Part shown: piece after piece, positions 1-64,000 of the stretch
Numbering within the stretch: the stretch's first letter is position 1
Layout of the letters: each line of letters begins with the position of its first letter
Assembly (NCBI GenBank): GCA_017964485.1
Contig: JAGCRW010000039.1
Coordinates: forward strand, 1,365 to 65,364
DNA from: Muribaculaceae bacterium
GTDB taxonomy: Bacteria > Bacteroidota > Bacteroidia > Bacteroidales > Muribaculaceae
Direction of reading: 5' to 3'
DNA length: 64,000 bases
Made by a program: the position numbers and the translations under genes
Notes under the pieces: generated by a model
What the model was told of the DNA's origin: nothing
Databases searched by the model: none
What the model saw: only the letters and a program-made list of their open reading frames with translations

Positions 1-380
1 GAGACATCGGTTTTCAGCTCTCCTTTATTAGTTGCATCCACTCTTTTCACGCCATCTATGGCAATGAGGCCATCAACCTTGTCGGTAGGAATGCTTATCA
101 CAGCCTGATGCCCAAGTTTTGACAACACAGTGCCGCCTGCCTCACGGATTTGAGCAAACGTGCTCGCTGCATCTTTGGAATCAACTTCCACCACAAGCCT
201 GATGACTGGGTTAGTGTCAATAGCCTTAATCTTCTTTCCGTTTGAGTCAAATCTTGCTGTCTGTTTTTGCATTAACGACAGTTGCGCGCTCGAGGTGAGT
301 TTGTTGTGTGCGCTCGACATGAGAGCCAACGAGCAAGCAACAATTGCAAATAAAGCAATCAAGAATAATCTATTTTTCAT
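1..380 (-). CDS. Secreted subtilisin-like (S8) peptidase paralog, N-terminal part only (gene runs off the left edge)
   Basis: Absent from the ORF track because it stays open to position 1. Manual translation from ATG 380-378 gives MKNRLFLIALFAIVACSLALMSSAHNKLTSSAQLSLMQKQTARFDSNGKKIKAIDTNPVIRLVVEVDSKDAASTFAQIREAGGTVLSKLGHQAVISIPTDKVDGLIAIDGVKRVDATNKGELKTDV with no stop. It has a signal peptide and is colinear with the propeptide of the 1551-aa S8 peptidase at 57044-61699 (KLSAPTQVFLQQRA...; ASVPVDKIEAVARLKSVKQVGIARNARLFTDV). Its ATG overlaps the upstream stop (ATGA at 377-380). Confidence 0.55.
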   Translation of the reverse strand, partial: MKNRLFLIALFAIVACSLALMSSAHNKLTSSAQLSLMQKQTARFDSNGKKIKAIDTNPVIRLVVEVDSKDAASTFAQIREAGGTVLSKLGHQAVISIPTDKVDGLIAIDGVKRVDATNKGELKTDV

Positions 381-1345
381 GATTCTTGTGTTCTATTTTC
401 TGTTTGATTATTATTCTCTGTTTGATCGTTGTCGGAAATCTCGAGGTTTTGTGTCTCTTTCTTTTTCTCCCTACGTTTAAATGTTTTTTTGCTGATATAC
501 ACACCAACAAGAATGGGCACCACCGAACAAAATATTAGATCTCCTATTGCCTTGAATTCATCAGCATAAGATTTAGGTGTTGTCGTCAGAAGTTCGGCTA
601 TTGTCAATGCCAGCGTTGCTAACAAGAAACCGCTTACTAATGTAATAGCTACTCTCCAAAAATTGCCCCAGAAGTTGTATCCAAATAGTTGCCTGTAGGA
701 ATAAAAATAGCACAATGGAAGCAAAATATAGAAATAGTCACCGAAAAAGTCGGCCAGGTCATCCACAATTAGCACCATAACGGCCATGAACACCGTGATG
801 AAAAAATCTTGTGGTAGTGTGTGCTTGGTGTTGCGTGGCGCATAGCGGAAGAGACACCATGTGGGAATTATGAAGAAGCATGTCATGATCAACCATCCCC
901 ATCCCGGACTGTCCTTTGTCCAGGCAAAAAACTGATTGACCAATGACGAGTCGCCTTTAACTGTGGCGGCTTTTTTCATGCCGAACAAATTATCAATAAT
1001 GACACTTATCACTCCCATGACAACCAGCATTTTCACCGGCGGGAACGACACTTGCCGCTTGCCGTTGATATAATCGCTGATGAAATATCCAGGACGCAAA
1101 ATCAGCTGCCACAGGGAATATAGCATAGAACGGTTGCCCATACCCCACACCTCGGCGGTGCTTTGAAGCACACTCTTCCAAGATATCTTGTTCAAGCCGA
1201 CCTTCTGCGAGCAATGCGGGCAATAATTGCCTGAAAAGTCGTTACCGCAATTCTCGCAATGATGGCGATCACTCTCGTCAAAACTCCAATCAAAGGGGTT
1301 GAGCTGCCATGCCTTGAATCGTTTATATCTTTCTTTTAAAGTCAT
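377..1345 (-). CDS. Zinc-ribbon membrane protein (DUF3667-like)
   Basis: N-terminal double CxxC (HHCENCGNDFSGNYCPHCSQK) followed by several hydrophobic helices. Start moved to MTLKERYK (1345) because a TATCTTTG -7 box (minus strand, 1360-1367) lies inside the longer tracked ORF (377-1405). Confidence 0.6.
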   Translation of the reverse strand: MTLKERYKRFKAWQLNPFDWSFDESDRHHCENCGNDFSGNYCPHCSQKVGLNKISWKSVLQSTAEVWGMGNRSMLYSLWQLILRPGYFISDYINGKRQVSFPPVKMLVVMGVISVIIDNLFGMKKAATVKGDSSLVNQFFAWTKDSPGWGWLIMTCFFIIPTWCLFRYAPRNTKHTLPQDFFITVFMAVMVLIVDDLADFFGDYFYILLPLCYFYSYRQLFGYNFWGNFWRVAITLVSGFLLATLALTIAELLTTTPKSYADEFKAIGDLIFCSVVPILVGVYISKKTFKRREKKKETQNLEISDNDQTENNNQTENRTQES

Positions 1346-1503
1346 AAAAAATCTTTTTGCAAAGATAATGGTTTTTTCTTTCAAAATGACAATTCTGTGA
1401 GGCATTTAGATGAAAAGGAGCGAACAATTCTACCTTTTTTGGGGGAATAAACAAAGTTTTGTGACGAATGGTAATATTATTTCATCATATCCCCAAAAAT
1501 TTG

Positions 1504-1511
1504 TATCTTTG
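1504..1511 (+). promoter_or_regulatory. Bacteroidetes-type -7 promoter box TATCTTTG
   Basis: Exact TAnnTTTG match 31 nt upstream of the ATG at 1542. Confidence 0.5.
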
Positions 1512-1541
1512 CGAAAAAGAACTAAACAACGATATTTGATT

Positions 1542-2726
1542 ATGATTAAGGATTTCAATTTTTACGCCCCCACAAGGGTGGTCTTTGGCCGTGAGTCGGA
1601 GAAGAAGATAGGTGAACTAGTTACTGCCAATGGTGGCAAGAAGGTATTAATCCACTATGGTGGCGGTTCGGCGCAGCGTTCGGGTCTGCTTGACGTGGTG
1701 CGAGAGAAATTGCGTGATGCTGGCATCGCATTTTGCGAACTTGGTGGTGTGGTGCCAAACCCATTGCTATCAAAGGTGCGCGAGGGCATAGAACTGTGCC
1801 GCCGCGAGGGTGTGGACTTTATCCTTGCTGTGGGCGGTGGCAGTGTAATTGACTCTTCTAAGGCAATAGGCTATGGTGTGCCTTACGATGGCGATGTATG
1901 GGACTTCTGGGCAGGAAAAGCTGTACCCAAGCAATGTTTGCCCATCGGCGTGGTGCTTACCATCCCTGCTGCAGGAAGCGAAATGTCGTCGAGCTGCGTA
2001 ATTACCGCCGACGAAGGGCTGCTCAAGCGTGGCATTAACAGCGACCTATGTCGATGCCGATTTGCAGTGATGAACCCCGAGCGCACTTTCACTCTACCGC
2101 CCTACCAAACCGCAGCCGGAGCTACCGATATCATGATGCACACCATGGAGCGCTACTTCTCAAAGTATGAGGACATGACGCTAACCGACGCCATTAGTGA
2201 GGCGTTGTTACGCACAGTCAAAGATTCGGCACTCGTGGTGATGCGTAATCCCGAGGATTATCGTCATCGTGCCCAAATTATGTGGGCTGGTTCGCTGGCA
2301 CACAACGACTTGACCGAGTGTGGCACCGAGAAAGACTTTGCCACCCATCGTCTCGAGCATGAGCTTAGCGCGCTCTTCGGTGTCACTCATGGCGCGGGAT
2401 TGGCTGCTATCTGGCCTTCATGGGCACGCTATGTCAAGGACAAGCATCTGAGCCGATTTGTGCAGTTTGCCGTAAATGTGATGGGAGTTCCCAACGACTT
2501 CTCGCATCCCGATGATACTGCCGAGCGTGGCATTTGTGCCGTCGAGGAATTTTATCGCCAGATTGGCATGCCTACCAATATACACGAACTGCTGGGACGC
2601 GAAATCACCGACCAGGAGATAGACACAATGGTCGACAAGTGCTCACGCGGCGGCACCATCACCCTAGGTGCCATGGAGGTGCTCGATGCCAAAGCCATGC
2701 GCGACATCTATCTCCTGGCCCGCTAG
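1542..2726 (+). CDS. Iron-containing (group III) alcohol dehydrogenase, butanol-dehydrogenase/YqhD-like
   Basis: MIKDFNFYAPTRVVFG start typical of the family; GGGSVIDSSKA nucleotide-binding motif; metal-binding His cluster (HRLEHELSALFGVTHGAGLA). The start inside tracked ORF 1410-2726 was chosen because the promoter box at 1504-1511 lies within the N-terminal extension. Confidence 0.85.
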   Translation: MIKDFNFYAPTRVVFGRESEKKIGELVTANGGKKVLIHYGGGSAQRSGLLDVVREKLRDAGIAFCELGGVVPNPLLSKVREGIELCRREGVDFILAVGGGSVIDSSKAIGYGVPYDGDVWDFWAGKAVPKQCLPIGVVLTIPAAGSEMSSSCVITADEGLLKRGINSDLCRCRFAVMNPERTFTLPPYQTAAGATDIMMHTMERYFSKYEDMTLTDAISEALLRTVKDSALVVMRNPEDYRHRAQIMWAGSLAHNDLTECGTEKDFATHRLEHELSALFGVTHGAGLAAIWPSWARYVKDKHLSRFVQFAVNVMGVPNDFSHPDDTAERGICAVEEFYRQIGMPTNIHELLGREITDQEIDTMVDKCSRGGTITLGAMEVLDAKAMRDIYLLAR

Positions 2727-2751
2727 CTACGGCAATCAATAATTAAACACA

Positions 2752-3240
2752 ATGGATAAAGAAACCTTTGAGGCTCAAAAACGCTTTGCCGGCGAGAAGA
2801 AACCATCGATGCTTCGCCGTTGTGTGGGGCACGACTATACAGGCCGGCAAATCTACATGATCACAATGGTGACCGAAGGGCGACGGCCTCTCTTTGGCGA
2901 TGTAATGGGGAAAAGCGATGCGCCTAATGGCAGCAGTGATGCCCCAACCATCATTCTCTCAGAATTGGGACAGCGCGTTGCCGACGAGTGGTGGGCGGCA
3001 TCGAAGCATCATCCTGAAATAGAGGTCATCGCACTACAAATGATGCCCGACCACTTGCATGGCATCCTCTTTGTAAAGAAGACAATGGAGAAGCCTCTTG
3101 GCATGGCACTTCGTGGTTTCAAGCAGAGCTGCAATCGTCACTACCGCGAGCTGGTGCTTGGGGTTCCTCCCGTTCTTGGTGCTCCCCCCGTTCCGTCTTT
3201 TGCGTTGCAACGCAAATTAAATGTCTGCCTCACATTTTGA
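2752..3240 (+). CDS. IS200/RAYT-like HUH (Y1 transposase-like) domain protein, possibly truncated
   Basis: HDYTGRQIYMITMVTEGRRPLFG and the HUH motif MPDHLHGILFV match the REP-associated tyrosine transposase / IS200-like pattern. The protein ends about 60 aa after HUH in a Pro/Val-rich tail, with no recognisable catalytic-Tyr helix. Confidence 0.5.
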   Translation: MDKETFEAQKRFAGEKKPSMLRRCVGHDYTGRQIYMITMVTEGRRPLFGDVMGKSDAPNGSSDAPTIILSELGQRVADEWWAASKHHPEIEVIALQMMPDHLHGILFVKKTMEKPLGMALRGFKQSCNRHYRELVLGVPPVLGAPPVPSFALQRKLNVCLTF

Positions 3241-3254
3241 AGCAGACATTTTTC

Positions 3255-4079
3255 TTATTCTATAGGAATCTGGATTATTGACAGCCATTTCTCTGGGTCT
3301 TCCTGATTCCAGGCTCCGTAGATGTAGCATGTGCGATGCTGACCGATAGGCTTGTAGCCATGCTCCTCTATGTAACGGAAAGCTTCTATGTACGATTCGT
3401 AGAATCTTTCATACGGGCCGACGTGCTTCATGCGTAGCACCTTGGGTACTGCTGGCAGACGCTTGAACTGGATGAAGGCGCTGTCCTCACCCATCTCCTC
3501 CACCTGTTCACAATACTCGATGTCGATGTCCGTTAGTGTATACTCCTTGTTGTGCACCACGGTGAAGCAATAGCCAGGCGGCGGACACTTACAACCGAGG
3601 CGCTGCATTTCGGGGCCAATCTTCTCGACACACAGCGGACCTAGGGCGGCGTAGTTGGGGACAATTTCACGATGGGTTGCCACGATGATTTCGGGCAATG
3701 ACTGAATGCTGAATTTTTCCATTGTCTTCATTTCTTTGCGAGCGTTCCTCCAGTCGAGCAGTAGGTTGCAGCGGGCTATTAGTGCTTTCAGCTGTGCTTC
3801 CGTTTCCTTGATCTTCTCAGTTAGTTGCTGGATACTTGGGATATGCGAGTTGTCGTCAAACAAATCCTTGATCTCATCCAACGAGAAACCGAGACGTTGC
3901 AGGTCGCGGATAGCTTGCAGCTTCTGCATCTGGTCGATGCTGTAATAGCGGTAGCCTGTCCACTCGTCCACCTCGTCAGGCAACAGCAGACCCTTCTGCT
4001 CATAATGACGCAGTGTCTTTACCGTGACCTGCAGCAACTGTGAGAACTCTCCGATTGTCAACTTTGTTCTCTTACTCAT
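3255..4079 (-). CDS. MerR-family transcriptional regulator with GyrI-like effector-binding domain
   Basis: N-terminal MerR HTH (LTIGEFSQLLQVTVKTLRHYEQKGLLLPDEVDEWTGYRYYS), coiled-coil linker, and a C-terminal ~150-aa GyrI-like region (BmrR-type architecture). Confidence 0.85.
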   Translation of the reverse strand: MSKRTKLTIGEFSQLLQVTVKTLRHYEQKGLLLPDEVDEWTGYRYYSIDQMQKLQAIRDLQRLGFSLDEIKDLFDDNSHIPSIQQLTEKIKETEAQLKALIARCNLLLDWRNARKEMKTMEKFSIQSLPEIIVATHREIVPNYAALGPLCVEKIGPEMQRLGCKCPPPGYCFTVVHNKEYTLTDIDIEYCEQVEEMGEDSAFIQFKRLPAVPKVLRMKHVGPYERFYESYIEAFRYIEEHGYKPIGQHRTCYIYGAWNQEDPEKWLSIIQIPIE

Positions 4080-4213
4080 ATCGCGCGATGTTTTATGCTA
4101 AGCAATTACAAAGTAAATGCCTGCCCTAAGGGACGAGTCAAGTAGAAATGAAAACTTTAACGCAAATTTAACTATTTAACATCTTTAGTTTCGATTTTAT
4201 TTGAAGAAAGCGT

Positions 4214-5287
4214 CTAGTATTTGAAGAAAGCATCTAACACCTTCTGAAAGACATCATTTGGAGCCACTTTATTGAAGAGATTCATGCTAGTTTGGAGTTT
4301 ATTCACATCGGTTTTTCCTCCCATTATGGTGTCAATATCCTTCTTGCCCGCATGCGTGAGTAATGCTTCGCATATTTCTCTAAGTCGGGCGCCAAGAATG
4401 GGGTGAGCAAGATAGGCACAAGCCTCGTCAATACCATCTAGTGCATAGAATTTTGAATTTTTACTATGACCTAATTCATCTTTCTTTCCCTTTTGCTGAG
4501 GGAAGATATACCATATCCAATGTTTTCTCTTTTGACCAGAACGCATTTCCTCTAACGCAATGAGATAAGCCTTTTCCTGAGCTGTAACGTATCGTTCTAA
4601 ATCAAAATCCTTGTTGCCAGGATGACCGATAACAGACCAGAAAGAAGCCGGAAGACATATGTTGTCAATTTCTCGGCATGCCTTGAAGAGAGGAGCTACT
4701 TGAGCAACTGAATGTCCTGCAATGCCGCAGCCTATGGGCGTCACAAGGAATCTCTTTTCGGGATGAGCCTCAGCAAACTCGCAGAACTGTTTCACATATT
4801 CGCCCATCTCAGTGAGTCCACTCATGGATGGAATGGCATAACTCATTCCCTGCATGCCATTGCCTTGTCCCATAACTGCACCAAATTTATCCACGGCAAC
4901 TTTAGCGGCACCTCCATGGTGAAGGCCTTGTTTATTAGATCCGAAGACAAACACCTCGTTGGCTGCAAGGCGAGTTATCTCATCGGGGGTCACATGGCTT
5001 TCTGGATTATTAGGTGATACCTCAAGTTTTGCCTGCTCTTCTGCTTTTAATATCTCCACCTGTTTTCTCCACTCCTTGAGGAAATCTTTCATATCAAATT
5101 CTACATCCTTCAGTTCTTCCTTTTTGAAAATTCCGCTTTTAACCAAATATTTCTCAATCTGTTTGCGAAGAGAGTCTTTCGATTTATAGACCGCCATCTG
5201 CTTAGGATCTAATTTAAATGAAATTGATTTTCCCGTCTTCTTACCATTAATTGTTTCAAACTTAATTGCTGTAATGTTAATTCTCAT
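4214..5287 (-). CDS. Fusion protein: unknown N-domain + A1S_2505/SLOG-like Rossmannoid domain + DUF1810-like domain
   Basis: Middle domain: VFVFGSNKQGLHHGGAAKVA...GMQGMSYAIPS...RFLVTPIGCGIAGHSVAQVAPLF. C-terminal domain: HWIWYIFPQ...LGHSKNSKFYAL...AYLAHPILGARL, the pattern I associate with DUF1810. Confidence 0.55.
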   Translation of the reverse strand: MRINITAIKFETINGKKTGKSISFKLDPKQMAVYKSKDSLRKQIEKYLVKSGIFKKEELKDVEFDMKDFLKEWRKQVEILKAEEQAKLEVSPNNPESHVTPDEITRLAANEVFVFGSNKQGLHHGGAAKVAVDKFGAVMGQGNGMQGMSYAIPSMSGLTEMGEYVKQFCEFAEAHPEKRFLVTPIGCGIAGHSVAQVAPLFKACREIDNICLPASFWSVIGHPGNKDFDLERYVTAQEKAYLIALEEMRSGQKRKHWIWYIFPQQKGKKDELGHSKNSKFYALDGIDEACAYLAHPILGARLREICEALLTHAGKKDIDTIMGGKTDVNKLQTSMNLFNKVAPNDVFQKVLDAFFKY

Positions 5288-5395
5288 AGTATTTATTTGT
5301 TATTTCTCACGGCAAAAGTACTACGAATAATTCAATCTACCAAATATTTTGCGTACTTTTTACACAAAATAATTAAATTTTTTACCCATCTCTGG

Positions 5396-5893
5396 CTATT
5401 TTGCTGATTGGCAACCCCTTATAAAATACCCTTCTTGCACGGCGGCAAAGGTTGCTACAACAGCAACAATAGCAAGTGGAATGATAGACCAAAATGTCAT
5501 AGGGACTGCAATGAATAGCAAGAATCCCGTAACCTTGTTGGCGATTGTGTGAGGAAAGCTGCATTTTCCTGACATCAAAAGTGCCAACACCTGATTTGCG
5601 ATTTTTATCACAACTATCACTCCAGCCCAAATCCACAGCCATAATGGAAGTTCGAAAACTGGCAGTAGTTTCAAACCACAACACGCCACAAAGCAAATAT
5701 CGGCCACGCTGTCTAACAAAGCACCTGTTTTGGTTGCGCAATCGAATTTCCGTGCAAGCCATCCATCTGCCATGTCGCTGATACCACATGCGAGATAGAT
5801 TCCCCAAAACACCACACTCGTCACGTCACAAAATAGGAGACCGATAGCTCCAACTATCCTCAATGACGACAGGATGTTCGGCAAGGCTCTCAT
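5396..5893 (-). CDS. CDP-alcohol phosphatidyltransferase family protein
   Basis: Perfect D(x2)DG(x2)AR(x8)G(x3)D(x3)D motif in DMADGWLARKFDCATKTGALLDSVAD. Small multi-pass membrane protein. Confidence 0.75.
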   Translation of the reverse strand: MRALPNILSSLRIVGAIGLLFCDVTSVVFWGIYLACGISDMADGWLARKFDCATKTGALLDSVADICFVACCGLKLLPVFELPLWLWIWAGVIVVIKIANQVLALLMSGKCSFPHTIANKVTGFLLFIAVPMTFWSIIPLAIVAVVATFAAVQEGYFIRGCQSAK

Positions 5894-5902
5894 AGGTTAC
5901 TT

Positions 5903-6634
5903 TTACTCTATCACAAAACTTCTTGGATAGTAATCGCTGTAGAAGCGACCATCGATAGCTGTGAACTTCAACACACAATAGTTCGGATCAGTCACGCCAC
6001 CAGGATAATACTCTGTGTCGCCGTCACGCCAAATCATCTCCTTTGATGCGGCATCGGTCAGCACTTCCATTGTGCCACGCAACATCATGGCTTTAAAGCC
6101 TTTGTTGTCGCAGAAGTAGATTGAGGCCTTGGAGTTGGCTTTGTAGTGAGCCACCCGAAGCGAAAAAGTGTTGGTAGTGAAATAAAACACCTTAATTCCC
6201 TCGCGAACACGTGGCGACAACATCGCCTTGGTGCAGGGGTAACCCTCCTCGTCAACCGATGAAATAAAGGTAATGGGCAGTGTGTCAGCCATCTTGGCAA
6301 TCAGGTCTTTAACGCCCGCCAATGCTGGATTTTCTGGAACTGTCTCACCGATGGTAAGTTCCTTGCGCCAACGCTTCAGATGCGGGAAATACATCTTCAT
6401 CTGGCCAATATATTCTTCCTTTGTGATGGGTTGAGGCAGACCCTTGTTCACCTCATCGACAAACTGTGCGCAATGCTCAATCATCTCCTCCATAGTGCAG
6501 TCTTGCAAGAACCTGCCATCCTTATAGCAATAGATGCAATACTCTTCGTTCTTACTACCGTCGGCATTAGTACCGAGCACATTCTCGGTGAGCGGCATTC
6601 CGCAGCTTTGACAAAATTTCATTTCTTCTCCCAT
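5903..6634 (-). CDS. Zinc-ribbon domain + pyridoxamine-5'-phosphate-oxidase-like (FMN-binding split barrel) protein
   Basis: N-terminus KFCQSCGMPL...EEYCIYCYKDGRF (zinc ribbon). The C-terminal ~130 aa resemble PNPOx-like/general stress protein 26-type barrels. Alternative start at 6622 (MKFCQSCG). Confidence 0.6.
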   Translation of the reverse strand: MGEEMKFCQSCGMPLTENVLGTNADGSKNEEYCIYCYKDGRFLQDCTMEEMIEHCAQFVDEVNKGLPQPITKEEYIGQMKMYFPHLKRWRKELTIGETVPENPALAGVKDLIAKMADTLPITFISSVDEEGYPCTKAMLSPRVREGIKVFYFTTNTFSLRVAHYKANSKASIYFCDNKGFKAMMLRGTMEVLTDAASKEMIWRDGDTEYYPGGVTDPNYCVLKFTAIDGRFYSDYYPRSFVIE

Positions 6635-6660
6635 TTTTTTATTTGTTATTATTGATTATT

Positions 6661-8808
6661 CTAATTTCTCATTCTCTGCTGTGCGTCCTTGCCGGCGCCT
6701 GTGCCACGGTACTTGCTCGGAGTGACATTGAAGCGGTAGAGCAAGGTAAATTGTAATTTATGGGTCGAGTAGCGGTTGTTTTGTTGAATTTTGTAAAATC
6801 CCATATCGCCAAACTCGTTCATGTGATTGCGTTGTAGTATGTCGGTCACTGCTGCCCGCAGAGTAAGGGCTTTGTTGCAGAAACTCTTTTGAAGCACTAC
6901 GTTAAGCCGCACGTTGTTGTAGTCGTCATAAAAATTTTGAGTGTGACCGCAAGACCTAAACATCATGTTGACATCGATACGCCAATCGTGCTTGAAACTA
7001 AACATGTTAAAGACGTTGACATTGAAAATGGGTTTGTTGAATGTCTCTCGCCTCATGCCACCAGGAGCGTGAGGGTCTTCGAGGTCAAGGAAGAAGTTTT
7101 GTTTGTCAAAGCCTGCCGAGGCATTAAGAGACCAAAGTCCCACTTGTGGTGCCGCCGAAATATACATACTGTAGGTATTGACTGGCTTGTCGAGGTTGAT
7201 ATGCTTGATAAGCACGGCATCGTCGTCAATGACAAAAGACCATTGCGTAATTGCATTTTTGCAGCGGCTGTAGGATGTCGTGAAGGTGAGCCATCGCCAA
7301 GTAGCGTTGAAGGTTAGGTCCTGTATGCGCTCGTTGAGCAGTTGCGAATTGCCAGCCTGCATAGAGTAGCGACTAATGTAAGTCACTGCATCGTTCATTG
7401 CAAAGAAGATGGGACGGTTTGTCTTGAAGCTGTAAGCCAACGACAGATTCACTGGACCGACCCCAACAGAATAGGATGCTGTGGGGAAAAACTCATCCTG
7501 GTTTCTATGAAGGAAATCGCTGTTTGTCACGTCTTTGTAATCAAATAGCGTGTGCTCATAACGCAGCCCCACGCTTGCCTGTCCCCCACGCTCAAAATTA
7601 ATGCTGTATTGAGCAAAAGCAGCAATGTTATTCTCTTTGATGTCGGCATCGGTATTTGGAATCGATGGTTTGTCAATCCAATAGGTACTGTGGCGTTTGA
7701 CGAATGTCATTTCAGAGCCCACTTCAAAGGAGCCCTTCCACACTGGGTAAGAAAGCACCAGTTTGGTAGCGTATAGGTGGCTCCTAGTGCCCGATGCGCT
7801 TTTCACAAATTCGCTGTCAACAAGGCTGTTTTCCACATTCTCGCGATCGGTGTCGGTGCCCGACGACATAAAATCGAAGTTGAAGTCTATGCCCAGCTTG
7901 CCAGCTTTTCCGTTGTAATAGGCGTTGGTGAGGAAAGCCATTGGCTTTGTCTCTTTGCTCGTCTGCTCCGAATAGAGGTGGTCGAGGAACACGCCATTTT
8001 CATAGATGTCCTCGTCATAGATTACCATGTTGGTGCCACCCAGGAAGTGTGTCATGTCGGCACGCACACCCACCGAATGGTTGTCGCTGATCTGCCAGTT
8101 GGCCCCTGCCGTATACACCAGTTGGTTGTTCTTCCATGTCATGGTGTAGGAACCCTCTTGATGGAATACCTTGCTGGTGCTGGTTGTTTCCTCAAGCCAA
8201 CTGTACTGGTGGTAGTTTTGTCGGCGATAAAAGATGCTGCCAAACACGTCAACATTATCCTTGCGGTAGTTGATGCTGAGTTTGCCGTTGGGGGTATTAA
8301 AACCATAGCGCAAGTCCTGCTCATCGGTGAGCGCAAGGTTTACACCAACTCCATCGCCTTGCTGGCGGCGTGTGCGGATGCGCACCACTGCCCTCACTGT
8401 GGCATCATATTGCGCTCCGGGATTGTTAATGACCTCCACATCGCGGATGTCCTCGCTACGCAACCTCTTCAACTCACTTTCATCACGCATGATTTGTCCG
8501 TTGATGTAGATGAGCGGGCTGCCTTTTCCGAGCACTTGAGGGTTGTCTTCAGTGCCAGTCATTCCCGGCACCTTAATGAGCATTTCTCCTATCGTCCCAG
8601 AGGCAGCGAGAGCGGTGCCCTCGATACGGGTTACAATGGCACTGCCCTTGAGACGAGTATTGGGGTAATAGCCTTTTACGACTACTTCCATCAACTCCAT
8701 CATCTGATCGTCGTATGGAATAGAGTCTTGTTCTGATATTGAGTTCTGTGCCAGCGCATTCATGCAACCGGCGCAAACAAGAAGCCCAAAGAATAAATGT
8801 TTTATCAC
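6661..8808 (-). CDS. TonB-dependent-type outer-membrane receptor (plug + OMP_b-brl_3-like beta-barrel)
   Basis: Signal peptide, plug-like region (GTIGEMLIKVPGM...LIYINGQ...DIRDVEVINNPGAQYDA), long beta-strand-rich C-terminus ending ...LQFTLLYRFN plus a short charged tail. Confidence 0.75.
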   Translation of the reverse strand: MIKHLFFGLLVCAGCMNALAQNSISEQDSIPYDDQMMELMEVVVKGYYPNTRLKGSAIVTRIEGTALAASGTIGEMLIKVPGMTGTEDNPQVLGKGSPLIYINGQIMRDESELKRLRSEDIRDVEVINNPGAQYDATVRAVVRIRTRRQQGDGVGVNLALTDEQDLRYGFNTPNGKLSINYRKDNVDVFGSIFYRRQNYHQYSWLEETTSTSKVFHQEGSYTMTWKNNQLVYTAGANWQISDNHSVGVRADMTHFLGGTNMVIYDEDIYENGVFLDHLYSEQTSKETKPMAFLTNAYYNGKAGKLGIDFNFDFMSSGTDTDRENVENSLVDSEFVKSASGTRSHLYATKLVLSYPVWKGSFEVGSEMTFVKRHSTYWIDKPSIPNTDADIKENNIAAFAQYSINFERGGQASVGLRYEHTLFDYKDVTNSDFLHRNQDEFFPTASYSVGVGPVNLSLAYSFKTNRPIFFAMNDAVTYISRYSMQAGNSQLLNERIQDLTFNATWRWLTFTTSYSRCKNAITQWSFVIDDDAVLIKHINLDKPVNTYSMYISAAPQVGLWSLNASAGFDKQNFFLDLEDPHAPGGMRRETFNKPIFNVNVFNMFSFKHDWRIDVNMMFRSCGHTQNFYDDYNNVRLNVVLQKSFCNKALTLRAAVTDILQRNHMNEFGDMGFYKIQQNNRYSTHKLQFTLLYRFNVTPSKYRGTGAGKDAQQRMRN

Positions 8809-9113
8809 TTTATTATCGTTATTACTAATGTATGGATATATAGAGGTATGGCTCTAATACGCTTTCACTATTTTGACACAAAAGTAAATAAAAAACTTCA
8901 CTACTCAACGTTTTTTGTTAAAAAATGAATTCTCCATCATCCTTCTGACACCAACAATGCCGAGATTCCTATGCCTTTCCTCAAGCCAGTGGTCTTGCCT
9001 GTCACTTTCGTGAAAACTGATTACTTTCATTGATTTGTTGTTTTATCTATTGCAAAATTACCATTTTATGGCAATACTCACAAATTAATCTGCCACCTGG
9101 CCGAAATGATAAA

Positions 9114-9737
9114 TCATCTCAATTCGGTTGTGATGATTGCTTGCAATTGTTCCAGAAACTTTGCTGCATGTCCACCGTCCATCTGCACATGATGAAACTC
9201 AAAACTGATAGGCAGAGTTGTTTTTAACCACCTATTGCGATATTTTCCCCACATGACCATAGGGTTGTTAAACTCCTTAGCATATTGGTTTACAATACAA
9301 TCCAATTCGGTTTCAATCATTGCCGAAGTACCTATTACCATAGCCTCCTCCAAGAAACTGCTTTCACAGTTTTGGCTCACCAATTGCGCCATGGTCATGT
9401 AATCGTGGTTGAAATGGATCAAGTCGTCGGTGTATAGGATATCGCATGAGTTGATGCCACCTTTTATGTTATTGACAATCACATTGACAGCCAAGCAGTC
9501 ATATCTATATAACTTGCCGTTCTCGGGCAGCACATAGAATTCCTCAATTGCACTTGCCGCCTTGCCGACACACCAGCAGAGCAGCATGTTGAAGCTCATG
9601 CCGCTCTTTTTGCTGTATCTCAGAAGCCTTGTCACGTCCATCGTTTTCACCAGAGTCACCATGGGCATAGGTGAAGACATCCAGAGATTGAATGCCTCTT
9701 GGCGATTGCAGTCTTTAGGAACTATCTCAGTCTTCAT
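9114..9737 (-). CDS. Chloramphenicol-acetyltransferase-like (CatA-type) O-acetyltransferase
   Basis: 207 aa. C-terminal catalytic-His region ISFEFHHVQMDGGHAAKFLEQLQ corresponds to the CAT HH(x3)DG(x)H motif. The N-terminus fits the CAT fold pattern (RQEAFNLW...VTLVKTMDVT). Confidence 0.7.
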   Translation of the reverse strand: MKTEIVPKDCNRQEAFNLWMSSPMPMVTLVKTMDVTRLLRYSKKSGMSFNMLLCWCVGKAASAIEEFYVLPENGKLYRYDCLAVNVIVNNIKGGINSCDILYTDDLIHFNHDYMTMAQLVSQNCESSFLEEAMVIGTSAMIETELDCIVNQYAKEFNNPMVMWGKYRNRWLKTTLPISFEFHHVQMDGGHAAKFLEQLQAIITTELR

Positions 9738-9741
9738 CGTA

Positions 9742-10065
9742 TTAATAAGGGTAATAGTATGGGTGGTCCTTAACTGAGTTGTAGGCGATTACCTTGCCGT
9801 CGTTGTTGAATGTGATGACAAAAATCATCTGCTCAGGTCCAGTAATCTCGCCCACCATTTTGCGATAGCCCCATTCCTCGCTAGTCTCGTTGGCGTTCTT
9901 GAAGAGTGGTGTGCCAAGCAAATTCTGGATGTCGGTCTTGGTCATGCCCATCTCCACTTTGTTGATTTTCACTGTGTCGCGTGTTGAGATGCAACTGCTT
10001 AAACTCATGACCATCACTAGCGTGATGATAATAGCTGTAACTGAAATAATAATACTGTTTTTCAT
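9742..10065 (-). CDS. Small lipoprotein with SmpA/OmlA (BamE-like) domain
   Basis: Lipobox LSSC. VEMGMTKTDIQNLLGTPLFKN resembles the BamE/SmpA_OmlA signature. Confidence 0.55.
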   Translation of the reverse strand: MKNSIIISVTAIIITLVMVMSLSSCISTRDTVKINKVEMGMTKTDIQNLLGTPLFKNANETSEEWGYRKMVGEITGPEQMIFVITFNNDGKVIAYNSVKDHPYYYPY

Positions 10066-10111
10066 TGCTGTAAATATTTAAATTGTTTCACTAATCTCTA
10101 GTCTTTAATCA

Positions 10112-10678
10112 CTAATCCTTTATGCTCACTCCTCCCAAGAAGTTGCTGGCGATGACATGGAGACATGGGGCGGCGGGAATTGCCCTGCCCACGGTCTCAT
10201 TACCCACGCCGCCAATGAAGCTGCGACTTTTCACCACCACATTTACATTGGAAGGAACTAGCAACTCTACGCCACCCATAAAGGTGTGGATGTCAATTTC
10301 CTCTTCCTCGCTGATGACGGCATTGCGCAAGTTAAGGCGCAGACCGCCAAAAAATGCGTCGAGGCGTGCACCATGGAAAGGTTCGCCGTTATAAACATAC
10401 TCGTCGCCGCCAAACCTCACGGCGCAGTGAATGCGCTTGCCGTCCTCACCCTGAGGCACTGGCCGCTGAAGCCATTGGTCGGGATTGCGCTGATAGCTGC
10501 TCACTATGAGCTTCACGCCTATTATTATAAGTAAAACAGGGCCTAGATATTCGGTCCAGGGATGATTCCACACCCAGTCAAACCAATCGAGATGGAAAAT
10601 TCCCCACATACTTACCAACTTCATCAAAGCGGCAAAAACAAAAACGATTCCTACAATTGTTCTTCGTGTCATAATCAT
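10112..10678 (-). CDS. LiaF-like (cell-wall-active-antibiotic response, DUF2154-type) membrane protein
   Basis: Two N-terminal TM helices, then a C-terminal repeat-like beta region FFGGLRLNLRNA...IHTFMGGVELLVPSNVNVVVKSRSFIGGV typical of the LiaF C-terminal domain. Confidence 0.6.
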   Translation of the reverse strand: MIMTRRTIVGIVFVFAALMKLVSMWGIFHLDWFDWVWNHPWTEYLGPVLLIIIGVKLIVSSYQRNPDQWLQRPVPQGEDGKRIHCAVRFGGDEYVYNGEPFHGARLDAFFGGLRLNLRNAVISEEEEIDIHTFMGGVELLVPSNVNVVVKSRSFIGGVGNETVGRAIPAAPCLHVIASNFLGGVSIKD

Positions 10679-10715
10679 AATTTTTTAGTTCGCAGCGTTC
10701 GTTCACTTGCGTTGA

Positions 10716-10787
10716 TTTGAATAAATTAAGTTGCGCCTCGGCAATGTTCATGCAAGCATGACGCTGCACTCGGCTTACACTAATTTT
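10716..10787 (-). repeat. 72-nt conserved noncoding element, copy 1 (5' leader of the LiaF-like gene)
   Basis: tttgaataaattaagttgcgcctcggcaatgttcatgcaagcatgacgctgcactcggcttacactaatttt matches 56769-56840 at 60/72 positions (manual alignment, no gaps). It lies between a minus-strand TAATTTTG box (10804-10811) and the ATG at 10678. Confidence 0.7.
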
Positions 10788-10803
10788 GACTGCAAAATTG
10801 CGG

Positions 10804-10811
10804 CAAAATTA
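10804..10811 (-). promoter_or_regulatory. -7 promoter box TAATTTTG (minus strand) for the LiaF-like gene
   Basis: Plus-strand caaaatta is the reverse complement of TAnnTTTG. It sits ~17 nt upstream of the 72-nt element. Confidence 0.45.
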
Positions 10812-10939
10812 CAGACCCTGCAATATTTTGGGATATTCTGCATGGGTTTGTGACGAACGGCAATAAAAATGAGAAGAACAGCACAAATGTGACAAATGGT
10901 TTTGCAACAAGACAGTTTTTTCCTACCTTTGCCAGTGAT

Positions 10940-11845
10940 ATGAGTGGAGAAAAGAAAAAAACTATCACGATTCGCATCGTCAGCGTATGCTTCGCTGTGG
11001 TGGTGCTAGCCATTTTCAAGCCTTTTGGTCTCGATGCATGGCAGTGGCAAGCCTATGCCCACCTGATTGCGGTGGGAGGTCTGGGAATTATTTCCTGCTT
11101 TATCACCGAGGCAATTTTGGTATACATCCTCAAAAAACCAGGTTCTACTGACCGTGGAGTGGATTACATCATCCAACGCAACCTTTGGTTCCAGCTCATT
11201 AACACACCACTCGTGTCGCTCATGATTTGTCTCTACCGACATTTCGTACTTAGCGACAAAGTGGACGGCAACCGACTCTCATGGGGAAACTTCTTTGAAA
11301 CATTGGTAATCATGGCGTTTTGCTCGTTTCTCATAGGCCTATATTGGCGTTTCAAGTTCCGTAGCAAGTATTTGGCGGCAGAGCTTGAGGAAACAAAACA
11401 AATGAACGAACAACTGCAACGTATGCAACAGCAGTCACTATCTCAGTCGTTAGATGCCACAAAACCTGAAGAAGAAACCCAACCATCGGCAACACTTCCT
11501 AACACTATCAATCTTGACGGTAACACCAGCGAATCGGTGACAATACACATCCCTAACCTTTTATACATCGAATCGGTGGGCAACTATGTGAAAGTTGTGC
11601 AACTGCATGAAGGCAAAGTCGCTACACACATGCTGCGCGCAACATCCAAACAAATAGAGGAAAAACTGAGCAACTACCCTACTATCGTTAGATGTCATCG
11701 AGCTTTCCTTGTAAACCTGCGCCAAGTGGAGAAAATACTGTCAAAAACTGGCACAATGCAATTGCTCATTAAGCACAGCAACGACTATCTCCCCGTTTCA
11801 CGTAGCAACATGCCTGGAGTGAAAACCGCCATCGCCCAAAGGTAA
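10940..11845 (+). CDS. Membrane-anchored LytTR-family DNA-binding protein
   Basis: N-terminal TM helices. C-terminal LytTR domain (LLYIESVGNYVKVVQLHEGKV...IVRCHRAFLVNLRQVEKI). Start moved to MSGEKKK because the tracked extension from 10850 is low-complexity and contains a TACCTTTG box (10924-10931). Confidence 0.75.
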   Translation: MSGEKKKTITIRIVSVCFAVVVLAIFKPFGLDAWQWQAYAHLIAVGGLGIISCFITEAILVYILKKPGSTDRGVDYIIQRNLWFQLINTPLVSLMICLYRHFVLSDKVDGNRLSWGNFFETLVIMAFCSFLIGLYWRFKFRSKYLAAELEETKQMNEQLQRMQQQSLSQSLDATKPEEETQPSATLPNTINLDGNTSESVTIHIPNLLYIESVGNYVKVVQLHEGKVATHMLRATSKQIEEKLSNYPTIVRCHRAFLVNLRQVEKILSKTGTMQLLIKHSNDYLPVSRSNMPGVKTAIAQR

Positions 11846-11921
11846 TTCGCAATTCAAATAATAGAACAACCGCCACCAGGGGTGCTCCTGATGGTGGTTA
11901 TTATTGTTATCAATGACTTGC

Positions 11922-11978
11922 TTAATCTTCAAGCAATGCGTCGTCAACGAGGTTTGGCATTGTGACTTGGAGGCCTGG
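11922..11978 (-). pseudogene. hutU: Displaced hutU 3'-end fragment (last 18 codons + stop)
   Basis: Minus-strand translation PGLQVTMPNLVDDALLED* is identical to the C-terminus of the intact hutU (13860-13916). There are 6 nucleotide differences, all synonymous third positions. Homology stops at 11979. The copy of the terminator hairpin (11868-11900) has mismatches. Confidence 0.8.
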
Positions 11979-12024
11979 GCAGCCTTAACCGTTATATATT
12001 CACATTAATCGTTATATGCTTACA

Positions 12025-12049
12025 TTTGGACAAAAATTTTTTGTCCAAA
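12025..12049. repeat. Near-perfect 25-nt AT-rich palindrome TTTGGACAAAAATTTTTTGTCCAAA
   Basis: Read directly from the sequence. It overlaps one of two CATTTGGACAAAAAT direct repeats (12023-12037 and 12068-12082). Confidence 0.8.
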
Positions 12050-12114
12050 TATATACTTTTCACCCCACATTTGGACAAAAATCCTTGTTTAGACATTTTG
12101 TGGTGTTTGTTATT

Positions 12115-12528
12115 TTAAACGAATGCCATTAATTGGCGGCCAATGTTATGTAGTCCTTCAACAATTCGTTGGCGTTGTTTTGGGCGTGGAATCTTTGCTC
12201 CTGTGGCGTAGTGGCTGAGTTGACGTTGATTTATTCCTGTTGCTCGACTGATTGCTGTCAATGAAGCAAAGCGTTCACTGCTGCGAAGTAGTGCAGCTGT
12301 ATCAAGGTAAACATACTCAAACTCATAATCGCCGTCAACAAGCCATTGAGGCACCTCGTCTCCATCGTTAATCATTCCTTGCACATGAAACTCAAGCGAT
12401 TCCTTTGCTTCGCGTTGAAGCTCTTCAAAAGTGTCAGCAGTGAATACAACAGCACCAGGGACGTTGTCTCCAAGGCTGGCGGCAAAGTTCTTGTTACACC
12501 ACGACACGTTTACAATAATTTTTTCCAT
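12115..12528 (-). CDS. hicB: HicB-family antitoxin
   Basis: N-terminal HicB/UPF0150-like fold (IIVNVSWCNKNFAASLGDNVPGAVVFTADTFEELQREAKESLEFHVQGM) plus a C-terminal HTH (ISRATGINQRQLSHYATG). It lies directly downstream of hicA. Confidence 0.8.
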   Translation of the reverse strand: MEKIIVNVSWCNKNFAASLGDNVPGAVVFTADTFEELQREAKESLEFHVQGMINDGDEVPQWLVDGDYEFEYVYLDTAALLRSSERFASLTAISRATGINQRQLSHYATGAKIPRPKQRQRIVEGLHNIGRQLMAFV

Positions 12529-12555
12529 AATTTATAATTAATTAGTTTGTATCAA

Positions 12556-12750
12556 TTATTTCCACCCAGCTTGTTTCCAAATGCTATTGAGAGTGAATTG
12601 GTCCAATTCTTTACTCTCTTTTCCGTTAACTGTTACTTTGCCAGGTTTTGTGGGGTGCTTGAACTGACGGTGACTTCCTCGAGTTGCAATTTTTACCCAA
12701 CCATCCCGCTCTAGCATTTTTATTACTTGAATAACTTTATAAGTTTTCAT
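12556..12750 (-). CDS. hicA: HicA-family mRNA-interferase toxin
   Basis: 64 aa. LERDGWVKIATRGSHRQFKHPTKPGKVTV is the classic HicA (YcfA) signature. Confidence 0.85.
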   Translation of the reverse strand: MKTYKVIQVIKMLERDGWVKIATRGSHRQFKHPTKPGKVTVNGKESKELDQFTLNSIWKQAGWK

Positions 12751-12767
12751 TTTCTATTTTATTTAAA

Positions 12768-12799
12768 GCACAAAGGTAGTAATTTTTCTACCTTTGTGC
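12768..12799. promoter_or_regulatory. Perfect 12-bp inverted repeat overlapping the hicAB promoter (candidate HicB operator)
   Basis: GCACAAAGGTAG-N8-CTACCTTTGTGC. Each arm carries a TACCTTTG -7 box, one per strand. It lies 18 nt upstream of the hicA ATG (12750). Confidence 0.5.
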
Positions 12800-13116
12800 A
12801 AATATCAATCGTTTTTTTTATATAATTATGGTGATTTCTTAAAAAAAATACTATATTTGCAGTTGGATTGCAGAGGCAATCAATTACATTTTGAATTAAA
12901 AGAAGCGTTTTGCTTATCTCATTACTGGAAACTTAGGAACTTTTCAATAAGATGAGAGAGATGCAAAATGGCTTGCGTTTATAGCGTGAGCTGTTATTTC
13001 CATCATCTTCATCTTAAGGTTTCCTAAGACCTCCAGTAATAGATATGGTAATTCAGTCCACGCTTTTAATGTTTGTTTTTCTCCTTTTTGGACTGTAAGG
13101 GGTCTAATTTTTTTTT

Positions 13117-13584
13117 ATGAAAAATTATTTGTTAAAATGTTCAGTTGTTTTGGCTTTTTTTGCCAGTTTGATTGGATTGTCAAGTTGTGGTGATGACAAT
13201 GTCGCGCTCGTATCATCAAAAATCAACGGTCCTCTTGGTGAATATTTTGAGGTGGTTGATAAACCCTACAAAGTCAATAAGACAGAAGCAAAAAATTCAA
13301 TTAGCGTCGAAATCAAAAGAACTAAGGATGGTGGACCAACTGAATGGTGGTTAAAATCAGCTAGAAATAGAAATGACTATGGATTTACGGTTGAACTTAT
13401 GGATAATGATGAAAATGTGCTTGTTTCAAAGACAACCACTTATTTTAGTGATTCAGAGCAGCTTATTGCCATAATAGGTTTAGAAGAAGGAGAATCAACT
13501 TCTTTAAAAATTGAATTTGAATCGGATGACGATAAAGAAAATGCATCAAAAGCTCAGAAAGTTAGGGTTACAAGTCACCGATAG
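13117..13584 (+). CDS. Hypothetical lipoprotein
   Basis: Signal peptide with lipobox LSSCGDD. No recognisable domain. AT-rich codon usage matches the rest of the islet. Confidence 0.6.
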   Translation: MKNYLLKCSVVLAFFASLIGLSSCGDDNVALVSSKINGPLGEYFEVVDKPYKVNKTEAKNSISVEIKRTKDGGPTEWWLKSARNRNDYGFTVELMDNDENVLVSKTTTYFSDSEQLIAIIGLEEGESTSLKIEFESDDDKENASKAQKVRVTSHR

Positions 13585-13804
13585 TTGTCAGTTTCTTGAC
13601 TTCTATAAAAAGGGTGTGCCAGATTTTTATGGCATACCCTTTTTGATAATAAACCGTCTAAAAATGCTATATATAATTCTGCTAGTATTTGTTTCAGTTA
13701 GATGAGAAAAACAAACCTCCACAAGGAGTTATGCTTCTCTTGGTAGCGGTGTCCTCAAAGGGACGGTTCTTTTGAGGATGCCCTATGTGAAAAACGAAAT
13801 ATTA

Positions 13805-13837
13805 AACCGCCATCAGGTGATGAACTTGATGGCGGTT
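13805..13837 (-). terminator. hutU terminator hairpin
   Basis: aaccgccatca...tgatggcggtt forms an 11-bp stem 23 nt downstream of the hutU stop, followed on the minus strand by a U-rich stretch (tttaatattt). Confidence 0.65.
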
Positions 13838-13859
13838 GTTATTGTTATCAATGATTTGC

Positions 13860-15860
13860 TTAGTCTTCGAGCAATGCGTCGTCGACGAGATTAGGCATTG
13901 TGACTTGCAGGCCTGGGGTGCGCTCCATCTCGCGGCGGATGGCATCCATAGAGCCGTTATTGCGGGCCCATGAGCGACGGGCGATGCCGTTGTTCACATC
14001 CCAGAGAAGCATCTGGCGGATGCGGCGGTCAGCTTCCTCGCTACCGTCGATTACCATGCCAAAGCCACCGTTGATGACTTCGCCCCATCCAACGCCGCCT
14101 CCATTGTGCAGACTCACCCATGTGGCTCCACGGAAGGCGTCGCCAATCACGTTGTGTACTGCCATGTCGGCGCAGAACTGTGAGCCGTCATAGATGTTGC
14201 TTGTCTCGCGGAAAGGAGAGTCGGTACCACTAACGTCATGGTGGTCACGGCCAAGCACGACTGGCTTAGTGATCTCGCCACGGCGGATGGCATCGTTAAA
14301 CGCCAACGCAATCTTGGTGCGTCCCTCGCAGTCGGCATAGAGGATACGGGCTTGTGAACCAACCACGAGGTGATTCTTTCCTGCCTCGCGAATCCAGTGC
14401 AGATTGTCGGCGAGTTGGCCCTTGATATCGTCGGTCACGTGACTCATCATGTCATCGAGAACCTCAGCAGCGAGGCGGTCGGTTACTTCCAGGTCGTGAG
14501 GGTCGCATGAGGTGCAAACCCAGCGGAAAGGACCAAAGCCATAGTCGAAGAACATTGGACCCATAATATCCTGAACGTAACTTGGATAGCGGAAGTGGGT
14601 CTCGTCCTTCATAATGTCGGCTCCAGCTCGGCTTGCCATGAGCATAAAGGCATTGCCGTAGTCGAAGAAATACATACCATTGGCTGTCAGGCAGTTGATA
14701 GCAGCAACCTGACGACGCAGCGACTCAAATACGCACTCCTTGAAACGCTCAGGCTCTTCGGCCATCATACGCTTCGATTCCTCGAGGCTGTAGCCCACAG
14801 GATAGTAGCCACCAGCATAGGGGTTGTGGAGCGAAGTCTGGTCGCTACCCAAGTCAACATGTATGCCTTCATCGGCAAGTCGCTCCCACAAGTCAACCAC
14901 GTTGCCTACATAGGCCATAGAAACTACTTTTTTCTCCTCCACAGCCTTGCGGATGGCGGGGATAAGTTCGTCAAGATTCTCGTGCAGTTCATCAACCCAA
15001 CCCTGGTCATAGCGCTTACGTGCTGCGAGAGGATTGATTTCGGCTGTAACGCTTACAACACCAGCGATATTGCCAGCCTTAGGTTGAGCTCCACTCATGC
15101 CGCCAAGTCCTGCGGTGACAAAGAGCGGTATGCGCTTCTCGCGCTCGTCGCCCATCACCTTGCGGGCGGCGTTGAGCACTGTAATAGTAGTGCCATGTAC
15201 GATACCTTGAGGACCTATGTACATATAAGAACCAGCAGTCATCTGGCCATATTGACTCACGCCAAGGGCATTCATGCGCTCCCAGTCGTCGGGTTTGCTG
15301 TAGTTGGGGATTACCATACCATTAGTAACCACAACGCGTGGAGCGTCCTTGTGCGATGGGAAGAGTCCCAGAGGGTGACCGCTATACATCACGAGGGTCT
15401 GCTCGTCGGTCATCTCGCTCAAATACTTCATCACGAGACGATATTGTGCCCAGTTCTGGAACACGGCACCATTGCCACCATAGGTTATGAGCTCATGTGG
15501 GTGCTGTGCCACAGCCTTGTCGAGGTTGTTTTGAATCATCATCATGATGGCAGCTGCTTGACGACTGTTGTGTGGATAATCGTCAATGGGGCGTGCCTTC
15601 ATCTCGTAGCGTGGACGCAGGCGGTACATATAGATGCGGCCATACTTCTCCAGCTCCTTGCGGAACTCGGGGATGAGTGCAGCGTGATGCTTAGCAGGGA
15701 AATAGCGCAAAGCGTTGCGCAAGGCAAGTTTCTTCTGCTCTGGGTTGAGAATGTCCTTGCGCTTTGGCGCATGGTTTATCTCAGGATCGTAAGGCATTGG
15801 TTCGGGCAATACATCGGGAATTCCAGCCCTGATGTCGGCGATAAATTCTTCTCTTGTCAT
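13860..15860 (-). CDS. hutU: Urocanate hydratase
   Basis: 666 aa, full-length urocanase-like sequence (GLGGMSGAQPKAG, GRDHHDVSGTDSPFRETSNI). Sits in a hut gene context. Confidence 0.95.
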   Translation of the reverse strand: MTREEFIADIRAGIPDVLPEPMPYDPEINHAPKRKDILNPEQKKLALRNALRYFPAKHHAALIPEFRKELEKYGRIYMYRLRPRYEMKARPIDDYPHNSRQAAAIMMMIQNNLDKAVAQHPHELITYGGNGAVFQNWAQYRLVMKYLSEMTDEQTLVMYSGHPLGLFPSHKDAPRVVVTNGMVIPNYSKPDDWERMNALGVSQYGQMTAGSYMYIGPQGIVHGTTITVLNAARKVMGDEREKRIPLFVTAGLGGMSGAQPKAGNIAGVVSVTAEINPLAARKRYDQGWVDELHENLDELIPAIRKAVEEKKVVSMAYVGNVVDLWERLADEGIHVDLGSDQTSLHNPYAGGYYPVGYSLEESKRMMAEEPERFKECVFESLRRQVAAINCLTANGMYFFDYGNAFMLMASRAGADIMKDETHFRYPSYVQDIMGPMFFDYGFGPFRWVCTSCDPHDLEVTDRLAAEVLDDMMSHVTDDIKGQLADNLHWIREAGKNHLVVGSQARILYADCEGRTKIALAFNDAIRRGEITKPVVLGRDHHDVSGTDSPFRETSNIYDGSQFCADMAVHNVIGDAFRGATWVSLHNGGGVGWGEVINGGFGMVIDGSEEADRRIRQMLLWDVNNGIARRSWARNNGSMDAIRREMERTPGLQVTMPNLVDDALLED

Positions 15861-15921
15861 TGTATTTGGTTTTTACTAGACGTTCTAGAAGTTTCTAGAT
15901 TTACTAGACATTCTAGAAAAT

Positions 15922-17613
15922 TCAAAGTTTTGTTTCTACTATTGCAGTGATGTCGGCTTCCTCGGCATTGGCTTTTGCTATGAGGTCGTTAGCCTCGGAG
16001 ATGAGGGCATCGGCAACGGCGCGGTCTTTGAGAGAGCCAGCGTTGATTTTTACGTTCATACCTGCGCCGAGTACTGCGGCACGGGCTGCGAGCACACCGA
16101 CTCCAGCGTCGCTAACGCTGTTGGGGTTGCCCTCCATTACCATGGCGCGGCACAACTCAAACACCTTCATCGACTCTTTCATGGTGCGCAAGGGAACTTG
16201 TGCAGCATAGAGGGTTGCTTCTTGGATAGCGGCACTGCGGGTTGCCTTGTCCTCATCAGTCTTCTTGGGCATGCCAAAGGCTGCCATGATGCGGTTGAAG
16301 GCCTCAGTGTCCTCATCAACGAGATGGAGCAACTCTTTTGAGATAGCCTGACCCTTGTCGGCCCAAACGCTAAACTCGTTCCAACGGTCGTCCCATCCGG
16401 GTTTGTGGCTTGACAGGTTGGCAACCATAGTGCCGAGAGCGGCTCCCAGAGCGCCCATGTAGGCAGAGATTGTGCCACCGCCAGGGGCTGGTGACTCGCG
16501 CGAGGTCTCCTCGGCAAAACCAGTCACAGTGAGGTCAACGAGTTTCTTTGCGCTATCGTCCTCAATCATGAACTCGATAACTTTCTCCTTAGGGTCGAAA
16601 GGCTTGAGGTCGTCAAGTCCGAGCGAGTGGATGGCAATCTCAATAATGTCTCCCTCAGGGATACCAGTAGAGCGATGCTGCTTCTCAAGGAAGTATTTGC
16701 CAGCGTCGATAAGGCAACGCTTGGGCAGCAGGCCCACAATCTCGGTACCAGTTACACGGATGCCGCGGTTTTGAGCGCAGCGGCACACTTCATCAAACGC
16801 CACATGCAATGGTGTGGTGTTGATATCGGTGATATTCATCGATACCTGTGCAATCTTATATTCGTCAATATACCAGCCAATTGCCTTTGTACCCTTAAGG
16901 GTGCCAGGCTGCATGATGGTGTTGCCGTTCTCATCCTTCTTGGGAGTTCCGGTAATGGGATTGCCTTCACGCACAGGACGGCCCTTCTCGCGCACGTCAA
17001 AAGCGATGGCGTTTGCGCGGCGGGTGCTGGTTGTGTTGAGGTTGAAATTTGTAGCGATAAGGAAATCGCGGGCACCAACTGCGGTGCAGCCTGTTTTAGC
17101 CACTTGTTCGTCGAGTGGACGTGCGCCAAAGTCGGGAGCGCCATCTTTGCTAGCCAATTTCTCGGCAAGCGCCTCATACTCGCCCTTACGGCACACTGCC
17201 AAGTTGCGACGCTCGGGAGTGAACGCTGCCGCCTCATAGCAGTAGCAAGGGATGCCTGCCTCGTTGGCGATGCGCTCGGCAAGCTTACGAGCCAGCTCAG
17301 CACACTCCTCAAGGGTAATGCCAGCGATAGGGATTAGCGGACACACATCGGTGGCACCCATACGTGGGTGAGCGCCGTGATGCTGGCGCATGTCGATGAG
17401 TTCGCCTGCGCGTTTCACTGCGTGGAAGGCTGTCTCTACCACTGCCTCAGGGCTTCCCACGAAGGTCACCACTGTGCGGTTAGTTGCCTCGCCTGGATCC
17501 ACGTCGAGCAGTTTCACGCCTTTAGACTGGCGAATTACATCAGTAATCTGGTTAATAACATCCATGTTGCGGCCCTCGCTAAAGTTGGGCACACATTCAA
17601 TAAGTCGGTTCAT
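15922..17613 (-). CDS. ftcD: Bifunctional glutamate formimidoyltransferase / formimidoyltetrahydrofolate cyclodeaminase
   Basis: N-terminus MNRLIECVPNFSEGRN (formiminotransferase). C-terminal cyclodeaminase half (SPAPGGGTISAYMGALGAALGTMVANLS). Confidence 0.9.
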   Translation of the reverse strand: MNRLIECVPNFSEGRNMDVINQITDVIRQSKGVKLLDVDPGEATNRTVVTFVGSPEAVVETAFHAVKRAGELIDMRQHHGAHPRMGATDVCPLIPIAGITLEECAELARKLAERIANEAGIPCYCYEAAAFTPERRNLAVCRKGEYEALAEKLASKDGAPDFGARPLDEQVAKTGCTAVGARDFLIATNFNLNTTSTRRANAIAFDVREKGRPVREGNPITGTPKKDENGNTIMQPGTLKGTKAIGWYIDEYKIAQVSMNITDINTTPLHVAFDEVCRCAQNRGIRVTGTEIVGLLPKRCLIDAGKYFLEKQHRSTGIPEGDIIEIAIHSLGLDDLKPFDPKEKVIEFMIEDDSAKKLVDLTVTGFAEETSRESPAPGGGTISAYMGALGAALGTMVANLSSHKPGWDDRWNEFSVWADKGQAISKELLHLVDEDTEAFNRIMAAFGMPKKTDEDKATRSAAIQEATLYAAQVPLRTMKESMKVFELCRAMVMEGNPNSVSDAGVGVLAARAAVLGAGMNVKINAGSLKDRAVADALISEANDLIAKANAEEADITAIVETKL

Positions 17614-17726
17614 GCTGTTTTATAGTTTTAGTAAAAGTTGAGTAGTAAAATTTAAGTGTAGAAAGAGTATTATGCATTTTCTAGGCGCAGCCTAATTATG
17701 CATTGTGCATTAAGCATTATGCATTT

Positions 17727-18605
17727 TTAATAGGCTCTTCCCGTTGCTGCCAGCAGGGTGTTGTGCATGAGCGAAACGATGGTCATGGGGCCTACGCCAC
17801 CAGGCACAGGAGTGATATAGCTGCACTTGGGGGCCACGTGCTCGAAATCAACGTCGCCGCACAGGCGCCAGCCGCGCTCACGGGTTTTGTCCTCGACACG
17901 AGTAGTGCCCACGTCAATTACCACAGCACCCTCTTTCACCATGTCTTCTTTCACGAAGTTAGGGCTACCGAGAGCGGCAATAATGATGTCGGCCTGGAGG
18001 CACATCTCCTTGATGTTGGGAGTGGCGCTATGACACACAGTCACGGTGCAGTTGCCTGGGTTGGCCTTCTGCATAAGCATGTTGGCGATGGGTTTGCCTA
18101 CAATGTTACTACGACCAAGCACCACGCAGTGCTTGCCACGAGTCTCGATGCCGTAACGCTCGAGCAGCATCATAATTCCCGATGGTGTGGCAGGTTTGAA
18201 ACAAGGCAGACCAATCATCATTCGGCCCACATTCACAGGATGGAAGCCGTCAACGTCCTTGCGATAGTCAATGGCCTCGATCACTGCCTCTTCGTCAATG
18301 TGCTTGGGCAATGGCAGTTGCACGATAAAACCGTCAACGCCTTTATCTTCATTCAGCTCTTGTATTTTTGCAATGAGTTCTTCTTGAGTGACAGTCTCTT
18401 CCATGCGGATAAGCGATGAGTCAAAGCCGCACTGCTCGCATGCTTTAGTCTTCGATGCCATATAACTCTCACTGCCACCGTCATGACCCACCAGCACGCC
18501 AACCAAATTGGGACGGCGACCGCCAGCAGCCACTATCTCTTTAACTTCGGCAGCAATCTCCTCTTTGATTTCAGCCGATATCTTTTTTCCGTCTATTATC
18601 TGCAT
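17727..18605 (-). CDS. folD: Bifunctional methylenetetrahydrofolate dehydrogenase / methenyltetrahydrofolate cyclohydrolase
   Basis: 292 aa. [18 protein letters not shown] start, [34 protein letters not shown]. Confidence 0.95.
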
Positions 18606-18636
18606 ATAGTAGTAATATTATTTTCTAAAAGCGCTG

Positions 18637-18644
18637 CAAAATTA
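18637..18644 (-). promoter_or_regulatory. -7 promoter box TAATTTTG (minus) upstream of folD
   Basis: Plus-strand caaaatta, 32 nt upstream of the folD ATG (18605). Confidence 0.45.
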
Positions 18645-18740
18645 CGCAAAATTCATATAATATCTATAAACTAATCATACTTTTAACGCATTTTTAAGGT
18701 TATGCGCTATTCGCCAATTTGTATAACTTTTGCTTCATTT

Positions 18741-19208
18741 TTAATCTTCTAACTCGCAGGTAGCGAAGCCCATTTCTTGGGCTTTTTCGGGGGAGACGAG
18801 GAAGTAAGTGACTTCGGCCTCGGTGCAAAGTTCACCTGCACTGTTGGTTACCTGGGCATGCATCGTGAGGAGGTTGCGCACTTGCTTAACGATGTGGGCG
18901 CGGATGATAAGTTGTGTGTCATTGCTGGAAATGGGCCGGCGAAAACGCACGTTAAGATTGGCGGTGAATCCGCATGTCTGCATCTTGCGTGTCACCACCC
19001 ATCCGCATGTCTCGTCGATAAGGGTGCTGAGTATGCCTCCATGCATGGTATCGACCCAACCTTGATAGTGCTTCGACGGGTTCCAGAAACTCACGATGTC
19101 GTCGCCGTCTTCCCAAAACTCCATGTGCAGCCCAATAGGGTTGCTAGGTGAGCATCCAAAGCAGTTATACTCTGGTCTGCCCACCCACGGACTTTTTATT
19201 TTCTTCAT
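18741..19208 (-). CDS. PaaI-family hotdog-fold thioesterase
   Basis: CFGCSPSNPIGLHMEF and HGGILSTLIDETCGW are typical of PaaI/4HBT-type thioesterases. Confidence 0.75.
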   Translation of the reverse strand: MKKIKSPWVGRPEYNCFGCSPSNPIGLHMEFWEDGDDIVSFWNPSKHYQGWVDTMHGGILSTLIDETCGWVVTRKMQTCGFTANLNVRFRRPISSNDTQLIIRAHIVKQVRNLLTMHAQVTNSAGELCTEAEVTYFLVSPEKAQEMGFATCELED

Positions 19209-19300
19209 AGTTGTTTAAATGCCAATTGCGATTGTTTACTCTCCCTCATCGGCGGACGAGTCAGACCTTGCCCCTCATCACATCGGGAGAGATTGTCACA

Positions 19301-20920
19301 TTACTTATACAAGAACCTCTTGATGCTCATCTTTGGAGTTTTCTCAAAGGGCTCATCGAGCATCTCCACTTGGGAGATCTTGCTGTAGGCAGGGAGGGAT
19401 TGGTTAGCCTCGTCGCGGATTTGAGATGGTAATGCAGCCTTTGTCTCATCATCCATGTCTTTAGGCAGGTCGGTATATACGAGCGCCACAATTTTGCCCT
19501 TACGGTCAACGACAACACATTCATCAACATACTGGCAGTTGTTCAACACCGCTTCCACCTCTTCGGGATAGATGTTCTGCCCCGAGGAGTTGAGAATCAT
19601 AGACTTGATGCGACCACGAATGAAGATATTGTCGTTTTTGTCCATAATACCGAGGTCGCCAGTGCGGAACCATCCGTCATCGGTGAATGATGCCGCAGTC
19701 GCTTCGGGATTCTTGTAGTAGCCTATGGTGAGATTTGCGCCGCGCGCCTGAATTTCGCCAGCCTTGTGTTGTGGATCGTCGGAATCGATGCGCACCTCAT
19801 GCACTGGCTTGCCGCATGAGCCTGGCACAAATTCTTTCCACCAAGCATAGCCCAAGAGCGGACATGCCTCGGTCATTCCGTAACCCACGGTAAACGGCAA
19901 CTTCATCTTCTTAAAGCACTTCTCGGCCTCGGGATTCAGTGCCGCGCCTCCCATGATGAAGCATTGCACCTGTCCGCCGAAGACCTTCATTATTGTTCTG
20001 CGAGCAGCGCTGTAAACCACTCGTTTCATGCCTGGGATGCGTAATAGATTTTTCCTTTTCTCCAATGCGGGCTTTATGGAATTAGCATAAATTTTCTCCA
20101 TTACCAGTGGCACAGTGATTACCATATATGGTCTCACTTCCTGCATCGCTTTTAGCAAGGTTGTGGGCGATGGTGTCTTGCCCAAGAAATAGACGGTGAC
20201 GCCATCCACGTTGGGATGGATGAACTCGATTGCCAGACCATACATGTGCGCCATTGGCAGCATCGACACTATAGTCTCACCTGGCGTGTTGGGGAAATGA
20301 GCGTTGGCAAACTCGTCGGTGTCGCTCATGGCGCCGTAGGTAAGCATCACGCCTTTGGGGTTGCCCGTAGTGCCCGACGTGTAGTTGATGATTGCGAGGT
20401 CATAGAAGTTGTCGCCGGGATAAGTCACATCTCCTGGCATCATGCCACTAGGATATTTTTTTGCAAACTCCTCTTCGCGCTTCTCCCACGCCTTGGCCAC
20501 CGCATCGTCGCTGTGCCACAACAGGCTGTTGTCCTTCACGTTGATAGCAGCCTTGAGGTTAGGCATATCATCGGGGTTCATTTTTGCCCAGATATCATCG
20601 TTGGTGAAGAGCAACACACTATCTGAGTGGTTGGTAAGTTTTGAGACGCTGTCGGGGTGGAAGTCGGCAAGGATTGGCACCACAACACACTCGTTCACGT
20701 TGACGCCCCAGAATGCCATCGCCCAACGGGCTGAATTACGGGCGCAGATGGCGATTTTGTCGCCTTTCTTGATGCCTGTAGCGGCATAAAAGAGCCGCAT
20801 CTGCTCAACATGAGTGGCAAGGTCGCCGTAGGTGAATGACTCGCCTCCGTAGTCACAGAGAGCTTTTAAGTTCCAATTATTGCGGACAGTGTCCTCTAAT
20901 GTCTTCAGATAGTGCTTCAT
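19301..20920 (-). CDS. AMP-dependent synthetase / long-chain-fatty-acid--CoA ligase
   Basis: AMP-binding box YTSGTTGNPKGVMLTY. GYGMTE. C-terminal TGDLG...GRIKS region. Confidence 0.85.
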   Translation of the reverse strand: MKHYLKTLEDTVRNNWNLKALCDYGGESFTYGDLATHVEQMRLFYAATGIKKGDKIAICARNSARWAMAFWGVNVNECVVVPILADFHPDSVSKLTNHSDSVLLFTNDDIWAKMNPDDMPNLKAAINVKDNSLLWHSDDAVAKAWEKREEEFAKKYPSGMMPGDVTYPGDNFYDLAIINYTSGTTGNPKGVMLTYGAMSDTDEFANAHFPNTPGETIVSMLPMAHMYGLAIEFIHPNVDGVTVYFLGKTPSPTTLLKAMQEVRPYMVITVPLVMEKIYANSIKPALEKRKNLLRIPGMKRVVYSAARRTIMKVFGGQVQCFIMGGAALNPEAEKCFKKMKLPFTVGYGMTEACPLLGYAWWKEFVPGSCGKPVHEVRIDSDDPQHKAGEIQARGANLTIGYYKNPEATAASFTDDGWFRTGDLGIMDKNDNIFIRGRIKSMILNSSGQNIYPEEVEAVLNNCQYVDECVVVDRKGKIVALVYTDLPKDMDDETKAALPSQIRDEANQSLPAYSKISQVEMLDEPFEKTPKMSIKRFLYK

Positions 20921-21253
20921 CGATATATTGTTTTTGTTATGTTGACAGTAAGTTGAGGTATTGAGGTAAATATAATCTCACAAAGATACAACTTTTTTTT
21001 TAATCATCTACTATCATTGATGATTCTTTTGAGTTTTATTGGTAGTCCACTTTTTATATAAGAGGCTCTTAAGCTTTCTTCTTTGTGGTTGGCATATAAC
21101 TGTATATTAATTCATTAGATTATATTTTTTCACTTTTTCAACTGACTCTTTCAAGGGGCTCTATGTGTAATTTCCTCCTGGTGGCAGTGAAGCACACAAG
21201 TGGTTTTTATGTGAAAAAATATGTATTTTGGCTGTTGTCTCAACTTTTTTCAC

Positions 21254-21261
21254 TAAGTTTG
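21254..21261 (+). promoter_or_regulatory. -7 promoter box TAAGTTTG upstream of lepB
   Basis: Exact TAnnTTTG match 25 nt upstream of the ATG at 21286. Confidence 0.5.
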
Positions 21262-21285
21262 CACTCTATTTTGACAAGACACGTT

Positions 21286-22806
21286 ATGAGTATTTTTAAA
21301 AAGAAAGATGCCTCTAATCAAGGCACAAAGAATAATAAAGAGAAGGAAACTGAGGAGAAAGTACGCCAAACTGGCTCACTAAAAGAACGTTTGAGTCGCG
21401 TGAAGACGACACGCTGGATACGCTTCGGCATCGTAAGCGTTATCTTCTTTGCGTGGGTAGCATGGCTTGGCAACTGGTGGGTGGCACTATTCTGGTTCCT
21501 GCTCGCCGACATCTACTTGACTCAATTTATTCCATGGAACTGGTGGAAGTACAGCAAGAATTCTTTAGTGCGCACAGTAATGAGCTGGGTCGATGCCATC
21601 GTCTATGCCCTCATCCTGGTGTATTTCCTCTTTGCATTTGTGGGCCAGAACTACCAGATTCCGTCGTCATCGCTCGAGAAAACTCTGCTCACTGGCGACT
21701 TCCTGTGGGTGAACAAGATGGTTTATGGACCGCGCGTGCCCATGACACCGCTTCACTTCCCATTGGCTCAGAACGAGCTATTTGGGAAGAAGAGTTATAT
21801 TGAGAATCCACAGTTAGCTTATCACCGCCTTAAAGGTTTCCGCAACGTGGAACGCGGCGACATCGTGGTATTCAACTTCCCCGCTGGCGACACCGTGGTG
21901 GTGGGACAAACCAATCCTGACTATTACACACAAGTGATGGAGTGTGGTGCCGGTATTTTGCATCCTTCGGCTAGTGATTTTAAGGACGATCCAACCATGT
22001 ATGACAAAGTGATGCAGGCAGGACGTGATTACATTCACAACCAGTGCAAGTTGATCTACCACCCCGTTGACCGTCGCGACAACTATGTGAAGCGTTGCGT
22101 GGGTCTGCCAGGCGAGAAAATCTCGGTTAAAAACGGCGTGGTGCATATCAACGGCAAAGCCATCAGTGAGCCTAAAAATGTGCAGTACAACTATGAAGTG
22201 AGCTTAAAAGGCAACTTCGTTGACGATAACTATTTGATTGAAGAGTTAGGTGTGGCGGTTGATGACATCCATATGGAGAACGGCATTTTACACAACCTCC
22301 CTCTCACCTATGAGATGAAATCAAAACTCGAGGGATGCTCTTGGGTAAGCGCCATCAAGCCTTCAGAATTTGATGAGGGAGAGAGTATATACATCTACCC
22401 TGTGGGGCGTGACTATGGCTGGACTCGCAGCAACTTTGCTATTAATATCGGCGGTCTGTGGATTCCCAAGAAGGGAATGTCGGTCGACCTCACCAAGAAG
22501 ATGAATCAGGAAATCTATGGTCGCTGCATCCGCGACTACGAGAAGGTGGACCTCACCATCAAGGACGGCAAGCCCTACATCGACGGCAAGCCAGCCACAA
22601 ACTACACCTTCAAGATGGACTACTACTGGATGATGGGCGACAACCGCGATAACTCCCTCGATTCGCGTTTCTGGGGTTTCGTGCCCGAGGACCACATCGT
22701 GGGAACACCAATGTTTGTCATCGTCTCGTTCGACAAGGATAAGGGCTGGTTCGACGGCAAAATCCGTTGGAGCCGCATCTTTACCGACGCAAATCCTGAT
22801 AAATAA
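21286..22806 (+). CDS. lepB: Signal peptidase I (long Bacteroidetes form)
   Basis: Ser box SSSLEKTLLTGDFLWVNK, Lys box YVKRCVGLPGE, GDNRDNSLDSRFWGFVPEDHIVG. Start at MSIFKKK, because the tracked extension from 21163 contains the promoter box. Confidence 0.85.
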   Translation: MSIFKKKDASNQGTKNNKEKETEEKVRQTGSLKERLSRVKTTRWIRFGIVSVIFFAWVAWLGNWWVALFWFLLADIYLTQFIPWNWWKYSKNSLVRTVMSWVDAIVYALILVYFLFAFVGQNYQIPSSSLEKTLLTGDFLWVNKMVYGPRVPMTPLHFPLAQNELFGKKSYIENPQLAYHRLKGFRNVERGDIVVFNFPAGDTVVVGQTNPDYYTQVMECGAGILHPSASDFKDDPTMYDKVMQAGRDYIHNQCKLIYHPVDRRDNYVKRCVGLPGEKISVKNGVVHINGKAISEPKNVQYNYEVSLKGNFVDDNYLIEELGVAVDDIHMENGILHNLPLTYEMKSKLEGCSWVSAIKPSEFDEGESIYIYPVGRDYGWTRSNFAINIGGLWIPKKGMSVDLTKKMNQEIYGRCIRDYEKVDLTIKDGKPYIDGKPATNYTFKMDYYWMMGDNRDNSLDSRFWGFVPEDHIVGTPMFVIVSFDKDKGWFDGKIRWSRIFTDANPDK

Positions 22807-22897
22807 GCTCGCTGCGCTCACCGAGTAAGGGGTAATGATGCTTTTGCACTTTGTCCTTTGCACTTAAAACTTAAAACTTAACACTTATCACTTTATT

Positions 22898-23536
22898 ATG
22901 CTTATTGGCAGCATGTGTGCGGGCGATGTGCGGTGCTATGCCGCCATGGTCAAAGCTGGCGAGGTGGTGATTGATGCCACCGAGCGCCACCTGCCACTGC
23001 GCCACAGCCACCACCGCTACGTCATTGACGCCCCTAACGGTCCCGTAAAACTCACTGTGCCGCTAGTGGGAAGCACCAATGCCATGCCTGTTATGATGCG
23101 CGACGTGCTAGTGAGCGAACACGGCAACTGGCGGCACCTGCACTGGGGAGCACTGTTCTCTTCCTACGGCAAAAGCCCATTCTTCGACTTCATTGCCGAC
23201 GACCTGCATCATATTATAATAGAAGGCACTCAGCAGCGCCTTCTCGACTTCAATATGGAGTTGCACCAGCTAATTGTTGACTTTATGGACCTGCCCATTA
23301 CAACCCATGTGGTGAGTGATGAGGACGAAATCGCTGATCTGGCAGCCCGTGACGCACTTGACCTGCGAGGCAAGATTGGCGGAAAGCGCGCCGACACGCT
23401 GCCCATTGAAGACGTACCTTACTACCAGATGTGGGCCAACCGTCGCGATACTTTTCATCCACGATTGAGCATCCTCGACCTGCTTATGAATGAAGGTCGA
23501 GAAGGCATATTTACACTACTGAAAATGATGAAATAG
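22898..23536 (+). CDS. WbqC-family protein
   Basis: Pattern ...YAAMVKAGEVVIDATERH...HRYVIDAPNGPVKLTVPL resembles WbqC-like proteins. The position downstream of lepB matches what I recall from other Bacteroidales. Confidence 0.5.
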   Translation: MLIGSMCAGDVRCYAAMVKAGEVVIDATERHLPLRHSHHRYVIDAPNGPVKLTVPLVGSTNAMPVMMRDVLVSEHGNWRHLHWGALFSSYGKSPFFDFIADDLHHIIIEGTQQRLLDFNMELHQLIVDFMDLPITTHVVSDEDEIADLAARDALDLRGKIGGKRADTLPIEDVPYYQMWANRRDTFHPRLSILDLLMNEGREGIFTLLKMMK

Positions 23537-23624
23537 CCCGTGAATTCATAAAAAACGTTAAAGCACGGCAATCTTTGTCATATAAAAATTGTGATATTAC
23601 CCAAAATGACTATCTTTGCACCGT

Positions 23625-23690
23625 GTTTTTCATGGTATTAGATTTAAGGTTAATTAAGATTGGTTGTCGTGAGACAATCAATTTTTTTGT
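23625..23690 (+). ncRNA. Candidate small RNA (promoter box + intrinsic terminator, no ORF)
   Basis: TATCTTTG -7 box at 23611-23618. About 40 nt later there is a 10-bp hairpin (attggttgtc gtga gacaatcaat, one G-U pair) followed by TTTTTTT (23659-23689). The ends are estimates. Confidence 0.3.
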
Positions 23691-23821
23691 GCCTATAGGA
23701 GTTATGCCGCTTAGCTGGTTTTGTATGAGTATTTTGCTGCAAAAACCATCACTATAACGCCACTAAAACGAGAAAAATACAAAAAAACGCCAAACGTCTT
23801 GGTGATTTCAAGATTTTGACG

Positions 23822-23829
23822 TAACTTTG
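23822..23829 (+). promoter_or_regulatory. -7 promoter box TAACTTTG upstream of the tRNA
   Basis: Exact TAnnTTTG match 31 nt upstream of tRNA position 1. Confidence 0.5.
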
Positions 23830-23859
23830 CAGTCGCTTTTCGACTCAAGGGTCGTGAGC

Positions 23860-23933
23860 GGTCCCATAGCTCAGTTGGTTAGAGCACCTGACTCATAATC
23901 AGGGAGTCCTTGGTTCAAGCCCAAGTGGGACCA
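23860..23933 (+). tRNA. tRNA with CAU anticodon (elongator Met or lysidine-modified Ile2; not an initiator)
   Basis: 74 nt with a clean cloverleaf: acceptor GGTCCCA/TGGGACC, D arm GCTC-AGTTGGTTA-GAGC, anticodon arm CCTGA-CTCATAA-TCAGG, T arm CTTGG-TTCAAGC-CCAAG, discriminator A. Pair 1:72 is G-C, so it is not tRNA-fMet. CCA is not fully encoded. Confidence 0.9.
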
Positions 23934-24113
23934 CCGTTAATCGCTAACTATCAACAAGTTGGCGATTTTTTATTTTTATATACTTGATACAAAAATAGAA
24001 AACATGCGCAAGTCGCGATCAATCGCACCATTATGCCATATGTGAAGTGAGTGATTTATAAAAAGAACAGATTTTTTTCCAATAGAATTGTTTAAATATT
24101 CATTATAAACCAC

Positions 24114-24121
24114 TATCTTTG
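24114..24121 (+). promoter_or_regulatory. -7 promoter box TATCTTTG upstream of the LRR-dockerin gene
   Basis: Exact TAnnTTTG match 79 nt upstream of the ATG at 24200. Confidence 0.45.
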
Positions 24122-24199
24122 CATCTTGATAAGTATAATTCTTGAATCTTAGGTCAAATGCCAATTATAATTGAGATATAAATTAAAAACTATATAACT

Positions 24200-26140
24200 A
24201 TGAGACTAAAGAAACAAACAAAACTGTTCAAGTGGCTGTTGCCGCTAATGCTGGTTCTGATGCTACCACAAATAGCGAGCGCTTACGACTTTAAGGAAAA
24301 TAAGCTCTGCTATAATTATAACGAAGATGGTACGAGTGTTACAGTTACGTATGAAAGACTACCGTCTTATTTTATGCAGAGTTCATATTTAAATCTCAGT
24401 GGCAATCTGAATATACCTGAGATTGTCACTCATAATGGCACAGATTATTTAGTGACAGCTATTGGCTACTCTGCTTTTGAGTATTGCACAGGCTTGAACT
24501 CGGTGGTGAGTATTCCAAACTCTGTTACATCGATTGGCAATGGAGCCTTTCATGGATGCAGTAACGTGAGCTCGGTGACAATCCCAAACTCAGTAACATC
24601 GATTGGCAATGGCGCTTTCAATGGTTGCGACGACTTGATTTCCGTGACAATCCCCAACTCGGTGACATCAATTGGCGACAATGTTTTTACTGCATGTGCA
24701 AGCTTAACCTCGGTGACCATCCCAAACTCTGTGACATCGATTGGCTATAGTGCTTTTAGTGCATGCATAGGCTTGACTTCGATAACCATCCCAAACTCGG
24801 TGACTTCAATTGGCAGTACAGCCTTCAATGGATGTACTAGCCTGACTTCAGTGACCATCCCAAACTCAGTGACTTCGATTGGTGAGTGGGCCTTCAGTGA
24901 TTGCACGAGTTTGAATTCAGTGACACTATCAGGTTATGGAGCATGGAATTACAACATTTCGAGTCATAATGGATTGGGCCAAATAATTAACCAGCTACGG
25001 ACTGTAATTATTGGCAGTGGCATTACTGTTTTAGGAGATTTTGGCTTCACACCAAATGTTGTAAACTGCTATGCTGAAAATCCACCAGTTTGTTCTGAGG
25101 GCACATTTGCCAACTATGATGGTGAACTTCATGTGCCAACAACATCTATAGCATCTTACTTTATGGCTGACTATTGGCAGAATTTCTATAATCTGCAGAA
25201 TGACCTCAGTAAAGTTGCACTTGATAAAACAAATGTAAATCTTGTTCAATGGGAAACATTAGCTTTAACAGCAACGGTCACCCCTCAGGGAGAAGGTGAG
25301 ATTGTTTGGAGCACAACTAATCCATCGGTTGCTACAGTCGACGAAAATGGCATAGTAACAGCGATAAATGAAGGTGAGTGTGATATATATGCTACTCTTG
25401 CTACGTCGAATGATGCTGCATACGCAAAATGCCATATTACAGTGTCCTATCCTGAGATTACTATTTCGCTCAGCGAAGACTCACTTGTGATGAACTTGGG
25501 AGATGAGCATGAGTTATTCGCAACTATCACCCCTGATGACACAGGTTTAATTCCAACTTGGTCTTCAAGCGATGAGAGTGTGGCTACTGTGGAGAATGGT
25601 GTTGTAACTGTTGTTGGTGATGGAGAGTGTGATATCACTGCCACAATTCTTGACAAGACAGCGACATGCCATGTGACAGTAATCAACAACTTGATTATCT
25701 CTCTCAACGTTGACAAGGCAATAATTGGAGCAAGCCAAATGTTGACAGTTTATCCCTCTTGCACTCCTGATGTGCCTGTTGATTTGGTTGTAACTTCTAG
25801 TGACCCAAGTGTGGCTGTAGCACGTGTGATTAACAACCCCAATGCTTCTAAAACACCAGCGTTGGCTGGCGAGAAAGCAATTATGATTGTTGGAGTACAG
25901 AGTGGTACAGCCACCATTACCGTGACCAATGCCGAAGGCCAGGCCGATCCCGCAGTCCTCGACCTACGAGTGGTAGATGTTGACGGCGACCGTACCATTA
26001 CTTCAACCGATATAACCTGCCTTTACAACTATCTCCTCAACGGCGACGACACCTACATCACTACCAGCGATACCGACGGAGACGGTTACATCACCAGCAC
26101 CGACATCACAATAATTTATAATCTCCTTTTGGGAAATTAA
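24200..26140 (+). CDS. BspA-type leucine-rich-repeat surface protein with Big_2-like Ig domains and a C-terminal dockerin-type module
   Basis: Signal peptide. Six near-perfect 23-aa repeats (S)VTIPNSVTSIG(x2)AF(x2)C(x2)L (LRR_5/BspA type). Three Big_2-like segments (e.g. VWSTTNPSVATVDENGIVTAINEGECDIYA). C-terminus VDVDGDRTITSTDITCLYNYLLNGDDTYITTSDTDGDGYITSTDITIIYNLLLGN (nt 25973-26137). Confidence 0.85.
   Translation: MRLKKQTKLFKWLLPLMLVLMLPQIASAYDFKENKLCYNYNEDGTSVTVTYERLPSYFMQSSYLNLSGNLNIPEIVTHNGTDYLVTAIGYSAFEYCTGLNSVVSIPNSVTSIGNGAFHGCSNVSSVTIPNSVTSIGNGAFNGCDDLISVTIPNSVTSIGDNVFTACASLTSVTIPNSVTSIGYSAFSACIGLTSITIPNSVTSIGSTAFNGCTSLTSVTIPNSVTSIGEWAFSDCTSLNSVTLSGYGAWNYNISSHNGLGQIINQLRTVIIGSGITVLGDFGFTPNVVNCYAENPPVCSEGTFANYDGELHVPTTSIASYFMADYWQNFYNLQNDLSKVALDKTNVNLVQWETLALTATVTPQGEGEIVWSTTNPSVATVDENGIVTAINEGECDIYATLATSNDAAYAKCHITVSYPEITISLSEDSLVMNLGDEHELFATITPDDTGLIPTWSSSDESVATVENGVVTVVGDGECDITATILDKTATCHVTVINNLIISLNVDKAIIGASQMLTVYPSCTPDVPVDLVVTSSDPSVAVARVINNPNASKTPALAGEKAIMIVGVQSGTATITVTNAEGQADPAVLDLRVVDVDGDRTITSTDITCLYNYLLNGDDTYITTSDTDGDGYITSTDITIIYNLLLGN
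24509..24922 (+). repeat. Six tandem 69-bp coding repeats (BspA-type LRR units)
   Basis: The DNA motif atcccaaactc.gt.ac.tc.attggc recurs every 69 nt and corresponds to aa 104-241 of the LRR protein. Confidence 0.8.
25973..26137 (+). other. Dockerin-type duplicated Ca-binding segment (LRR protein C-terminus)
   Basis: Two copies of D(x)DGD(x)(x)IT(S)TDIT(x)(x)YN(x)LL. Confidence 0.7.
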
Positions 26141-26164
26141 CCCATAACACATAACTTATAATCC

Positions 26165-26187
26165 AAAGGCGCCTCATCGGCGCCTTT
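26165..26187. terminator. Hairpin terminator between the convergent LRR and murF-alr genes
   Basis: AAAGGCGCC-tcatc-GGCGCCTTT: 9-bp GC-rich stem flanked by A and T runs. Confidence 0.65.
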
Positions 26188-26278
26188 GCTTGTCTTTTCT
26201 TTGACGGGACTTACAAGAATTTCCATGATTAACAAGATTTCTTGTTTATCATGTCTTATTTAGACATAATTGCAGTTT

Positions 26279-28762
26279 CTATTCTCTGAAATAGACGCGT
26301 TTCACTCTTGGTGAGATGCTTGTTAGGATTTCGTAGCCGATGGTGCCACGCACTTCGCTGAGTTGGTCGATGGGATTGTGTTTGCCAAAGATTTCCACTT
26401 TATCGCCCACTTCGCAATGCGCGTCGGTGACATCAATCATGCAGGCATCCATGCAAATGTTGAAAACCGTTGGGCACAGAGTGCCATTTACCCACACCTT
26501 GATGGCACCATTGCCAAAATGGCGGTCCATGCCGTCGGCATAGCCGATTGAGGCCGTAGCGATGCGCGAGTCGCGCTCAAGCACTCCACGGCGGCCATAG
26601 CCAATGGTTGTTCCTGCCTCCCAGTTCTTGATGGAAATAACCACAGCCCTGAGTTCTGCCACTGGCAGGATGGCATCTTCACTGCCGTCAAAGACAGTCT
26701 TAATTCCATAAAGTCCCACACCAACGCGAACCATATCCATCTGATACTCTGGGAAACGCACTATTCCACTGGTGTTGAGTATGTGCTTCATTATGTGATG
26801 CGAGAAGTTTGCCTGCAGTTGCGTGGCACATTCCTCGAAATATTCTACCTGGGCGTGAGTGTAATCGTCCTGTTCGGGCTCGTCGGCAACGCTCAAGTGC
26901 GAGAACACGCTCATAGGTATGATGACATCCTGGCTCAGAAGCAATTCAGCGAGTTCAGGAATCTGCTCCAAGGTAAAACCTAGCCGGTGCATACCACTAT
27001 CAATCTTGATGTGCACGGGGAAATTCTTAGCGCCATATTTGCGACCCTCTTTGATAAGCTGACGAGCCTCCTGGATGCTATAAACCTCAGGCTCGAGATA
27101 GCGGTCAAACATTGCCTTATAGTTCACCGTTGACGGGTTGAGCACGATGATAGGCAGTGTTATGCCCGCCTTGCGCAGCTCCACTCCTTCGTCCTGTACA
27201 GCCACAGCAAGGTAGGTAGCGCCACAGTCTTGCAGCGTTTTTGCAATCTCGTAGGAGCCTGTGCCATAGCCTGATGCCTTTACCATCGCAATGGTCTTGG
27301 TGCCATAGTTGACTTTTGACTTGAAGAACTTGAAGTTATGCGCCAATGCGTTAAGGTCAATTTCCTCAACCGTCTGGTGGCGACGCACCTCAAGCATTTC
27401 CACAATCTGGTAGAACTCAAAGTTAGACGCACCCTTCACTAGCACCGTCTCGTTGTCGAAGTCGCCTTGCGACATAGCAGCGAGAAAACTTGCTGTTGAC
27501 TCAAAGAACAAGTCCTTCCCTGAGTTGAAATACTTGCTGTAACGGCACATGTCGGGACCTATGCCAATAAGCCGTGTGATGCCTTTGCTGTTGAGCAGTT
27601 CGCTCACACGGATATAGAGCTCATCATCGGTGAAAGTCTCAGGCAACAAGTCACTCAAAATCACTGTAGTGTGCTGTTGAGAGTTACAGCGGCGAAGCAT
27701 AAAGTCGAGGGCTGGAGTCAGCGAGTTATAGTCGCTGGTGTAGCCATCGGCTATGATGGTGCATTCATTAACGCCCTCAATCACATTGATGCGCGTACCC
27801 ACAGGCGCCAGGCGCTTCACACGCTCAACTATCGTGTTGTGGCTCATGCCGAAGTAAAGCAGTACTGCCACGCAGGTGGCTACATTCTCCATGTCGCGGT
27901 CGCTAGTAAACGGAATGTCGAGAACAAATGTGTCGCCGTCATGCACACACTCCATCTTGGCGCGATTGTTGCGCTTAACAACCTTGTTGATAAATAAGGT
28001 CTTATCCTCATCTTTGCGTGACCATGCAATATCCTGCGCCACATAAAGAATCGGGTCGATGGTGGTTGTCACCAACTCATCGTCGGCGCAATAGACAATA
28101 CTCTCGCAACTAGTGAGAATTTTAGCCTTTTCTTCCACTTTCTCCTGCATCGACGCGAAGCCATCGTTATGTTCATCACCGATGTTGGTGATCACGCCCA
28201 CAGTGGGACGAATCATAGCCTGCAACCTTGCCATCTCGCCTGTGGTGGAAATGCCTGCCTCGATGATTGCGAGGTCGGTATTGTCGTCTATATCCCACAG
28301 CGACAGCGGCACTCCAATCTGCGAATTGAAACTGCGTGGTGAGCGCACAATGTGATAATCCTCGCTCATAAGCTGGTAAAGCCACTCCTTGACGGTGGTT
28401 TTACCACGGCTACCAGTAATACCGATGATGGGAATGCGGAAACGCTTGCGGTGGTAAGTGGCGATAGCCTGCATAGCATCGAGCGAACTCTCCACCCTAA
28501 GGAAATTGGCCTCGCGCATAGCGTTGATGTCGATATTGCCGCTATATTCAATGACAAAATTCCTCACCCCCTTGTTGTATAGATGTTTAACATAGCGGTG
28601 GCCGTCATCATTGCTAGTGGAGATAGCAAAAAACAGCGTCTCGGCAGGATAGGTCAATGACCGCGAGTCGGTGAGCAGCAGGCTCACCTCGGCCTTCTTA
28701 TTGCGCAACTCGCTGGTCTCAATACCAAGCACTTGTGCTATTTCTTGAATGGAGTATTTCAT
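26279..28762 (-). CDS. murF/alr: Bifunctional UDP-MurNAc-tripeptide--D-Ala-D-Ala ligase (MurF) / alanine racemase (Alr) fusion
   Basis: 827 aa. N-terminal Mur-ligase P-loop GITGSRGKTTVKEW. C-terminal alanine racemase with PLP-Lys motif AMVKASGYGTGS and a C-terminal beta domain. This fusion is common in Bacteroidetes. Confidence 0.9.
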   Translation of the reverse strand: MKYSIQEIAQVLGIETSELRNKKAEVSLLLTDSRSLTYPAETLFFAISTSNDDGHRYVKHLYNKGVRNFVIEYSGNIDINAMREANFLRVESSLDAMQAIATYHRKRFRIPIIGITGSRGKTTVKEWLYQLMSEDYHIVRSPRSFNSQIGVPLSLWDIDDNTDLAIIEAGISTTGEMARLQAMIRPTVGVITNIGDEHNDGFASMQEKVEEKAKILTSCESIVYCADDELVTTTIDPILYVAQDIAWSRKDEDKTLFINKVVKRNNRAKMECVHDGDTFVLDIPFTSDRDMENVATCVAVLLYFGMSHNTIVERVKRLAPVGTRINVIEGVNECTIIADGYTSDYNSLTPALDFMLRRCNSQQHTTVILSDLLPETFTDDELYIRVSELLNSKGITRLIGIGPDMCRYSKYFNSGKDLFFESTASFLAAMSQGDFDNETVLVKGASNFEFYQIVEMLEVRRHQTVEEIDLNALAHNFKFFKSKVNYGTKTIAMVKASGYGTGSYEIAKTLQDCGATYLAVAVQDEGVELRKAGITLPIIVLNPSTVNYKAMFDRYLEPEVYSIQEARQLIKEGRKYGAKNFPVHIKIDSGMHRLGFTLEQIPELAELLLSQDVIIPMSVFSHLSVADEPEQDDYTHAQVEYFEECATQLQANFSHHIMKHILNTSGIVRFPEYQMDMVRVGVGLYGIKTVFDGSEDAILPVAELRAVVISIKNWEAGTTIGYGRRGVLERDSRIATASIGYADGMDRHFGNGAIKVWVNGTLCPTVFNICMDACMIDVTDAHCEVGDKVEIFGKHNPIDQLSEVRGTIGYEILTSISPRVKRVYFRE

Positions 28763-28871
28763 ATTTAGTTTCTAGTTAAGAGTTAACAGTTAATAGTTGA
28801 AAGTAAAGAGTCTAGAGGGGAGAGTTGAGAGGGAAGAGTCGAGAGTGCTTTGTCCTAATACTTTTTACTTC

Positions 28872-29834
28872 TTACTTCATACTTTCTACTTTTATGTATG
28901 GGTATTCTTTCTTGAGATTGGCGATTACGGCTTGAGTATCGGCGTTGAAGCGTGCCACCACGTCGGGATTGTTGCTCATGGGGCGATGCTTGAGGCGCTT
29001 GCTCACGCGCTCGCAGCGGGCTATAGCCTGAGTGGAGCGATCATCAAAATAGGTGGCCTGAAACGTCTGCCAAATGTATTCAATCGCCGTCTCGCTGGGA
29101 TGCACCATGTCGGCAGAGTAAAATCGGTAGTCGCGCAGGTCATCCATCACAATCTCAAAAGCGGGAAAATACTCCACAAAGTCTTTGAACTGACGCACCA
29201 CGTTGTTGATGGCAACCCTTAGCACGGCTTTGCTCAACGAATTCATCTCCAGGCCGTCGGCAATGTGGCGGATGGGGCTTACGGTAAACAGAATCCTCAG
29301 CGACGGGTTGAACTCATGAAGTCGCTGCACGGCTCGCGTCAACGCCTCAGTAATCTCCTCAACGCTCGCTAAGCGGCGTGTGAACTCCTGCTGAGGCACT
29401 TTGTGGCAGTTAGTCACCACCTCGCCAGTGTCGCGGCGACGATACACCACTGCTGTGCCTAACGTGAGAATCAAAGTGTTGCACACCTTGAGATGCTCAT
29501 GGGCTTCGCTAATGCTAGCATTCATGCGCTGGAGAGCGGCGTCCTTGTTTGCCATCGAGAAACGAGAGTGGAAGTCATAACTGTTCCACACCCCACCGCT
29601 CATAAAAAGCTCAACTCCAGCAATCGTGGCATTATCAATAATCTTGTCCACGCCGGCGGCTATACTCAACGGGTTGAAAATGGTGCCGAAGGGGTTGACC
29701 AACACATCAACCATAGCATCGCGAAGCTTAGCGCCAATATTGTCGCTGAAGCACGACCCAATTAGCAACATCTTGTCGCTATGGCGCATGAAATGCTCGC
29801 CCTCGCGAGGGTGTATCATTGTTCGGAATTCCAT
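28872..29834 (-). CDS. GSCFA-domain protein
   Basis: Name-giving motif LLIGSCFSDNIG near the N-terminus. 320 aa, typical for the family. Confidence 0.75.
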   Translation of the reverse strand: MEFRTMIHPREGEHFMRHSDKMLLIGSCFSDNIGAKLRDAMVDVLVNPFGTIFNPLSIAAGVDKIIDNATIAGVELFMSGGVWNSYDFHSRFSMANKDAALQRMNASISEAHEHLKVCNTLILTLGTAVVYRRRDTGEVVTNCHKVPQQEFTRRLASVEEITEALTRAVQRLHEFNPSLRILFTVSPIRHIADGLEMNSLSKAVLRVAINNVVRQFKDFVEYFPAFEIVMDDLRDYRFYSADMVHPSETAIEYIWQTFQATYFDDRSTQAIARCERVSKRLKHRPMSNNPDVVARFNADTQAVIANLKKEYPYIKVESMK

Positions 29835-30041
29835 ATCTCAATACTTTATGATTGCAAAATTAATGATATTAACATAAAAAACAAAATTTTCTTTTCATCA
29901 TTTGAAAACTTGACAAGAAATGAAGAATAAGAAGCTTCCCTTTTTTTCATAAAATCAGCGACATGGCGGATTGAACGTGCCATGTCGCTGAGAATATTTA
30001 CTGTATGAGTCTATAGGGGTTTAGTTGCTTGATTGCAGAGA

Positions 30042-32513
30042 TTAGTTACCCATGCCGCCTTGTTGAGCGCCTTGTCCTTGACCACCACCTTGCTTGGTGC
30101 CACCCACCACGTCGTTGTTCTCGATGGTCTTATCGGTTTTTTTCACGCGTGCCTTGAGTGAACCAAAGCGGTAACTGATGCTAATTTTGAAACTACGCAT
30201 AGCGAATCGAATGTTGTTGAAACCAGTGTAGTCACCCTGTGTGGTGTAGCTCTTCATAGTGTTATATTTACTGGAGTTAGCAAAGTTGTCGGCACTTAGG
30301 CGCACTGTCAAGCGGTCTTCCTTGAGGAACGAGCGCTGCAAGCCTAAATTATAGAACCAAGCTCCAGTGTTATAGCCATAAAGTCCATCTATACCTCCGC
30401 TCCACTCGCCAACGCTAGCGCTGAGGCGAAGTTTCCAAGGCAGCTGCTGATTAAACTGTGCATAGAAGAATGAGTTCCAACGTTTGTTCTCAAGTCCCAA
30501 ATCCTCGCTCTTATAGCGGTTATGAGCAATATTGCCATTGAATACGAAACTTGTCTTTGGACCCATTGTCCACTGCATGAAACCATTGAGGCCTATGCTG
30601 CGAGTTTTGAGAGTGTTGGCATAAGTCGATACCATCAGGCCGTCTTCCTCATATTGCACACCTGTAATCTGATTGCTGCTGAACGAGATAAATGGACTTA
30701 CACTAAAGGTGAGCTTTGAACCCAACTGCATATAGGTGAGAGTGATAGAGTGATTGCGTGAGCTGCTCAAGTGGGGGTTACCAAACGAACGCTTCATTGG
30801 ATCCTCCTCAACTGCGGGATTCAAGTAGCTGATACCTGGGCGCTGAATGCTGGTCGAATAATTGAGCTTAAGGCTATGAGCCCAGTCAAATTTATATTCA
30901 ATACTCAAGTCGGGCACCCAATCGCTGAGGTTGCGGTGGTAGTTAGGCTGCTTGCCATCGGGGAACTCGGCATTGAGGCGGCTATACTCGTAACGCAGAC
31001 CCTCGCGAGTAGTCCAATTTCCCTTGCTGAAGGTGTGGCTCACATAGGCTGCTGCCACATGGGTGCGGTGGTTGAAGAGGGTAATATTGTCCATGTCGGG
31101 CATGCCAGTAAACTCATAGGCAGCCTCACTCTTATTCAAGCGGTTGATATACTTTACACCTGTCTCAAACTTGTGATACTTGGCAAAGGGACGAGTCCAG
31201 TCAAACTGGAAGGTGTGCTCTGCAAAGTTCTCTTTGGCGTCATTGACTTGACCAGTGTAGGGGAACGGACAATTTACCATGTCGCTGAAAGTGGTGATTG
31301 TCTTGCTAGCATTATGGTTGGTCGATAGCATATAACTCAGAGTAAGAGTCTCACCATAGTGGCGGGTCTTGTGTTCATAGTCAAGACGACCGTGAAAATC
31401 ATAAAAGTCACCTTTAGGAGCATGGCCTGTGGTTGTGTATTTGTACAGAATGTTGCCGTTGCGGTCGGTCATTTGAGCATTGTTCACGCCATCACCACGG
31501 TAATCGTAATAGAAACCACCAAACGAGAGCGACACAAGATTAGTGGTATCGGGCTCCCAGCTGGCACTGATGTCTCCATAGTGAACATTCACCTTAGCAC
31601 GCGAATCATTGTAGCTCGACAGGGTATTGCCGCTGCTCAGGTAGTTGGTCTCGCTCTCCATGATGTTGTGAGAAGCGTGACGGTTCCTGCTCTGATAACC
31701 ATAATTGATTGCAGTCACCACTTTGCCCACTTGTGCAGTGATATTGGCACTGCCATTCAAGCTGCCGGTGTTGTCAACGCCCACACCCAGAGTTCCTGTA
31801 ATTCCGTTCATCTCTCCGCCATCGGCCATGACTATATTGAGGATGGCGCTGGTGCCCTCGGCATCATATTTCGCTCCTGGGTCGGTAATCACCTCAATCT
31901 TCTTGATCATGCTTGCGGGAATCACCTTGAGAATCTCTTTCATGTTCATGCCGCTAAGGCTTGGATCGGGATGACCATTGCGGTAAACCTTGAACGACGA
32001 CGAACCTTTAACTTTAATCTCGTCCTGGCCATCAACGGTAACCATAGGCACCTTCTTAATCATGTCGAGGACTGAGCTTGTCTTGCTGTCGGCATCGGCC
32101 TGCACATCATAGGAGAGGCGGTCAATCTCGGTCTTAACAAGTTGTCGTTGGGTGCTCACCACTACCTCTTTAAGCATTGTGGCTGAAGTGGAGAGAACTA
32201 TCGTTCCCAACTGGGCAACTGGTGCCTTTGAACTTACCTCAAAAGTGCGGCTCTCTTCGGTCATACCCACGAAGCAAATCTTCATCAGGTAGGAGCCTGG
32301 CTTCGAGATTTTGTGATCTACAACTCCAAAAGCGTCACTCACGTCGCTAGCAACCACCTTTGAGGTGTCGTTGCTGTTATAGAGGTAGATTGTGGCGAAC
32401 GGAATTCCCTCGCCCTCGCTGTCGTTTACTTGACACTGCACTGCCATAGGCTGCTGCGCAAGAGCAATAATTGCGCAGAGTGCCGTAAAGATGATTACTA
32501 AAACTCTTTTCAT
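30042..32513 (-). CDS. Outer-membrane receptor (CarboxypepD_reg-like N-domain + plug + OMP_b-brl_3-like barrel)
   Basis: Signal peptide, N-terminal beta-sandwich (VNDSEGEGIPFATIYLYN...), plug-like VTVDGQDEIKVKGSSSFKVYRNG, long barrel, and a Gly/Gln-rich C-terminal tail. Confidence 0.75.
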   Translation of the reverse strand: MKRVLVIIFTALCAIIALAQQPMAVQCQVNDSEGEGIPFATIYLYNSNDTSKVVASDVSDAFGVVDHKISKPGSYLMKICFVGMTEESRTFEVSSKAPVAQLGTIVLSTSATMLKEVVVSTQRQLVKTEIDRLSYDVQADADSKTSSVLDMIKKVPMVTVDGQDEIKVKGSSSFKVYRNGHPDPSLSGMNMKEILKVIPASMIKKIEVITDPGAKYDAEGTSAILNIVMADGGEMNGITGTLGVGVDNTGSLNGSANITAQVGKVVTAINYGYQSRNRHASHNIMESETNYLSSGNTLSSYNDSRAKVNVHYGDISASWEPDTTNLVSLSFGGFYYDYRGDGVNNAQMTDRNGNILYKYTTTGHAPKGDFYDFHGRLDYEHKTRHYGETLTLSYMLSTNHNASKTITTFSDMVNCPFPYTGQVNDAKENFAEHTFQFDWTRPFAKYHKFETGVKYINRLNKSEAAYEFTGMPDMDNITLFNHRTHVAAAYVSHTFSKGNWTTREGLRYEYSRLNAEFPDGKQPNYHRNLSDWVPDLSIEYKFDWAHSLKLNYSTSIQRPGISYLNPAVEEDPMKRSFGNPHLSSSRNHSITLTYMQLGSKLTFSVSPFISFSSNQITGVQYEEDGLMVSTYANTLKTRSIGLNGFMQWTMGPKTSFVFNGNIAHNRYKSEDLGLENKRWNSFFYAQFNQQLPWKLRLSASVGEWSGGIDGLYGYNTGAWFYNLGLQRSFLKEDRLTVRLSADNFANSSKYNTMKSYTTQGDYTGFNNIRFAMRSFKISISYRFGSLKARVKKTDKTIENNDVVGGTKQGGGQGQGAQQGGMGN

Positions 32514-32604
32514 TTTATCTATATTTTATTTGCTTTTTTGTTCATTAGACGCAAAAGCAGTGCATTTTATTTCATTGATTTTTCTGAAAATATCTTAACA
32601 AAAG

Positions 32605-32967
32605 TTATTTGTCAAGATAACCTTGATACATCTCTTGTAGTTCGCTGGGGGCGATTCCTACTGCTTTGAGTTGCCCAAAGAAATAGTCCATCTCACCCTT
32701 CATAAGTTGCTCACGGCGAATGGCGACGATACTTTCCTTTGCGTCAGGGCTTACAAAGTAGCCCAGTCCGCGTTTGGTATAGATTATGCCATTCTGCTGC
32801 AGGTAATCATAGGTTCGAGCCACGGTATTGGCGTTGACCTCAATCTCTGCTGCCAGTTCGCGCACGCTGGGAACCTTGCTTTCTGGGGGTAAAGCCCCCG
32901 AGATAATCAGGTCGCCAATGCGATCGGCAATCTGCAGATATATTGCTTTATTATCCTTGAAGTTCAT
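32605..32967 (-). CDS. GntR-family (YtrA-subfamily) transcriptional regulator
   Basis: 120 aa. wHTH KVPSVRELAAEIEVNANTVARTYDYLQQNGIIYTKRGLGYFV. Last gene of an ABC operon, as in YtrA-type systems. Confidence 0.85.
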   Translation of the reverse strand: MNFKDNKAIYLQIADRIGDLIISGALPPESKVPSVRELAAEIEVNANTVARTYDYLQQNGIIYTKRGLGYFVSPDAKESIVAIRREQLMKGEMDYFFGQLKAVGIAPSELQEMYQGYLDK

Positions 32968-32970
32968 ATC

Positions 32971-33816
32971 TTATTTCCACCATTTTAATGAAACAACATC
33001 TTTGCGCTTGAAAAGAATCCATGACAATGCGATAGATACAACTGCCAAAACAGTAGAGATGACACATGACAATTGGAAGAAAGCTCCAGATCTCATATAT
33101 TTTGTGAACCACATTCCAAAAGCTTTTGGATCGCTGAACATATTGATAAATACTACAAACAATATTATGAGAACACTCTGAATAATAAAGATTGTGACAA
33201 ATGTCTTAAGCACCGACAATCGAGGCCACACCACACTGCCAAGAAAATACATTGTGGCATTTGCTATAGTTCCAATAAACATACTTATTGCCATCCATTG
33301 TGTCATATCATTAGATTGAGCCGACAGATTAAATATGTTCAAGAAATTTATGGGACCTGGCACAACAAAATTTTTGTCCTCAAAGGGCTTCAGCACGGCG
33401 ATGCGAGTGAGATCGGCAAGTTGAGCACAAGCAAAGAATAACACAAACATTGCCACCACATAGATTAGGAAATTGACGATATACTTCTCGAGAGACGAAG
33501 ACGGAGACATCATCAAACTTGTGCGACCAGCCTTGGTCGTCAGGCCTTTGAAAGCCATCGATGACATGACACAAACCACTACTGTAAAAATCATGAACAC
33601 AAGTAATTGTGGGACTTTTCCTGTCATAATTACGTGAATCTCGTTTGGAGTATGCTGCGTTAAATTGCCCAAAAGCATGATTATTGTAAGAAGGGCATAA
33701 ATGCCGATTATTGAGAACAGTATTGCGCGACGGTTTTCTACTAGCTCCTTGCGAAGTGTAGCCACGAAACGGCTCCAGTTGAAAGTTTGACTTACGGTAT
33801 TCATAGTTTTATTCAT
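32971..33816 (-). CDS. Multi-pass membrane protein (putative permease partner of the adjacent ABC ATPase)
   Basis: About six hydrophobic helices and no motif I recognise. Tightly packed between the ATPase and GntR genes (2-3 nt gaps). Confidence 0.5.
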   Translation of the reverse strand: MNKTMNTVSQTFNWSRFVATLRKELVENRRAILFSIIGIYALLTIIMLLGNLTQHTPNEIHVIMTGKVPQLLVFMIFTVVVCVMSSMAFKGLTTKAGRTSLMMSPSSSLEKYIVNFLIYVVAMFVLFFACAQLADLTRIAVLKPFEDKNFVVPGPINFLNIFNLSAQSNDMTQWMAISMFIGTIANATMYFLGSVVWPRLSVLKTFVTIFIIQSVLIILFVVFINMFSDPKAFGMWFTKYMRSGAFFQLSCVISTVLAVVSIALSWILFKRKDVVSLKWWK

Positions 33817-33818
33817 TT

Positions 33819-34655
33819 TTAGGCGTTAAATAATTGGTTGATAGCATCGGGATTTTGAAGAGTTGCGTTGAAGAGCATCTCCAGGTCAACGACTGTCTCT
33901 TCATCGGGTTGGGCAGGAACGACTACCAGCGATCCCATAACTGATTGCTGCACGAAGATAGGTTGATCTCCTGCTTGCATAGGACGGAATGCCAAGCGGC
34001 TCATCACACTAGAGATGGGAGCATTGAGCAACACTTTGCTGTGGTCGATGATTGTCACATGGTCAAGAATTTCACTGATGTCACGCACTTGGTGAGTAGA
34101 GATAAGCATCATCTTGTCGTCGGTCATGCCACTGGCGACCACTTTGCGGAACTGGCTCTTGCTTGGGATGTCAAGACCGTTGGTAGGCTCATCCATAATG
34201 AGCACGCGGGTGTTGGTTGCAAAGGCGAAAGCCAGGAAAACTTTCTTCTTTTGACCCATCGACAGCGAGTGGAGCTTCACATCCATGTCGTCACCCATCT
34301 CAAAGATGTCGAGGTAGCGTTTCAGGTCATCCTCCGAGAAATTGGGATAGAACGGTGCGTTGATACTCACGTAGCGTTTCAATGTAAGATGTGGCAACTC
34401 AATTTCTTCTGGAATCAGGAAAATATCGCTCAAGGTTTTGGGGAGGCGGTCACGCACATTCACGCCGTCGAGTGTCACCTCGCCGCTCTTGGGAGTGAGC
34501 AGACCGGTCATCAGGTTGATGAGAGTAGATTTGCCAGCGCCATTTTTTCCTAATAGGCCATAAACATTGCCGGCGTTCAATTCTAGCGACAAATCGTGGA
34601 ACAAATCTCCACCGCGCTTTTTGTAACTGAAGTTTAGATTACTGATTGATAACAT
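33819..34655 (-). CDS. ABC transporter ATP-binding protein
   Basis: Walker A GKNGAGKST, signature LSMGQKKK, Walker B LIMDEPTNGLD. Confidence 0.9.
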   Translation of the reverse strand: MLSISNLNFSYKKRGGDLFHDLSLELNAGNVYGLLGKNGAGKSTLINLMTGLLTPKSGEVTLDGVNVRDRLPKTLSDIFLIPEEIELPHLTLKRYVSINAPFYPNFSEDDLKRYLDIFEMGDDMDVKLHSLSMGQKKKVFLAFAFATNTRVLIMDEPTNGLDIPSKSQFRKVVASGMTDDKMMLISTHQVRDISEILDHVTIIDHSKVLLNAPISSVMSRLAFRPMQAGDQPIFVQQSVMGSLVVVPAQPDEETVVDLEMLFNATLQNPDAINQLFNA

Positions 34656-34982
34656 AATAGTGATATTTTTAGATGATTGAATTGTTACTGAATTAGTGTA
34701 CTACTTAACTAGTACACCGCAAAGGTATAACAGAAATACCTCAACCTCCAAATTTCTTAACGTTTTTTAAGAATTTTCTTCTACCAAAGTGTTTTTGCAG
34801 GTATCAATTCTAATTGTCGCTACAACATATATGCGGCACAAAGGACCTTTCCCCTACCAACTATTAACTATGAATTGTGAACTCTTAACTATGAACTAAA
34901 AATATCATAAATAATATAATAATGTGGCGGCGGTTTACACTAAAAGCATTAACTTCGCAGTTAATAATAAAAAGTTATTGCA

Positions 34983-35696
34983 ATGAAACCTATTACCAAC
35001 ATACTACTTATTCTAGCGCTGGTGTTCTACGTGTTTCTTCCCATAATGGAGATATCTCACATGGGCAGCATCACTGGCATGGATTTCTCGGCGAGCCTGC
35101 TGACTTTAGAACAGGCTAGATTCACGACATTTGCACTTACCCCGTTCGTCACAATCTTCTTGGCAATTGCATTCAACTGCCTGCGCAGCCGCTGGTGGGG
35201 AATTCTTGATGCCATTCTAATCTTATTGGCGATATTCTTCTTTGTCAGTATGCTAACAAAATTTCAGGGCCTACCTTTAGCGCATAATCCTGAAGTAGTT
35301 GCCGACACTGAGATGAGCGAGGGAATGCCTATCGACGGACTGAGGTCGGGTTACTACTTGAGTGCTGGAGCAACAATTCTCGCCTTTATATCAGCACTAG
35401 TGTCGCTAATGCCGTTTGAGTTCAACAAACGCATTGAGGAGCGCATCGACAAGCGCTTTGAGTCGGGCAAGAGGCAGATAGGCAAAATGGGCCACACCAT
35501 CCATGACGAGTTCCACAAGATAGGCACCAAGAAACCAAAAGAAAACATGGAACAGCCTTCTCAAGCCACTCCCACATCTGAAACACCCACTCAAGAGCCT
35601 ACCTCAACAAGCACCCAAAACGCCGACAATGACTCCCGCTTCATGCCAAGTGAAATGGATGAAGACGAGAAATACAGGGACTATATGCCGAAATAA
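34983..35696 (+). CDS. Hypothetical membrane protein with low-complexity acidic/Thr-rich tail
   Basis: Four to five TM helices, then a PSQATPTSETPTQEPTSTSTQ tail. No recognisable family. Confidence 0.5.
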   Translation: MKPITNILLILALVFYVFLPIMEISHMGSITGMDFSASLLTLEQARFTTFALTPFVTIFLAIAFNCLRSRWWGILDAILILLAIFFFVSMLTKFQGLPLAHNPEVVADTEMSEGMPIDGLRSGYYLSAGATILAFISALVSLMPFEFNKRIEERIDKRFESGKRQIGKMGHTIHDEFHKIGTKKPKENMEQPSQATPTSETPTQEPTSTSTQNADNDSRFMPSEMDEDEKYRDYMPK

Positions 35697-35800
35697 GTCT
35701 TAAGTTTTAAGTTTTAAGTGTTAAGTAGGGACAAGGCAGCCTTGTCCGCAAGTGTTAAGTAGGCTGCGCCAACTGTTAACTGTCAACTATTAACTATTAC

Positions 35801-38047
35801 CTACTTAAGTTTTTTCATCAATTCCTTATCTCCCACAATCCAGATGATATCGCCTTGGGCGAACTCAAGGTCTGGGGTTACTGAGATGAAGTTTTCTGCG
35901 CCACGTTCCACGGCGACCAGCAGCGACTTGTAGTCTTCACGCAGACTTGTGTCTCCAAGTTTTTTGCCTATCAATAACGAGTTTTCGGTAAGTTCGAAAT
36001 GCGTAAACTCAACATCGGTCGATGATTCGGCTTCGGTGTTTTTTGCCTTGGGCTCAAGCAGCGGCAGTAGTGTCTGAATCTGGTCGTCGGTGCCTATTAC
36101 ACCTATTTGGTCGCCTGGAAAGATGCGCATATTGCCTGTGGGTATTGGATAGCGCACTGAGTTGCGGATAATTGCGACAACATTCACGCCATACTTGCGT
36201 CTCAAGTCGGCATTCTTAAGCCTTTCGCCCACAAATGGGCAGTTATACCCTACTGTCATGTAAGCCAAGTGCATGTCGCTCACCAAATTGTTCTCTTTGC
36301 CGGTGCGTCGGTTCTCACGCTCATTGACATTGCTCACAAAATGCTTCTCGATAAGGTCAAGATGTTTGTGCAGGAAAGGAGCCAAAATCACAATCAGTAT
36401 CAACAGATAGACTATCGCAACAATTGTCGACACCTTACTGGTATAGAATCCATAAAGCAAAGAGGCAACGTAGGTCATGGACAGCAACACGCCAACAACC
36501 GCCATCACCAGTCGCGGCAAGAACTCTATCATAGGCGAATTAGAATCTTTGAGCACTAATTTCTCTTTGCGAGAGAGCCTGGGTGTGACTATGGCAAAGA
36601 AGAACGGCGAGAGCAGGAACAATGCGCAAATCAGACTGAGCATCAACGCCAAGTTCTCACTCATCATATTGCTAAGCAGATTTCTGAGGAATGGAATGAG
36701 ATAAGTCCTTAACACAAATATCAAGGAGATAATCACAACAGAATAAAGTACCACCCTGAGCAGGTTGCGCTTAATGATACCCGGCCACACATTGCGTGAC
36801 TTCTGCTTAACTTCATCATTTACCGTCTTGCTGTAGCCCTCGAGCAGTGCGTTCCACTTTTTTGGTATATGCTTTTCAACAAAGTTGTAGCTTGGCGTCG
36901 CCGCTTTAATGAAGAATGGTGTGGTAAAGGTGGTTATTACCGAAACCGTCACAATAATGGGATAAATGCTGCTATCAAGCACTCCAAGAGTGGTGCCAAG
37001 CGTGGCTATAATGAACGAGAACTCGCCAATCTGCGTGAGGCTGAAGCCGCTCTCCATCGAAGTCTTGAACGACTGTCCAGTAGCGAGCATACCGGTGGTG
37101 CCAAAAAATATCATGCCCACAATCACAACAACCGAGAGCAAGGTGATGGTGCCGGCATACTGCACTATCACATGCGGATCAACCATCATGCCCACCGAGA
37201 TGAAGAACACAGCACCAAAGAGATCCTTAACGGGATTGATGATGCGCTCTATGCGCTCGGCTTCGCTGGTGCCAGCAAGAATTGAGCCCATCACAAATGC
37301 TCCAAGTGCTAGTGAGAAGCCACTTGCCACCGAGAAAATTGCCATAGCGAAGCACAGACCCATGGCGATGATGAGCATCATCTCATCGCTAAGCACCCGT
37401 CGGAACTTGCGGAAGATTGACGGAATGACAAACACTCCAATCACAAACCAAATGATTAGGAAGAATGAGAGTTTAAGGATGCTCATTAGCATTTCGCCGC
37501 CTTCAACGGTCTTATTGATAGCGATTGATGAGAGTATCACCATCATCACCACGGCGAATAGGTCCTCGACAATGAGCACGGCAAAGATGCCTGGAACAAA
37601 CTTGCGATGCTTCATATTTAGGTCGGTAAGGGCCTTGAGGATAATAGTCGTTGACGACATCGAGAGCATAGCGCCGAGGAAGATGCTGTTGACCGAGGTG
37701 AAGCCCATGCATTGTCCTATTAAAAACCCCGTTGCCATCATGCCGCACACAATAATCAGCGCCGTGAGAATAGCTGAGACGCCAGCATTGATAAGCTTCT
37801 TGAAACTGAATTCCAGTCCAAGCGAGAAAAGCAGAACCACAATGCCTAGCTGCGCCCAGAATTCAATATTGGCCTCATTGCCCACCGAGGGAGAATAGGC
37901 GAAATGGGGACTAGCGATAAAGCCCGCGACAATATATCCCAGCACGACGGGCTGCTTAAGGAGTTTGAAAATTATGGTCGCCGCAGCGCCAAGCGTGAGA
38001 ATCAACGCCAGGTCGGTAATCAGACTATTTACTTGGAGTTCTTCCAT
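35801..38047 (-). CDS. CPA2-type cation:proton antiporter with C-terminal RCK_C/TrkA_C-like domains
   Basis: N-terminus MEELQVNSLITDLALILTLGAAATIIFKLLKQPVVLGYIVAGF is typical of Kef/CPA2 exchangers. More than 12 TM helices, with soluble C-terminal repeats (LKNADLRRKYGVNVVAIIR...; LGDTSLREDYKSLLVAVERG). Start at 38047 rather than the tracked 38089. Confidence 0.85.
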   Translation of the reverse strand: MEELQVNSLITDLALILTLGAAATIIFKLLKQPVVLGYIVAGFIASPHFAYSPSVGNEANIEFWAQLGIVVLLFSLGLEFSFKKLINAGVSAILTALIIVCGMMATGFLIGQCMGFTSVNSIFLGAMLSMSSTTIILKALTDLNMKHRKFVPGIFAVLIVEDLFAVVMMVILSSIAINKTVEGGEMLMSILKLSFFLIIWFVIGVFVIPSIFRKFRRVLSDEMMLIIAMGLCFAMAIFSVASGFSLALGAFVMGSILAGTSEAERIERIINPVKDLFGAVFFISVGMMVDPHVIVQYAGTITLLSVVVIVGMIFFGTTGMLATGQSFKTSMESGFSLTQIGEFSFIIATLGTTLGVLDSSIYPIIVTVSVITTFTTPFFIKAATPSYNFVEKHIPKKWNALLEGYSKTVNDEVKQKSRNVWPGIIKRNLLRVVLYSVVIISLIFVLRTYLIPFLRNLLSNMMSENLALMLSLICALFLLSPFFFAIVTPRLSRKEKLVLKDSNSPMIEFLPRLVMAVVGVLLSMTYVASLLYGFYTSKVSTIVAIVYLLILIVILAPFLHKHLDLIEKHFVSNVNERENRRTGKENNLVSDMHLAYMTVGYNCPFVGERLKNADLRRKYGVNVVAIIRNSVRYPIPTGNMRIFPGDQIGVIGTDDQIQTLLPLLEPKAKNTEAESSTDVEFTHFELTENSLLIGKKLGDTSLREDYKSLLVAVERGAENFISVTPDLEFAQGDIIWIVGDKELMKKLK

Positions 38048-38221
38048 GATAATGCAAAGGTAAAACAAATATTTGACAAAAAAAAGCAACGTGAGTTTTT
38101 TGGTGTTTTAGTTGGTGTTTTTGTGTTGGAAATATGCTGAATATTCCTCATTTAGTCGACGTTTTTTGGTGAGTGTTGAAATAAAATCACGCTCGTTATT
38201 CATTATGTGGCGAATTATGAC

Positions 38222-38229
38222 TAACTTTG
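38222..38229 (+). promoter_or_regulatory. -7 promoter box TAACTTTG upstream of hutH
   Basis: Exact TAnnTTTG match 48 nt upstream of the ATG at 38277. Confidence 0.5.
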
Positions 38230-38276
38230 CAGTCACAAAGAAACAAAAACAACTATTAGCATAACCAAAACCCATC

Positions 38277-39752
38277 ATGACACATTACATTAGCGCTGAG
38301 CACCTCTCGATAGAGCGTGTTGGCGAAATAATTGAAAAGAACATCAAACTCGCGTTGAGCGATGACGCTCGTGAACGCATTATCCGTTGCCGCAAGTATC
38401 TCGACGAGCAAATCGCTGCCAGCGACGTGCCTGTCTATGGCGTGACCACTGGCTTTGGATCACTGTGCAACGTGAAAGTGAGCAAAGACCAATTATCACA
38501 ACTGCAAATCAACCTGATGATGTCGCACGCCTGTGGCGTGGGCGAGCGTGTGCCCAACGAGATAGTGCGCATCATGCTGCTGCTCAAAATCCAGTCGTTG
38601 AGTTACGGCTACTCGGGCAGCAAGCTCGACACTGTGGAGCGACTTATCGACTTCTTCAACGAGGGCGTGATTCCCGTGGTTTACCGTCAAGGCTCTCTTG
38701 GAGCTTCGGGCGACCTCGTGCCGCTGGCTCACATGAGTCTGCCGTTGGTTGGTCTCGGTGAGGTGGAATACGAGGGCAAAGTGATGCCAGCCGCCGAACT
38801 GCTCAAACTCAAAGGCTGGGAACCAATTGAACTCGCCAGCAAGGAAGGCTTGGCACTGCTGAACGGCACTCAGAACATGAGCTCGTTTGCAGTATGGTCA
38901 CTACTCCAGGCCGAGCGCCTGAGTGATTGGGCCGACAAGATTGCCGCCATGTCGCTCGACGCATACGACGGCCGCATCGAGCCATTCACCGAGGCGGTGC
39001 ATCTGGTTCGCCCACACAAGGGGCAACTCGAGACAGCCGCCCACATGAAAGAGCTGCTCACCGGCAGTGAACTAATCGCAGGCCATAAGGAGCATGTGCA
39101 AGACCCCTACTCTTTCCGCTGCGTTCCACAGGTGCACGGCACAGTTAAGGACACTATCCGCTATGTGAAATCGGTTATCGACACCGAAATCAACAGCGCT
39201 ACCGATAACCCAACCGTTTGCCCCGACGAGAACCTGATTATCAGCGCAGGCAACTTCCATGGCGAGCCCATCGCTATGCCTATGGACTTCCTCGCTATCG
39301 CGCTGAGCGAACTCGCCAACATCAGCGAGCGCCGCATCTATCGCCTCGTCTCTGGCACTCGCGGCTTGCCAAGCTTCCTCGTTGCCAACCCAGGCCTTAA
39401 CAGCGGTTTCATGATTACCCAATACACCGCTGCCAGCGTGGTTAGCCTTAATAAGTCGCTTGCCGCACCGTCGAGCCTCGATAGCATCCCTTCGTGCCAA
39501 GACCAGGAAGACCATGTGAGCATGGGCGCCAATGCCGCCATCAAGCTCTACAAGGTGGTGCTCAACACCGAGCGCGTGCTTGCCATAGAGCTGTTCAACG
39601 CCGCCCAGGCGCTTGAGTTCCGCTTCCCCAAGAAGTCTTCGCCAGTCATCATGAAGATGCACGAGGACTTCCGTCGTGAGGTGCCATTCATTGGCGACGA
39701 TGTGATTATGTATCCCCTCATTGAGAAAGCAATACAATTCCTTCGCAAATGA
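38277..39752 (+). CDS. hutH: Histidine ammonia-lyase
   Basis: 491 aa. MIO-forming Ala-Ser-Gly in GSLGASGDLVPLAH. Confidence 0.95.
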   Translation: MTHYISAEHLSIERVGEIIEKNIKLALSDDARERIIRCRKYLDEQIAASDVPVYGVTTGFGSLCNVKVSKDQLSQLQINLMMSHACGVGERVPNEIVRIMLLLKIQSLSYGYSGSKLDTVERLIDFFNEGVIPVVYRQGSLGASGDLVPLAHMSLPLVGLGEVEYEGKVMPAAELLKLKGWEPIELASKEGLALLNGTQNMSSFAVWSLLQAERLSDWADKIAAMSLDAYDGRIEPFTEAVHLVRPHKGQLETAAHMKELLTGSELIAGHKEHVQDPYSFRCVPQVHGTVKDTIRYVKSVIDTEINSATDNPTVCPDENLIISAGNFHGEPIAMPMDFLAIALSELANISERRIYRLVSGTRGLPSFLVANPGLNSGFMITQYTAASVVSLNKSLAAPSSLDSIPSCQDQEDHVSMGANAAIKLYKVVLNTERVLAIELFNAAQALEFRFPKKSSPVIMKMHEDFRREVPFIGDDVIMYPLIEKAIQFLRK

Positions 39753-40993
39753 AACTTCTAGTTAAGAATATCGCCACCCTCGCCGGTATCGACGGCGGGG
39801 GTGTGCTGAAAAGATGCGGCGAAGAGATGGCGCAGTTCGACGCTATCACCGATGCCTGGATGCTTGTGGAAGACGGCATCATCACCGAGTTCGACTCCGT
39901 AGCCAACCATCCCTTGCCCACTGATGTTGACGAGACTATTGATGCCGTTGGTGGCACTGTGATGCCCAGCTGGTGCGACTCTCACACTCACATCGTGTAT
40001 GCCGGCAGCCGTGAGAGGGAGTTTGTGGACAAAATCAACGGACTCTCCTACGCCGAAATCGCCAAACGTGGCGGCGGCATTCTCAACAGTGCCGACCGGT
40101 TGCACGAGATGAGCGAGCAGCAGCTCTACGACCAAGCAATGGAACGCGTGCGCGAGGTGATTGCCAAGGGCACCGGCGCCATCGAGATTAAGAGCGGCTA
40201 CGGCCTCAACACCCAAGACGAGATCAAGATGCTGCGCGTGATAGCCCGCATCCAGGAGAGCACCCGCCTGAGAGTTGTTTCCACCTTCCTCGGCGCTCAT
40301 GCCGTAGGCCGCGAGTATGCCGGTCGCCAGGGCGACTATGTTGACCTTGTTGTCAACGAGATGATACCCGCTGTTGCTGCCGAGGGATTGGCAAACTTTG
40401 TAGATGTATTCTGCGACGAGGGATTCTTCACTCCTGAGGAGACTTCGCGCATACTTGAGGCCGGCCTCAAGTATGGCATGCGTGGCAAGATTCACGGACA
40501 GGAACTGGCTCCCTCGGGAGGCGTGGAAGTGGCATTGAAGCACAATGCCCTCTCGGTTGACCACCTTGAGAGCATGACCGACGAAGACATCGCCATGATG
40601 CGTGGCCGCGACACCATGCCCACTGCCCTACCCGGCACCTCGTTCTTCCTGAACATGCCGTTTGCCCCTGCCCGCAAGATGATAACCGCAGGTCTGCCCG
40701 TGGCTATCGCCAGCGACTACAACCCAGGCTCTACGCCCAGCGGCGACATGAAGTTTGTGGTGTCGCTCGCTTGCATCAAGATGCGCCTTCAACCTGCCGA
40801 GGCCTTCAACGCGGCAACCATCAACGGCGCAGCGGCAATGGGCCTGAGCAACGACTATGGCTCGATAGCCCCCGGCAAAGTGGCGAACTTCTTCATCACC
40901 AAGCCCATCTCGAGCATCGACTTCATCCCCTACGCCTACACAACTCCAATCATCGCCCGCACCTTCTTAGCGGGAGAGGAACAGGTTTTTTAA
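39749..40993 (+). CDS. hutI: Imidazolonepropionase
   Basis: 414 aa. Amidohydrolase metal ligands (CDSHTHIVYAG; SVDHLE; IASDYNPGS). ATGA start/stop overlap with hutH. Confidence 0.95.
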   Translation: MKLLVKNIATLAGIDGGGVLKRCGEEMAQFDAITDAWMLVEDGIITEFDSVANHPLPTDVDETIDAVGGTVMPSWCDSHTHIVYAGSREREFVDKINGLSYAEIAKRGGGILNSADRLHEMSEQQLYDQAMERVREVIAKGTGAIEIKSGYGLNTQDEIKMLRVIARIQESTRLRVVSTFLGAHAVGREYAGRQGDYVDLVVNEMIPAVAAEGLANFVDVFCDEGFFTPEETSRILEAGLKYGMRGKIHGQELAPSGGVEVALKHNALSVDHLESMTDEDIAMMRGRDTMPTALPGTSFFLNMPFAPARKMITAGLPVAIASDYNPGSTPSGDMKFVVSLACIKMRLQPAEAFNAATINGAAAMGLSNDYGSIAPGKVANFFITKPISSIDFIPYAYTTPIIARTFLAGEEQVF

Positions 40994-41028
40994 TGCTTAA
41001 TGCATAATGCACAATGCACAATTCATAA

Positions 41029-41060
41029 TAAAAGCGCCTTCAAGGCGCTTTTATTTTTTA
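41029..41060. terminator. Bidirectional terminator between hutI and the first protease gene
   Basis: AGCGCC-ttcaa-GGCGCT stem flanked by an A run (left) and a T run (right). Confidence 0.75.
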
Positions 41061-41097
41061 TTTTGAATAGGCAGTTCAGCTGTGGACTATAAACTAC

Positions 41098-43647
41098 TTA
41101 CTCTCCCAGCAAGATGTTGTAGATGCAGGTGATGTCGGTAGTTGTCACCACGCCATCGCCGTCAACGTCGCAGGTGTTGAGGTAGGTCTCGTCACCATTG
41201 AGCAGATAGTTGTAGATGCAGGTGATGTCGGTAGTTGTCACCACACCGTCGCCGTCCACGTCGCCATAGACAAGACTGTTGAGCGGAGTCTTGAAACCTA
41301 TCTCATATAGTTTGGAGAAGTCGTTGAAGATTACAACCTTATATATGACGCTTGGATCAAGTTCGTCAGATGCCAGCACCTCTATAGTGTTAGTGGTGGT
41401 GTTCTGCTTGGTTTGAACAGCAGTTTCGTTAGGTATGACAGTGCCGTCATCGCTAAGGGTGCACTCATAGATATACATCTTCAACGGAAAGGTCGAGTTG
41501 CTGCGATTCACGGCCAGCTGCTTCACCTGTGAGCAGTTGGTCACGAAGAACGTTTGGCAATCCTCGCTCCAGTCAGCAAACTGTCCCTCGCCAGCGAAGT
41601 AGCTTGCGCTGCCCACGAACACGTCGGTTGCAGTCCATGTCGCGGAACCAGTTCTCACAGTGCCCGCATTGGTGAACCAGTTCTGTGTGGCGTCGGCTTT
41701 TATCACGCCATAGTTAGAAACGGTGAGCCAACCACATTCCTCGCTCTCACGCTCGGTGTATTTGTAGAGATTGCGGATGTCGCTGGTGTTCCACCCTGCC
41801 TCGTCGATAGTCTCATATTTGGAGATGTCGAGATATGGGTCGCTGGCAGTGTTGCCCTCGTTGGCCTTTCCTGTGAGCTCTACTGTCACGCTTTCGGCAC
41901 CATTGCTGCTAAATATCAGTGAGCCCGAGAAGCGGCCCTCGACCGATGGGTGGAAGGTGACAGCAACCTCAACTGGAGTGTCGAGATTGACGCTGCTCTG
42001 AGGAATAGTTGTTGGCGAAACGATGAACGCACCGTTATTGTCGTTAAGAGTGAGCGTCACGTCGCTAGTGAGATATACGCCAGTGAGGCTGACAGTCTTA
42101 GTGATGGGTCGCTTGAGAGATGTGGTGTAGTCGAGCGATGTGGGCTCAACAATAAGGGTGGGCACATGAGGCCGCGCCACTCCAGTGATGGGCACAACAA
42201 CCGTCTCCACATTCTCGTCGGCACACGAGAGGGTGAGAGTTGCGCTAGTCGAGCCAGCCTCTGTGGGAGTGTAAGTGACAACCACGTCAACTCCACTAGC
42301 AGCCTCTTCAGCAGTGATGGTGGTGTGACTCACGCTGTAGGCATTATCGCCACTGAACGCAATGTTGATGTTACTCTCAATGTTGTGAGCCTTTATTCTT
42401 ACCTCTTGGGTGTAGGTCTCGCCGGCAAAGCCTTGGAAGTCAACTGCCGAAGGGGTGGCTCTTATTATGCCAATCGAAGGCTGGACACCGATAATCATTA
42501 TCTGATTCAGGTTGAAGTTGGCGCCAGTATCATCGACAAAGGCATTCAAGGCACACCAGGCGTTGCCCTCGCCACTCCAACCGAAATTCACGTGATACTT
42601 ATTGGTTCCAGAGTCATAACCATCGACGTTGAAGGCGTGGCCACCGGCATTGCCAGCAGTGCCCAAGTAAACTATTGGACGACCTTCTATTATCTCCTCT
42701 TGAATGAGAGCCGCCCAACTAGCGTCATTGAAGTTTTCCTTTTGAACCATGCGAGTGGTCGCCTCATCATAGCCGAAGCCAATGAACATGTCGGCAATAA
42801 TCTGAGCGTCGGCGGTGTAGATGCCACTGCCTCCAGCATCGGGAGTGCCATATTTCATGTGCTCGGCCTGGCCCACATAGCGCATCAGGGTGGCAACAGC
42901 ATTGGCTTGAGCGGTAGTGTAACCAGTGGCGTGAGAGCTGGTGTAGTCGTCAATCATGTTGTCCCAGTCAAAGGTGACAGCGGGCAGAGCAGGATAGGTA
43001 TAGTTCACGCTAGTCCATGTGCCTATTTCAAGCACTCCATCGTAGGCAGGAACTGGTCCCACTTGCGTGAGGGGATACTTCCAGTAGTAAAGTACCATCG
43101 ATGCCGAGGTGGCAGGGCAACCTGTGTAGCACATATAGTTTGTGCCATTGTAGTTAAATTTGCATTGGTTCCAGTAAGGAGCCTCTTGATCCCAAAGGGC
43201 AGTAAGCAGTGGGCCAATGGTTGTGGCATTGATTTTTGGCGACTTGTAGGTCGTGGACCTTTCAACCTTTGCCTCGGGGTGAGCAAGCAGCCAGTCGAGC
43301 TGCACCTTGTAACCGTCGAGCCATGCCTGCATGTTGGTGGGTATGCGGTCAGGGTTTAGAGGCTTGTCACCATAGGCGAGGATTTCCTCGGCGCGGTCGT
43401 CGCCCGACACGATGACATAGGATGTCTCGGTGTTGAAGATGTAATACACAGGAGCCTTAACAGTCTCGCCAATCTCGGTCTTGACAAGTTTGGCATCGAC
43501 AGTTCCAGGAGTCATGTACTTGCCGGCATACACTTTTTGAGCAAGATATTGCTCGGCCTTGGTCTTGGCTGTTGATACATCAACAGGCGCTGCCGTCAGC
43601 TGCAACGCAACCGCCATGACAGTAAGTAGTGATAATAGCTTTTTCAT
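41098..43647 (-). CDS. P1: secreted C10 (streptopain-type) cysteine peptidase with Ig-like repeats, module A and a C-terminal dockerin-type module
   Basis: 849 aa. Signal peptide MKKLLSLLTVMAVALQLTAA. Spi/C10-propeptide-like N-region. Catalytic Cys in CYTGCPATSASM (codon 43117-43119), His in AGGHAFNVDGYD (codon 42637-42639), then NFGWSG. Two Ig-like repeats (aa ~393-595). Module A aa ~597-789 (nt 41281-41859). Dockerin-type tail nt 41101-41268. Confidence 0.85.
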   Translation of the reverse strand: MKKLLSLLTVMAVALQLTAAPVDVSTAKTKAEQYLAQKVYAGKYMTPGTVDAKLVKTEIGETVKAPVYYIFNTETSYVIVSGDDRAEEILAYGDKPLNPDRIPTNMQAWLDGYKVQLDWLLAHPEAKVERSTTYKSPKINATTIGPLLTALWDQEAPYWNQCKFNYNGTNYMCYTGCPATSASMVLYYWKYPLTQVGPVPAYDGVLEIGTWTSVNYTYPALPAVTFDWDNMIDDYTSSHATGYTTAQANAVATLMRYVGQAEHMKYGTPDAGGSGIYTADAQIIADMFIGFGYDEATTRMVQKENFNDASWAALIQEEIIEGRPIVYLGTAGNAGGHAFNVDGYDSGTNKYHVNFGWSGEGNAWCALNAFVDDTGANFNLNQIMIIGVQPSIGIIRATPSAVDFQGFAGETYTQEVRIKAHNIESNINIAFSGDNAYSVSHTTITAEEAASGVDVVVTYTPTEAGSTSATLTLSCADENVETVVVPITGVARPHVPTLIVEPTSLDYTTSLKRPITKTVSLTGVYLTSDVTLTLNDNNGAFIVSPTTIPQSSVNLDTPVEVAVTFHPSVEGRFSGSLIFSSNGAESVTVELTGKANEGNTASDPYLDISKYETIDEAGWNTSDIRNLYKYTERESEECGWLTVSNYGVIKADATQNWFTNAGTVRTGSATWTATDVFVGSASYFAGEGQFADWSEDCQTFFVTNCSQVKQLAVNRSNSTFPLKMYIYECTLSDDGTVIPNETAVQTKQNTTTNTIEVLASDELDPSVIYKVVIFNDFSKLYEIGFKTPLNSLVYGDVDGDGVVTTTDITCIYNYLLNGDETYLNTCDVDGDGVVTTTDITCIYNILLGE
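41101..41268 (-). other. Dockerin-type duplicated segment (P1)
   Basis: YGDVDGDGVVTTTDITCIYNYLLNGDETYLNTCDVDGDGVVTTTDITCIYNILLGE. Confidence 0.7.
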
Positions 43648-43866
43648 TGATGTTTTATTATATAGTATAGTTTGTTATTAAGTTAATTGTAATGTGTGAG
43701 TGTGTCAAAACTCAGATTTAAAATAAACAACTGAATTATCTGATGTTTCTGATTTCTCTATATCCTGACTGACAATGTTTTAAAAAATTGCAAATAATCA
43801 GATTAATCAGAAAAATGCGGTTAAGCGAGTCAAAGCATGAGCTTGCTCAATGTCTTGCGAGCGTGT

Positions 43867-43935
43867 GCGTCAGCGGCAAACTAGCGTCAGCGGCAAACTA
43901 TGAACTATGAACTGTGAACTATGAACTATGAACTG
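43867..43935. repeat. Tandem repeats directly downstream of the P2 stop: 17-mer x2 then heptamer x5
   Basis: gcgtcagcggcaaacta x2 (43867-43900), then tgaacta/tgaactg x5 (43901-43935). The run ends 3 nt before the stop codon at 43939-43941. Confidence 0.85.
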
Positions 43936-43938
43936 CCT

Positions 43939-46900
43939 TTATTCTCCTAACAATATGTTGTAGATGCAAGTGATGTCAACGCTCGTGATGCTGCCATCGC
44001 CATTGACGTCACAAGTATCGAAATAGGTAGTGTCGCCATTTAGCAAGTAGTTGTAGATGCATGTGACATCCACACTTGTCACTACCCCGTCGCCGTCAAC
44101 GTCGCCATAGACCTGCGAACCAGCAGCAAGGGTGGTGACACTGATAACGTTAGACCAACTTGTCTCCTTAGCACCAAACACTGCCTTCACATCATAGAAA
44201 TAAGTGGTGCTTGCGTCAAGGTCAAGAACCTTATAGCTGTTAGCTGTGATGCCAGTGAATGTAACACCATCATAATCGATTGACTTAGCAGCGCCTGCAT
44301 GCTCGCCATCGATGACGTGGATGCTGGTGAGTATCACACGTTTGCCACCGGCTGTTGTCTCAAACTTGATCTTCTGGCCAGCACCAGGATTGCAGTCAAG
44401 CACTACAGTGTAGGTTGCCTCAGTGTTATCGGGCAAAGTAACTGTCTCACTTGCGTTACCGCAAGAAATCTTGAAGTTGCAGTTAGTGTCGCTGTTGAAG
44501 GCCTTAGCCTTGAAAGTTACAGCAACCTTGTTGTCGGTCAATGTAAGGTCAGGAGAGGTCAAGCTTCCAACCGAAGAACCAGTGCCAAAACGAACACCGC
44601 CAATATTCTCATAGAGCTTAGAGCCTGTCCAGCCTGTATTGTCCATAAAGTCGTCGAGACTGTTGTCTATGTCCACAGAGCCTGCCTTGGTGCATTTTGC
44701 GAAGCTCTCGGTGAGGATGTCGTAGTTCTTAGGCACTACGCGCAGAGTGTAGCTGTCGGCGCCCTCGCAGGGCATCCAGTTAGCAACGAAGCTGTTAGCA
44801 GTAATCTCGGTAGCGGCAGTTGCCACTGACACGGGATAAGTCGCGAGAGGCAGCTTAAAACCTATCTCATAGAGGTAAGAATAGTCATTATAGATGTTGA
44901 CCATGTAAATCTTGGACGCATCGAGTTCGCTAGAGGTTATTACCTCGGCGGCATTATAAACCGAACTTTGCTTGGTGTCGATAGGAACGCTTCCTGCAGT
45001 GACTGTGCCATCGGGATTGAGCGTGCACTCATAGATGCGCATTATCAATGGATAAGTAGAACTGCGGTTGTAGGCATACTGCTTAGCCTGAGTGCAGTTG
45101 GTCACATAGAAATACTGGTTGAGACCATTCCAGTCGCAGGCATAGCTGGTCTTGGAACCAAAATAGCTGTCGTCGCCCAAGAACACGTCGGTAGCATTCC
45201 ATGAAGTGCTGTAAGATTCGGTGATGTTGTTGGTGAACCATCCCTGCATAGAGCTTGCCATCATCACGCCATAGTTGGAGACGGTGAGCCAAGCACAGTC
45301 TTGGTCCTCATACTCGGTGTACCTATACAAGTTCGGAATGTCGCTCACATTCCAGCCTGCCGCGTCAATGGTCTCATATTTCGCAATGTCGAGATATGGA
45401 TCATTGGCAGTGCCGCCATCAACAACTTTTCCCATGAGCTCAACGGTCTTGCTCTCGGCACCCTCGCTGGTGATTGTGACTGATGCGTTATAATCGCCTA
45501 CCGCAGCAGAGTTGAATGTCACAGTCAGCGCCAGCGGTGTGTTGACATTGGTGCTGCTTTGAGGAATTGCCGTTGGCGAAACGGTGAAAACGCCATTCTC
45601 GTCGTTGAGCGTAACAGCCACGTCATTGGTCAAGAACGCGCCAGTGAGTGTGATGATCTTAGTCACTGGCGACGACTTAGTGGTAGTGAAGTTGAGTGTC
45701 GCGGGATCTACAAGCAGTGTGGGCACGCGGGGCATTGCCGCTCCAGTGATGGGCACGGCAACGGGTGCCACGTCCTCGTCGGGGCAGTTCAGTGTGAGCA
45801 GTGCCTCGCTGTTACCTGCCTCAGCAGGAGCATAGGTGACAACCAAGTCAAAACCATTTGCAGCCTGCTCAGCAGTGATGGTGGTGGCGTTAATGCTGTA
45901 AAGATCAGAACCAGTAAAGTCAACGGTGATGTCGCTTGCGATGTTAACCGCGTCAACTCTCACAACCTCAGTATAGGTCTCCCCGGCAAACCCATTGAAG
46001 CTCACCTGCTCAGGATTGGCAATGATTCTGCCTATTGGAGGCTGGATGCCAAGCACCATGCGCTGATTGTCGCTGAAGGTGTAGGTTCTTGCCGAAAATG
46101 CGTTCATGGCATACCAACTGTTACCCTCGCCACTCCAGCCAAAGTTCACATGATATTTGTTGAGACTTGGGGCATAGCCGTCAACATTGAAGGCATGGCC
46201 TCCTGCTCCGCCAACGTCAACACCACAGTACACCACGGGGCGATGATGGATAATCTCCTCTTGCACCATCTGCGCCCATTGGTCTTCGCTATAATCGCTC
46301 TTTCTCACAAAACGGCATATTGACGCGTCATAGCCGAAACTAATGTACATATCGGCAATACCTTGGGTGTCGCTGGTGAAAATTCCGCTACCCTCAGTGC
46401 CATACATCATGTGCTCCTTTTGGCCCACATAGCGCATCAGCGTGGCAACAGCAGCAGCTTGCTCTGGGGTGTAGTCGCCAGTGTAGTCGTCAATCATGTT
46501 GTCCCAGTCGAAGGTGACAGCGGGCAGGGCAGGATAGGTGTAGGTTACGCTATTATATTCTCCCAGATCAAGAGTAGTAGTATAAGAAGGGATAGGACCC
46601 ACCTGATGGGTGGGGTATTTCCAGTGATACAGAATCATCGATGCCGAAGTGGCAGGGCAACCAGTATAGCACTCATAGGTTGTGCCATTGTAGGTGAAAT
46701 GACACTGGTCATTAAAGGGAGCAGCCTGATACCAGATGGCAGTCAGCAGTGGCCCTATGGGGAGGTTGCCCTTAAGCTTCGGCGACTTGATGGCCGTGGG
46801 TTTGTCAACCTTCACATCAGGATGAGTGAGCAGCCAGTCGAGCTGCTGCTTGTAGTTGTCGAGCCACGACTGCATGTTAGCTGGTATGCGGTCAAGGTTA

Positions 46901-47190
46901 AGTGGTTTGTCGCCAATGGCGAGGATTTCCTCGGCACGGTCGTCACCCGAGACAATCACAAACGTGGTGGCCGTGTTGAAGATGTAATACACAGGAGTCT
47001 GAGCCTTCTCGCCCATCTCGGTCTTGATGAGCTTGGCATCGGCAGCTCCAGGCGCCATGAATTTGCCTGCATATACCTTGTTCATAAGATAGTGCTGAGC
47101 CTTAATTCTCGCCGTTGTCACATCAACGGGCGCCGCCATCAGTTGCACCGCAACCATAATGACGGTGAGTAGAGATAAAAGTTTTTTCAT
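43939..47190 (-). CDS. P2: secreted C10 cysteine peptidase with Ig-like repeats, module A, module B and dockerin-type module
   Basis: 1083 aa. N-terminus ~80% identical at DNA level to P1 and P3 by eye. CYTGCPATSASMILYHW (Cys), GGAGGHAFNVDGYAP (His), NFGWSGEGNSW. Module B aa 785-1027 (nt 44110-44838). Dockerin-type tail nt 43942-44109. Confidence 0.85.
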   Translation of the reverse strand: MKKLLSLLTVIMVAVQLMAAPVDVTTARIKAQHYLMNKVYAGKFMAPGAADAKLIKTEMGEKAQTPVYYIFNTATTFVIVSGDDRAEEILAIGDKPLNLDRIPANMQSWLDNYKQQLDWLLTHPDVKVDKPTAIKSPKLKGNLPIGPLLTAIWYQAAPFNDQCHFTYNGTTYECYTGCPATSASMILYHWKYPTHQVGPIPSYTTTLDLGEYNSVTYTYPALPAVTFDWDNMIDDYTGDYTPEQAAAVATLMRYVGQKEHMMYGTEGSGIFTSDTQGIADMYISFGYDASICRFVRKSDYSEDQWAQMVQEEIIHHRPVVYCGVDVGGAGGHAFNVDGYAPSLNKYHVNFGWSGEGNSWYAMNAFSARTYTFSDNQRMVLGIQPPIGRIIANPEQVSFNGFAGETYTEVVRVDAVNIASDITVDFTGSDLYSINATTITAEQAANGFDLVVTYAPAEAGNSEALLTLNCPDEDVAPVAVPITGAAMPRVPTLLVDPATLNFTTTKSSPVTKIITLTGAFLTNDVAVTLNDENGVFTVSPTAIPQSSTNVNTPLALTVTFNSAAVGDYNASVTITSEGAESKTVELMGKVVDGGTANDPYLDIAKYETIDAAGWNVSDIPNLYRYTEYEDQDCAWLTVSNYGVMMASSMQGWFTNNITESYSTSWNATDVFLGDDSYFGSKTSYACDWNGLNQYFYVTNCTQAKQYAYNRSSTYPLIMRIYECTLNPDGTVTAGSVPIDTKQSSVYNAAEVITSSELDASKIYMVNIYNDYSYLYEIGFKLPLATYPVSVATAATEITANSFVANWMPCEGADSYTLRVVPKNYDILTESFAKCTKAGSVDIDNSLDDFMDNTGWTGSKLYENIGGVRFGTGSSVGSLTSPDLTLTDNKVAVTFKAKAFNSDTNCNFKISCGNASETVTLPDNTEATYTVVLDCNPGAGQKIKFETTAGGKRVILTSIHVIDGEHAGAAKSIDYDGVTFTGITANSYKVLDLDASTTYFYDVKAVFGAKETSWSNVISVTTLAAGSQVYGDVDGDGVVTSVDVTCIYNYLLNGDTTYFDTCDVNGDGSITSVDITCIYNILLGE
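43942..44109 (-). other. Dockerin-type duplicated segment (P2)
   Basis: YGDVDGDGVVTSVDVTCIYNYLLNGDTTYFDTCDVNGDGSITSVDITCIYNILLGE. Confidence 0.7.
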
Positions 47191-47269
47191 CGAAATAAAG
47201 TGTAATGTTATATGTAAAATAGTTGTTTTATCAAGTGTTTCTCTAAATCGAAACTCGGTTTTTCAACCG

Positions 47270-47277
47270 CAAAGTTA
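47270..47277 (-). promoter_or_regulatory. -7 promoter box TAACTTTG (minus) for P2
   Basis: Plus-strand caaagtta, 80 nt upstream of the ATG at 47190. Confidence 0.45.
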
Positions 47278-47504
47278 ACCATTTTCTCTGAATAAAACCA
47301 CTATTTACACTAATTCGCTGTAATTGCCCCTAGCTGGGAAATAATTTTCAAACGAATAAGAACGATTAAAAACAAATTCATTAAATACTGAGTTTTGCCG
47401 CGCAAGCGCGGAAATTATAGAGCCTGCGGCTCTAAAATTTATTTTGCTTAGTCGCCTGCGGCGAGAAATCTTACAAATCTATAACAAATCATAAGATTTT
47501 AGAG

Positions 47505-47532
47505 CACAAAAAAGCGCCCCAGAGGGCGCTTA
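47505..47532 (-). terminator. Intrinsic terminator of P3
   Basis: AGCGCCC-caga-GGGCGCT. On the minus strand it is followed by TTTTTTGTG. It lies 37 nt downstream of the P3 stop. Confidence 0.75.
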
Positions 47533-47568
47533 ATTGTGAATTATGCAATGTGCATTCTACATTAAACA

Positions 47569-50500
47569 TTATTTTTTTGCTCCAAGGAGGATGTTGTAGA
47601 TGCATGTGATGTCGGTAGTTGTAACTACGCCATCGCCGTCAACATCGCAGGTGCTGAGGTAGGTCTCGTCACCATTGAGGAGATAGTTGTAGACGCATGT
47701 GATGTCGGTAGTTGTAACTACACCGTCGCCGTCAACGTCGCCATAGACACCAGCACCGCCGCCAAGTGTGGTAACCATAATCTGATTAGACCACTTGGTT
47801 TGCTTAGCGCCAAAGACAGCCTTCACGTCATAGATATAGGCAGTAGAAGGCAGCAGGTCGAGCACCTTGAAGCTATTGGTAGTGATGCCTGTGAAGGTGG
47901 CACCGTCCTCATCGATTGCGTTGAGGGTAGTGTTGCTGTGGTCGCCATCCTGGACGTGGATTCTAGTAATAACCACACGCTTGCCCTTAACCACATTCTC
48001 GAAGGTGATGGTCTGGTCGGCAGCGATGTCGCAGTCGAGAACAACGGTAAAGTTTGCCTCATTGTTGTCGGCGAGAGTCACTGTCTGGCTTGAGTTGCCG
48101 CAAGAAACCTTGAGCTCGCAGTCGGTGTCGTTGTTGAACGCCTTAGCTTTGAACTTAACGGTTACCTTGCCCTCGCTTGTGAGGAGGTTGAGTCCAGGCG
48201 AAGTTAAAGTGCCAGTTGTAGAGGCAGTGCCCAAACGCATGCCACCAATAGCCTCATAAACCCTGTAGCCAGTCCAGCCTGTATTGTCCATAAAGTTGTC
48301 GAGATTGTTACCGATATCCTGAGCGCCAGCCTTGGTGCACTTAGCGAATGTCTCTGTGAGGATGTCGTAGTTCTTAGGCGCTACTCGCAGGATGTAGCTG
48401 TCGGCGCCCTCGCACAGATTCCAGTTGGCGACGAAGCTATTGGCAGTGATCTCGGTTGCGTCGGTAGCAACAGGAGTCTCATAAGTGGTGAGTGGAGTCC
48501 TGAAGCCAATCTCCAAGAGGTCGGGATAAGAACCTCCACCAGTGAGCTTAACCATATAAATCTCGCCCTCGTCAAGATTGGCCGAAGTGATAACGCCGTT
48601 GCTGCCCGATTGAGTGTCGACAGCAGTAGTTGCTGGAGTTACACTTCCGTTGGCATTGAGCGTGCACTTGTAGATTGCCAATGTTGCCGAAGAGCTGCTG
48701 TAACCGCCACCCTTAACATAAGCCTTGACTTGTGTGCAGTTGGTCACATAGAATGACTGATAGTTGCTTCCATAAACCGAATAAGCCTGGTTGCTGCCAA
48801 AGTAAGCGTTCTGGCCTGGGAAGATATCATTAGCGTCCCAAGAATTGGAGTACTCGGTGAGCGAATTGCTGGCAAACCAGTTTTGGTTGGCATCGGCCTT
48901 AGCTGCACCATAGTTAGAAAGGGTGAGCCAAGCGCAGTCTTGCTCCTCATACTCTGTGTACTTGTAGATTGTGTTCATGCCAGTGACATTGGCGCCAGCC
49001 TCGTCGATAGTCTCATAATTAGCGATATTGAGGAATGGGTCGATAGCAGTGCCACCATCACGAGCGATACCGGTGAGGTTGACAGTCTTGCTCTCGGCGC
49101 CCTCGCTGGCAAATGTGATTGAGCCATTGAATGTGCCCTCAACCGACGAGCTGAATGAAACAGCAACAGTAACAGGGGTGTTGACATCGGTGCTGGTTTG
49201 AGGAATTGCTGTGGGTGTAACGGTGAATACACCATGAGTGTCATTGAGTGTGACAGTAACGTCATTGGTCAAGAACGCTCCGGTGAGCTCGATGGTCTTG
49301 GTCACTGTTCTGTCAAGTGTAGCGCTGAAGTCAAGGTTCTCGGCAGTAACAAGGAGTGTAGGAACTCGTGGAGCAGCTACACCAGTGATGGGAACAACAA
49401 CGTCCTCAACTTCCTCGTCGGCACACGAGAGAGTGATACTTGCTGAGGTGTTGCCTGCCTCAGTGGGAGCATAGGTAACCTCCACGTTAACACCAGCAGC
49501 TGCCTCGGCAGCAGTGAGAGAAGTGTGGCTGATGCTGTAAACATTGTCACCAGTCAGGGTGATATTAATATCGTTCTCAAGGTTGCGGGCCTGAACTTTC
49601 ACAATCTGAGTGTAGGTCTCACCTGCAAAGCCATCGAAGTTAACCTCCGAAGGATTGGCCTTAATCATGCCCATAGGAGGCTGAATACCGATAACCATCT
49701 GCTGGTCGCTGTTGAAGGTGTAGCCACCACCATCGGAGAAGGCATTCATGACACACCAATTGTTGCCGTCGCCACTCCAACCGAAGTTGATGTGATACTT
49801 GTTGGTATTGGAGTTATAACCATCAACGTTGAAGGCGTGACCGCCAGCGCCTGGGTCAACAGCCATATAGACTACAGGACGTCCCTCGGCCATCTCTTCT
49901 TGCAACATCTGTGCCCAAGCAGTCTCGCTGTAACTTGACTTGAGAACCAGCTGAGTAGTTGACTCATCATAGCCAAACTCAATAAACATATCGGCAACGT
50001 TCTGCGCATCGCTAGTGTAGATGCCACTACCGCCAGCTGAAGCGGTGCCATACATCATGTGCTCGGCATGGCCCACATAGCGCATGAGTGTAGCTACTGC
50101 TGCACCCTCTTCGGCAGTGTAGGGCTCGTTTTGTGTGGCGCCATTCTCATCATACCAAGTTCCATATTTGTCTTTCATGTTGTCCCAATCAAAGGTTACT
50201 TGGGGCAGAGTGGGATAATTGAAACTCACATCATTCCAGTAGCCAAGCGAAAGTGTGCCTGTAAAACCTTGCAGTGGGCCAACAGGCTCAACTGGGTATT
50301 TCCAATAGTAGAGCACCATCGAAGCCGATGTAGCAGGGCAACCAGTGTAGCATGTGTAGTTAGTGCCACTGTATGTGAAATGACACAGGTCGTTGTAGGG
50401 TGCCAACTGATCCCAGAGAGCGGTCAGCAGCGGGCCAATTACTGTGTTGACAAGTCCGCCGGACCTGAAAGTGGTGGGTTTGCTTACTTTCGCTTCGGGG

Positions 50501-50868
50501 TGAGTGAGGAGCCAGTCAAGCTGCTCCTTGTAGGTATTAAGCCATGCCTCCATGTTCTTGGGTATGCGCTCAAGCAATAGAGGTTTGTCACCATAGGCGA
50601 GGATTTCCTCGGCACGGTCGTCACCCGAAACAATCACGAAGGTTGTAGCAGTGTTGAAGATGTAGTACACTGGAGCAGCGGCTTTGTCGCCCATCTCGGT
50701 CTTGATAAGTTTGGCCTCGGTAGCTCCAGGAGCCATGATTTTGCCGGTATACACCTTGTTGGCAAGGTATTGCTCGGCCTTAGATTTTGCCGTTGACACG
50801 TCAACTGGCGCTGCCATCAGTTGCAAAGCAAACATAACGACAGTGAGTACTGATAAAAGCTTTTTCAT
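47569..50868 (-). CDS. P3: secreted C10 cysteine peptidase with Ig-like repeats, module A (GGGSYPDLL subtype), module B and dockerin-type module
   Basis: 1099 aa. CYTGCPATSASMVLYYW (Cys180), GAGGHAFNVDGYN (His344), NFGWSGDGNNW. Module A aa ~603-792 (nt 48493-49062). Dockerin-type tail nt 47572-47745. Confidence 0.85.
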   Translation of the reverse strand: MKKLLSVLTVVMFALQLMAAPVDVSTAKSKAEQYLANKVYTGKIMAPGATEAKLIKTEMGDKAAAPVYYIFNTATTFVIVSGDDRAEEILAYGDKPLLLERIPKNMEAWLNTYKEQLDWLLTHPEAKVSKPTTFRSGGLVNTVIGPLLTALWDQLAPYNDLCHFTYSGTNYTCYTGCPATSASMVLYYWKYPVEPVGPLQGFTGTLSLGYWNDVSFNYPTLPQVTFDWDNMKDKYGTWYDENGATQNEPYTAEEGAAVATLMRYVGHAEHMMYGTASAGGSGIYTSDAQNVADMFIEFGYDESTTQLVLKSSYSETAWAQMLQEEMAEGRPVVYMAVDPGAGGHAFNVDGYNSNTNKYHINFGWSGDGNNWCVMNAFSDGGGYTFNSDQQMVIGIQPPMGMIKANPSEVNFDGFAGETYTQIVKVQARNLENDINITLTGDNVYSISHTSLTAAEAAAGVNVEVTYAPTEAGNTSASITLSCADEEVEDVVVPITGVAAPRVPTLLVTAENLDFSATLDRTVTKTIELTGAFLTNDVTVTLNDTHGVFTVTPTAIPQTSTDVNTPVTVAVSFSSSVEGTFNGSITFASEGAESKTVNLTGIARDGGTAIDPFLNIANYETIDEAGANVTGMNTIYKYTEYEEQDCAWLTLSNYGAAKADANQNWFASNSLTEYSNSWDANDIFPGQNAYFGSNQAYSVYGSNYQSFYVTNCTQVKAYVKGGGYSSSSATLAIYKCTLNANGSVTPATTAVDTQSGSNGVITSANLDEGEIYMVKLTGGGSYPDLLEIGFRTPLTTYETPVATDATEITANSFVANWNLCEGADSYILRVAPKNYDILTETFAKCTKAGAQDIGNNLDNFMDNTGWTGYRVYEAIGGMRLGTASTTGTLTSPGLNLLTSEGKVTVKFKAKAFNNDTDCELKVSCGNSSQTVTLADNNEANFTVVLDCDIAADQTITFENVVKGKRVVITRIHVQDGDHSNTTLNAIDEDGATFTGITTNSFKVLDLLPSTAYIYDVKAVFGAKQTKWSNQIMVTTLGGGAGVYGDVDGDGVVTTTDITCVYNYLLNGDETYLSTCDVDGDGVVTTTDITCIYNILLGAKK
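47572..47745 (-). other. Dockerin-type duplicated segment (P3)
   Basis: YGDVDGDGVVTTTDITCVYNYLLNGDETYLSTCDVDGDGVVTTTDITCIYNILLGAKK. Confidence 0.7.
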
Positions 50869-50937
50869 TAATAGGTGTTTTTTAAAAAATGGATATAGTT
50901 GTTTTATAATAATTTATGCTAAATCTCAAAAAGCAGC

Positions 50938-50945
50938 CAAAGTTA
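50938..50945 (-). promoter_or_regulatory. -7 promoter box TAACTTTG (minus) for P3
   Basis: Plus-strand caaagtta, 70 nt upstream of the ATG at 50868. Confidence 0.45.
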
Positions 50946-51033
50946 CCTATAATTATGCTATTATGCAAAAGTAATGAATATTTTTTAGTAGTTTTTTAGT
51001 AGTTTTCAGATATAGCATGAATATATACTAAAG

Positions 51034-51067
51034 CAAGAGCCGCTCCATGATGATGGAACGGCTCTTG
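51034..51067 (-). terminator. Hairpin terminator of P4
   Basis: caagagccgctcca-tgatga-tggaacggctcttg (one mismatch), 21 nt downstream of the P4 stop. Near-identical to the hairpin at 53356-53389. Confidence 0.6.
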
Positions 51068-51088
51068 AGATTGTATTGAATAATTGTA

Positions 51089-53191
51089 TTATTGAGCGCC
51101 TAAGAGGACGTTGTAAACTACAGTTACATCGGTAGTAGTGATTACACCGTCGCCATCCTGATCGCCGTTAACCAAGTACTCAGTGTCGCCAGTGAGCAGG
51201 AAGTTGTAGAGTACAGTGACATCGACACTTGAAACAACACCATCGCCGTTAACGTCGCCAACTACAGGCTCACCAACAGTAAGAACTGTGAGAGTCATGT
51301 CATTTGAGTTAATGCGGAAGGTGTACTCACCACCTTGCTCAATGCGGAAGTTAGCGCCGTCAACCATAGCAAGTGGCTGGTTGAGCAGGTCGCCGTTGAT
51401 CAAGAAGTAACCAACACCATTGTCATCTTGGCCACCATACCAAGTCCAGCCATCCTCTGCAGGAGTGATAACCTTGAACTCAGCGCCAGCCTCGAGAGTG
51501 CCTTGAGTCTCATAAACGCCTTCGGTGGCTGTAGAGGTAAATACCAATCGACCGCCATCCTCGGCTTGATTCCAGTCATTGAATGTACCTACCACGTAGA
51601 ATTCCATTGGCTCAACGTCTTCATCCTCAATGAACAGGTTTTCGGGCCATGGCTTGATGCAGATTGGAATTTGGTTAGACCAGTCGCTCTCCTGACCGTC
51701 GTAATAAACGGAGCGAACATCGTAAACATAGTAGCCGTAGTCCATGATCTGGATAGACATATCAATTTGCTGATTGCCTGCTGCATTTGTATAATAACCA
51801 AAGTGGAAGCTGGTGCTGTCGCTAGGAATATTATGAACGAAAACGGTGTCGCCACTCCATGCGGGCTGTATATACCTAGGAGAAGCAACATTCTGTGGCT
51901 CGCTGTAATCGCCATAATAAACCTTCATGTCGGTTATCGCAATGCGATGGTCGCCGCCATCTTCATAATTGCCCATGTTCTGGAACAAATAGATGGTGTG
52001 GAAAATCGAATAATAATTGGGAAATTCCCTATCCATTACAAAGGTGTACCACTTCTCGGGACCAGATACTACTATTGTCGAATCCATAGTGCCGCCGTTT
52101 ACTCTGAGCAGGCAATCGGTAGCATCGCCATAGGGTTTTGCCTTAACCTTAAGAGTGAATTTCTTAACGTAACGATAGATAACAACATCGTCTTCCATTG
52201 GCGATTGAAGCATACCATTAACATCAATCACAACTCCGCCGTCGGTTCCGCTTATGTTGCGGCCGTACCAGCCGTCGTGATCAGTCTTGCCATCGATGTG
52301 AGCATAATCCTCATATACGTCACCCTCGCTGCAATTTGGGAATTTCTCGCGGTAAACCAAGCCTTCTTGAGTGTCGGTTGGGTAAACTCGTATTGAGTAG
52401 CTCTTGGCTCCTGGGCATGGACTCCAATGGCAAGCAAAGCCTTCGCAGAGAATGGCATCTGACTCAGGATTATCAGGATAAACTGGATGAGTAGTGATAT
52501 CTGTTACGTCATAAGCCTCGGGAGTAGTGATCTCACCTACTTCACCTGGAGTCTTGAAAGCTATCTCATAGAGATAAGCGTAGGCGTTAGCAACCTCTAC
52601 CATGTAAATCTTCTCAGGATCGAGAGTACTTGAAGCAAGTATTTCGACGCCAATTTCAGAGTTCTGAACTGTCTCAACAGGATTAGCATCAGGAGTGATA
52701 GAGCCGTCGGCATTACGTGTGCACTCATAGATGTTCATCTTTGTGAGATAGTAAGAAGAGTTACTGCGGTGATAGGCATAGAGCTTAACCTGTGTGCAGT
52801 AAGTCACATAGTAGGTCTGTTTCTTAGTGGGCTGCTTGTACTTTGCCGAATAAGCAGTGTTGCTGCCAAAGTAGGCGGCAGGGCCTTGGAAGATGTCGGT
52901 AGCTGTCCATGGACCAGTGTAGTTGCTGGTGTTGTCGGCATCGGTAATTTCATTGGTAAACCAGTTTTGAGTAGCGTCGGTCTGCATCACGCCATAGCAA
53001 GAGAGAGTCAGCCAATAATTTCCATTGACTTCGTTGTACTTGTAAATAGTCTCCATTCCATCAACAGTAGCTCCAGCCTGATCGATGGTGGCATACTTAA
53101 TGGGGTTGAGGTAGGCATCGCTAGCGGTGCCTGCAGCCATCATTGGCAGAACAACCGCCATGACAGTCAATAGGGATAATAGTTTTTTCAT
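51089..53191 (-). CDS. P4: protease-less paralog (signal peptide + module A + divergent module B + CBM-like beta-sandwich + dockerin-type module)
   Basis: 700 aa. The signal peptide MKKLLSLLTVMAVVLPMMAA is near-identical to that of P1 and is joined directly to module A (GTASDAYLNPIKYATIDQAGATVDGMETIYKY...YLYEIAFKTP). There are no C10/S8 motifs and no Ig repeats. A unique ~125-aa segment MEFYVVGTFNDWNQ...EFKVITPAEDGWTWYG...YTFRINSNDMTLTV follows. Dockerin-type tail nt 51092-51262. Confidence 0.8.
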   Translation of the reverse strand: MKKLLSLLTVMAVVLPMMAAGTASDAYLNPIKYATIDQAGATVDGMETIYKYNEVNGNYWLTLSCYGVMQTDATQNWFTNEITDADNTSNYTGPWTATDIFQGPAAYFGSNTAYSAKYKQPTKKQTYYVTYCTQVKLYAYHRSNSSYYLTKMNIYECTRNADGSITPDANPVETVQNSEIGVEILASSTLDPEKIYMVEVANAYAYLYEIAFKTPGEVGEITTPEAYDVTDITTHPVYPDNPESDAILCEGFACHWSPCPGAKSYSIRVYPTDTQEGLVYREKFPNCSEGDVYEDYAHIDGKTDHDGWYGRNISGTDGGVVIDVNGMLQSPMEDDVVIYRYVKKFTLKVKAKPYGDATDCLLRVNGGTMDSTIVVSGPEKWYTFVMDREFPNYYSIFHTIYLFQNMGNYEDGGDHRIAITDMKVYYGDYSEPQNVASPRYIQPAWSGDTVFVHNIPSDSTSFHFGYYTNAAGNQQIDMSIQIMDYGYYVYDVRSVYYDGQESDWSNQIPICIKPWPENLFIEDEDVEPMEFYVVGTFNDWNQAEDGGRLVFTSTATEGVYETQGTLEAGAEFKVITPAEDGWTWYGGQDDNGVGYFLINGDLLNQPLAMVDGANFRIEQGGEYTFRINSNDMTLTVLTVGEPVVGDVNGDGVVSSVDVTVLYNFLLTGDTEYLVNGDQDGDGVITTTDVTVVYNVLLGAQ
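51092..51262 (-). other. Dockerin-type duplicated segment, V-class (P4)
   Basis: VGDVNGDGVVSSVDVTVLYNFLLTGDTEYLVNGDQDGDGVITTTDVTVVYNVLLGAQ. Confidence 0.7.
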
Positions 53192-53267
53192 TAAATGTAA
53201 AATTTAAATTGTGGATATAGTTGTTTTATTTTATGCTTAAAAGTTTATTCAATGTCTAAAAAGCCGT

Positions 53268-53275
53268 CAAAGATA
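53268..53275 (-). promoter_or_regulatory. -7 promoter box TATCTTTG (minus) for P4
   Basis: Plus-strand caaagata, 77 nt upstream of the ATG at 53191. Confidence 0.45.
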
Positions 53276-53355
53276 CTAATAATTATGTTAATATGCAAGA
53301 AAGGGGGATATTTTTTGTTGTTTTTTAGTATTATAGGACTTTAGCAGTAACAAAG

Positions 53356-53389
53356 CAAGAGCCGCTCCAGGATAGTGGAACGGCTCTTG
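53356..53389 (-). terminator. Hairpin terminator of P5
   Basis: caagagccgctcca-ggatag-tggaacggctcttg, 20 nt downstream of the P5 stop. Paralogous to 51034-51067. Confidence 0.6.
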
Positions 53390-53409
53390 AGATTTATAGG
53401 ATAATTGTA

Positions 53410-56400
53410 TTATTGACCGCCTAGGAGGACGTTATACACTACAGTCACATCGGTAGTGGTGATTACACCATCGCCATCTTGATCTCCGTTGACCAAGAAC
53501 TCAGTGTCGCCAGTGAGCAAGTAGTTGTAGAGTACAGTGACATCGACACTGGAAACAACACCATCACCGTTAACGTCGCCAAGAACAGGAACAACGATGT
53601 CGTCCTTGAGAGTGGTAACCTCAATCAGGTTAGACCAGTTGCTCTCCTTATTGCCGAAGAGGGCCTTCACATCATAGATGTAGGTAGTCTCGGGCTCAAG
53701 ACCGATAACGGTATAGCTAGTGGCTGTGATTCCAGGGAACAGCATCTCGCCAGCAGCCTTAGCAGAGCCTGTTGTGATATCGCCCGAATAAATCTCGATG
53801 CCAGTGATAATCACGCGCTTGCGGTTGGCTGTTGTAGCAAATGTAACGTTCTGTCCAGCAGATGCCGAGCAGTCAAGCACTTGGGTGTATTGGGTCTCGG
53901 TGTTGTTTGGAATTGTAACTGTCTCGCTATTGCTGCCGCAAGAAATTGTCATATTGCAGTTAGTGTCGTTATTATAAGTCTTAGCCTTATAAACAATGCT
54001 AACCTTGCCATTGCTGCCTGTAAGGTCGAGAGCAGGGCTGATGAGAGTCCCCTTTGCATTACTAGAACCTAAACGGATGCCACCTACAGCAGTATAAACA
54101 GTTGAACCAGTCCAACCGGCATTGTCCATGTAGTTGTTGAGCGAGTTGCCAACGTCATTAGAGCCATTAGTAGTGCAGTTGCTGAATCCCTCAGTGAGGA
54201 GCAGAGTGTAGGCAGGAGCCTCAGGCTTAGGCATCACGCGCAGGGTGTAGCTTGTGGCGCCATCGCAGGCATTCCAGTTGGCAGTAAATTCATTAACACC
54301 AATCTCGGTAGCCTCGGTGGCTACTGGAGTCTCAATGCCCTCAATAGGAGTTTGGAAAGCAATCTCATAAATGCGAGAGTAGTCATTGTAGATTCTCACC
54401 TTGTAAATCTTGCTTGGATCCAAGGTTACTGAAGAGAGTATTTCGTCTTGATTAGTGGTTTGAGTCTCTTTATAATCAACAGTAGAGATGCCAGCAGATA
54501 GAGTTCCGTCGGCATTCAATGTGCACTCATAAATCTCCATCTTCAATGGATAAACATTGCCACTGTTATAAGAAGACTGGATGTTGTAAGAGAGTTGCTT
54601 AACCTGAGTACAGTTAGTTACATAGAAGTTCTGGTATGCCTCGTTCCAGTTGCAATAATAAGCTGTTCCTGTGAAGTAGCTGCTACTTCCCTGGAAGATA
54701 CCATTGGCGGTCCAAGAGCCTTCGGCGTTCTTCTCGTTGCCTTCATAGTCGAGCCAGTTCTGGTTGATATCGGCTTGCTCAGCACCATAGTAGGAAACGG
54801 TGAGCCAAGCGCAGGCATCGCCAGGATACTCAGTGTACTTGTAGATTGAACTCATGCCGCTAACTGTAGCGCCAGCCTCATCAATAGTCTCATACTTGGC
54901 GATGTTGAGATATGGATCGCTTGCAGTGCCGCCGTCGTTGGCCTTAGCTGTGAGCTGAACGGTCTTGGTATCGGCGCCATTGCTGGCGATTGTAAGCGAG
55001 CCATTGAAGTTGCCCTCGTTGGCCGAACTGAATGTCACTGTAACTGGAACACCATTGGCTGCGTTGGCAGCGGTGATAGTGGTTGGCGAAACACTGAACA
55101 CACCGTTGTTGTCGTTCAAAGTCACTGTAATATTGTTAGTCAGGAACAAACCAGTAACATTGATGGTCTTGCTGACAGTTGACGACAAGTTTGCGTTGAA
55201 ATTGAGCGAAGTGGGGTCAACGTTGATGGTTGGAACCTTGGCTTGGGCTGAACCTGTAACGTTCACTGTCACGCTCTCGGCATTGGTGCTGGCGAGAGTG
55301 ATATAAGCGTTGGCGTTGCCAACTTCGGTGGGCTTGTAGGTTACTGTCACCTGCACGCCATTGGCTGCATTGGCAGCGGTGATGGTGGTAGGAGAAACAG
55401 TGAAGTAGTTTGAACCTTGTTTATTGACGGTAATGTTGCCCTCGAGGTTATAGCCTGTAACTGTGAAGGTCTGAGTGTAGGTATCACCAACAAAGCCCTC
55501 AAATGCGAGGCTGGTAGGATTAACAACGATATTTGGGCCTAAAGCGCCAGCGGGAGGCTCAATGCCGATAATCATAGCCTCGCCATAATTGAAGGTGTAA
55601 GAACCCGACTGACCAGTAGCACCAACGGCAGTAGTGAAGTTGTGCAGAGTGCAGTAGCCATTGCATTGGCCACTCCAACCCCAGTTCACATAATACTTAC
55701 CACTGCTATCGCAGCCAAACACATTGAAAGCATGACCTGCAGGCTGGTAACTGCTGCAGTCATAAGCGAGATATTCAATGGGGCGTCCTGCCTGCAACTC
55801 GGCCATCATCCATTCGTTCCATTGAGCGTCGGTGTATTGCGCGGGACCATTGGTGTAACTCCATCCCGACGAAACCAGTTCGTTAAGGGTAAGCAACTGT
55901 GCATCGGTATAACCCATAGTGTGGCAAGCCTCAAGAATCTCTGGGTCGTTGGCACCACTGGCATCAGTGCCATACTCCATGGTACAAGCCTGGCCCACAT
56001 AACGCATCAGCCAAGCAACAGCATCGGCTTGTGCCGAAGTATAGGAGGCTGAATGAGTGCTGCTATTATCATCATACCAAGTGCCGTAATGGTCAACGAT
56101 GTTGCCCCAATCGGCTGCTCTTTCAGGCAGAGCATCGGCAGCGAGACCGTAGTAGCTTTGTGGAATAGCGGCAATGGCGGGATAGGTGGTAGGCCATTTC
56201 CACTTATAGAAACACATAGCCAACGAAGTGGCAGGGCAGCCAGTTACGGCATGTGTGTTGCCACTGGTTGGGGTGTGGTTGTAGTAAGGAGCGCTCTGGT
56301 CCCATGTAGCGGTTACCAGCGGAGCAATAGCTGTTGCACGTGGTGAGTAGTTGTTAGGGATCATCGTTCCAGCCTTGAGACCGTCAATCTGATATTTGTA

Positions 56401-56757
56401 CTTGTTGAGCAGCCATTTCATTGCGGGAGGAATCTTGTCCAAATCGAGGTTTCCACCTACACCATACATCAGGATTTCTGGTGCCAGGTCATCACCAGCA
56501 ACAACGACATAGGATTTGTCGGTGGTGAAGATGTAGTAGTCTACCGCTTCAGGATTGGCTACCGAGGCCTCGGCCTTGACGAGCTTTAGATTGCTGGTGG
56601 TTTCAGCTTTCATGTGGCCAGCAGCCACTTGTCTTGACAAGAATGATCTTGCCACATTTTGCGCGACAGTCAAGTCAATGTCGGCTGCCTGCATCTGTGC
56701 CGCCATGCACAGCAAGAGTGCCAATGACGACAACTTTAATAGGTTAAAAAATTTCAT
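53410..56757 (-). CDS. P5: secreted C10 cysteine peptidase (divergent head) with Ig-like repeats, module A, module B and dockerin-type module
   Basis: 1115 aa. VTGCPATSLAMCFYKW (Cys), QPAGHAFNVFGCD (His), VNWGWSGQCNGY. Two Ig-like repeats. Module A (DGGTASDPYLNIAKYETIDEAGATVSGMSSIYKY...RIYEIAFQTP). Module B. Dockerin-type tail nt 53413-53583. Confidence 0.85.
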   Translation of the reverse strand: MKFFNLLKLSSLALLLCMAAQMQAADIDLTVAQNVARSFLSRQVAAGHMKAETTSNLKLVKAEASVANPEAVDYYIFTTDKSYVVVAGDDLAPEILMYGVGGNLDLDKIPPAMKWLLNKYKYQIDGLKAGTMIPNNYSPRATAIAPLVTATWDQSAPYYNHTPTSGNTHAVTGCPATSLAMCFYKWKWPTTYPAIAAIPQSYYGLAADALPERAADWGNIVDHYGTWYDDNSSTHSASYTSAQADAVAWLMRYVGQACTMEYGTDASGANDPEILEACHTMGYTDAQLLTLNELVSSGWSYTNGPAQYTDAQWNEWMMAELQAGRPIEYLAYDCSSYQPAGHAFNVFGCDSSGKYYVNWGWSGQCNGYCTLHNFTTAVGATGQSGSYTFNYGEAMIIGIEPPAGALGPNIVVNPTSLAFEGFVGDTYTQTFTVTGYNLEGNITVNKQGSNYFTVSPTTITAANAANGVQVTVTYKPTEVGNANAYITLASTNAESVTVNVTGSAQAKVPTINVDPTSLNFNANLSSTVSKTINVTGLFLTNNITVTLNDNNGVFSVSPTTITAANAANGVPVTVTFSSANEGNFNGSLTIASNGADTKTVQLTAKANDGGTASDPYLNIAKYETIDEAGATVSGMSSIYKYTEYPGDACAWLTVSYYGAEQADINQNWLDYEGNEKNAEGSWTANGIFQGSSSYFTGTAYYCNWNEAYQNFYVTNCTQVKQLSYNIQSSYNSGNVYPLKMEIYECTLNADGTLSAGISTVDYKETQTTNQDEILSSVTLDPSKIYKVRIYNDYSRIYEIAFQTPIEGIETPVATEATEIGVNEFTANWNACDGATSYTLRVMPKPEAPAYTLLLTEGFSNCTTNGSNDVGNSLNNYMDNAGWTGSTVYTAVGGIRLGSSNAKGTLISPALDLTGSNGKVSIVYKAKTYNNDTNCNMTISCGSNSETVTIPNNTETQYTQVLDCSASAGQNVTFATTANRKRVIITGIEIYSGDITTGSAKAAGEMLFPGITATSYTVIGLEPETTYIYDVKALFGNKESNWSNLIEVTTLKDDIVVPVLGDVNGDGVVSSVDVTVLYNYLLTGDTEFLVNGDQDGDGVITTTDVTVVYNVLLGGQ
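53413..53583 (-). other. Dockerin-type duplicated segment, V-class (P5)
   Basis: LGDVNGDGVVSSVDVTVLYNYLLTGDTEFLVNGDQDGDGVITTTDVTVVYNVLLGGQ. Confidence 0.7.
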
Positions 56758-56768
56758 TCAATACAAAG

Positions 56769-56840
56769 TTTGAATAAATCAGGCTGCACCTCGGCAATGC
56801 TCATGAAAGCATGGCACTACTCTCGGCTTGCACTGATTTT
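56769..56840 (-). repeat. 72-nt conserved noncoding element, copy 2 (inside the 5' leader of P5)
   Basis: tttgaataaatcaggctgcacctcggcaatgctcatgaaagcatggcactactctcggcttgcactgatttt matches 10716-10787 at 60/72 positions. It starts 11 nt upstream of the P5 ATG. Confidence 0.7.
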
Positions 56841-56900
56841 AGTTAATAATATAGTTGTTTTATAATTAGTTTTTGCTTGGTTTATGTTTATAAAAACCGC

Positions 56901-56908
56901 CAAAGATA
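56901..56908 (-). promoter_or_regulatory. -7 promoter box TATCTTTG (minus) for P5
   Basis: Plus-strand caaagata, 144 nt upstream of the ATG at 56757. The leader is about 70 nt longer than in P2-P4. Confidence 0.45.
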
Positions 56909-56973
56909 TATATAATATTTCATATAACCAACTTTTTCTTATCACTTTCAATAGTCATCTATATTTTCTCAAC

Positions 56974-57003
56974 AAAAAAACCGCCCCTAAGGACGGTTTT
57001 TTA
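56974..57003 (-). terminator. Intrinsic terminator of P6
   Basis: aaaccgccc-ctaa-ggacggttt (one mismatch) flanked by A and T runs, 40 nt downstream of the P6 stop. Confidence 0.7.
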
Positions 57004-57043
57004 TTTTAGTATTTTCTAGAAGCTATAGACTAACTAGGACTTA

Positions 57044-60000
57044 TCACTTAACCACAACTTTTTTATTGCCTACGACGTAGATGCCTGCTGGGAGGTTTTG
57101 TGTTGCCTCGCCGGCCTTAACGTTGCGGCGGATGAGCTGACCTTGAGCGTTGTAAACGTTCACAATCTCATTGTAGCTATCCATGCCGATGGTGTTAACA
57201 GCAGTTGGCGTTCCAGGCATGCGCAGCGCGTAACCAATGTAGTTCTGGAAGTCATAGTCATAGTCTAGTGGAGCAATGCCGGCTTCATTGTGCCAAGGCT
57301 CCTTGAGGTTGATAGCGCAGCGTACGGTGTAGCGCTGTCCGTTCACCATAGTGTTGGTGTTAGCACCCCAAGTGTAGTCAATAGTCATACTCTGACCTTG
57401 TGCACTACCATTAGCACCTTGATAAGCGCGGAGAGCGCCTTCGGCAGCGTTCCACCAACCAGTCACGTCAACAACCTGGTTGCTTACTAATGTGAATGAC
57501 TCAGCGAGGTTGATAGGCTCAATGTAGTTCACATAATCAGGGCTTATTGGATCTTTGCCCTCAGGTTGCACAGTAACGGTGAGTACTGGGTTAAGCTCGA
57601 TGCCACTGAGTGTGCCCTTGAGTGTTCCGCCCTTGATGAGAACACTCTCAGCAAACACATCAAACACGTCATTATCGGGTGCTGCAATGCGAATCCAGTT
57701 GCCCTCGCCGTCGGTGAGGAAGGCGTAGTTCTCAACATCGGCAACGTCAACCATTATTAGGTCGTTGCTAACGGTGTATTCCTGATTGTTCACGCCATTC
57801 TCAAGGATGTAGGCGAGAGTAGTCTCTTCCTCCACAACGATTGGAGTCTGGAAGCCTACTGCCAAGAGGTCGGGATAAGAGCCGCCACCAGTCAAGACAA
57901 CCTTATAAATCTTAGAAGCGTCAAGAGTTGCCGAAGTTATCACAGCCAAGCCACTTGCGCCGCCTTGCTGCGAGTCAAATGGAGTAGATGCAGCTACAGG
58001 TTGTCCATTAACGCCTACTGTGCACTCATAGACTGCCAAAGTTGCTTTACTGCTGCTACCATCCTTAACCAAGGCCTTAGCCTGGGTGCAGTTGGTCACA
58101 TAGAAGGTTTGGCTTCCACTACCATAAATACCGTATGCTTGGTTGGTGCCAAAGAATGCATCATCAATTGGGAATATATCGGTAGCGGTCCAAGAGTTGT
58201 TGTACTGATTCAGCGATGAGGTTTCGAGCCAGTTTTGGTTGGCATCAGTCTGCTTGGCACCGTATGTGGAGATTGTGAGCCAGCCGCAGTTGTCGGCCGC
58301 ATACTCGGCGTAGTTGTAAATTGATGTCATGTAATTTACTGATGCACCTGCATCATCAATAGTGGCATACTTGGCGATGTTGAGATAAGCGTCGCTTGCA
58401 GTGCCACCATCGTTGCAACGGCCAGTGAGGTTCACTGTGGTTGTGAGAGTGCCACTTGTGAGGGTGATAGTGCCTTGGCAACTTGCCTCCTCGTCGCTCT
58501 CGAAGGTTACGGTGAGCTGTGTGCCAGCCTCTGCATCGGCCTTGCTGATAGTGGTAGCCGAAACAGTGAATACGTTGTCAGGATCGTTCAAAGCCACAGT
58601 CACGTCGCCTGGGAGCATCTTGCCGCGCACGCTGATAGTGGCGGTGCCAGTCTCGCCAGGAGCAGAAGTGATTGTCACGTTGCTTGGGTCAGCAACAATC
58701 ATAGGCTGGTTGAGCTCGGTCTTGAAGCCAATCTCCAAGAGGTCGGGATAAGAGCCGCCACCAGTAAGTTGCACCTTATAAATCTTTGTTGGATCAAGTC
58801 CGGCCGAAGTTATCACACCATTGTTGCTTTGCTTAGTATCGGTTGCTGTATTTGATGGTGTGATAGAGCCATCACCATTGAGTGTGCACTCATAGATTGT
58901 CAGTTTAGCATTTGAGCTAGAAGAGCTGCCACCCTTAACGTAAGCCTTTGCTTGTACGCAGTTGGTAACGTAGAAGGTTTGGCTTCCATTTCCATAAATA
59001 GAATAAGAATTGTTGCTGCCGAAGTAAGCATCATCACCTTGGAAGACATCGGTCGCACTCCAAGTGTTGGTATATTGTGACAAATCTGAGGTCTCATACC
59101 AATTCTGGGTATCATCGGCTCTAAATGCACCATAGTTGCAAACGGTGAGCCAAGCTGCATCGCCATCCTCGGTGTACTTGTAAATTGTCGACATGCCGCT
59201 CACTGTAGCGCCAGCCTCATCGATAGTGGCATACTTAGCGATGTTGAGATATGGATCGGCAGCAGTGCCACCGTCATTAGCCTGAGCATTGAGGGCAACG
59301 GTCTTAGTCTCGCCACCTGGGGTGGTGAATGCTACAGAGCCGCTATATGTTGCCTCCTCATCGCCCGAAGTGAAGGTCACAGTCACTTGAACTGGAGTGT
59401 TCTCACTGATGCTATTCTTAGGAATAGTGGTTGGCGAAACGCTGAACACGCCGTTCTGGTCATTGAGTGTTACAGTCACATCGCCAGTAAGGAAGAGACC
59501 TGTAACGTCGATAGTCTTACTAATTGTTGATGACAGAGCAGCTTTAAAGTCTAATGTCTCGGGATTAACGATAACAGTTGGAACTCGTGGAGCAGCCACA
59601 CCAGTAACGGGCACAGTCACAGCCTCGGCACCATTGCTGGTGAGAGTGAGAGTGGCATTGGTGTTACCAGCCGCTGTTGGAGCATAAGTCACTGTCACGT
59701 CAACGCCATTGTTAGCATCATCGGCACTGATGGTGGTTGGAGTCACGCTGTAAACGTTAGCGCCACTCTTGGCGATGCTGATGTTGCCGGTGAGGTTGTA
59801 ACCCTTCACGTTGATGGTCTGGGTATAGGTCTCGCCAACATAGCCCTCAAAGTTCACCTCATCAGGAGTAGCCTTGATGACTGGACCTTGGTTATTGAGA
59901 ATATACTCGATGCCTGCCAGAGCATTGATAATACCATGACCACGCTGCTTAGCAGGGCTGGTTGGGTTGGTGAATTGTGTTGCTGTATTAGCAATCACGT

Positions 60001-61699
60001 CCTTCACACGATCCACATCAAGAGTTGGGTCGGCCTGCAGATACAGAACCACCACACCTGCGGCAGTAGGAGTAGCCATTGATGTTCCGCTCATCTGACC
60101 CCACTTGTAGGTGGTGCCGTTATAAGTGGTTGTCCAAGTAGAAGATTGACCAGAGTCATATCCGTTAACCGATGATATGTTGTAGTGGCCAGGGGCGGTG
60201 ATGAATGGCTGGTCAATGCCATTGCAGTCAGTACCATAGCTCGAGAAGTAGGCTATGTCGCCAGTAGCGTATGAGCCGTTGCTGGTGTTACGTGTACACA
60301 TGGCGCCTACACCAATCACCTTAGTTGCGCACATGTCGTCGCACATCGAGTTCTCGTAGGTACCAGGGGTAAGTGTGTATCCGCTCACGCTGCCCGAAGT
60401 GCCCAGCTCGCTGTAATAGCAGTCGGTGTAAACATGCACAGTATTTCCTGCACTACCCTTTATGATGTAGTAGGCTGATGAATTGCTGCTTTCGATATAC
60501 AGGTTATAGCGGCCACTATACTGATCCACGCCACCTGAAACAGAGACATTGTTATATGTACCGCTGGTCATCCAATCGCTCTGATTACTGCCGACAACCA
60601 CCTTAACTTGCAGCTGGTCGCCAGTACTGTTCCAAATGTCGCAAGAACCACCATAATAGGTGTAACTTACATTGTGACGCACCATCATGTAGTCGGAGCT
60701 GCTTGAGAGAGTCTTCACGGCAGCACCAGTGATGTCAGCCTCATTGCCTGCGGCAAGAAGAATCACTGCACCATAGGTCTCGGCCACCTCGGTATAGGCG
60801 CGTGAAATAGCGCTGGTACCATCGTGAGGTCCTATGTCGCTACCCAAGCTGATACTGATAACGCAAGGCTTGCCAAGGACGTTCTTGGCATAGTTGGCGA
60901 TATACTTTGCCGAACTAACGATAGCAGTCTCGGTAAGTTGAGAACCGCAACCGCAGAGGACGAGGTCGGCCTCAGGTGCCATACCAGCATAGTTGCCCAC
61001 ATGTGAGCCAGCAGCGCAACCTGTGGTGTGCGTTCCGTGGCTCTCGCCACTGTCGTCGCATGTGAGGTTGCCAATCTGGCTGGCAGTCGTGTACTGGTAG
61101 CCCATCAGCTGCACGCCGTCAATAGTAGCTTTGGTACCGCCGTTGGCGCTTGAAGCGTTAGGCATATACACCGCTTTTACACGAGTGTTGCCGTTGTCAT
61201 CAAGGAATGCGCGGTGGTTGAACTGGATACCATCATCAATGATACCAAGCACCACACCTTGACCAGTGTAGCCCTGTGGCAGACCATAGTTGGTGCCGTC
61301 CCATGCCTTATCGGCATTAACATAGGTCTTAGCGACATCGGTAAAGAGTCGCGCGTTACGGGCGATGCCCACTTGCTTGACGCTCTTGAGTCGCGCCACA
61401 GCTTCAATCTTGTCAACAGGAACGCTGGCAGCCACAAACCCTTTGAAAGTGCTGGTCACCTTAACACCCAAAGCCTCGATTTCGGCTGTAGATGCGCCAT
61501 TAAGGTCAATGAAGCACTCAATATACTCTACTCCATTGATAGCCTTAGGCTGAGCTAGCACGCCCTTCCCGTTGGGAGCCTGTGCCGCGGCATTAGCGCG
61601 TTGCTGCAGGAACACCTGCGTCGGTGCGCTTAGCTTGTCCTGTGCCATCATAGCCAAGGACACGCCAAGTGTCATTAGTAATAAGAAGAATTTTCTCAT
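57044..61699 (-). CDS. P6: secreted S8 (subtilisin-type) serine peptidase with Ig-like repeats, two copies of module A, a unique domain and a T9SS C-terminal sorting domain
   Basis: 1551 aa. Signal peptide and propeptide. Triad motifs VVLGIIDDG (Asp155), GESHGTHTTG (His221), SGTSMATP (Ser540), and oxyanion AAGNE; S8 region about nt 59900-61282. Module A copies at aa 808-995 (nt 58715-59278) and aa 1096-1286 (nt 57842-58414). Unique region aa ~1288-1495 (nt 57215-57838). C-terminus EIVNVYNAQGQLIRRNVKAGEATQNLPAGIYVVGNKKVVVK fits the Por_Secre_tail type-A CTD. Confidence 0.9.
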   Translation of the reverse strand: MRKFFLLLMTLGVSLAMMAQDKLSAPTQVFLQQRANAAAQAPNGKGVLAQPKAINGVEYIECFIDLNGASTAEIEALGVKVTSTFKGFVAASVPVDKIEAVARLKSVKQVGIARNARLFTDVAKTYVNADKAWDGTNYGLPQGYTGQGVVLGIIDDGIQFNHRAFLDDNGNTRVKAVYMPNASSANGGTKATIDGVQLMGYQYTTASQIGNLTCDDSGESHGTHTTGCAAGSHVGNYAGMAPEADLVLCGCGSQLTETAIVSSAKYIANYAKNVLGKPCVISISLGSDIGPHDGTSAISRAYTEVAETYGAVILLAAGNEADITGAAVKTLSSSSDYMMVRHNVSYTYYGGSCDIWNSTGDQLQVKVVVGSNQSDWMTSGTYNNVSVSGGVDQYSGRYNLYIESSNSSAYYIIKGSAGNTVHVYTDCYYSELGTSGSVSGYTLTPGTYENSMCDDMCATKVIGVGAMCTRNTSNGSYATGDIAYFSSYGTDCNGIDQPFITAPGHYNISSVNGYDSGQSSTWTTTYNGTTYKWGQMSGTSMATPTAAGVVVLYLQADPTLDVDRVKDVIANTATQFTNPTSPAKQRGHGIINALAGIEYILNNQGPVIKATPDEVNFEGYVGETYTQTINVKGYNLTGNISIAKSGANVYSVTPTTISADDANNGVDVTVTYAPTAAGNTNATLTLTSNGAEAVTVPVTGVAAPRVPTVIVNPETLDFKAALSSTISKTIDVTGLFLTGDVTVTLNDQNGVFSVSPTTIPKNSISENTPVQVTVTFTSGDEEATYSGSVAFTTPGGETKTVALNAQANDGGTAADPYLNIAKYATIDEAGATVSGMSTIYKYTEDGDAAWLTVCNYGAFRADDTQNWYETSDLSQYTNTWSATDVFQGDDAYFGSNNSYSIYGNGSQTFYVTNCVQAKAYVKGGSSSSSNAKLTIYECTLNGDGSITPSNTATDTKQSNNGVITSAGLDPTKIYKVQLTGGGSYPDLLEIGFKTELNQPMIVADPSNVTITSAPGETGTATISVRGKMLPGDVTVALNDPDNVFTVSATTISKADAEAGTQLTVTFESDEEASCQGTITLTSGTLTTTVNLTGRCNDGGTASDAYLNIAKYATIDDAGASVNYMTSIYNYAEYAADNCGWLTISTYGAKQTDANQNWLETSSLNQYNNSWTATDIFPIDDAFFGTNQAYGIYGSGSQTFYVTNCTQAKALVKDGSSSKATLAVYECTVGVNGQPVAASTPFDSQQGGASGLAVITSATLDASKIYKVVLTGGGSYPDLLAVGFQTPIVVEEETTLAYILENGVNNQEYTVSNDLIMVDVADVENYAFLTDGEGNWIRIAAPDNDVFDVFAESVLIKGGTLKGTLSGIELNPVLTVTVQPEGKDPISPDYVNYIEPINLAESFTLVSNQVVDVTGWWNAAEGALRAYQGANGSAQGQSMTIDYTWGANTNTMVNGQRYTVRCAINLKEPWHNEAGIAPLDYDYDFQNYIGYALRMPGTPTAVNTIGMDSYNEIVNVYNAQGQLIRRNVKAGEATQNLPAGIYVVGNKKVVVK
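57047..57211 (-). other. T9SS C-terminal sorting domain (type A CTD) coding segment
   Basis: ...VNTIGMDSYNEIVNVYNAQGQLIRRNVKAGEATQNLPAGIYVVGNKKVVVK. The pattern V(Y)(x)(x)(x)G(x)L(V/I)...L(x)(x)GIY(V/I)V...K is typical of Por secretion tails. Confidence 0.75.
57842..58414 (-). repeat. Module A, second copy within P6
   Basis: NDGGTASDAYLNIAKYATIDDAGASVNYMTSIYNY...QTFYVTNCTQAKALVKDG...VYECTV...KIYKVVLTGGGSYPDLLAVGFQTP. Confidence 0.8.
58715..59278 (-). repeat. Module A, first copy within P6
   Basis: NDGGTAADPYLNIAKYATIDEAGATVSGMSTIYKY...QTFYVTNCVQAKAYVKGG...IYECTL...KIYKVQLTGGGSYPDLLEIGFKTE. Confidence 0.8.
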
Positions 61700-61759
61700 G
61701 TAAATAGTTATTAAAGTGAATAATTATGTATTGTTATTTGTTTCGGTACTAAAAGCCTG

Positions 61760-61767
61760 CAAATTTA
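61760..61767 (-). promoter_or_regulatory. -7 promoter box TAAATTTG (minus) for P6
   Basis: Plus-strand caaattta, 61 nt upstream of the ATG at 61699. Confidence 0.45.
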
Positions 61768-61769
61768 GT

Positions 61770-61813
61770 AAAAAAACTCATATATTATTAATAAAAAAAC
61801 TCATATATTATTA
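61770..61813. repeat. Two 21-nt direct repeats (aaaaaaactcatatattatta) with a 23-nt period
   Basis: Copies at 61770-61790 and 61793-61813 are identical. They abut the P6 -7 box on its upstream side. Confidence 0.85.
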
Positions 61814-61823
61814 AAAAGTAGAC

Positions 61824-61860
61824 AAAAAAAGCGTTTCCGCAAAATCGGAAACGCTTTTTT
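61824..61860 (-). terminator. Intrinsic terminator of P7 (bidirectional shape)
   Basis: agcgtttccg-caaaat-cggaaacgct: 10-bp stem flanked by A7 and T6 runs, 30 nt downstream of the P7 stop. Confidence 0.8.
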
Positions 61861-61889
61861 GTCAGACTAATCTGTTGTTACACAAAATC

Positions 61890-64000
61890 TTACTTCTTAG
61901 AGCCGAGCAAGATATTGTAAATCACTGTGATGTCGGTGGTTGTAATAAATCCGTCGCCATCAACGTCACTTGTGGCGATATAGGTCTCATCGCCATTGAG
62001 CAGATAGTTGTAGAGGCAAGTGATATCAACGGTGGTAACCTCGCCGTCGCAGTTCACGTCACCAAATATGCCACCTGCAAGGGTGGTAACCATAATCTTG
62101 TTAGACCAGTTGCTAGCTTTTGCGCCAAATACAGCCTTCACATCGTAGAAGTAGACAGTGGCTGGGTCGAGGTCAACAACCTTATAGCTGTTGGTGGTAA
62201 TGCCTGTGAATGTCACACCATCGAGATCAATCGACTTCGAAGCGCCAGCGCGCTCACCATCGATAACGTGGATGCTAGTGATAATAGCACGCTTTCCACC
62301 TGCTGTAGTCTCAAAACTGATCTTCTGGTTGGCTGCCGCATTGCAGTCAAGGACTACGGTGTAGATTGCCTCATTGTTGTCGGGCAGTGTAACAGTCTGA
62401 GTCGCGCTGCCGCAAGAAACCTTCAGGTTGCAGTCGGTGTCGTTATTAAAGGTCTTTGCCTTGAAAGAGACTGTCACCTTGTTTTCGGTAAGAGTAAGAG
62501 CTGGAGAAGTAAGACTTCCTGGATAGGAAGCAGTACCCAAACGTGCGCCGCCTACAGTCTCATAAATCCTAGAGCCTGTCCAGCCAGCGTTGTCCATAAA
62601 GTTATCGAGTTGAGAGCTGATGTCCTGAGCGCCTTGCTTGGTGAACTTCGAGAATCCCTCAGTTAGGATGTCATAGTTCTTAGGAACAACGCGCAAAATA
62701 TAACTATCTGCGCCTACAACAGGATTCCAGTTGGCGGTGAAATAGGTAGGACCAACAAGCGTTGCGTCGGTAGCTACTGGAGACTCAAGACCATTGATTG
62801 GAGTCTTGAATGCTATCTCATAAAGCTTAGAGTAGTCATTGAATATGGCAATCTTGTAAATCTTCTCTGGGTCGAGAGCGTTGGAAGCGATAACTTCCTT
62901 GCTGGTAGTGGTGTTCTGTATGGTTTGAACAGCAGTACTGCTTGGAGTGATAGTGCCGTCGGCATTGAGAGTGCACTCATAAATAGACATTACCAATGGG
63001 TAAGAAGTGTTGCTGCGGTTCTCGGCATATTGCTTAACCTGAGAGCAGTTGGTTACATAGAATGTCATGTAATCCTCGTTCCAGTCGGTATAGTAAGCAT
63101 TACTTGAGAAGTAGCTTGTACTGCCCACGAACACATCAACAGCTCCCCAGCTCTCGCTGCCGGTCTTCTCTTCACCTGCGCAGGTGAGCCAATTCTGGGT
63201 GGCGTCGGCCTTAAGGGCACCATAGTTAGAAACTGTGAGCCAAGCGCACTCGTCATCAACATACTCAGTGTACTTGTAGATAGTGCTCATACCGCTTACT
63301 GCTGCTCCAGCATCATCGATAGTCTCATACTTTGCGATGTCGAGATATGGGTCGGCAGCAGTACCCTTGTCGGTAGCCTTTGCGGTAAGTGCCACTGACT
63401 TGGTTACGGCACCATTACTGGTGAAAGTGAGCGAACCGGTATATTCGGCCTCAACATCGGATGTGAATGTCACGCTAACCTCCACTGGTGTGTCGATGCC
63501 AGTGCTGTTCATCGAGATTGTTGTTGGCGAAACGGTAAACACACCATTCTGATCGTTGAGGGTGACAGTGATGTCGTTGGTAAGGAACAGGCCATTAACC
63601 TTAACTGTCTTTGTCATTGGCGTTGACAGTTTGGCGTTGAAGTTAAGCGCCTCAGGATCGGTAAGGATAGTTGGAACCCTAGGCTGTGCCACACCATTGA
63701 TTGTCACAGTCTGTGTCTCGGCCTCGGCGCTGGTAAGGGTAAGCGTTGCCTGAGTCTCGCCAGCAGCAGTTGGAGCGTAAGTTACTGTAACCTGAACACC
63801 GCTTTCGGCATCGGCCGGAGTGATAGAAGTAGGACTCACACTGTAAACATTAGAGCCGCTCTTGGTGATGTTGATGTTTTGAGTGAGGTTGTAGCCCTTA
63901 ACAGTAATGGTCTGAGTATAGGTCTCACCAGCATAGCCCTCAAAAGTAATCTCCGAAGGTTTAGCGATGATGGTTGGACCTGGATGCTGGAGGATGTACT
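61890..64000 (-). CDS. P7: C-terminal 703 aa of a further paralog (probably S8-headed) with Ig-like repeats, module A, module B and dockerin-type module; continues beyond the right edge
   Basis: The frame stays open upstream of the tracked GTG at 63839, up to position 64000 (YILQHPGPTIIAKPSEITFEGYAGETYTQTITVKGYNLTQNINITKSGSNVYSVSPTS...). This junction is colinear with P6 aa ~598-625 (EYILNNQGPVIKATPDEVNFEGYVGETYTQ) just after the S8 domain, and unlike the C10 junction (GIQPP.G.I.ANP). Dockerin-type tail nt 61893-62066. Confidence 0.8.
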   Translation of the reverse strand, partial: YILQHPGPTIIAKPSEITFEGYAGETYTQTITVKGYNLTQNINITKSGSNVYSVSPTSITPADAESGVQVTVTYAPTAAGETQATLTLTSAEAETQTVTINGVAQPRVPTILTDPEALNFNAKLSTPMTKTVKVNGLFLTNDITVTLNDQNGVFTVSPTTISMNSTGIDTPVEVSVTFTSDVEAEYTGSLTFTSNGAVTKSVALTAKATDKGTAADPYLDIAKYETIDDAGAAVSGMSTIYKYTEYVDDECAWLTVSNYGALKADATQNWLTCAGEEKTGSESWGAVDVFVGSTSYFSSNAYYTDWNEDYMTFYVTNCSQVKQYAENRSNTSYPLVMSIYECTLNADGTITPSSTAVQTIQNTTTSKEVIASNALDPEKIYKIAIFNDYSKLYEIAFKTPINGLESPVATDATLVGPTYFTANWNPVVGADSYILRVVPKNYDILTEGFSKFTKQGAQDISSQLDNFMDNAGWTGSRIYETVGGARLGTASYPGSLTSPALTLTENKVTVSFKAKTFNNDTDCNLKVSCGSATQTVTLPDNNEAIYTVVLDCNAAANQKISFETTAGGKRAIITSIHVIDGERAGASKSIDLDGVTFTGITTNSYKVVDLDPATVYFYDVKAVFGAKASNWSNKIMVTTLAGGIFGDVNCDGEVTTVDITCLYNYLLNGDETYIATSDVDGDGFITTTDITVIYNILLGSKK
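61893..62066 (-). other. Dockerin-type duplicated segment (P7)
   Basis: FGDVNCDGEVTTVDITCLYNYLLNGDETYIATSDVDGDGFITTTDITVIYNILLGSKK. Confidence 0.7.

Follow-up and report, generated by a model that had tools for sequence, protein, structure and literature searches.

Classical carbohydrate-binding modules (CBMs) sit on carbohydrate-active enzymes, whereas MAM is an interaction domain attached to proteases. In Kgp, RgpA, and HagA, the architecture runs from a protease through Ig-like domains and one or more jelly-roll modules to a C-terminal domain (CTD). Dockerin-bearing C10 peptidases of rumen Bacteroidetes were noted by Bensoussan et al. 2016 (PMC6487960). The portions of that paper drawn on here also describe protein-catabolic functions as common among non-CAZyme dockerin proteins, and give rumen-survey figures for Bacteroidetes of 8.8% of dockerins versus 1.7% of cohesins.

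Here, we describe module A, a segment that recurs in secreted proteins encoded on a 64,000-nt stretch of a Muribaculaceae contig (JAGCRW010000039.1; referred to as the window). Four of the array proteins (P1 to P3 and P5) are the same kind of host protein as the dockerin C10 peptidases of PMC6487960, whose consulted portions neither mention module A nor name a cognate receptor for those dockerins. We found no description of the module in the literature on Bacteroidetes or Muribaculaceae dockerin systems. With CBMs of the CBM6, CBM22, CBM35, and CBM44 types, module A shares a predicted jelly-roll of about 150 to 190 aa, and Foldseek ranks them highest (E about 1e-4, probability 1.0). As in CBMs, it is appended in one to three copies to secreted enzymes, displays conserved aromatic residues in its loops, and may share its protein with a C-terminal dockerin. 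Unlike them, it shows no sequence similarity (TM, 0.32 to 0.43), and the enzymes that bear it are peptidases instead of glycoside hydrolases. The gingipain/HagA "cleaved adhesin" modules (Kgp K1/K2/K3) are likewise jelly-rolls repeated after a protease and Ig-like domains and before a type IX secretion system (T9SS) CTD in Bacteroidales, but module A is found on C10, S8, and M6 enzymes, not C25, and some of its carriers have a dockerin tail. Cohesins (PF00963) of cellulosomal and noncellulosomal scaffoldins are comparable as β-sandwiches that may recur within one surface-anchored protein, in a host rich in dockerin-tailed proteins; module A, in contrast, usually shares its polypeptide with a catalytic domain and a dockerin, and its copy number is unlinked to anchoring. 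Finally, the MAM domain of meprin and the Eph receptor ligand-binding domain belong to the same broad jelly-roll class (4gwm and 7uac), but they are eukaryotic families with about 10% identity, a TM of 0.43 or lower, and no sequence-level link to the module.

An array of secreted proteins with eight copies of module A

Seven secreted proteins encoded side by side make up the array: C10 proteases, a single S8 protease, and a nonprotease. Module A is present in them as eight in-frame copies of ~190 aa each (Table 1). The interval 41281-41859, from which the module had originally been described, shares the reading frame of ORF 41098-43647 on the minus strand and corresponds to P1 residues 597 to 789. 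All module A genes lie on this strand, and a plus-strand reading of the interval was rejected because its translation is full of stops. The earlier count of eight copies was borne out by pairwise identities of 38 to 66% over 185 to 195 aa, with 38 invariant columns, which place the similarity among the copies far beyond chance at the sequence level. Equally accurate were two observations on position: the module comes after an Ig-like repeat in P1 to P3 and P5 to P7, each P6 copy having its own preceding repeat, and in P4 it is joined straight to the signal peptide. Module A paralogues of the same genome diverge in the variable loops, and the loops beside the conserved ones differ in length.

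Table 1. Coordinates of array proteins, module A copies, and a further dockerin protein in the window
Feature	Coordinates	Strand	Description
P1	41098..43647	-	849 aa; signal peptide, I69 propeptide, C10 peptidase, 2 Ig-like repeats, module A, dockerin (41101-41265)
P2	43939..47190	-	C10 protease, Ig-like repeats, module A, FN3 with inserted domain, dockerin (43942-44106)
P3	47569..50868	-	C10 protease, layout as P2, dockerin (47572-47742)
P4	51089..53191	-	Nonprotease; signal peptide, module A, unassigned modules, dockerin (51092-51259)
P5	53410..56757	-	C10 protease, module A, dockerin (53413-53580)
P6	57044..61699	-	S8 subtilase (Peptidase_S8, 6.7e-29), Ig-like repeats, two module A copies separated by one Ig-like repeat, ~190 aa without assignment, probable T9SS-type CTD (about 57047-57292); dockerin absent
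P7	61890..63998	-	N terminus cut by window end; Ig-like repeats, module A, FN3 with insert, dockerin (61893-62063)
LRR protein	24200..26140	+	BspA-type LRR, Big_2, dockerin; no module A
Module A copy 1	41284..41853	-	P1 residues 599-788; boundaries set in this analysis
Module A copy 2	44848..45414	-	P2 residues 593-781
Module A copy 3	48493..49053	-	P3 residues 606-792; subtype shared with both P6 copies
Module A copy 4	52547..53131	-	P4 residues 21-215; directly after signal peptide
Module A copy 5	54346..54930	-	P5 residues 610-804
Module A copy 6 (P6a)	58715..59269	-	P6 residues 811-995; first P6 copy
Module A copy 7 (P6b)	57842..58405	-	P6 residues 1099-1286; second P6 copy
Module A copy 8	62799..63365	-	P7 residues 159-347 of listed ORF

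The Pfam matches of P1 have E values of 9.6e-44 for Peptidase_C10, 3.5e-18 for Inhibitor_I69, and 9.7e-13 for Dockerin_1; the P7 ORF is open up to position 63998. To judge from their sequences, the dockerin tails are genuine. They contain the duplicated Ca2+-binding loop-helix repeat, and in seven window proteins (P1 to P5, P7, and the LRR protein) they match dockerin type I (PF00404, Dockerin_1) at 38 to 52 bits, above the Pfam cutoff of 22.9. The LRR protein carries such a tail and no module A, so the use of dockerins in this genome extends beyond the module A proteins. P6 is, as previously stated, the sole array protein with two module A copies, and it has a probable T9SS-type CTD in place of a dockerin. 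Its C terminus gave a weak, subthreshold match to NCBIfam TIGR04183 (17.3 bits against a cutoff of 23; E = 0.0036) and a clear one to a CTD model that we made from 39 family tails. The array is flanked by Hut genes that make up a complete histidine degradation pathway, a setting that fits a protein-foraging locus.

The module had been portrayed as containing three conserved Cys residues. Those in the TNC/TYC and YEC/YKC motifs are invariant in the window, but the one in CAWLT is missing in P4 and P6a. Counted over 154 modules of the family, the three Cys positions are filled in 39, 87, and 107 cases; for the latter two, 55 modules have only one, 35 only the other, and 52 both, with no covariation. 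This partial occupancy without covariation led us to reject a definition of module A based on cysteines, as well as a disulfide as a defining trait; an obligate disulfide is unlikely on this alignment evidence.

Family membership and distribution of module A

The initial failure to assign module A to a family was confirmed, as Pfam, NCBIfam, and PDB sequence searches came back blank for 30 diverse members. Specifically, Pfam scans of the eight window modules (E up to 10) and of the 30 members (E up to 1) yielded no family assignment, and profile searches of Pfam, NCBIfam, and PDB revealed no membership in known CBM families (CBM6/22/35/44 and others in Pfam or PDB). Two kinds of candidate were discarded. 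DUF4092 (PF13322) matched the P1 copy alone, at 19.7 bits against a gathering cutoff of 22.2 (E = 8.7e-4), and none of 29 other members; PDB sequence matches obtained with the 8- and 30-member profiles were chance hits to a dynamin PH domain (E = 0.07) and antibody VH domains (E of at least 0.006).

An exhaustive profile search of 1.84 billion (1.84e9) representatives retrieved 211 relatives, with up to three copies per protein. All traceable relatives derive from ruminant-gut Muribaculaceae-type assemblies; all 56 genome loci belong to ruminant-gut MAGs labeled Muribaculaceae, Sodaliphilus, or "uncultured Bacteroidales." Word-indexed protein searches gave 17, 7, and 130 matches, mostly short fragments whose taxonomy reached little beyond "Muribaculaceae," and looking up the clusters of 10 representatives yielded hardly any names. 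A narrower metagenome locus scan produced just one locus (L057), which likewise belongs to the close subfamily. Module A DNA was found in bovine, sheep, and goat gut metagenomes, and a P1-like gene, module A included, was detected in bovine rumen metatranscriptome contigs with about 94% identity over 2.4 kb. By sequence criteria, module A represents a small domain family that has not been described before and belongs to surface proteins of Bacteroidales from the rumen and gut.

Predicted fold

The AlphaFold2 (AF2) model of the P1 copy, built from a 30-sequence alignment, is an all-β sandwich (β-jelly-roll) with a pLDDT of 94.1 and a pTM of 0.91. Its best Foldseek matches in the PDB were CBM44 (2c26), CBM22 (1h6x), and CBM6 (1uy1 and 1gmm), further top matches being a pectate-lyase CBM (8x8h), the Kgp K1 adhesin (4itc), the Eph ligand-binding domain, and meprin MAM, in both sets with a probability of 0.99 to 1.0. 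Module A is predicted with high confidence to fold like carbohydrate-binding and adhesin modules. TM values of 0.42 or lower and ~10% identity among these matches denote fold-level likeness only, and such superfold matches fix neither the ligand nor its class. The earlier note had considered placement in a known CBM or lectin family; the predicted fold class is CBM-like by Foldseek, but the module joins none of the known CBM families. Cohesins, which are also β-sandwiches, were absent from the best 50 PDB matches of two AF2 models. The invariant or near-invariant residues of the whole family are mostly aromatic and reside in loops between predicted strands.

Family-wide architectures

The usual layout across the family is a single module A plus a T9SS CTD, often on an enzyme. 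In 41 full-length relatives, the partner domains were S8 (11), C10 (6), M6 (4), Ig-like (about 18), dockerin (9), and Cleaved_Adhesin (3). The order S8, Ig, module A, optionally a further Ig and module A, and CTD is common to P6 and many relatives. Nonprotease members combine an N-terminal module A with Big_5, Big_2, Flg_new, X25, or CBM26 and a CTD; by analogy, the module at the N-terminal tip, a stalk of Ig repeats, and a CTD anchor make up an adhesin layout. Module A occupies the mature N terminus in 47 of the 100 complete CTD-tailed representatives. Dockerins and CTDs are exchanged between close paralogues. The catalytic partners are almost only peptidases, and starch- or pectin-associated domains (X25/CBM26 and DUF4957/DUF5123) occur in just 2 of the 41 relatives, an observation that speaks against the CBM/adhesin-like reading favored below.

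A putative targeting or adhesion module

Taken as a whole, we lean toward module A being a previously unclassified β-jelly-roll of ~190 residues that serves as a ligand-binding, CBM/adhesin-like targeting or adhesion module on secreted and surface proteins. A predicted fold of this kind makes a module that sticks proteases to their targets more likely than a dockerin receptor, and the evidence favors the substrate- or glycan-binding domain that the earlier note kept as its own fallback.

We infer ligand binding, the nature of the ligand, and the binding site as follows. The carriers are secreted or surface proteins with one to three module A copies and either a T9SS sorting domain or a dockerin at the C terminus; most are multidomain peptidases (S8, C10, and M6), and the rest are enzyme-free proteins in which Ig repeats form a stalk and module A its distal, N-terminal end. 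The C-terminal tail would fix the protein on the cell surface, with the Ig-like repeats acting as a stalk. Module A would then bind its target through conserved aromatic and polar loop residues, the putative site comprising Q57, W59, W73, D77, F79, G81, Y85, and F86 (P1 module numbering). The most plausible target would be a glycan or glycoprotein carried by feed particles, by other microbes, or by host material, and binding would hold the protease against its substrate.

Alternative roles

The gingipain parallel suggests another role, namely, that of a protein-protein association module which, in the manner of gingipain hemagglutinin/adhesin domains, would hold processed protease fragments and partners in noncovalent surface complexes or bind protein substrates, independently of dockerins. 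The succession of protease, Ig-like domains, jelly-roll module(s), and CTD in T9SS-bearing Bacteroidales does mirror that of Kgp, RgpA, and HagA; the Kgp K1/K2 adhesin domains figure among the structural matches (4itc at rank 6 and 3km5 at rank 31), and proteins with Cleaved_Adhesin and DUF2436 lie inside related arrays as well as in 3 of the 41 relatives. However, the TM to K1/K2 is just 0.29 to 0.32, below that to CBMs, and Pfam Cleaved_Adhesin (PF07675) matched none of the eight window modules or 30 members. Furthermore, hhalign of A4 against a neighboring protein (L054:205-1674), which is Cleaved_Adhesin-like by motifs only and not Pfam-confirmed, gave a probability of 2.6%, and we saw no sign of interdomain processing sites. 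We therefore regard this role as unlikely.

As originally proposed, module A would be a cohesin-like receptor that takes up the dockerin tails, and P6 would be the scaffoldin. Nothing in the present analysis supports this: the model is a jelly-roll of the CBM/MAM/adhesin type, and the best 50 PDB matches include no cohesin. In a noncohesin version, module A would still receive the dockerin tails, the two-module, T9SS-anchored P6 would be the scaffold, and dockerin-tailed proteases and LRR proteins would dock on P6 or on each other to form a surface multiprotease complex. Several features are consistent with such a receptor. P6, the one CTD-anchored protein of the window, is also the one that has two modules, and it lacks a dockerin; no cohesin was seen in the scanned window ORFs despite seven proteins with genuine dockerins; multicopy members of the family are mostly CTD anchored (22 of 24), and the dockerin subtype and the close module A subfamily occur in the same narrow taxon, as would also be expected of a receptor and its ligand. 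In rumen surveys, cognate cohesins of Bacteroidetes dockerins are scarce, according to the portions of PMC6487960 used here.

Other findings speak against such a receptor. The contrast between two copies with a CTD and one copy with a dockerin, read in the earlier note as scaffoldin logic, is a local one. Among family representatives at 50% identity, single-copy proteins comprise 77 with CTD and 15 with dockerin and multicopy proteins 22 and 2, respectively, so that copy number is not linked to anchor type (Fisher, p=0.52), the commonest form having a single module and a CTD, in many cases on an enzyme. Proteins with two modules and a dockerin exist (L013, L038, and L044). In related loci, 108 of the 151 dockerin-tailed ORFs (about 70%; the loci overlap and the counts are redundant) carry module A in cis, and the P1 dockerin begins about 5 residues past its module. 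Modules of dockerin-tailed and CTD-tailed proteins intermix as nearest neighbors, that of P2 being nearest to one in a CTD protein. Similarly, the P3 module is 65% identical to P6a and 61% to P6b, and the two P6 copies are 61% identical to each other; P3 is thus as close to either as they are mutually, which leaves no distinct scaffoldin-type module. In many distant members, the module forms the N-terminal tip of an adhesin-like protein with a CTD, and none of these proteins has a dockerin. No Pfam match to cohesin (PF00963) appeared in 30 members at E up to 1 or in the eight window modules at E up to 10. On balance, a noncohesin receptor is unlikely.

Were module A such a receptor, rumen Muribaculaceae would possess a T9SS-anchored, cellulosome-like multiprotease complex, in which dockerin-tailed C10 and S8 proteases and LRR adhesins dock on module A of CTD-anchored proteins and daisy-chain via their own module A, a picture we deem improbable. 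A further possibility is that dockerin-tailed proteins hitchhike through the T9SS as folded complexes, which would explain how proteins with just a Sec signal cross the outer membrane. A conserved CTD protein of 455 to 478 aa that lies beside related arrays was considered as an alternative anchor and rejected; it has no Pfam match, carries a Cys right after the signal peptide, and is not cohesin-like.

Finally, a ligand-free role as a structural, spacer, or folding-support domain of long secreted proteins is very improbable: the module always lies inside a chain of β-sandwich domains and no ligand is known for it, but its loop aromatic and polar residues, which spacers rarely conserve, are strongly conserved family-wide, it forms the extreme mature N terminus in about half of the complete CTD proteins, and same-genome paralogues diverge in their variable loops.

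Significance

Rumen protein breakdown controls the loss of dietary nitrogen as ammonia, and to our knowledge little has been established about the proteases that uncultured Bacteroidales of the rumen display on their surface. The array described here belongs to a lineage in which secreted C10 and S8 proteases have multiplied beside an amino acid catabolic pathway, and each of its proteases bears a domain with no Pfam, NCBIfam, or PDB sequence family. We know of neither a receptor nor an outer membrane export route for the dockerins of these proteins. Genuine dockerins are nevertheless common in this Gram-negative T9SS organism, and among close paralogues either a dockerin or a T9SS sorting domain can take the same place. 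The definition of module A provides a new family for domain databases, which may represent a new CBM or adhesin family, and, if the module is the targeting or adhesion domain that we favor, it would offer a handle on what these proteases aim at.

Module A in an array of secreted proteins

Large secreted proteins (P1 to P7) are encoded by seven consecutive minus-strand ORFs that run from 41098 to the window end. The first module A interval is read as a minus-strand feature because its plus-strand translation is full of stops; on the minus strand it is in frame with P1. Domain assignments and coordinates are collected in the table. The P6 C terminus is probably a T9SS-type sorting domain (CTD), with a clear match to a model made from 39 family tails and a match below threshold (E=0.0036) to NCBIfam TIGR04183. 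Since the P7 frame stays open up to the window edge, the true start cannot be the GTG listed at 63839, and P7 is probably another protease truncated by the window end.

Features of the window and of related genome or metagenome loci (L-numbers)
Feature	Position	Strand	Source
Urocanase	13860-15860
Formiminotransferase-cyclodeaminase	15922-17613
FolD	17727-18605
BspA-type LRR + Big_2 protein, dockerin-tailed	24200-26140	+
hutH (histidine ammonia-lyase)	38277-39752
hutI-like (imidazolonepropionase-like) amidohydrolase	39749-40993
P1 (849 aa)	41098-43647	-
Module A of P1 (residues 597-789)	41281-41859	-
P2 FN3-looking domain with insert (residues 782-1027)	44110-44847
P4 'FYVVGTFNDWN' segment (residues ~526-625)	51317-51616
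P7 frame	61890-63998	-
I69 propeptide + C10 (streptopain-type) peptidase: P1, P2, P3, P5		-	Pfam
S8 subtilase: P6		-	Pfam
Ig-like repeats, ASH/CFAP65/'choice-of-anchor D' kind: every array protein but P4		-	Pfam, NCBIfam
C-terminal type I dockerin: P1-P5, P7		-	Pfam, above curated cut-off
Adjacent C10 protease genes	L057:135-3800, L057:3999-7904
Two-module dockerin proteins	L013:111-4163, L038:3920-7984, L044:4357-8409
Gingipain-type protein	L036:3852-5798 and neighbours
455-478 aa protein	L001:15239-16606	-
455-478 aa protein	L007:15302-16738, L030:3095-4531, L040:7418-8788

Every array protein contains an unassigned stretch of 185-195 residues, and these stretches align mutually as eight copies (P6 has a pair, P6a and P6b), with 38-66% pairwise identity and 38 invariant columns. 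The earlier note's description of a repeated module in eight copies, placed after the last Ig-like repeat or, in P4, directly after the signal peptide, and duplicated only in P6 among the array proteins of the window, was thus accurate. Between module A and the dockerin, P2 has an FN3-looking domain split by an insert of ~120-150 aa, with equivalents in P3, P5, and P7; this insert carries no assignment, its one match being a weak one, far below the cut-off (E=4e-11), to positions 49-173 of NF052644, a model for a T9SS surface endonuclease. The P4 segment directly before the dockerin gave no Pfam match and presumably resembles starch/glycogen-binding modules. A complete histidine-utilisation set flanks the array, which is consistent with a protein-foraging role and suggests that the locus is given over to foraging for protein and amino acids.

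A very small family with a predicted jelly-roll fold

As the earlier note had found, module A could not be assigned to a family: Pfam gave nothing for the eight copies or 30 diverse members save a sub-threshold DUF4092 match on the P1 copy alone, which we rejected, NCBIfam gave nothing, and profile searches against all PDB chain sequences returned chance-level matches only. The family is very small. Searched exhaustively with HMMER, 1.84 billion cluster representatives gave 211 proteins at E<=0.001 (98 below 1e-30), each with one to three copies. GTDB species, scanned at one genome each with a pattern that reaches the close subfamily only, yielded 56 loci, all in ruminant-gut metagenome-assembled genomes (best 96% identical) labeled Muribaculaceae, Sodaliphilus, or 'uncultured Bacteroidales/Prevotellaceae/Porphyromonadaceae'. 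P1 DNA is present in gut metagenomes of bovine, sheep, and goat, and a 3.2-kb contig from a bovine rumen metatranscriptome assembly spans 41279-43658 at ~94% identity; in vivo transcription of a close P1 homologue, with its module A, is therefore probable, DNA carry-over being possible. Separately, a 47-nt stretch in P4 (51450-51496) showed very high word depth (~1800 and ~440) in two bovine metatranscriptome runs; contigs there diverge on both flanks, and the depth probably reflects a short sequence that P4 has in common with some abundant but unrelated transcript, and not P4 expression.

AlphaFold2 modeled module A with a pLDDT of 81 from a shallow alignment and of 94.1 (pTM 0.91; all five models at least 91.9) from 30 diverse family members, as an all-beta sandwich that also has two short helices. 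Both models led to the same picture when searched against the PDB with Foldseek, the best matches being carbohydrate-binding modules (PKD-CBM44 2c26, CBM22 1h6x/1dyo, CBM6 1uy1/1gmm/1o8s, and pectate-lyase CBM 8x8h), meprin MAM domains, Eph receptor ligand-binding domains, and Lys-gingipain K1/K2 'cleaved adhesin' domains (4itc, 3km5). Their probabilities are near 1, but the TM-scores reach only 0.29-0.43 at ~10% identity, which places module A, by prediction, with the ligand-binding domains of the broad jelly-roll class, without a close solved relative. Neither search had a cohesin among its 50 matches shown.

Invariant or near-invariant residues across the family are A3, L8, W59, Y171, and F187 (P1 module numbering), and Y7, Y13, Q57, W73, F79, G81, Y85, and E184 are also conserved. 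Several fall in segments modeled without regular secondary structure, around 52-60 and 70-90, where binding loops would be expected. The earlier note had also called the cysteines of CAWLT, TNC, and YEC conserved. Two are invariant in the window, but that of CAWLT is absent from P4 and P6a. In the wider family the three columns are occupied in 39, 87, and 107 of 154 modules, and the two commonest do not covary (both filled in 52, one alone in 55, the other alone in 35, neither in 12), so we rejected the cysteines as a family signature or obligate disulfide.

Partner domains suggest a binding module

Among 41 full-length relatives, peptidases of types S8 (11), C10 (6), and M6 (4) accompany module A, as do the same Ig-like repeats (~18), dockerins (9), and Cleaved_Adhesin domains (3). 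Relatives lacking a peptidase are adhesin-like: module A comes directly after the signal peptide, and Big_5, Big_2, Listeria-Bacteroides repeats, X25, or CBM26 lie between it and a T9SS-type tail. Module A sits at the mature N terminus in 47 of 100 complete CTD-tailed representatives. The classic adhesin layout puts a distal-tip binding module on a stalk of repeats that is anchored to the cell surface at its C terminus; of the architectural arguments that module A may bind something external, we take this likeness to be the strongest.

We lean, with moderate confidence, toward module A as a ligand-binding targeting module and not a dockerin receptor. Given the fold neighbours and the conserved loops rich in aromatic residues, the leading guess for its predicted ligand is a glycan or glycoprotein, and the near absence of glycoside hydrolase partners argues against a conventional plant-polysaccharide CBM.

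Two further kinds of protein occur in related arrays. In one related locus, gingipain-type proteins (DUF2436, Cleaved_Adhesin, and FN3, with a T9SS-type tail) lie among module-A/dockerin proteases. Several arrays also include a conserved protein of 455-478 aa that ends in a T9SS-type tail, without a Pfam match or a homologue in the window, in which a Cys directly follows the signal peptide ('AWA|CTAVIASGK..DGRPFIFKNRD'), presumably reminiscent of Ntn-type hydrolases or dipeptidases.

Dockerin and CTD tails and the receptor question

Two adjacent C10 protease genes in one related locus share 78% identity over the first 600 residues, yet their tails differ, a dockerin in one and a T9SS-type domain in the other; a CTD likewise terminates several representatives whose N termini are P5-like or P1-like. 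Dockerin and CTD are interchangeable tails, swapped between close relatives (representatives P0040, P0050, and P0051 among them), which makes module A a domain of the 'choice-of-anchor' kind, present independently of attachment mode. Such independence is a better match for a function on the cargo side, for example target binding, than for a part in the anchoring system. The mature chain begins with Gln (Q-TASD...) in 30/46 CTD-tailed and 0/8 dockerin-tailed proteins with an N-terminal module A. The dockerin-tailed proteins (P1-P5 N termini, e.g., 43570-43647) have only a Sec-type signal peptide, without T9SS domain or lipobox.

The earlier note proposed module A as a dockerin receptor and P6, the sole two-copy and sole CTD-anchored protein, as a scaffoldin. 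That description of P6 holds in the window, but the logic does not extend to the family: at 50% identity, single-copy representatives comprise 77 CTD-tailed and 15 dockerin-tailed proteins, and multi-copy ones 22 and 2 (Fisher's exact test, p=0.52). Two-module proteins with dockerins exist, CTD proteases with one module A are common, and module A shares the chain with the dockerin in 108/151 dockerin-tailed ORFs of related loci (redundant counts, as loci overlap); in P1 the dockerin starts ~5 residues past it. Neither is there a distinct scaffoldin-type module, since the P3 copy shares 65% identity with P6a and 61% with P6b, and these two share 61% with each other. The nearest-neighbour module is on the opposite tail type for 6/23 dockerin-borne and 17/118 CTD-borne modules, and that of P2 sits in a CTD protein. 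On the other side, the dockerins are genuine, their subtype is apparently restricted to the same Muribaculaceae lineage, and they also end proteins free of module A, namely, the LRR protein of the window (same dockerin kind as the array) and LRR, DUF285, and S8 proteins of related loci. No cohesin was found among the window ORFs scanned, and a rumen survey reports far fewer Bacteroidetes cohesins than dockerins and notes a C10-dockerin protein (PMC6487960). Weighing these points, the receptor hypothesis is therefore unsupported and somewhat disfavoured, and we consider it improbable.

We likewise regard a gingipain-style protein-protein assembly module as unlikely; profile-profile comparison of module A with a neighbouring protein judged Cleaved_Adhesin-like by motifs, without Pfam confirmation, gave 2.6% probability. 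A structural spacer is very unlikely.

The more exciting reading, if true, would be that module A acts as a non-cohesin receptor in a multi-protease complex that is T9SS-anchored and built on dockerins; we give it little credence. Module A forms an undescribed domain family, familiar in its fold class and in the logic of a binding module on a secreted enzyme. As a ligand-binding targeting module, it would represent a new family of jelly-roll binding modules and may provide targeting or adhesion for the secreted, surface-attached proteases and adhesins that rumen and gut Bacteroidales make.

Follow-up and report, generated by a model that had tools for sequence, protein, structure and literature searches.

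A CspB-like subtilase with a predicted T9SS-type tail in an array of dockerin-tailed paralogs from rumen Bacteroidales

Dockerin proteins of rumen Bacteroidetes are non-cellulosomal and include a 'Streptopain/peptidase C10-DOC' type (Bensoussan et al. 2016, PMC6487960). In camel rumen bins, dockerins are present and cohesins are absent (PMC6071333). For a decade, dockerins have been reported from rumen Bacteroidetes, with neither their partner nor their way of export being known (PMC6487960, PMC6071333). A link of such dockerins with the T9SS, with swapped tails or with a partner module is made neither in these two papers nor in PMC10266427 and PMC8810776, and in the latter two, 'dockerin' and 'T9SS' stand unconnected for Bacteroidales.

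In cellulosomes, the cohesins of anchoring scaffoldins, such as ScaE of R. flavefaciens, are attached to the cell through SLH domains or through sortase. Covalent linkage to the surface is established for the type-A cargo of Porphyromonas and Tannerella, not for all T9SS cargo. The known systems closest to the protein described here include the T9SS type-A CTD cargo proteases of Bacteroidota, for example, in Porphyromonas gingivalis, RgpB/Kgp (gingipains) and PrtT (a C10 protease).

This protein, P6, is encoded in the window (the whole stretch of 64,000 nucleotides that was analysed) within an array of paralogs. Its twin (MBR5118455.1) carries the NCBI name 'S8 family serine peptidase'. P6 comes from an uncultured bacterium of the rumen Bacteroidales and is probably a secreted CspB-like subtilase with several domains, an array member in a fast-shuffling family and not the anchor of that array. 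A preliminary description of this DNA had listed four peculiarities: an insertion in the S8 head, an internal duplication, a unique unassigned region and a Por-type CTD. This anatomy is mostly real, but three of the four features do not distinguish P6. The features lie as follows in the window.

57044-61699, minus strand: ORF of P6, 1551 aa, read from the window sequence
61643-61699, minus strand: Sec (SPase I) signal peptide, aa 1-19, recognized by eye from the sequence
61280-61642, minus strand: pro-region, aa 20-140, subtilase propeptide-like, upstream of the Pfam S8 match
59906-61279, minus strand: Peptidase S8 catalytic domain, aa 141-598, from PF00082 (E=6.7e-29) and motifs
60320-60739, minus strand: main S8 insertion, ~aa 321-460, between the oxyanion Asn and the Ser, from the alignment gap against subtilisin
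59285-59890, minus strand: Ig-like repeats 1 and 2, aa 604-805, from weak Pfam/NCBIfam matches and our own HMM
58715-59278, minus strand: module A copy 1, aa 808-995, predicted CBM-like beta jelly roll, from BLASTP, AlphaFold and Foldseek
58418-58708, minus strand: Ig-like repeat 3, aa 998-1094, from our own HMM and internal repeat comparison
57842-58414, minus strand: module A copy 2, aa 1096-1286, from internal repeat comparison and our own HMM
57200-57829, minus strand: modC, aa 1291-1500, predicted two OB-like beta barrels, from homologs, AlphaFold and Foldseek
57047-57199, minus strand: short T9SS type-A-like C-terminal tail, aa 1501-1551, from TIGR04183 / PF18962 matches
41098-56757, minus strand: five dockerin-tailed paralogs, P1-P5
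61890-64000, minus strand: P7, 3' part only, cut by the window edge

The N-terminus of P6, MRKFFLLLMTLGVSLAMMA followed by Q, was read by eye as a Sec signal, and the predicted SPase I cleavage between MMA and QDK would leave an N-terminal Gln. The pro-region behind it, conserved also in P7 and P8 and across the orthologs, may act as a propeptide. The S8 head matches PF00082 over aa 146-585 (101.5 bits, cut-off 21.8). The motifs IDDG (D155), HGTH (H221), AGNE (N319) and GTSMATP (S540) occur in canonical order, and these motifs suggest a putative proteolytic activity. The distance from N319 to S540 is 221 aa, compared with 66 in subtilisin BPN', which leaves ~155 extra residues; alignment with subtilisin places them in one block of ~112-135 aa and some smaller ones. 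PDB matches to the head are split between query residues 143-322 and 475-594. The nearest solved structure is CspB (4i0w, E=1.8e-15), and the NCBIfam model NF040809 (CspBA) is matched with E=1.7e-15 at 55.7 bits, for a family cut-off of 1250. The ~140-aa insertion between Asn and Ser, reported earlier as a mark of P6, is present, but it is shared by the adjacent paralogs P7 and P8, which carry the same S8 head and are both dockerin-tailed.

The Ig-like repeats give weak matches to Ig_CFAP65/ASH in Pfam and choice_anch_D in NCBIfam. The internal duplication of the [Ig + module A] unit is borne out, aa 706-995 and 998-1286 being 54% identical (E=2e-94). Module A is recognized by BLASTP against all paralogs, and a word-index homolog search returned 11 proteins. 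Its AlphaFold model (pLDDT 73.6) has its best Foldseek matches among CBM6/22/35-type structures (E 3e-4 to 1e-3, TM 0.3-0.5), and a CBM-like jelly roll is predicted from this medium-confidence model and these weak scores. A cohesin identity, which was considered for module A, was ruled out by the same matches.

The region at aa 1288-1500, the ~210-aa stretch once called unique and unassigned, has no match in Pfam or NCBIfam; it is unique within the window only. A first search for homologs of this domain, modC, gave 12, and the family now comprises at least 205 representative clusters (E<=1e-3). Among the best 150 of these 205 clusters, modC is the penultimate domain in ~95%, with a median of 57 aa to the C-terminus. 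In 110 of these 150, it is followed by a CTD-a or CTD-b tail (our own HMMs) and in a further 28-32 by a CTD-like tail recognized by motif; four end in a dockerin. The [modC+CTD] cassette is also found on C10-headed paralogs elsewhere and on unrelated enzymes. The AlphaFold model of modC (pLDDT 79.5) is closest in Foldseek to the OB folds of HIN-200, SSB and RPA (E>=1e-3). Tandem OB-like beta barrels are predicted on this medium-confidence model and its weak Foldseek scores. As these matches are to OB folds only, modC as a cohesin was ruled out as well, and no cohesin appears in the top 50 Foldseek matches of either domain. Because both folds rest on models and scores of this kind, glycan binding by module A and modC is a guess. 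With the CTD-adjacent modC and the CBM-like module A, two families new to Pfam and NCBIfam are defined.

P6 is the sole ORF of the window with a CTD-type tail, and its six neighbours are dockerin-tailed, both as first described. P1-P5 and P7 all exceed the cut-off of PF00404 (Dockerin_1; 38.5-51.7 bits against 22.9) and end in duplicated Ca-binding DxDxDG segments, with both repeats visible. P1, P2, P3 and P5 are headed by a Spi-inhibitor and a C10 domain, and P4 has no protease head. The full P7 (1303 aa, found on L001) is composed of an S8 head, two Ig repeats, module A, module B and a dockerin. Histidine-utilisation genes flank this proteolytic island.

Mosaicism was compared over 12 syntenic loci from rumen MAGs. 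S8-headed members end in a dockerin or in modC + CTD; C10-headed members end in modB + modC + CTD in L003_18967 and L005_12459, and the order C10 + [Ig + A]x2 + modC is found in L013. The P6 orthologs of L005 and L011, from two other MAG species, have a dockerin tail. The syntenic arrays L007 and L008 lack a CTD-tailed member within the retrieved locus, and other arrays have two, both C10-headed. The suggested swap of tail types on a common chassis is supported, in a sharper form than was claimed. Between the sister MAGs L003 and L005, the P6 orthologs share 98.8% identity across 3889 bp, as far as module A-2 extends. Beyond this point, ~990 bp of modC + CTD in L003 stand against ~347 bp of dockerin in L005, and identity returns at 94.6% downstream of the tail. 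The dockerin of the L005 ortholog is 98.2% identical to that of its upstream neighbour, whereas the gene bodies are only ~79% identical; by sequence, this dockerin is a copy from the neighbouring gene. Both tail alleles occur on several independent contigs inside one 90% cluster. Likewise, the amylase-like proteins of L021 and L022 are 68% identical through modC and then end in CTD-b on one and a dockerin on the other. For the window's own species, a non-exhaustive search of four metagenomes for a dockerin allele found no alternative joint at the module A-2/modC junction. P0200 (1348 aa), a candidate third dockerin allele, was ruled out as a frameshifted fragment.

The family is a combinatorial mosaic. 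Its heads are S8, C10 or none, its bodies have two to four Ig repeats, one to three copies of module A and a module B, and its tails are a dockerin or modC + CTD. Modules would be exchanged at their boundaries between neighbouring paralogs by recombination or gene conversion. The tail would decide the mode of export or attachment, and genes that are nearly the same in all other parts can have either [modC+CTD] or a dockerin. Since the two interchange between alleles that are ~99% identical, it is argued that they are alternative solutions to one targeting problem.

A rival reading is that mis-assembly attached modC and the CTD to an S8 paralog. In its favour are the highly repetitive nature of the array and the breaks of Logan unitigs at paralogous stretches. 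Nevertheless, the exact 1551-aa protein is present on at least two contigs and its twin on six, and five MAG species show the same architecture. Moreover, in two runs the interval 56400-57891 is contained in single unitigs with zero mismatches, from the CTD through modC and across its junction with module A-2. An artefact is therefore extremely improbable. The nature of the tail itself calls for more caution. The Por-type CTD that was claimed corresponds to a predicted type-A-like tail at the C-terminus, but its match is borderline, and the proposed check with TIGR04183 and the type-B model gave a mixed outcome: TIGR04183 yields 17.3 bits for the entire protein, 21.8 for its final 266 aa and 25.0 for its final 55 aa scanned alone, around its cut-off of 23, and the type-B model TIGR04131 has no match to the tail at E<=10. 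PF18962 reaches 18.3 bits (cut-off 27). The match is limited to the central part of the CTD model (TIGR04183 profile positions 16-56 of 72), the AlphaFold tail has four strands (aa 1512-1550) rather than seven, with a low-confidence linker, and many sister tail types behind modC score 0-19 bits. These values would fit a tail that does not work as a T9SS signal, being either a decayed remnant or a beta-hairpin motif of another kind, with P6 reaching its destination (periplasm, vesicles or lysis) as its dockerin-tailed paralogs do. We consider this unlikely. The tail is 53-86% identical across five orthologs, and orthologous tails score 24.5 and 22.6 bits with TIGR04183. Its place is invariably the C-terminal end, in P6 up to the stop codon and on the same protein as the N-terminal Sec signal, and ~95% of the modC proteins (best 150) end in such tails. 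The MAG RUG228, which carries the same array, has a longer, canonical CTD on an endonuclease that passes the cut-off (26.7 bits, positions 15-72). In addition, porV adjoins genes with such tails at one related locus (L043). No T9SS core genes were found among the 20 window ORFs scanned, and phmmer with the L043 PorV returned itself alone across 122 loci.

The preliminary description also proposed P6 as the surface anchor or scaffold of the array, with the dockerin tails of P1-P5 and P7 binding its module A or modC. P6 is indeed the only CTD-tailed member in the window, has module A in two copies and is surrounded by dockerin-tailed proteins with no recognized outer-membrane export signal. However, Pfam finds no cohesin (PF00963) in P6, where modC is predicted to be OB-like and module A CBM-like, and therefore the anchor hypothesis is unsupported. 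A receptor role of module A specific to P6 is excluded because nearly all paralogs, the dockerin-tailed ones included, have this module. The proposal is further contradicted by the dockerins on the L005 and L011 orthologs, the arrays L007 and L008 without a CTD member, the two C10-headed CTD members per array elsewhere, and the presence of the cassette on C10-headed paralogs and unrelated enzymes. It is thus highly unlikely that P6 anchors its paralogs, and P6 is better regarded as one of the shuffled members. Better candidates for an anchor, judging from sequence, are small proteins of related MAGs made of a cohesin-like domain (modX), modC and a CTD, whose genes adjoin dockerin genes. One such gene adjoins porV (at L043, in an organism different from the window's). 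ModX matches PF00963 at 21.9 bits, below the cut-off of 24.1 (E=2.2e-4, profile positions 11-122 of 139), and PF00963 is the top family for three of 20 modX members. Its top three PDB matches are R. flavefaciens cohesins (E 0.005-0.02), while hhalign of modX with Coh2 of C. thermocellum CipA was not significant. A word-index homolog search with modX returned one protein, and our modX HMM found none in the window; a comparison of accession ranges linked no modX-modC-CTD gene to its genome.

It is possible, although we propose it only tentatively, that rumen Bacteroidales of this lineage have a T9SS-based cohesin-dockerin display, with modX-modC-CTD proteins as anchors, dockerin-tailed proteins displayed on them, and the tail flip moving an enzyme between direct and indirect attachment. 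The displayed proteins would be proteases and BspA-type LRR proteins (P1-P5, P7-P9 and the 24200-26140 gene). The dockerin-tailed proteins may even leave the cell bound to their anchors, by way of the wide pore of the T9SS. If true, the 'orphan' dockerins of Bacteroidetes would gain their missing partner, with cohesin-like T9SS cargo as candidate dockerin receptors.

For P6 itself, the N-terminus points to export by Sec, after which the protein would fold in the periplasm. The borderline HMM matches and the family pattern suggest that the T9SS would then take it over the outer membrane by means of the type-A-like tail. It would be released or attached to the surface with modC nearest to the membrane, and its pair of A modules, if the predicted CBM-like fold is right, may together with the three Ig spacers put the protease on a glycan-bearing substrate. 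The annotation is improved to a predicted T9SS-type, CBM-bearing subtilase.

CspB of Clostridium perfringens (4i0w) is the best sequence match of the P6 head and, like it, has a large insertion on the way from the oxyanion Asn to the catalytic Ser. However, it is a spore germination protease of Firmicutes without the Ig, CBM or CTD modules of P6. P1-P5 and P7-P9 are of the same kind as the known dockerin proteins of rumen Bacteroidetes (protease or other heads and a C-terminal type I dockerin, in Bacteroidales), whereas P6 itself has no dockerin. The modX-modC-CTD proteins share the logic of anchoring scaffoldins, combining a putative dockerin receptor with a signal for cell-surface attachment, but they belong to diderm Bacteroidales, carry a T9SS tail in place of SLH domains or sortase, and have a sub-threshold cohesin assignment; P6 differs from scaffoldins by lacking a cohesin-like module. 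Compared with the gingipains and PrtT, P6 has the same order of parts: a Sec signal peptide, a pro-region, a protease domain, Ig-like spacers and, at the extreme C-terminus, a sorting tail matching TIGR04183, predicted from a borderline match in P6. In contrast, its head is a CspB-like S8 and not C25 or C10, and its tail of ~50 aa covers only the middle of the CTD model. Also unlike in those proteases, a 210-aa modC, predicted to form two barrels, always stands in front of the tail, and among near-identical orthologs a dockerin can take the tail's place.

The array in the window consists of large, co-oriented genes on the minus strand, encoding the proteins P1 to P7. The exact P6 protein is also present on L001, a 94-kb metagenome contig on which the array runs on, and its twin is named by NCBI 'S8 family serine peptidase [Muribaculaceae bacterium]'.

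Members of the array in the window (Pfam) and their continuation on L001
P1, 41098-43647, minus strand: Inhibitor_I69 and Peptidase_C10 head, Ig-like repeats, Dockerin_1 tail
P2, 43939-47190, minus strand: Inhibitor_I69 and Peptidase_C10 head, Ig-like repeats, Dockerin_1 tail
P3, 47569-50868, minus strand: Inhibitor_I69 and Peptidase_C10 head, Ig-like repeats, Dockerin_1 tail
P4, 51089-53191, minus strand: dockerin, without a protease head
P5, 53410-56757, minus strand: Inhibitor_I69 and Peptidase_C10 head, Ig-like repeats, Dockerin_1 tail
P6, 57044-61699, minus strand: Peptidase_S8 at aa 146-585 (E=6.7e-29), without a dockerin
P7, 61890 to beyond 64000, minus strand: cut by the window edge
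P7 in full, L001, 1303 aa: S8 head, two Ig repeats, module A, module B, dockerin
P8, L001, 1150 aa: S8 head and dockerin

P6 is identical in the window and L001, yet the first Ig repeat of P7 differs at several residues (e.g., EITFEGYAGE at window 63880-64000 vs EINFEVYAGE at L001 ~7700-7830), so the window comes from another strain or assembly. P4 is built of a signal peptide, module A, a module-B-like region, a ~130-aa stretch without assignment and the dockerin, and headless orthologs are conserved at three homologous loci (L004, L005, L007). Module B of P2, P3, P5 and P7 (e.g., window 47700-48480) aligns over the N-terminal two-thirds of the NCBIfam model NF052644 ('T9SS-dependent surface endonuclease'), with E-values of 5e-10 to 7e-11 that lie far under the family cut-off; it resembles an fn3 domain carrying an insert of ~150 aa.

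The best reading of P6 is a T9SS-type, CBM-bearing subtilase that belongs to a recombining protease family. Its signal peptide was assigned by eye. The catalytic residues D155, H221, N319 and S540 each lie in a canonical motif. N319 and S540 are 221 residues apart, vs 66 in subtilisin BPN'; an alignment to the BPN' sequence and split PDB matches place the extra residues in one main block after N319 and smaller insertions. The nearest solved relative of the head is the germination protease CspB (4i0w, E=1.8e-15), in agreement with NCBIfam NF040809, which scores far under its cut-off. The Asn-Ser insertion, listed in the preliminary description among the features setting P6 apart, is present but also occurs in the dockerin-tailed P7 and P8. 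The internal duplication of an Ig repeat plus module A is real, with aa 706-995 and 998-1286 being 54% identical (E=2e-94), and both copies match the corresponding part of every neighbour.

The supposedly unique region of ~210 aa (aa 1288-1500) indeed has no match in Pfam or NCBIfam, but it belongs to a family, here called modC, with 205 clusters (E<=1e-3) among 1.84 billion representative proteins searched by profile. This domain has a fixed place beside CTD-like tails. Among the best 150 of the 205 clusters, it is nearly always second to last and is followed by a median of 57 residues; the tails belong to two modelled CTD types in 110 of the 150, are CTD-like by motif in a further 28-32, and are dockerins in four. 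Its carriers are diverse, including proteases, amylase-like, chitobiase-domain and LRR proteins.

The Por-type CTD proposed for P6 is recovered in part. TIGR04183 (cut-off 23) gives 25.0 bits for the last 55 aa alone but 17.3 bits for the whole protein, spanning only profile positions 16-56 of 72; PF18962 stays under its cut-off, and the type-B CTD models give no match to the tail. The tails of orthologs reach 24.5 and 22.6 bits, and an endonuclease of the array-bearing MAG RUG228 has a longer tail in this style that passes TIGR04183 (26.7 bits, positions 15-72). The P6 tail is probably a shortened type-A CTD that would act as a T9SS signal. After its removal, modC would be the membrane-nearest domain.

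Species-representative genomes yielded 27 loci in a single scan. Every one belongs to a MAG of uncultured ruminant Bacteroidales, though the NCBI labels disagree (Muribaculaceae, Prevotellaceae, Porphyromonadaceae, Bacteroidales). Metagenomes of bovine gut and rumen contain the stretch itself. Synteny of the array holds across ~12 MAGs, and per-module HMMs from the window proteins, run over all ORFs of the fetched loci, reveal that heads (S8, C10 or none), bodies (2-4 Ig repeats, 1-3 copies of module A, with or without module B) and tails (dockerin or modC plus CTD) recombine. The modC-CTD end is found on true P6 orthologs (L002, L003, L004, L006), on C10-headed paralogs (L003_18967, L005_12459), on an S8 protein with module B (L009) and on a C10 protein with the duplicated Ig-module A unit (L013). 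The P6 orthologs of L005 and L011 have the same S8-Ig2-A-Ig-A chassis with a dockerin end, and no CTD-tailed member is present in the arrays retrieved for L007 and L008. In the L006 ortholog (L006:12076-16707), the second module A is only 48.7% identical to that of P6, vs 78-85% in other orthologs, and resembles the P1/P5-type module in sequence style; it looks like a module-level replacement within an otherwise orthologous gene.

The two tails are exchanged between alleles. The P6 orthologs of L003 and L005 are 98.8% identical across 3889 bp that begin before the start codon and extend through the second module A, after which L003 has ~990 bp of modC and CTD vs ~347 bp of dockerin in L005; downstream, identity is back at 94.6%. 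The two alleles group in a single 90% protein cluster, and several independent contigs carry each of them. The L005 dockerin was most likely copied from the upstream neighbour by gene conversion, since the two dockerins are 98.2% identical and the gene bodies only ~79%. A second, unrelated pair of amylase-like proteins (L021 and L022) is 68% identical through modC, then ends in a CTD in one and a dockerin in the other. In the species of the window itself, unitigs of two runs cross the junction of CTD, modC and second module A, and four metagenomes showed no dockerin allele.

Several observations concern the surroundings of the array. Histidine-utilisation genes (hutU, fused ftcD/cyclohydrolase, hutH, hutI) lie on both flanks (13860-17613, minus strand; 38277-40993, plus strand), with the hutI end ~100 bp from P1, in keeping with a proteolytic, amino-acid-fermenting lifestyle. 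The GC content falls at 4-6 kb (0.41) and 12-14 kb (0.38). An ORF at 4214-5287 (minus strand), within such a low-GC patch, has an A1S_2505-family phage non-structural N-terminal domain (E=1.7e-39) and may be a mobile-element remnant. One 827-aa ORF (26279-28762, minus strand) fuses a Mur ligase middle domain to a complete alanine racemase.

P6 had been proposed as the surface anchor of its dockerin-tailed neighbours. The fold models, of medium confidence and with weak structural matches, argue against this. The AlphaFold model of modC (pLDDT 79.5) has two beta barrels with weak Foldseek likeness to tandem OB folds (HIN-200, SSB, RPA; best E=1e-3, TM 0.34-0.45), and cohesins are absent among the top 50 matches listed. 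Module A (pLDDT 73.6), whose homologs came only from this rumen lineage, is modelled as a jelly roll like CBM6, CBM22 and CBM35 modules (E 3e-4 to 1e-3). With modC modelled as OB-like and module A as CBM-like, both domains were rejected as cohesins; on these grounds P6 has no dockerin receptor, and its role as an anchor is not supported. Both domains may bind glycans.

A better anchor candidate is provided by proteins with modX, an N-terminal module of ~140 aa on 33 of the best 150 modC matches. Thirty of these are small (380-500 aa: signal peptide, modX, modC, CTD), and two larger proteins end in Big_2, modX, Dockerin_1, modX, modC and CTD. The MAGs of these proteins share the NCBI label of P6's MAG. 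One protein of L077 has three tandem modX modules. The three best PDB matches of a 20-sequence modX profile are R. flavefaciens cohesins (E 0.005-0.02), and Cohesin is the top Pfam family for modX, in 3 of 20 members, with a best score of 21.9 bits vs a cut-off of 24.1 (E=2.2e-4, profile positions 11-122 of 139). Given this score and an hhalign comparison to C. thermocellum Coh2 that gave no significant match, modX is only tentatively a cohesin. Adjoining genes lend the assignment support: BspA-LRR genes that encode a dockerin, frequently a further modX, and a CTD come next, within ~30 bp, after the modX-modC-CTD gene of the P0050-like subfamily. Small modX-modC-CTD genes this close to such neighbours belong to a P0041-P0169 subset (loci L029, L032-L043, L045-L056, L077). 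The dockerin neighbour is missing in a more distant subfamily (L065-L073). At L043:10438-11622, porV (PF19572) directly follows such a gene pair and is a physical tie of it to the T9SS, in a different organism from that of the window. The window encodes a protein of the LRR kind outside the array (24200-26140, plus strand; 646 aa, BspA-type LRR, Big_2, Dockerin_1), here without a nearby modX gene.

The dockerin tails of this organism may need a T9SS-delivered partner, for which the modX-modC-CTD proteins are a concrete candidate. For the dockerins reported from rumen Bacteroidetes, a C10-dockerin protein among them, no partner is described (PMC6487960, PMC6071333), and neither these nor two further papers (PMC10266427, PMC8810776) tie them to the T9SS. 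The modX-modC-CTD proteins, known from other MAGs, may be the missing partner of such Bacteroidetes dockerins.
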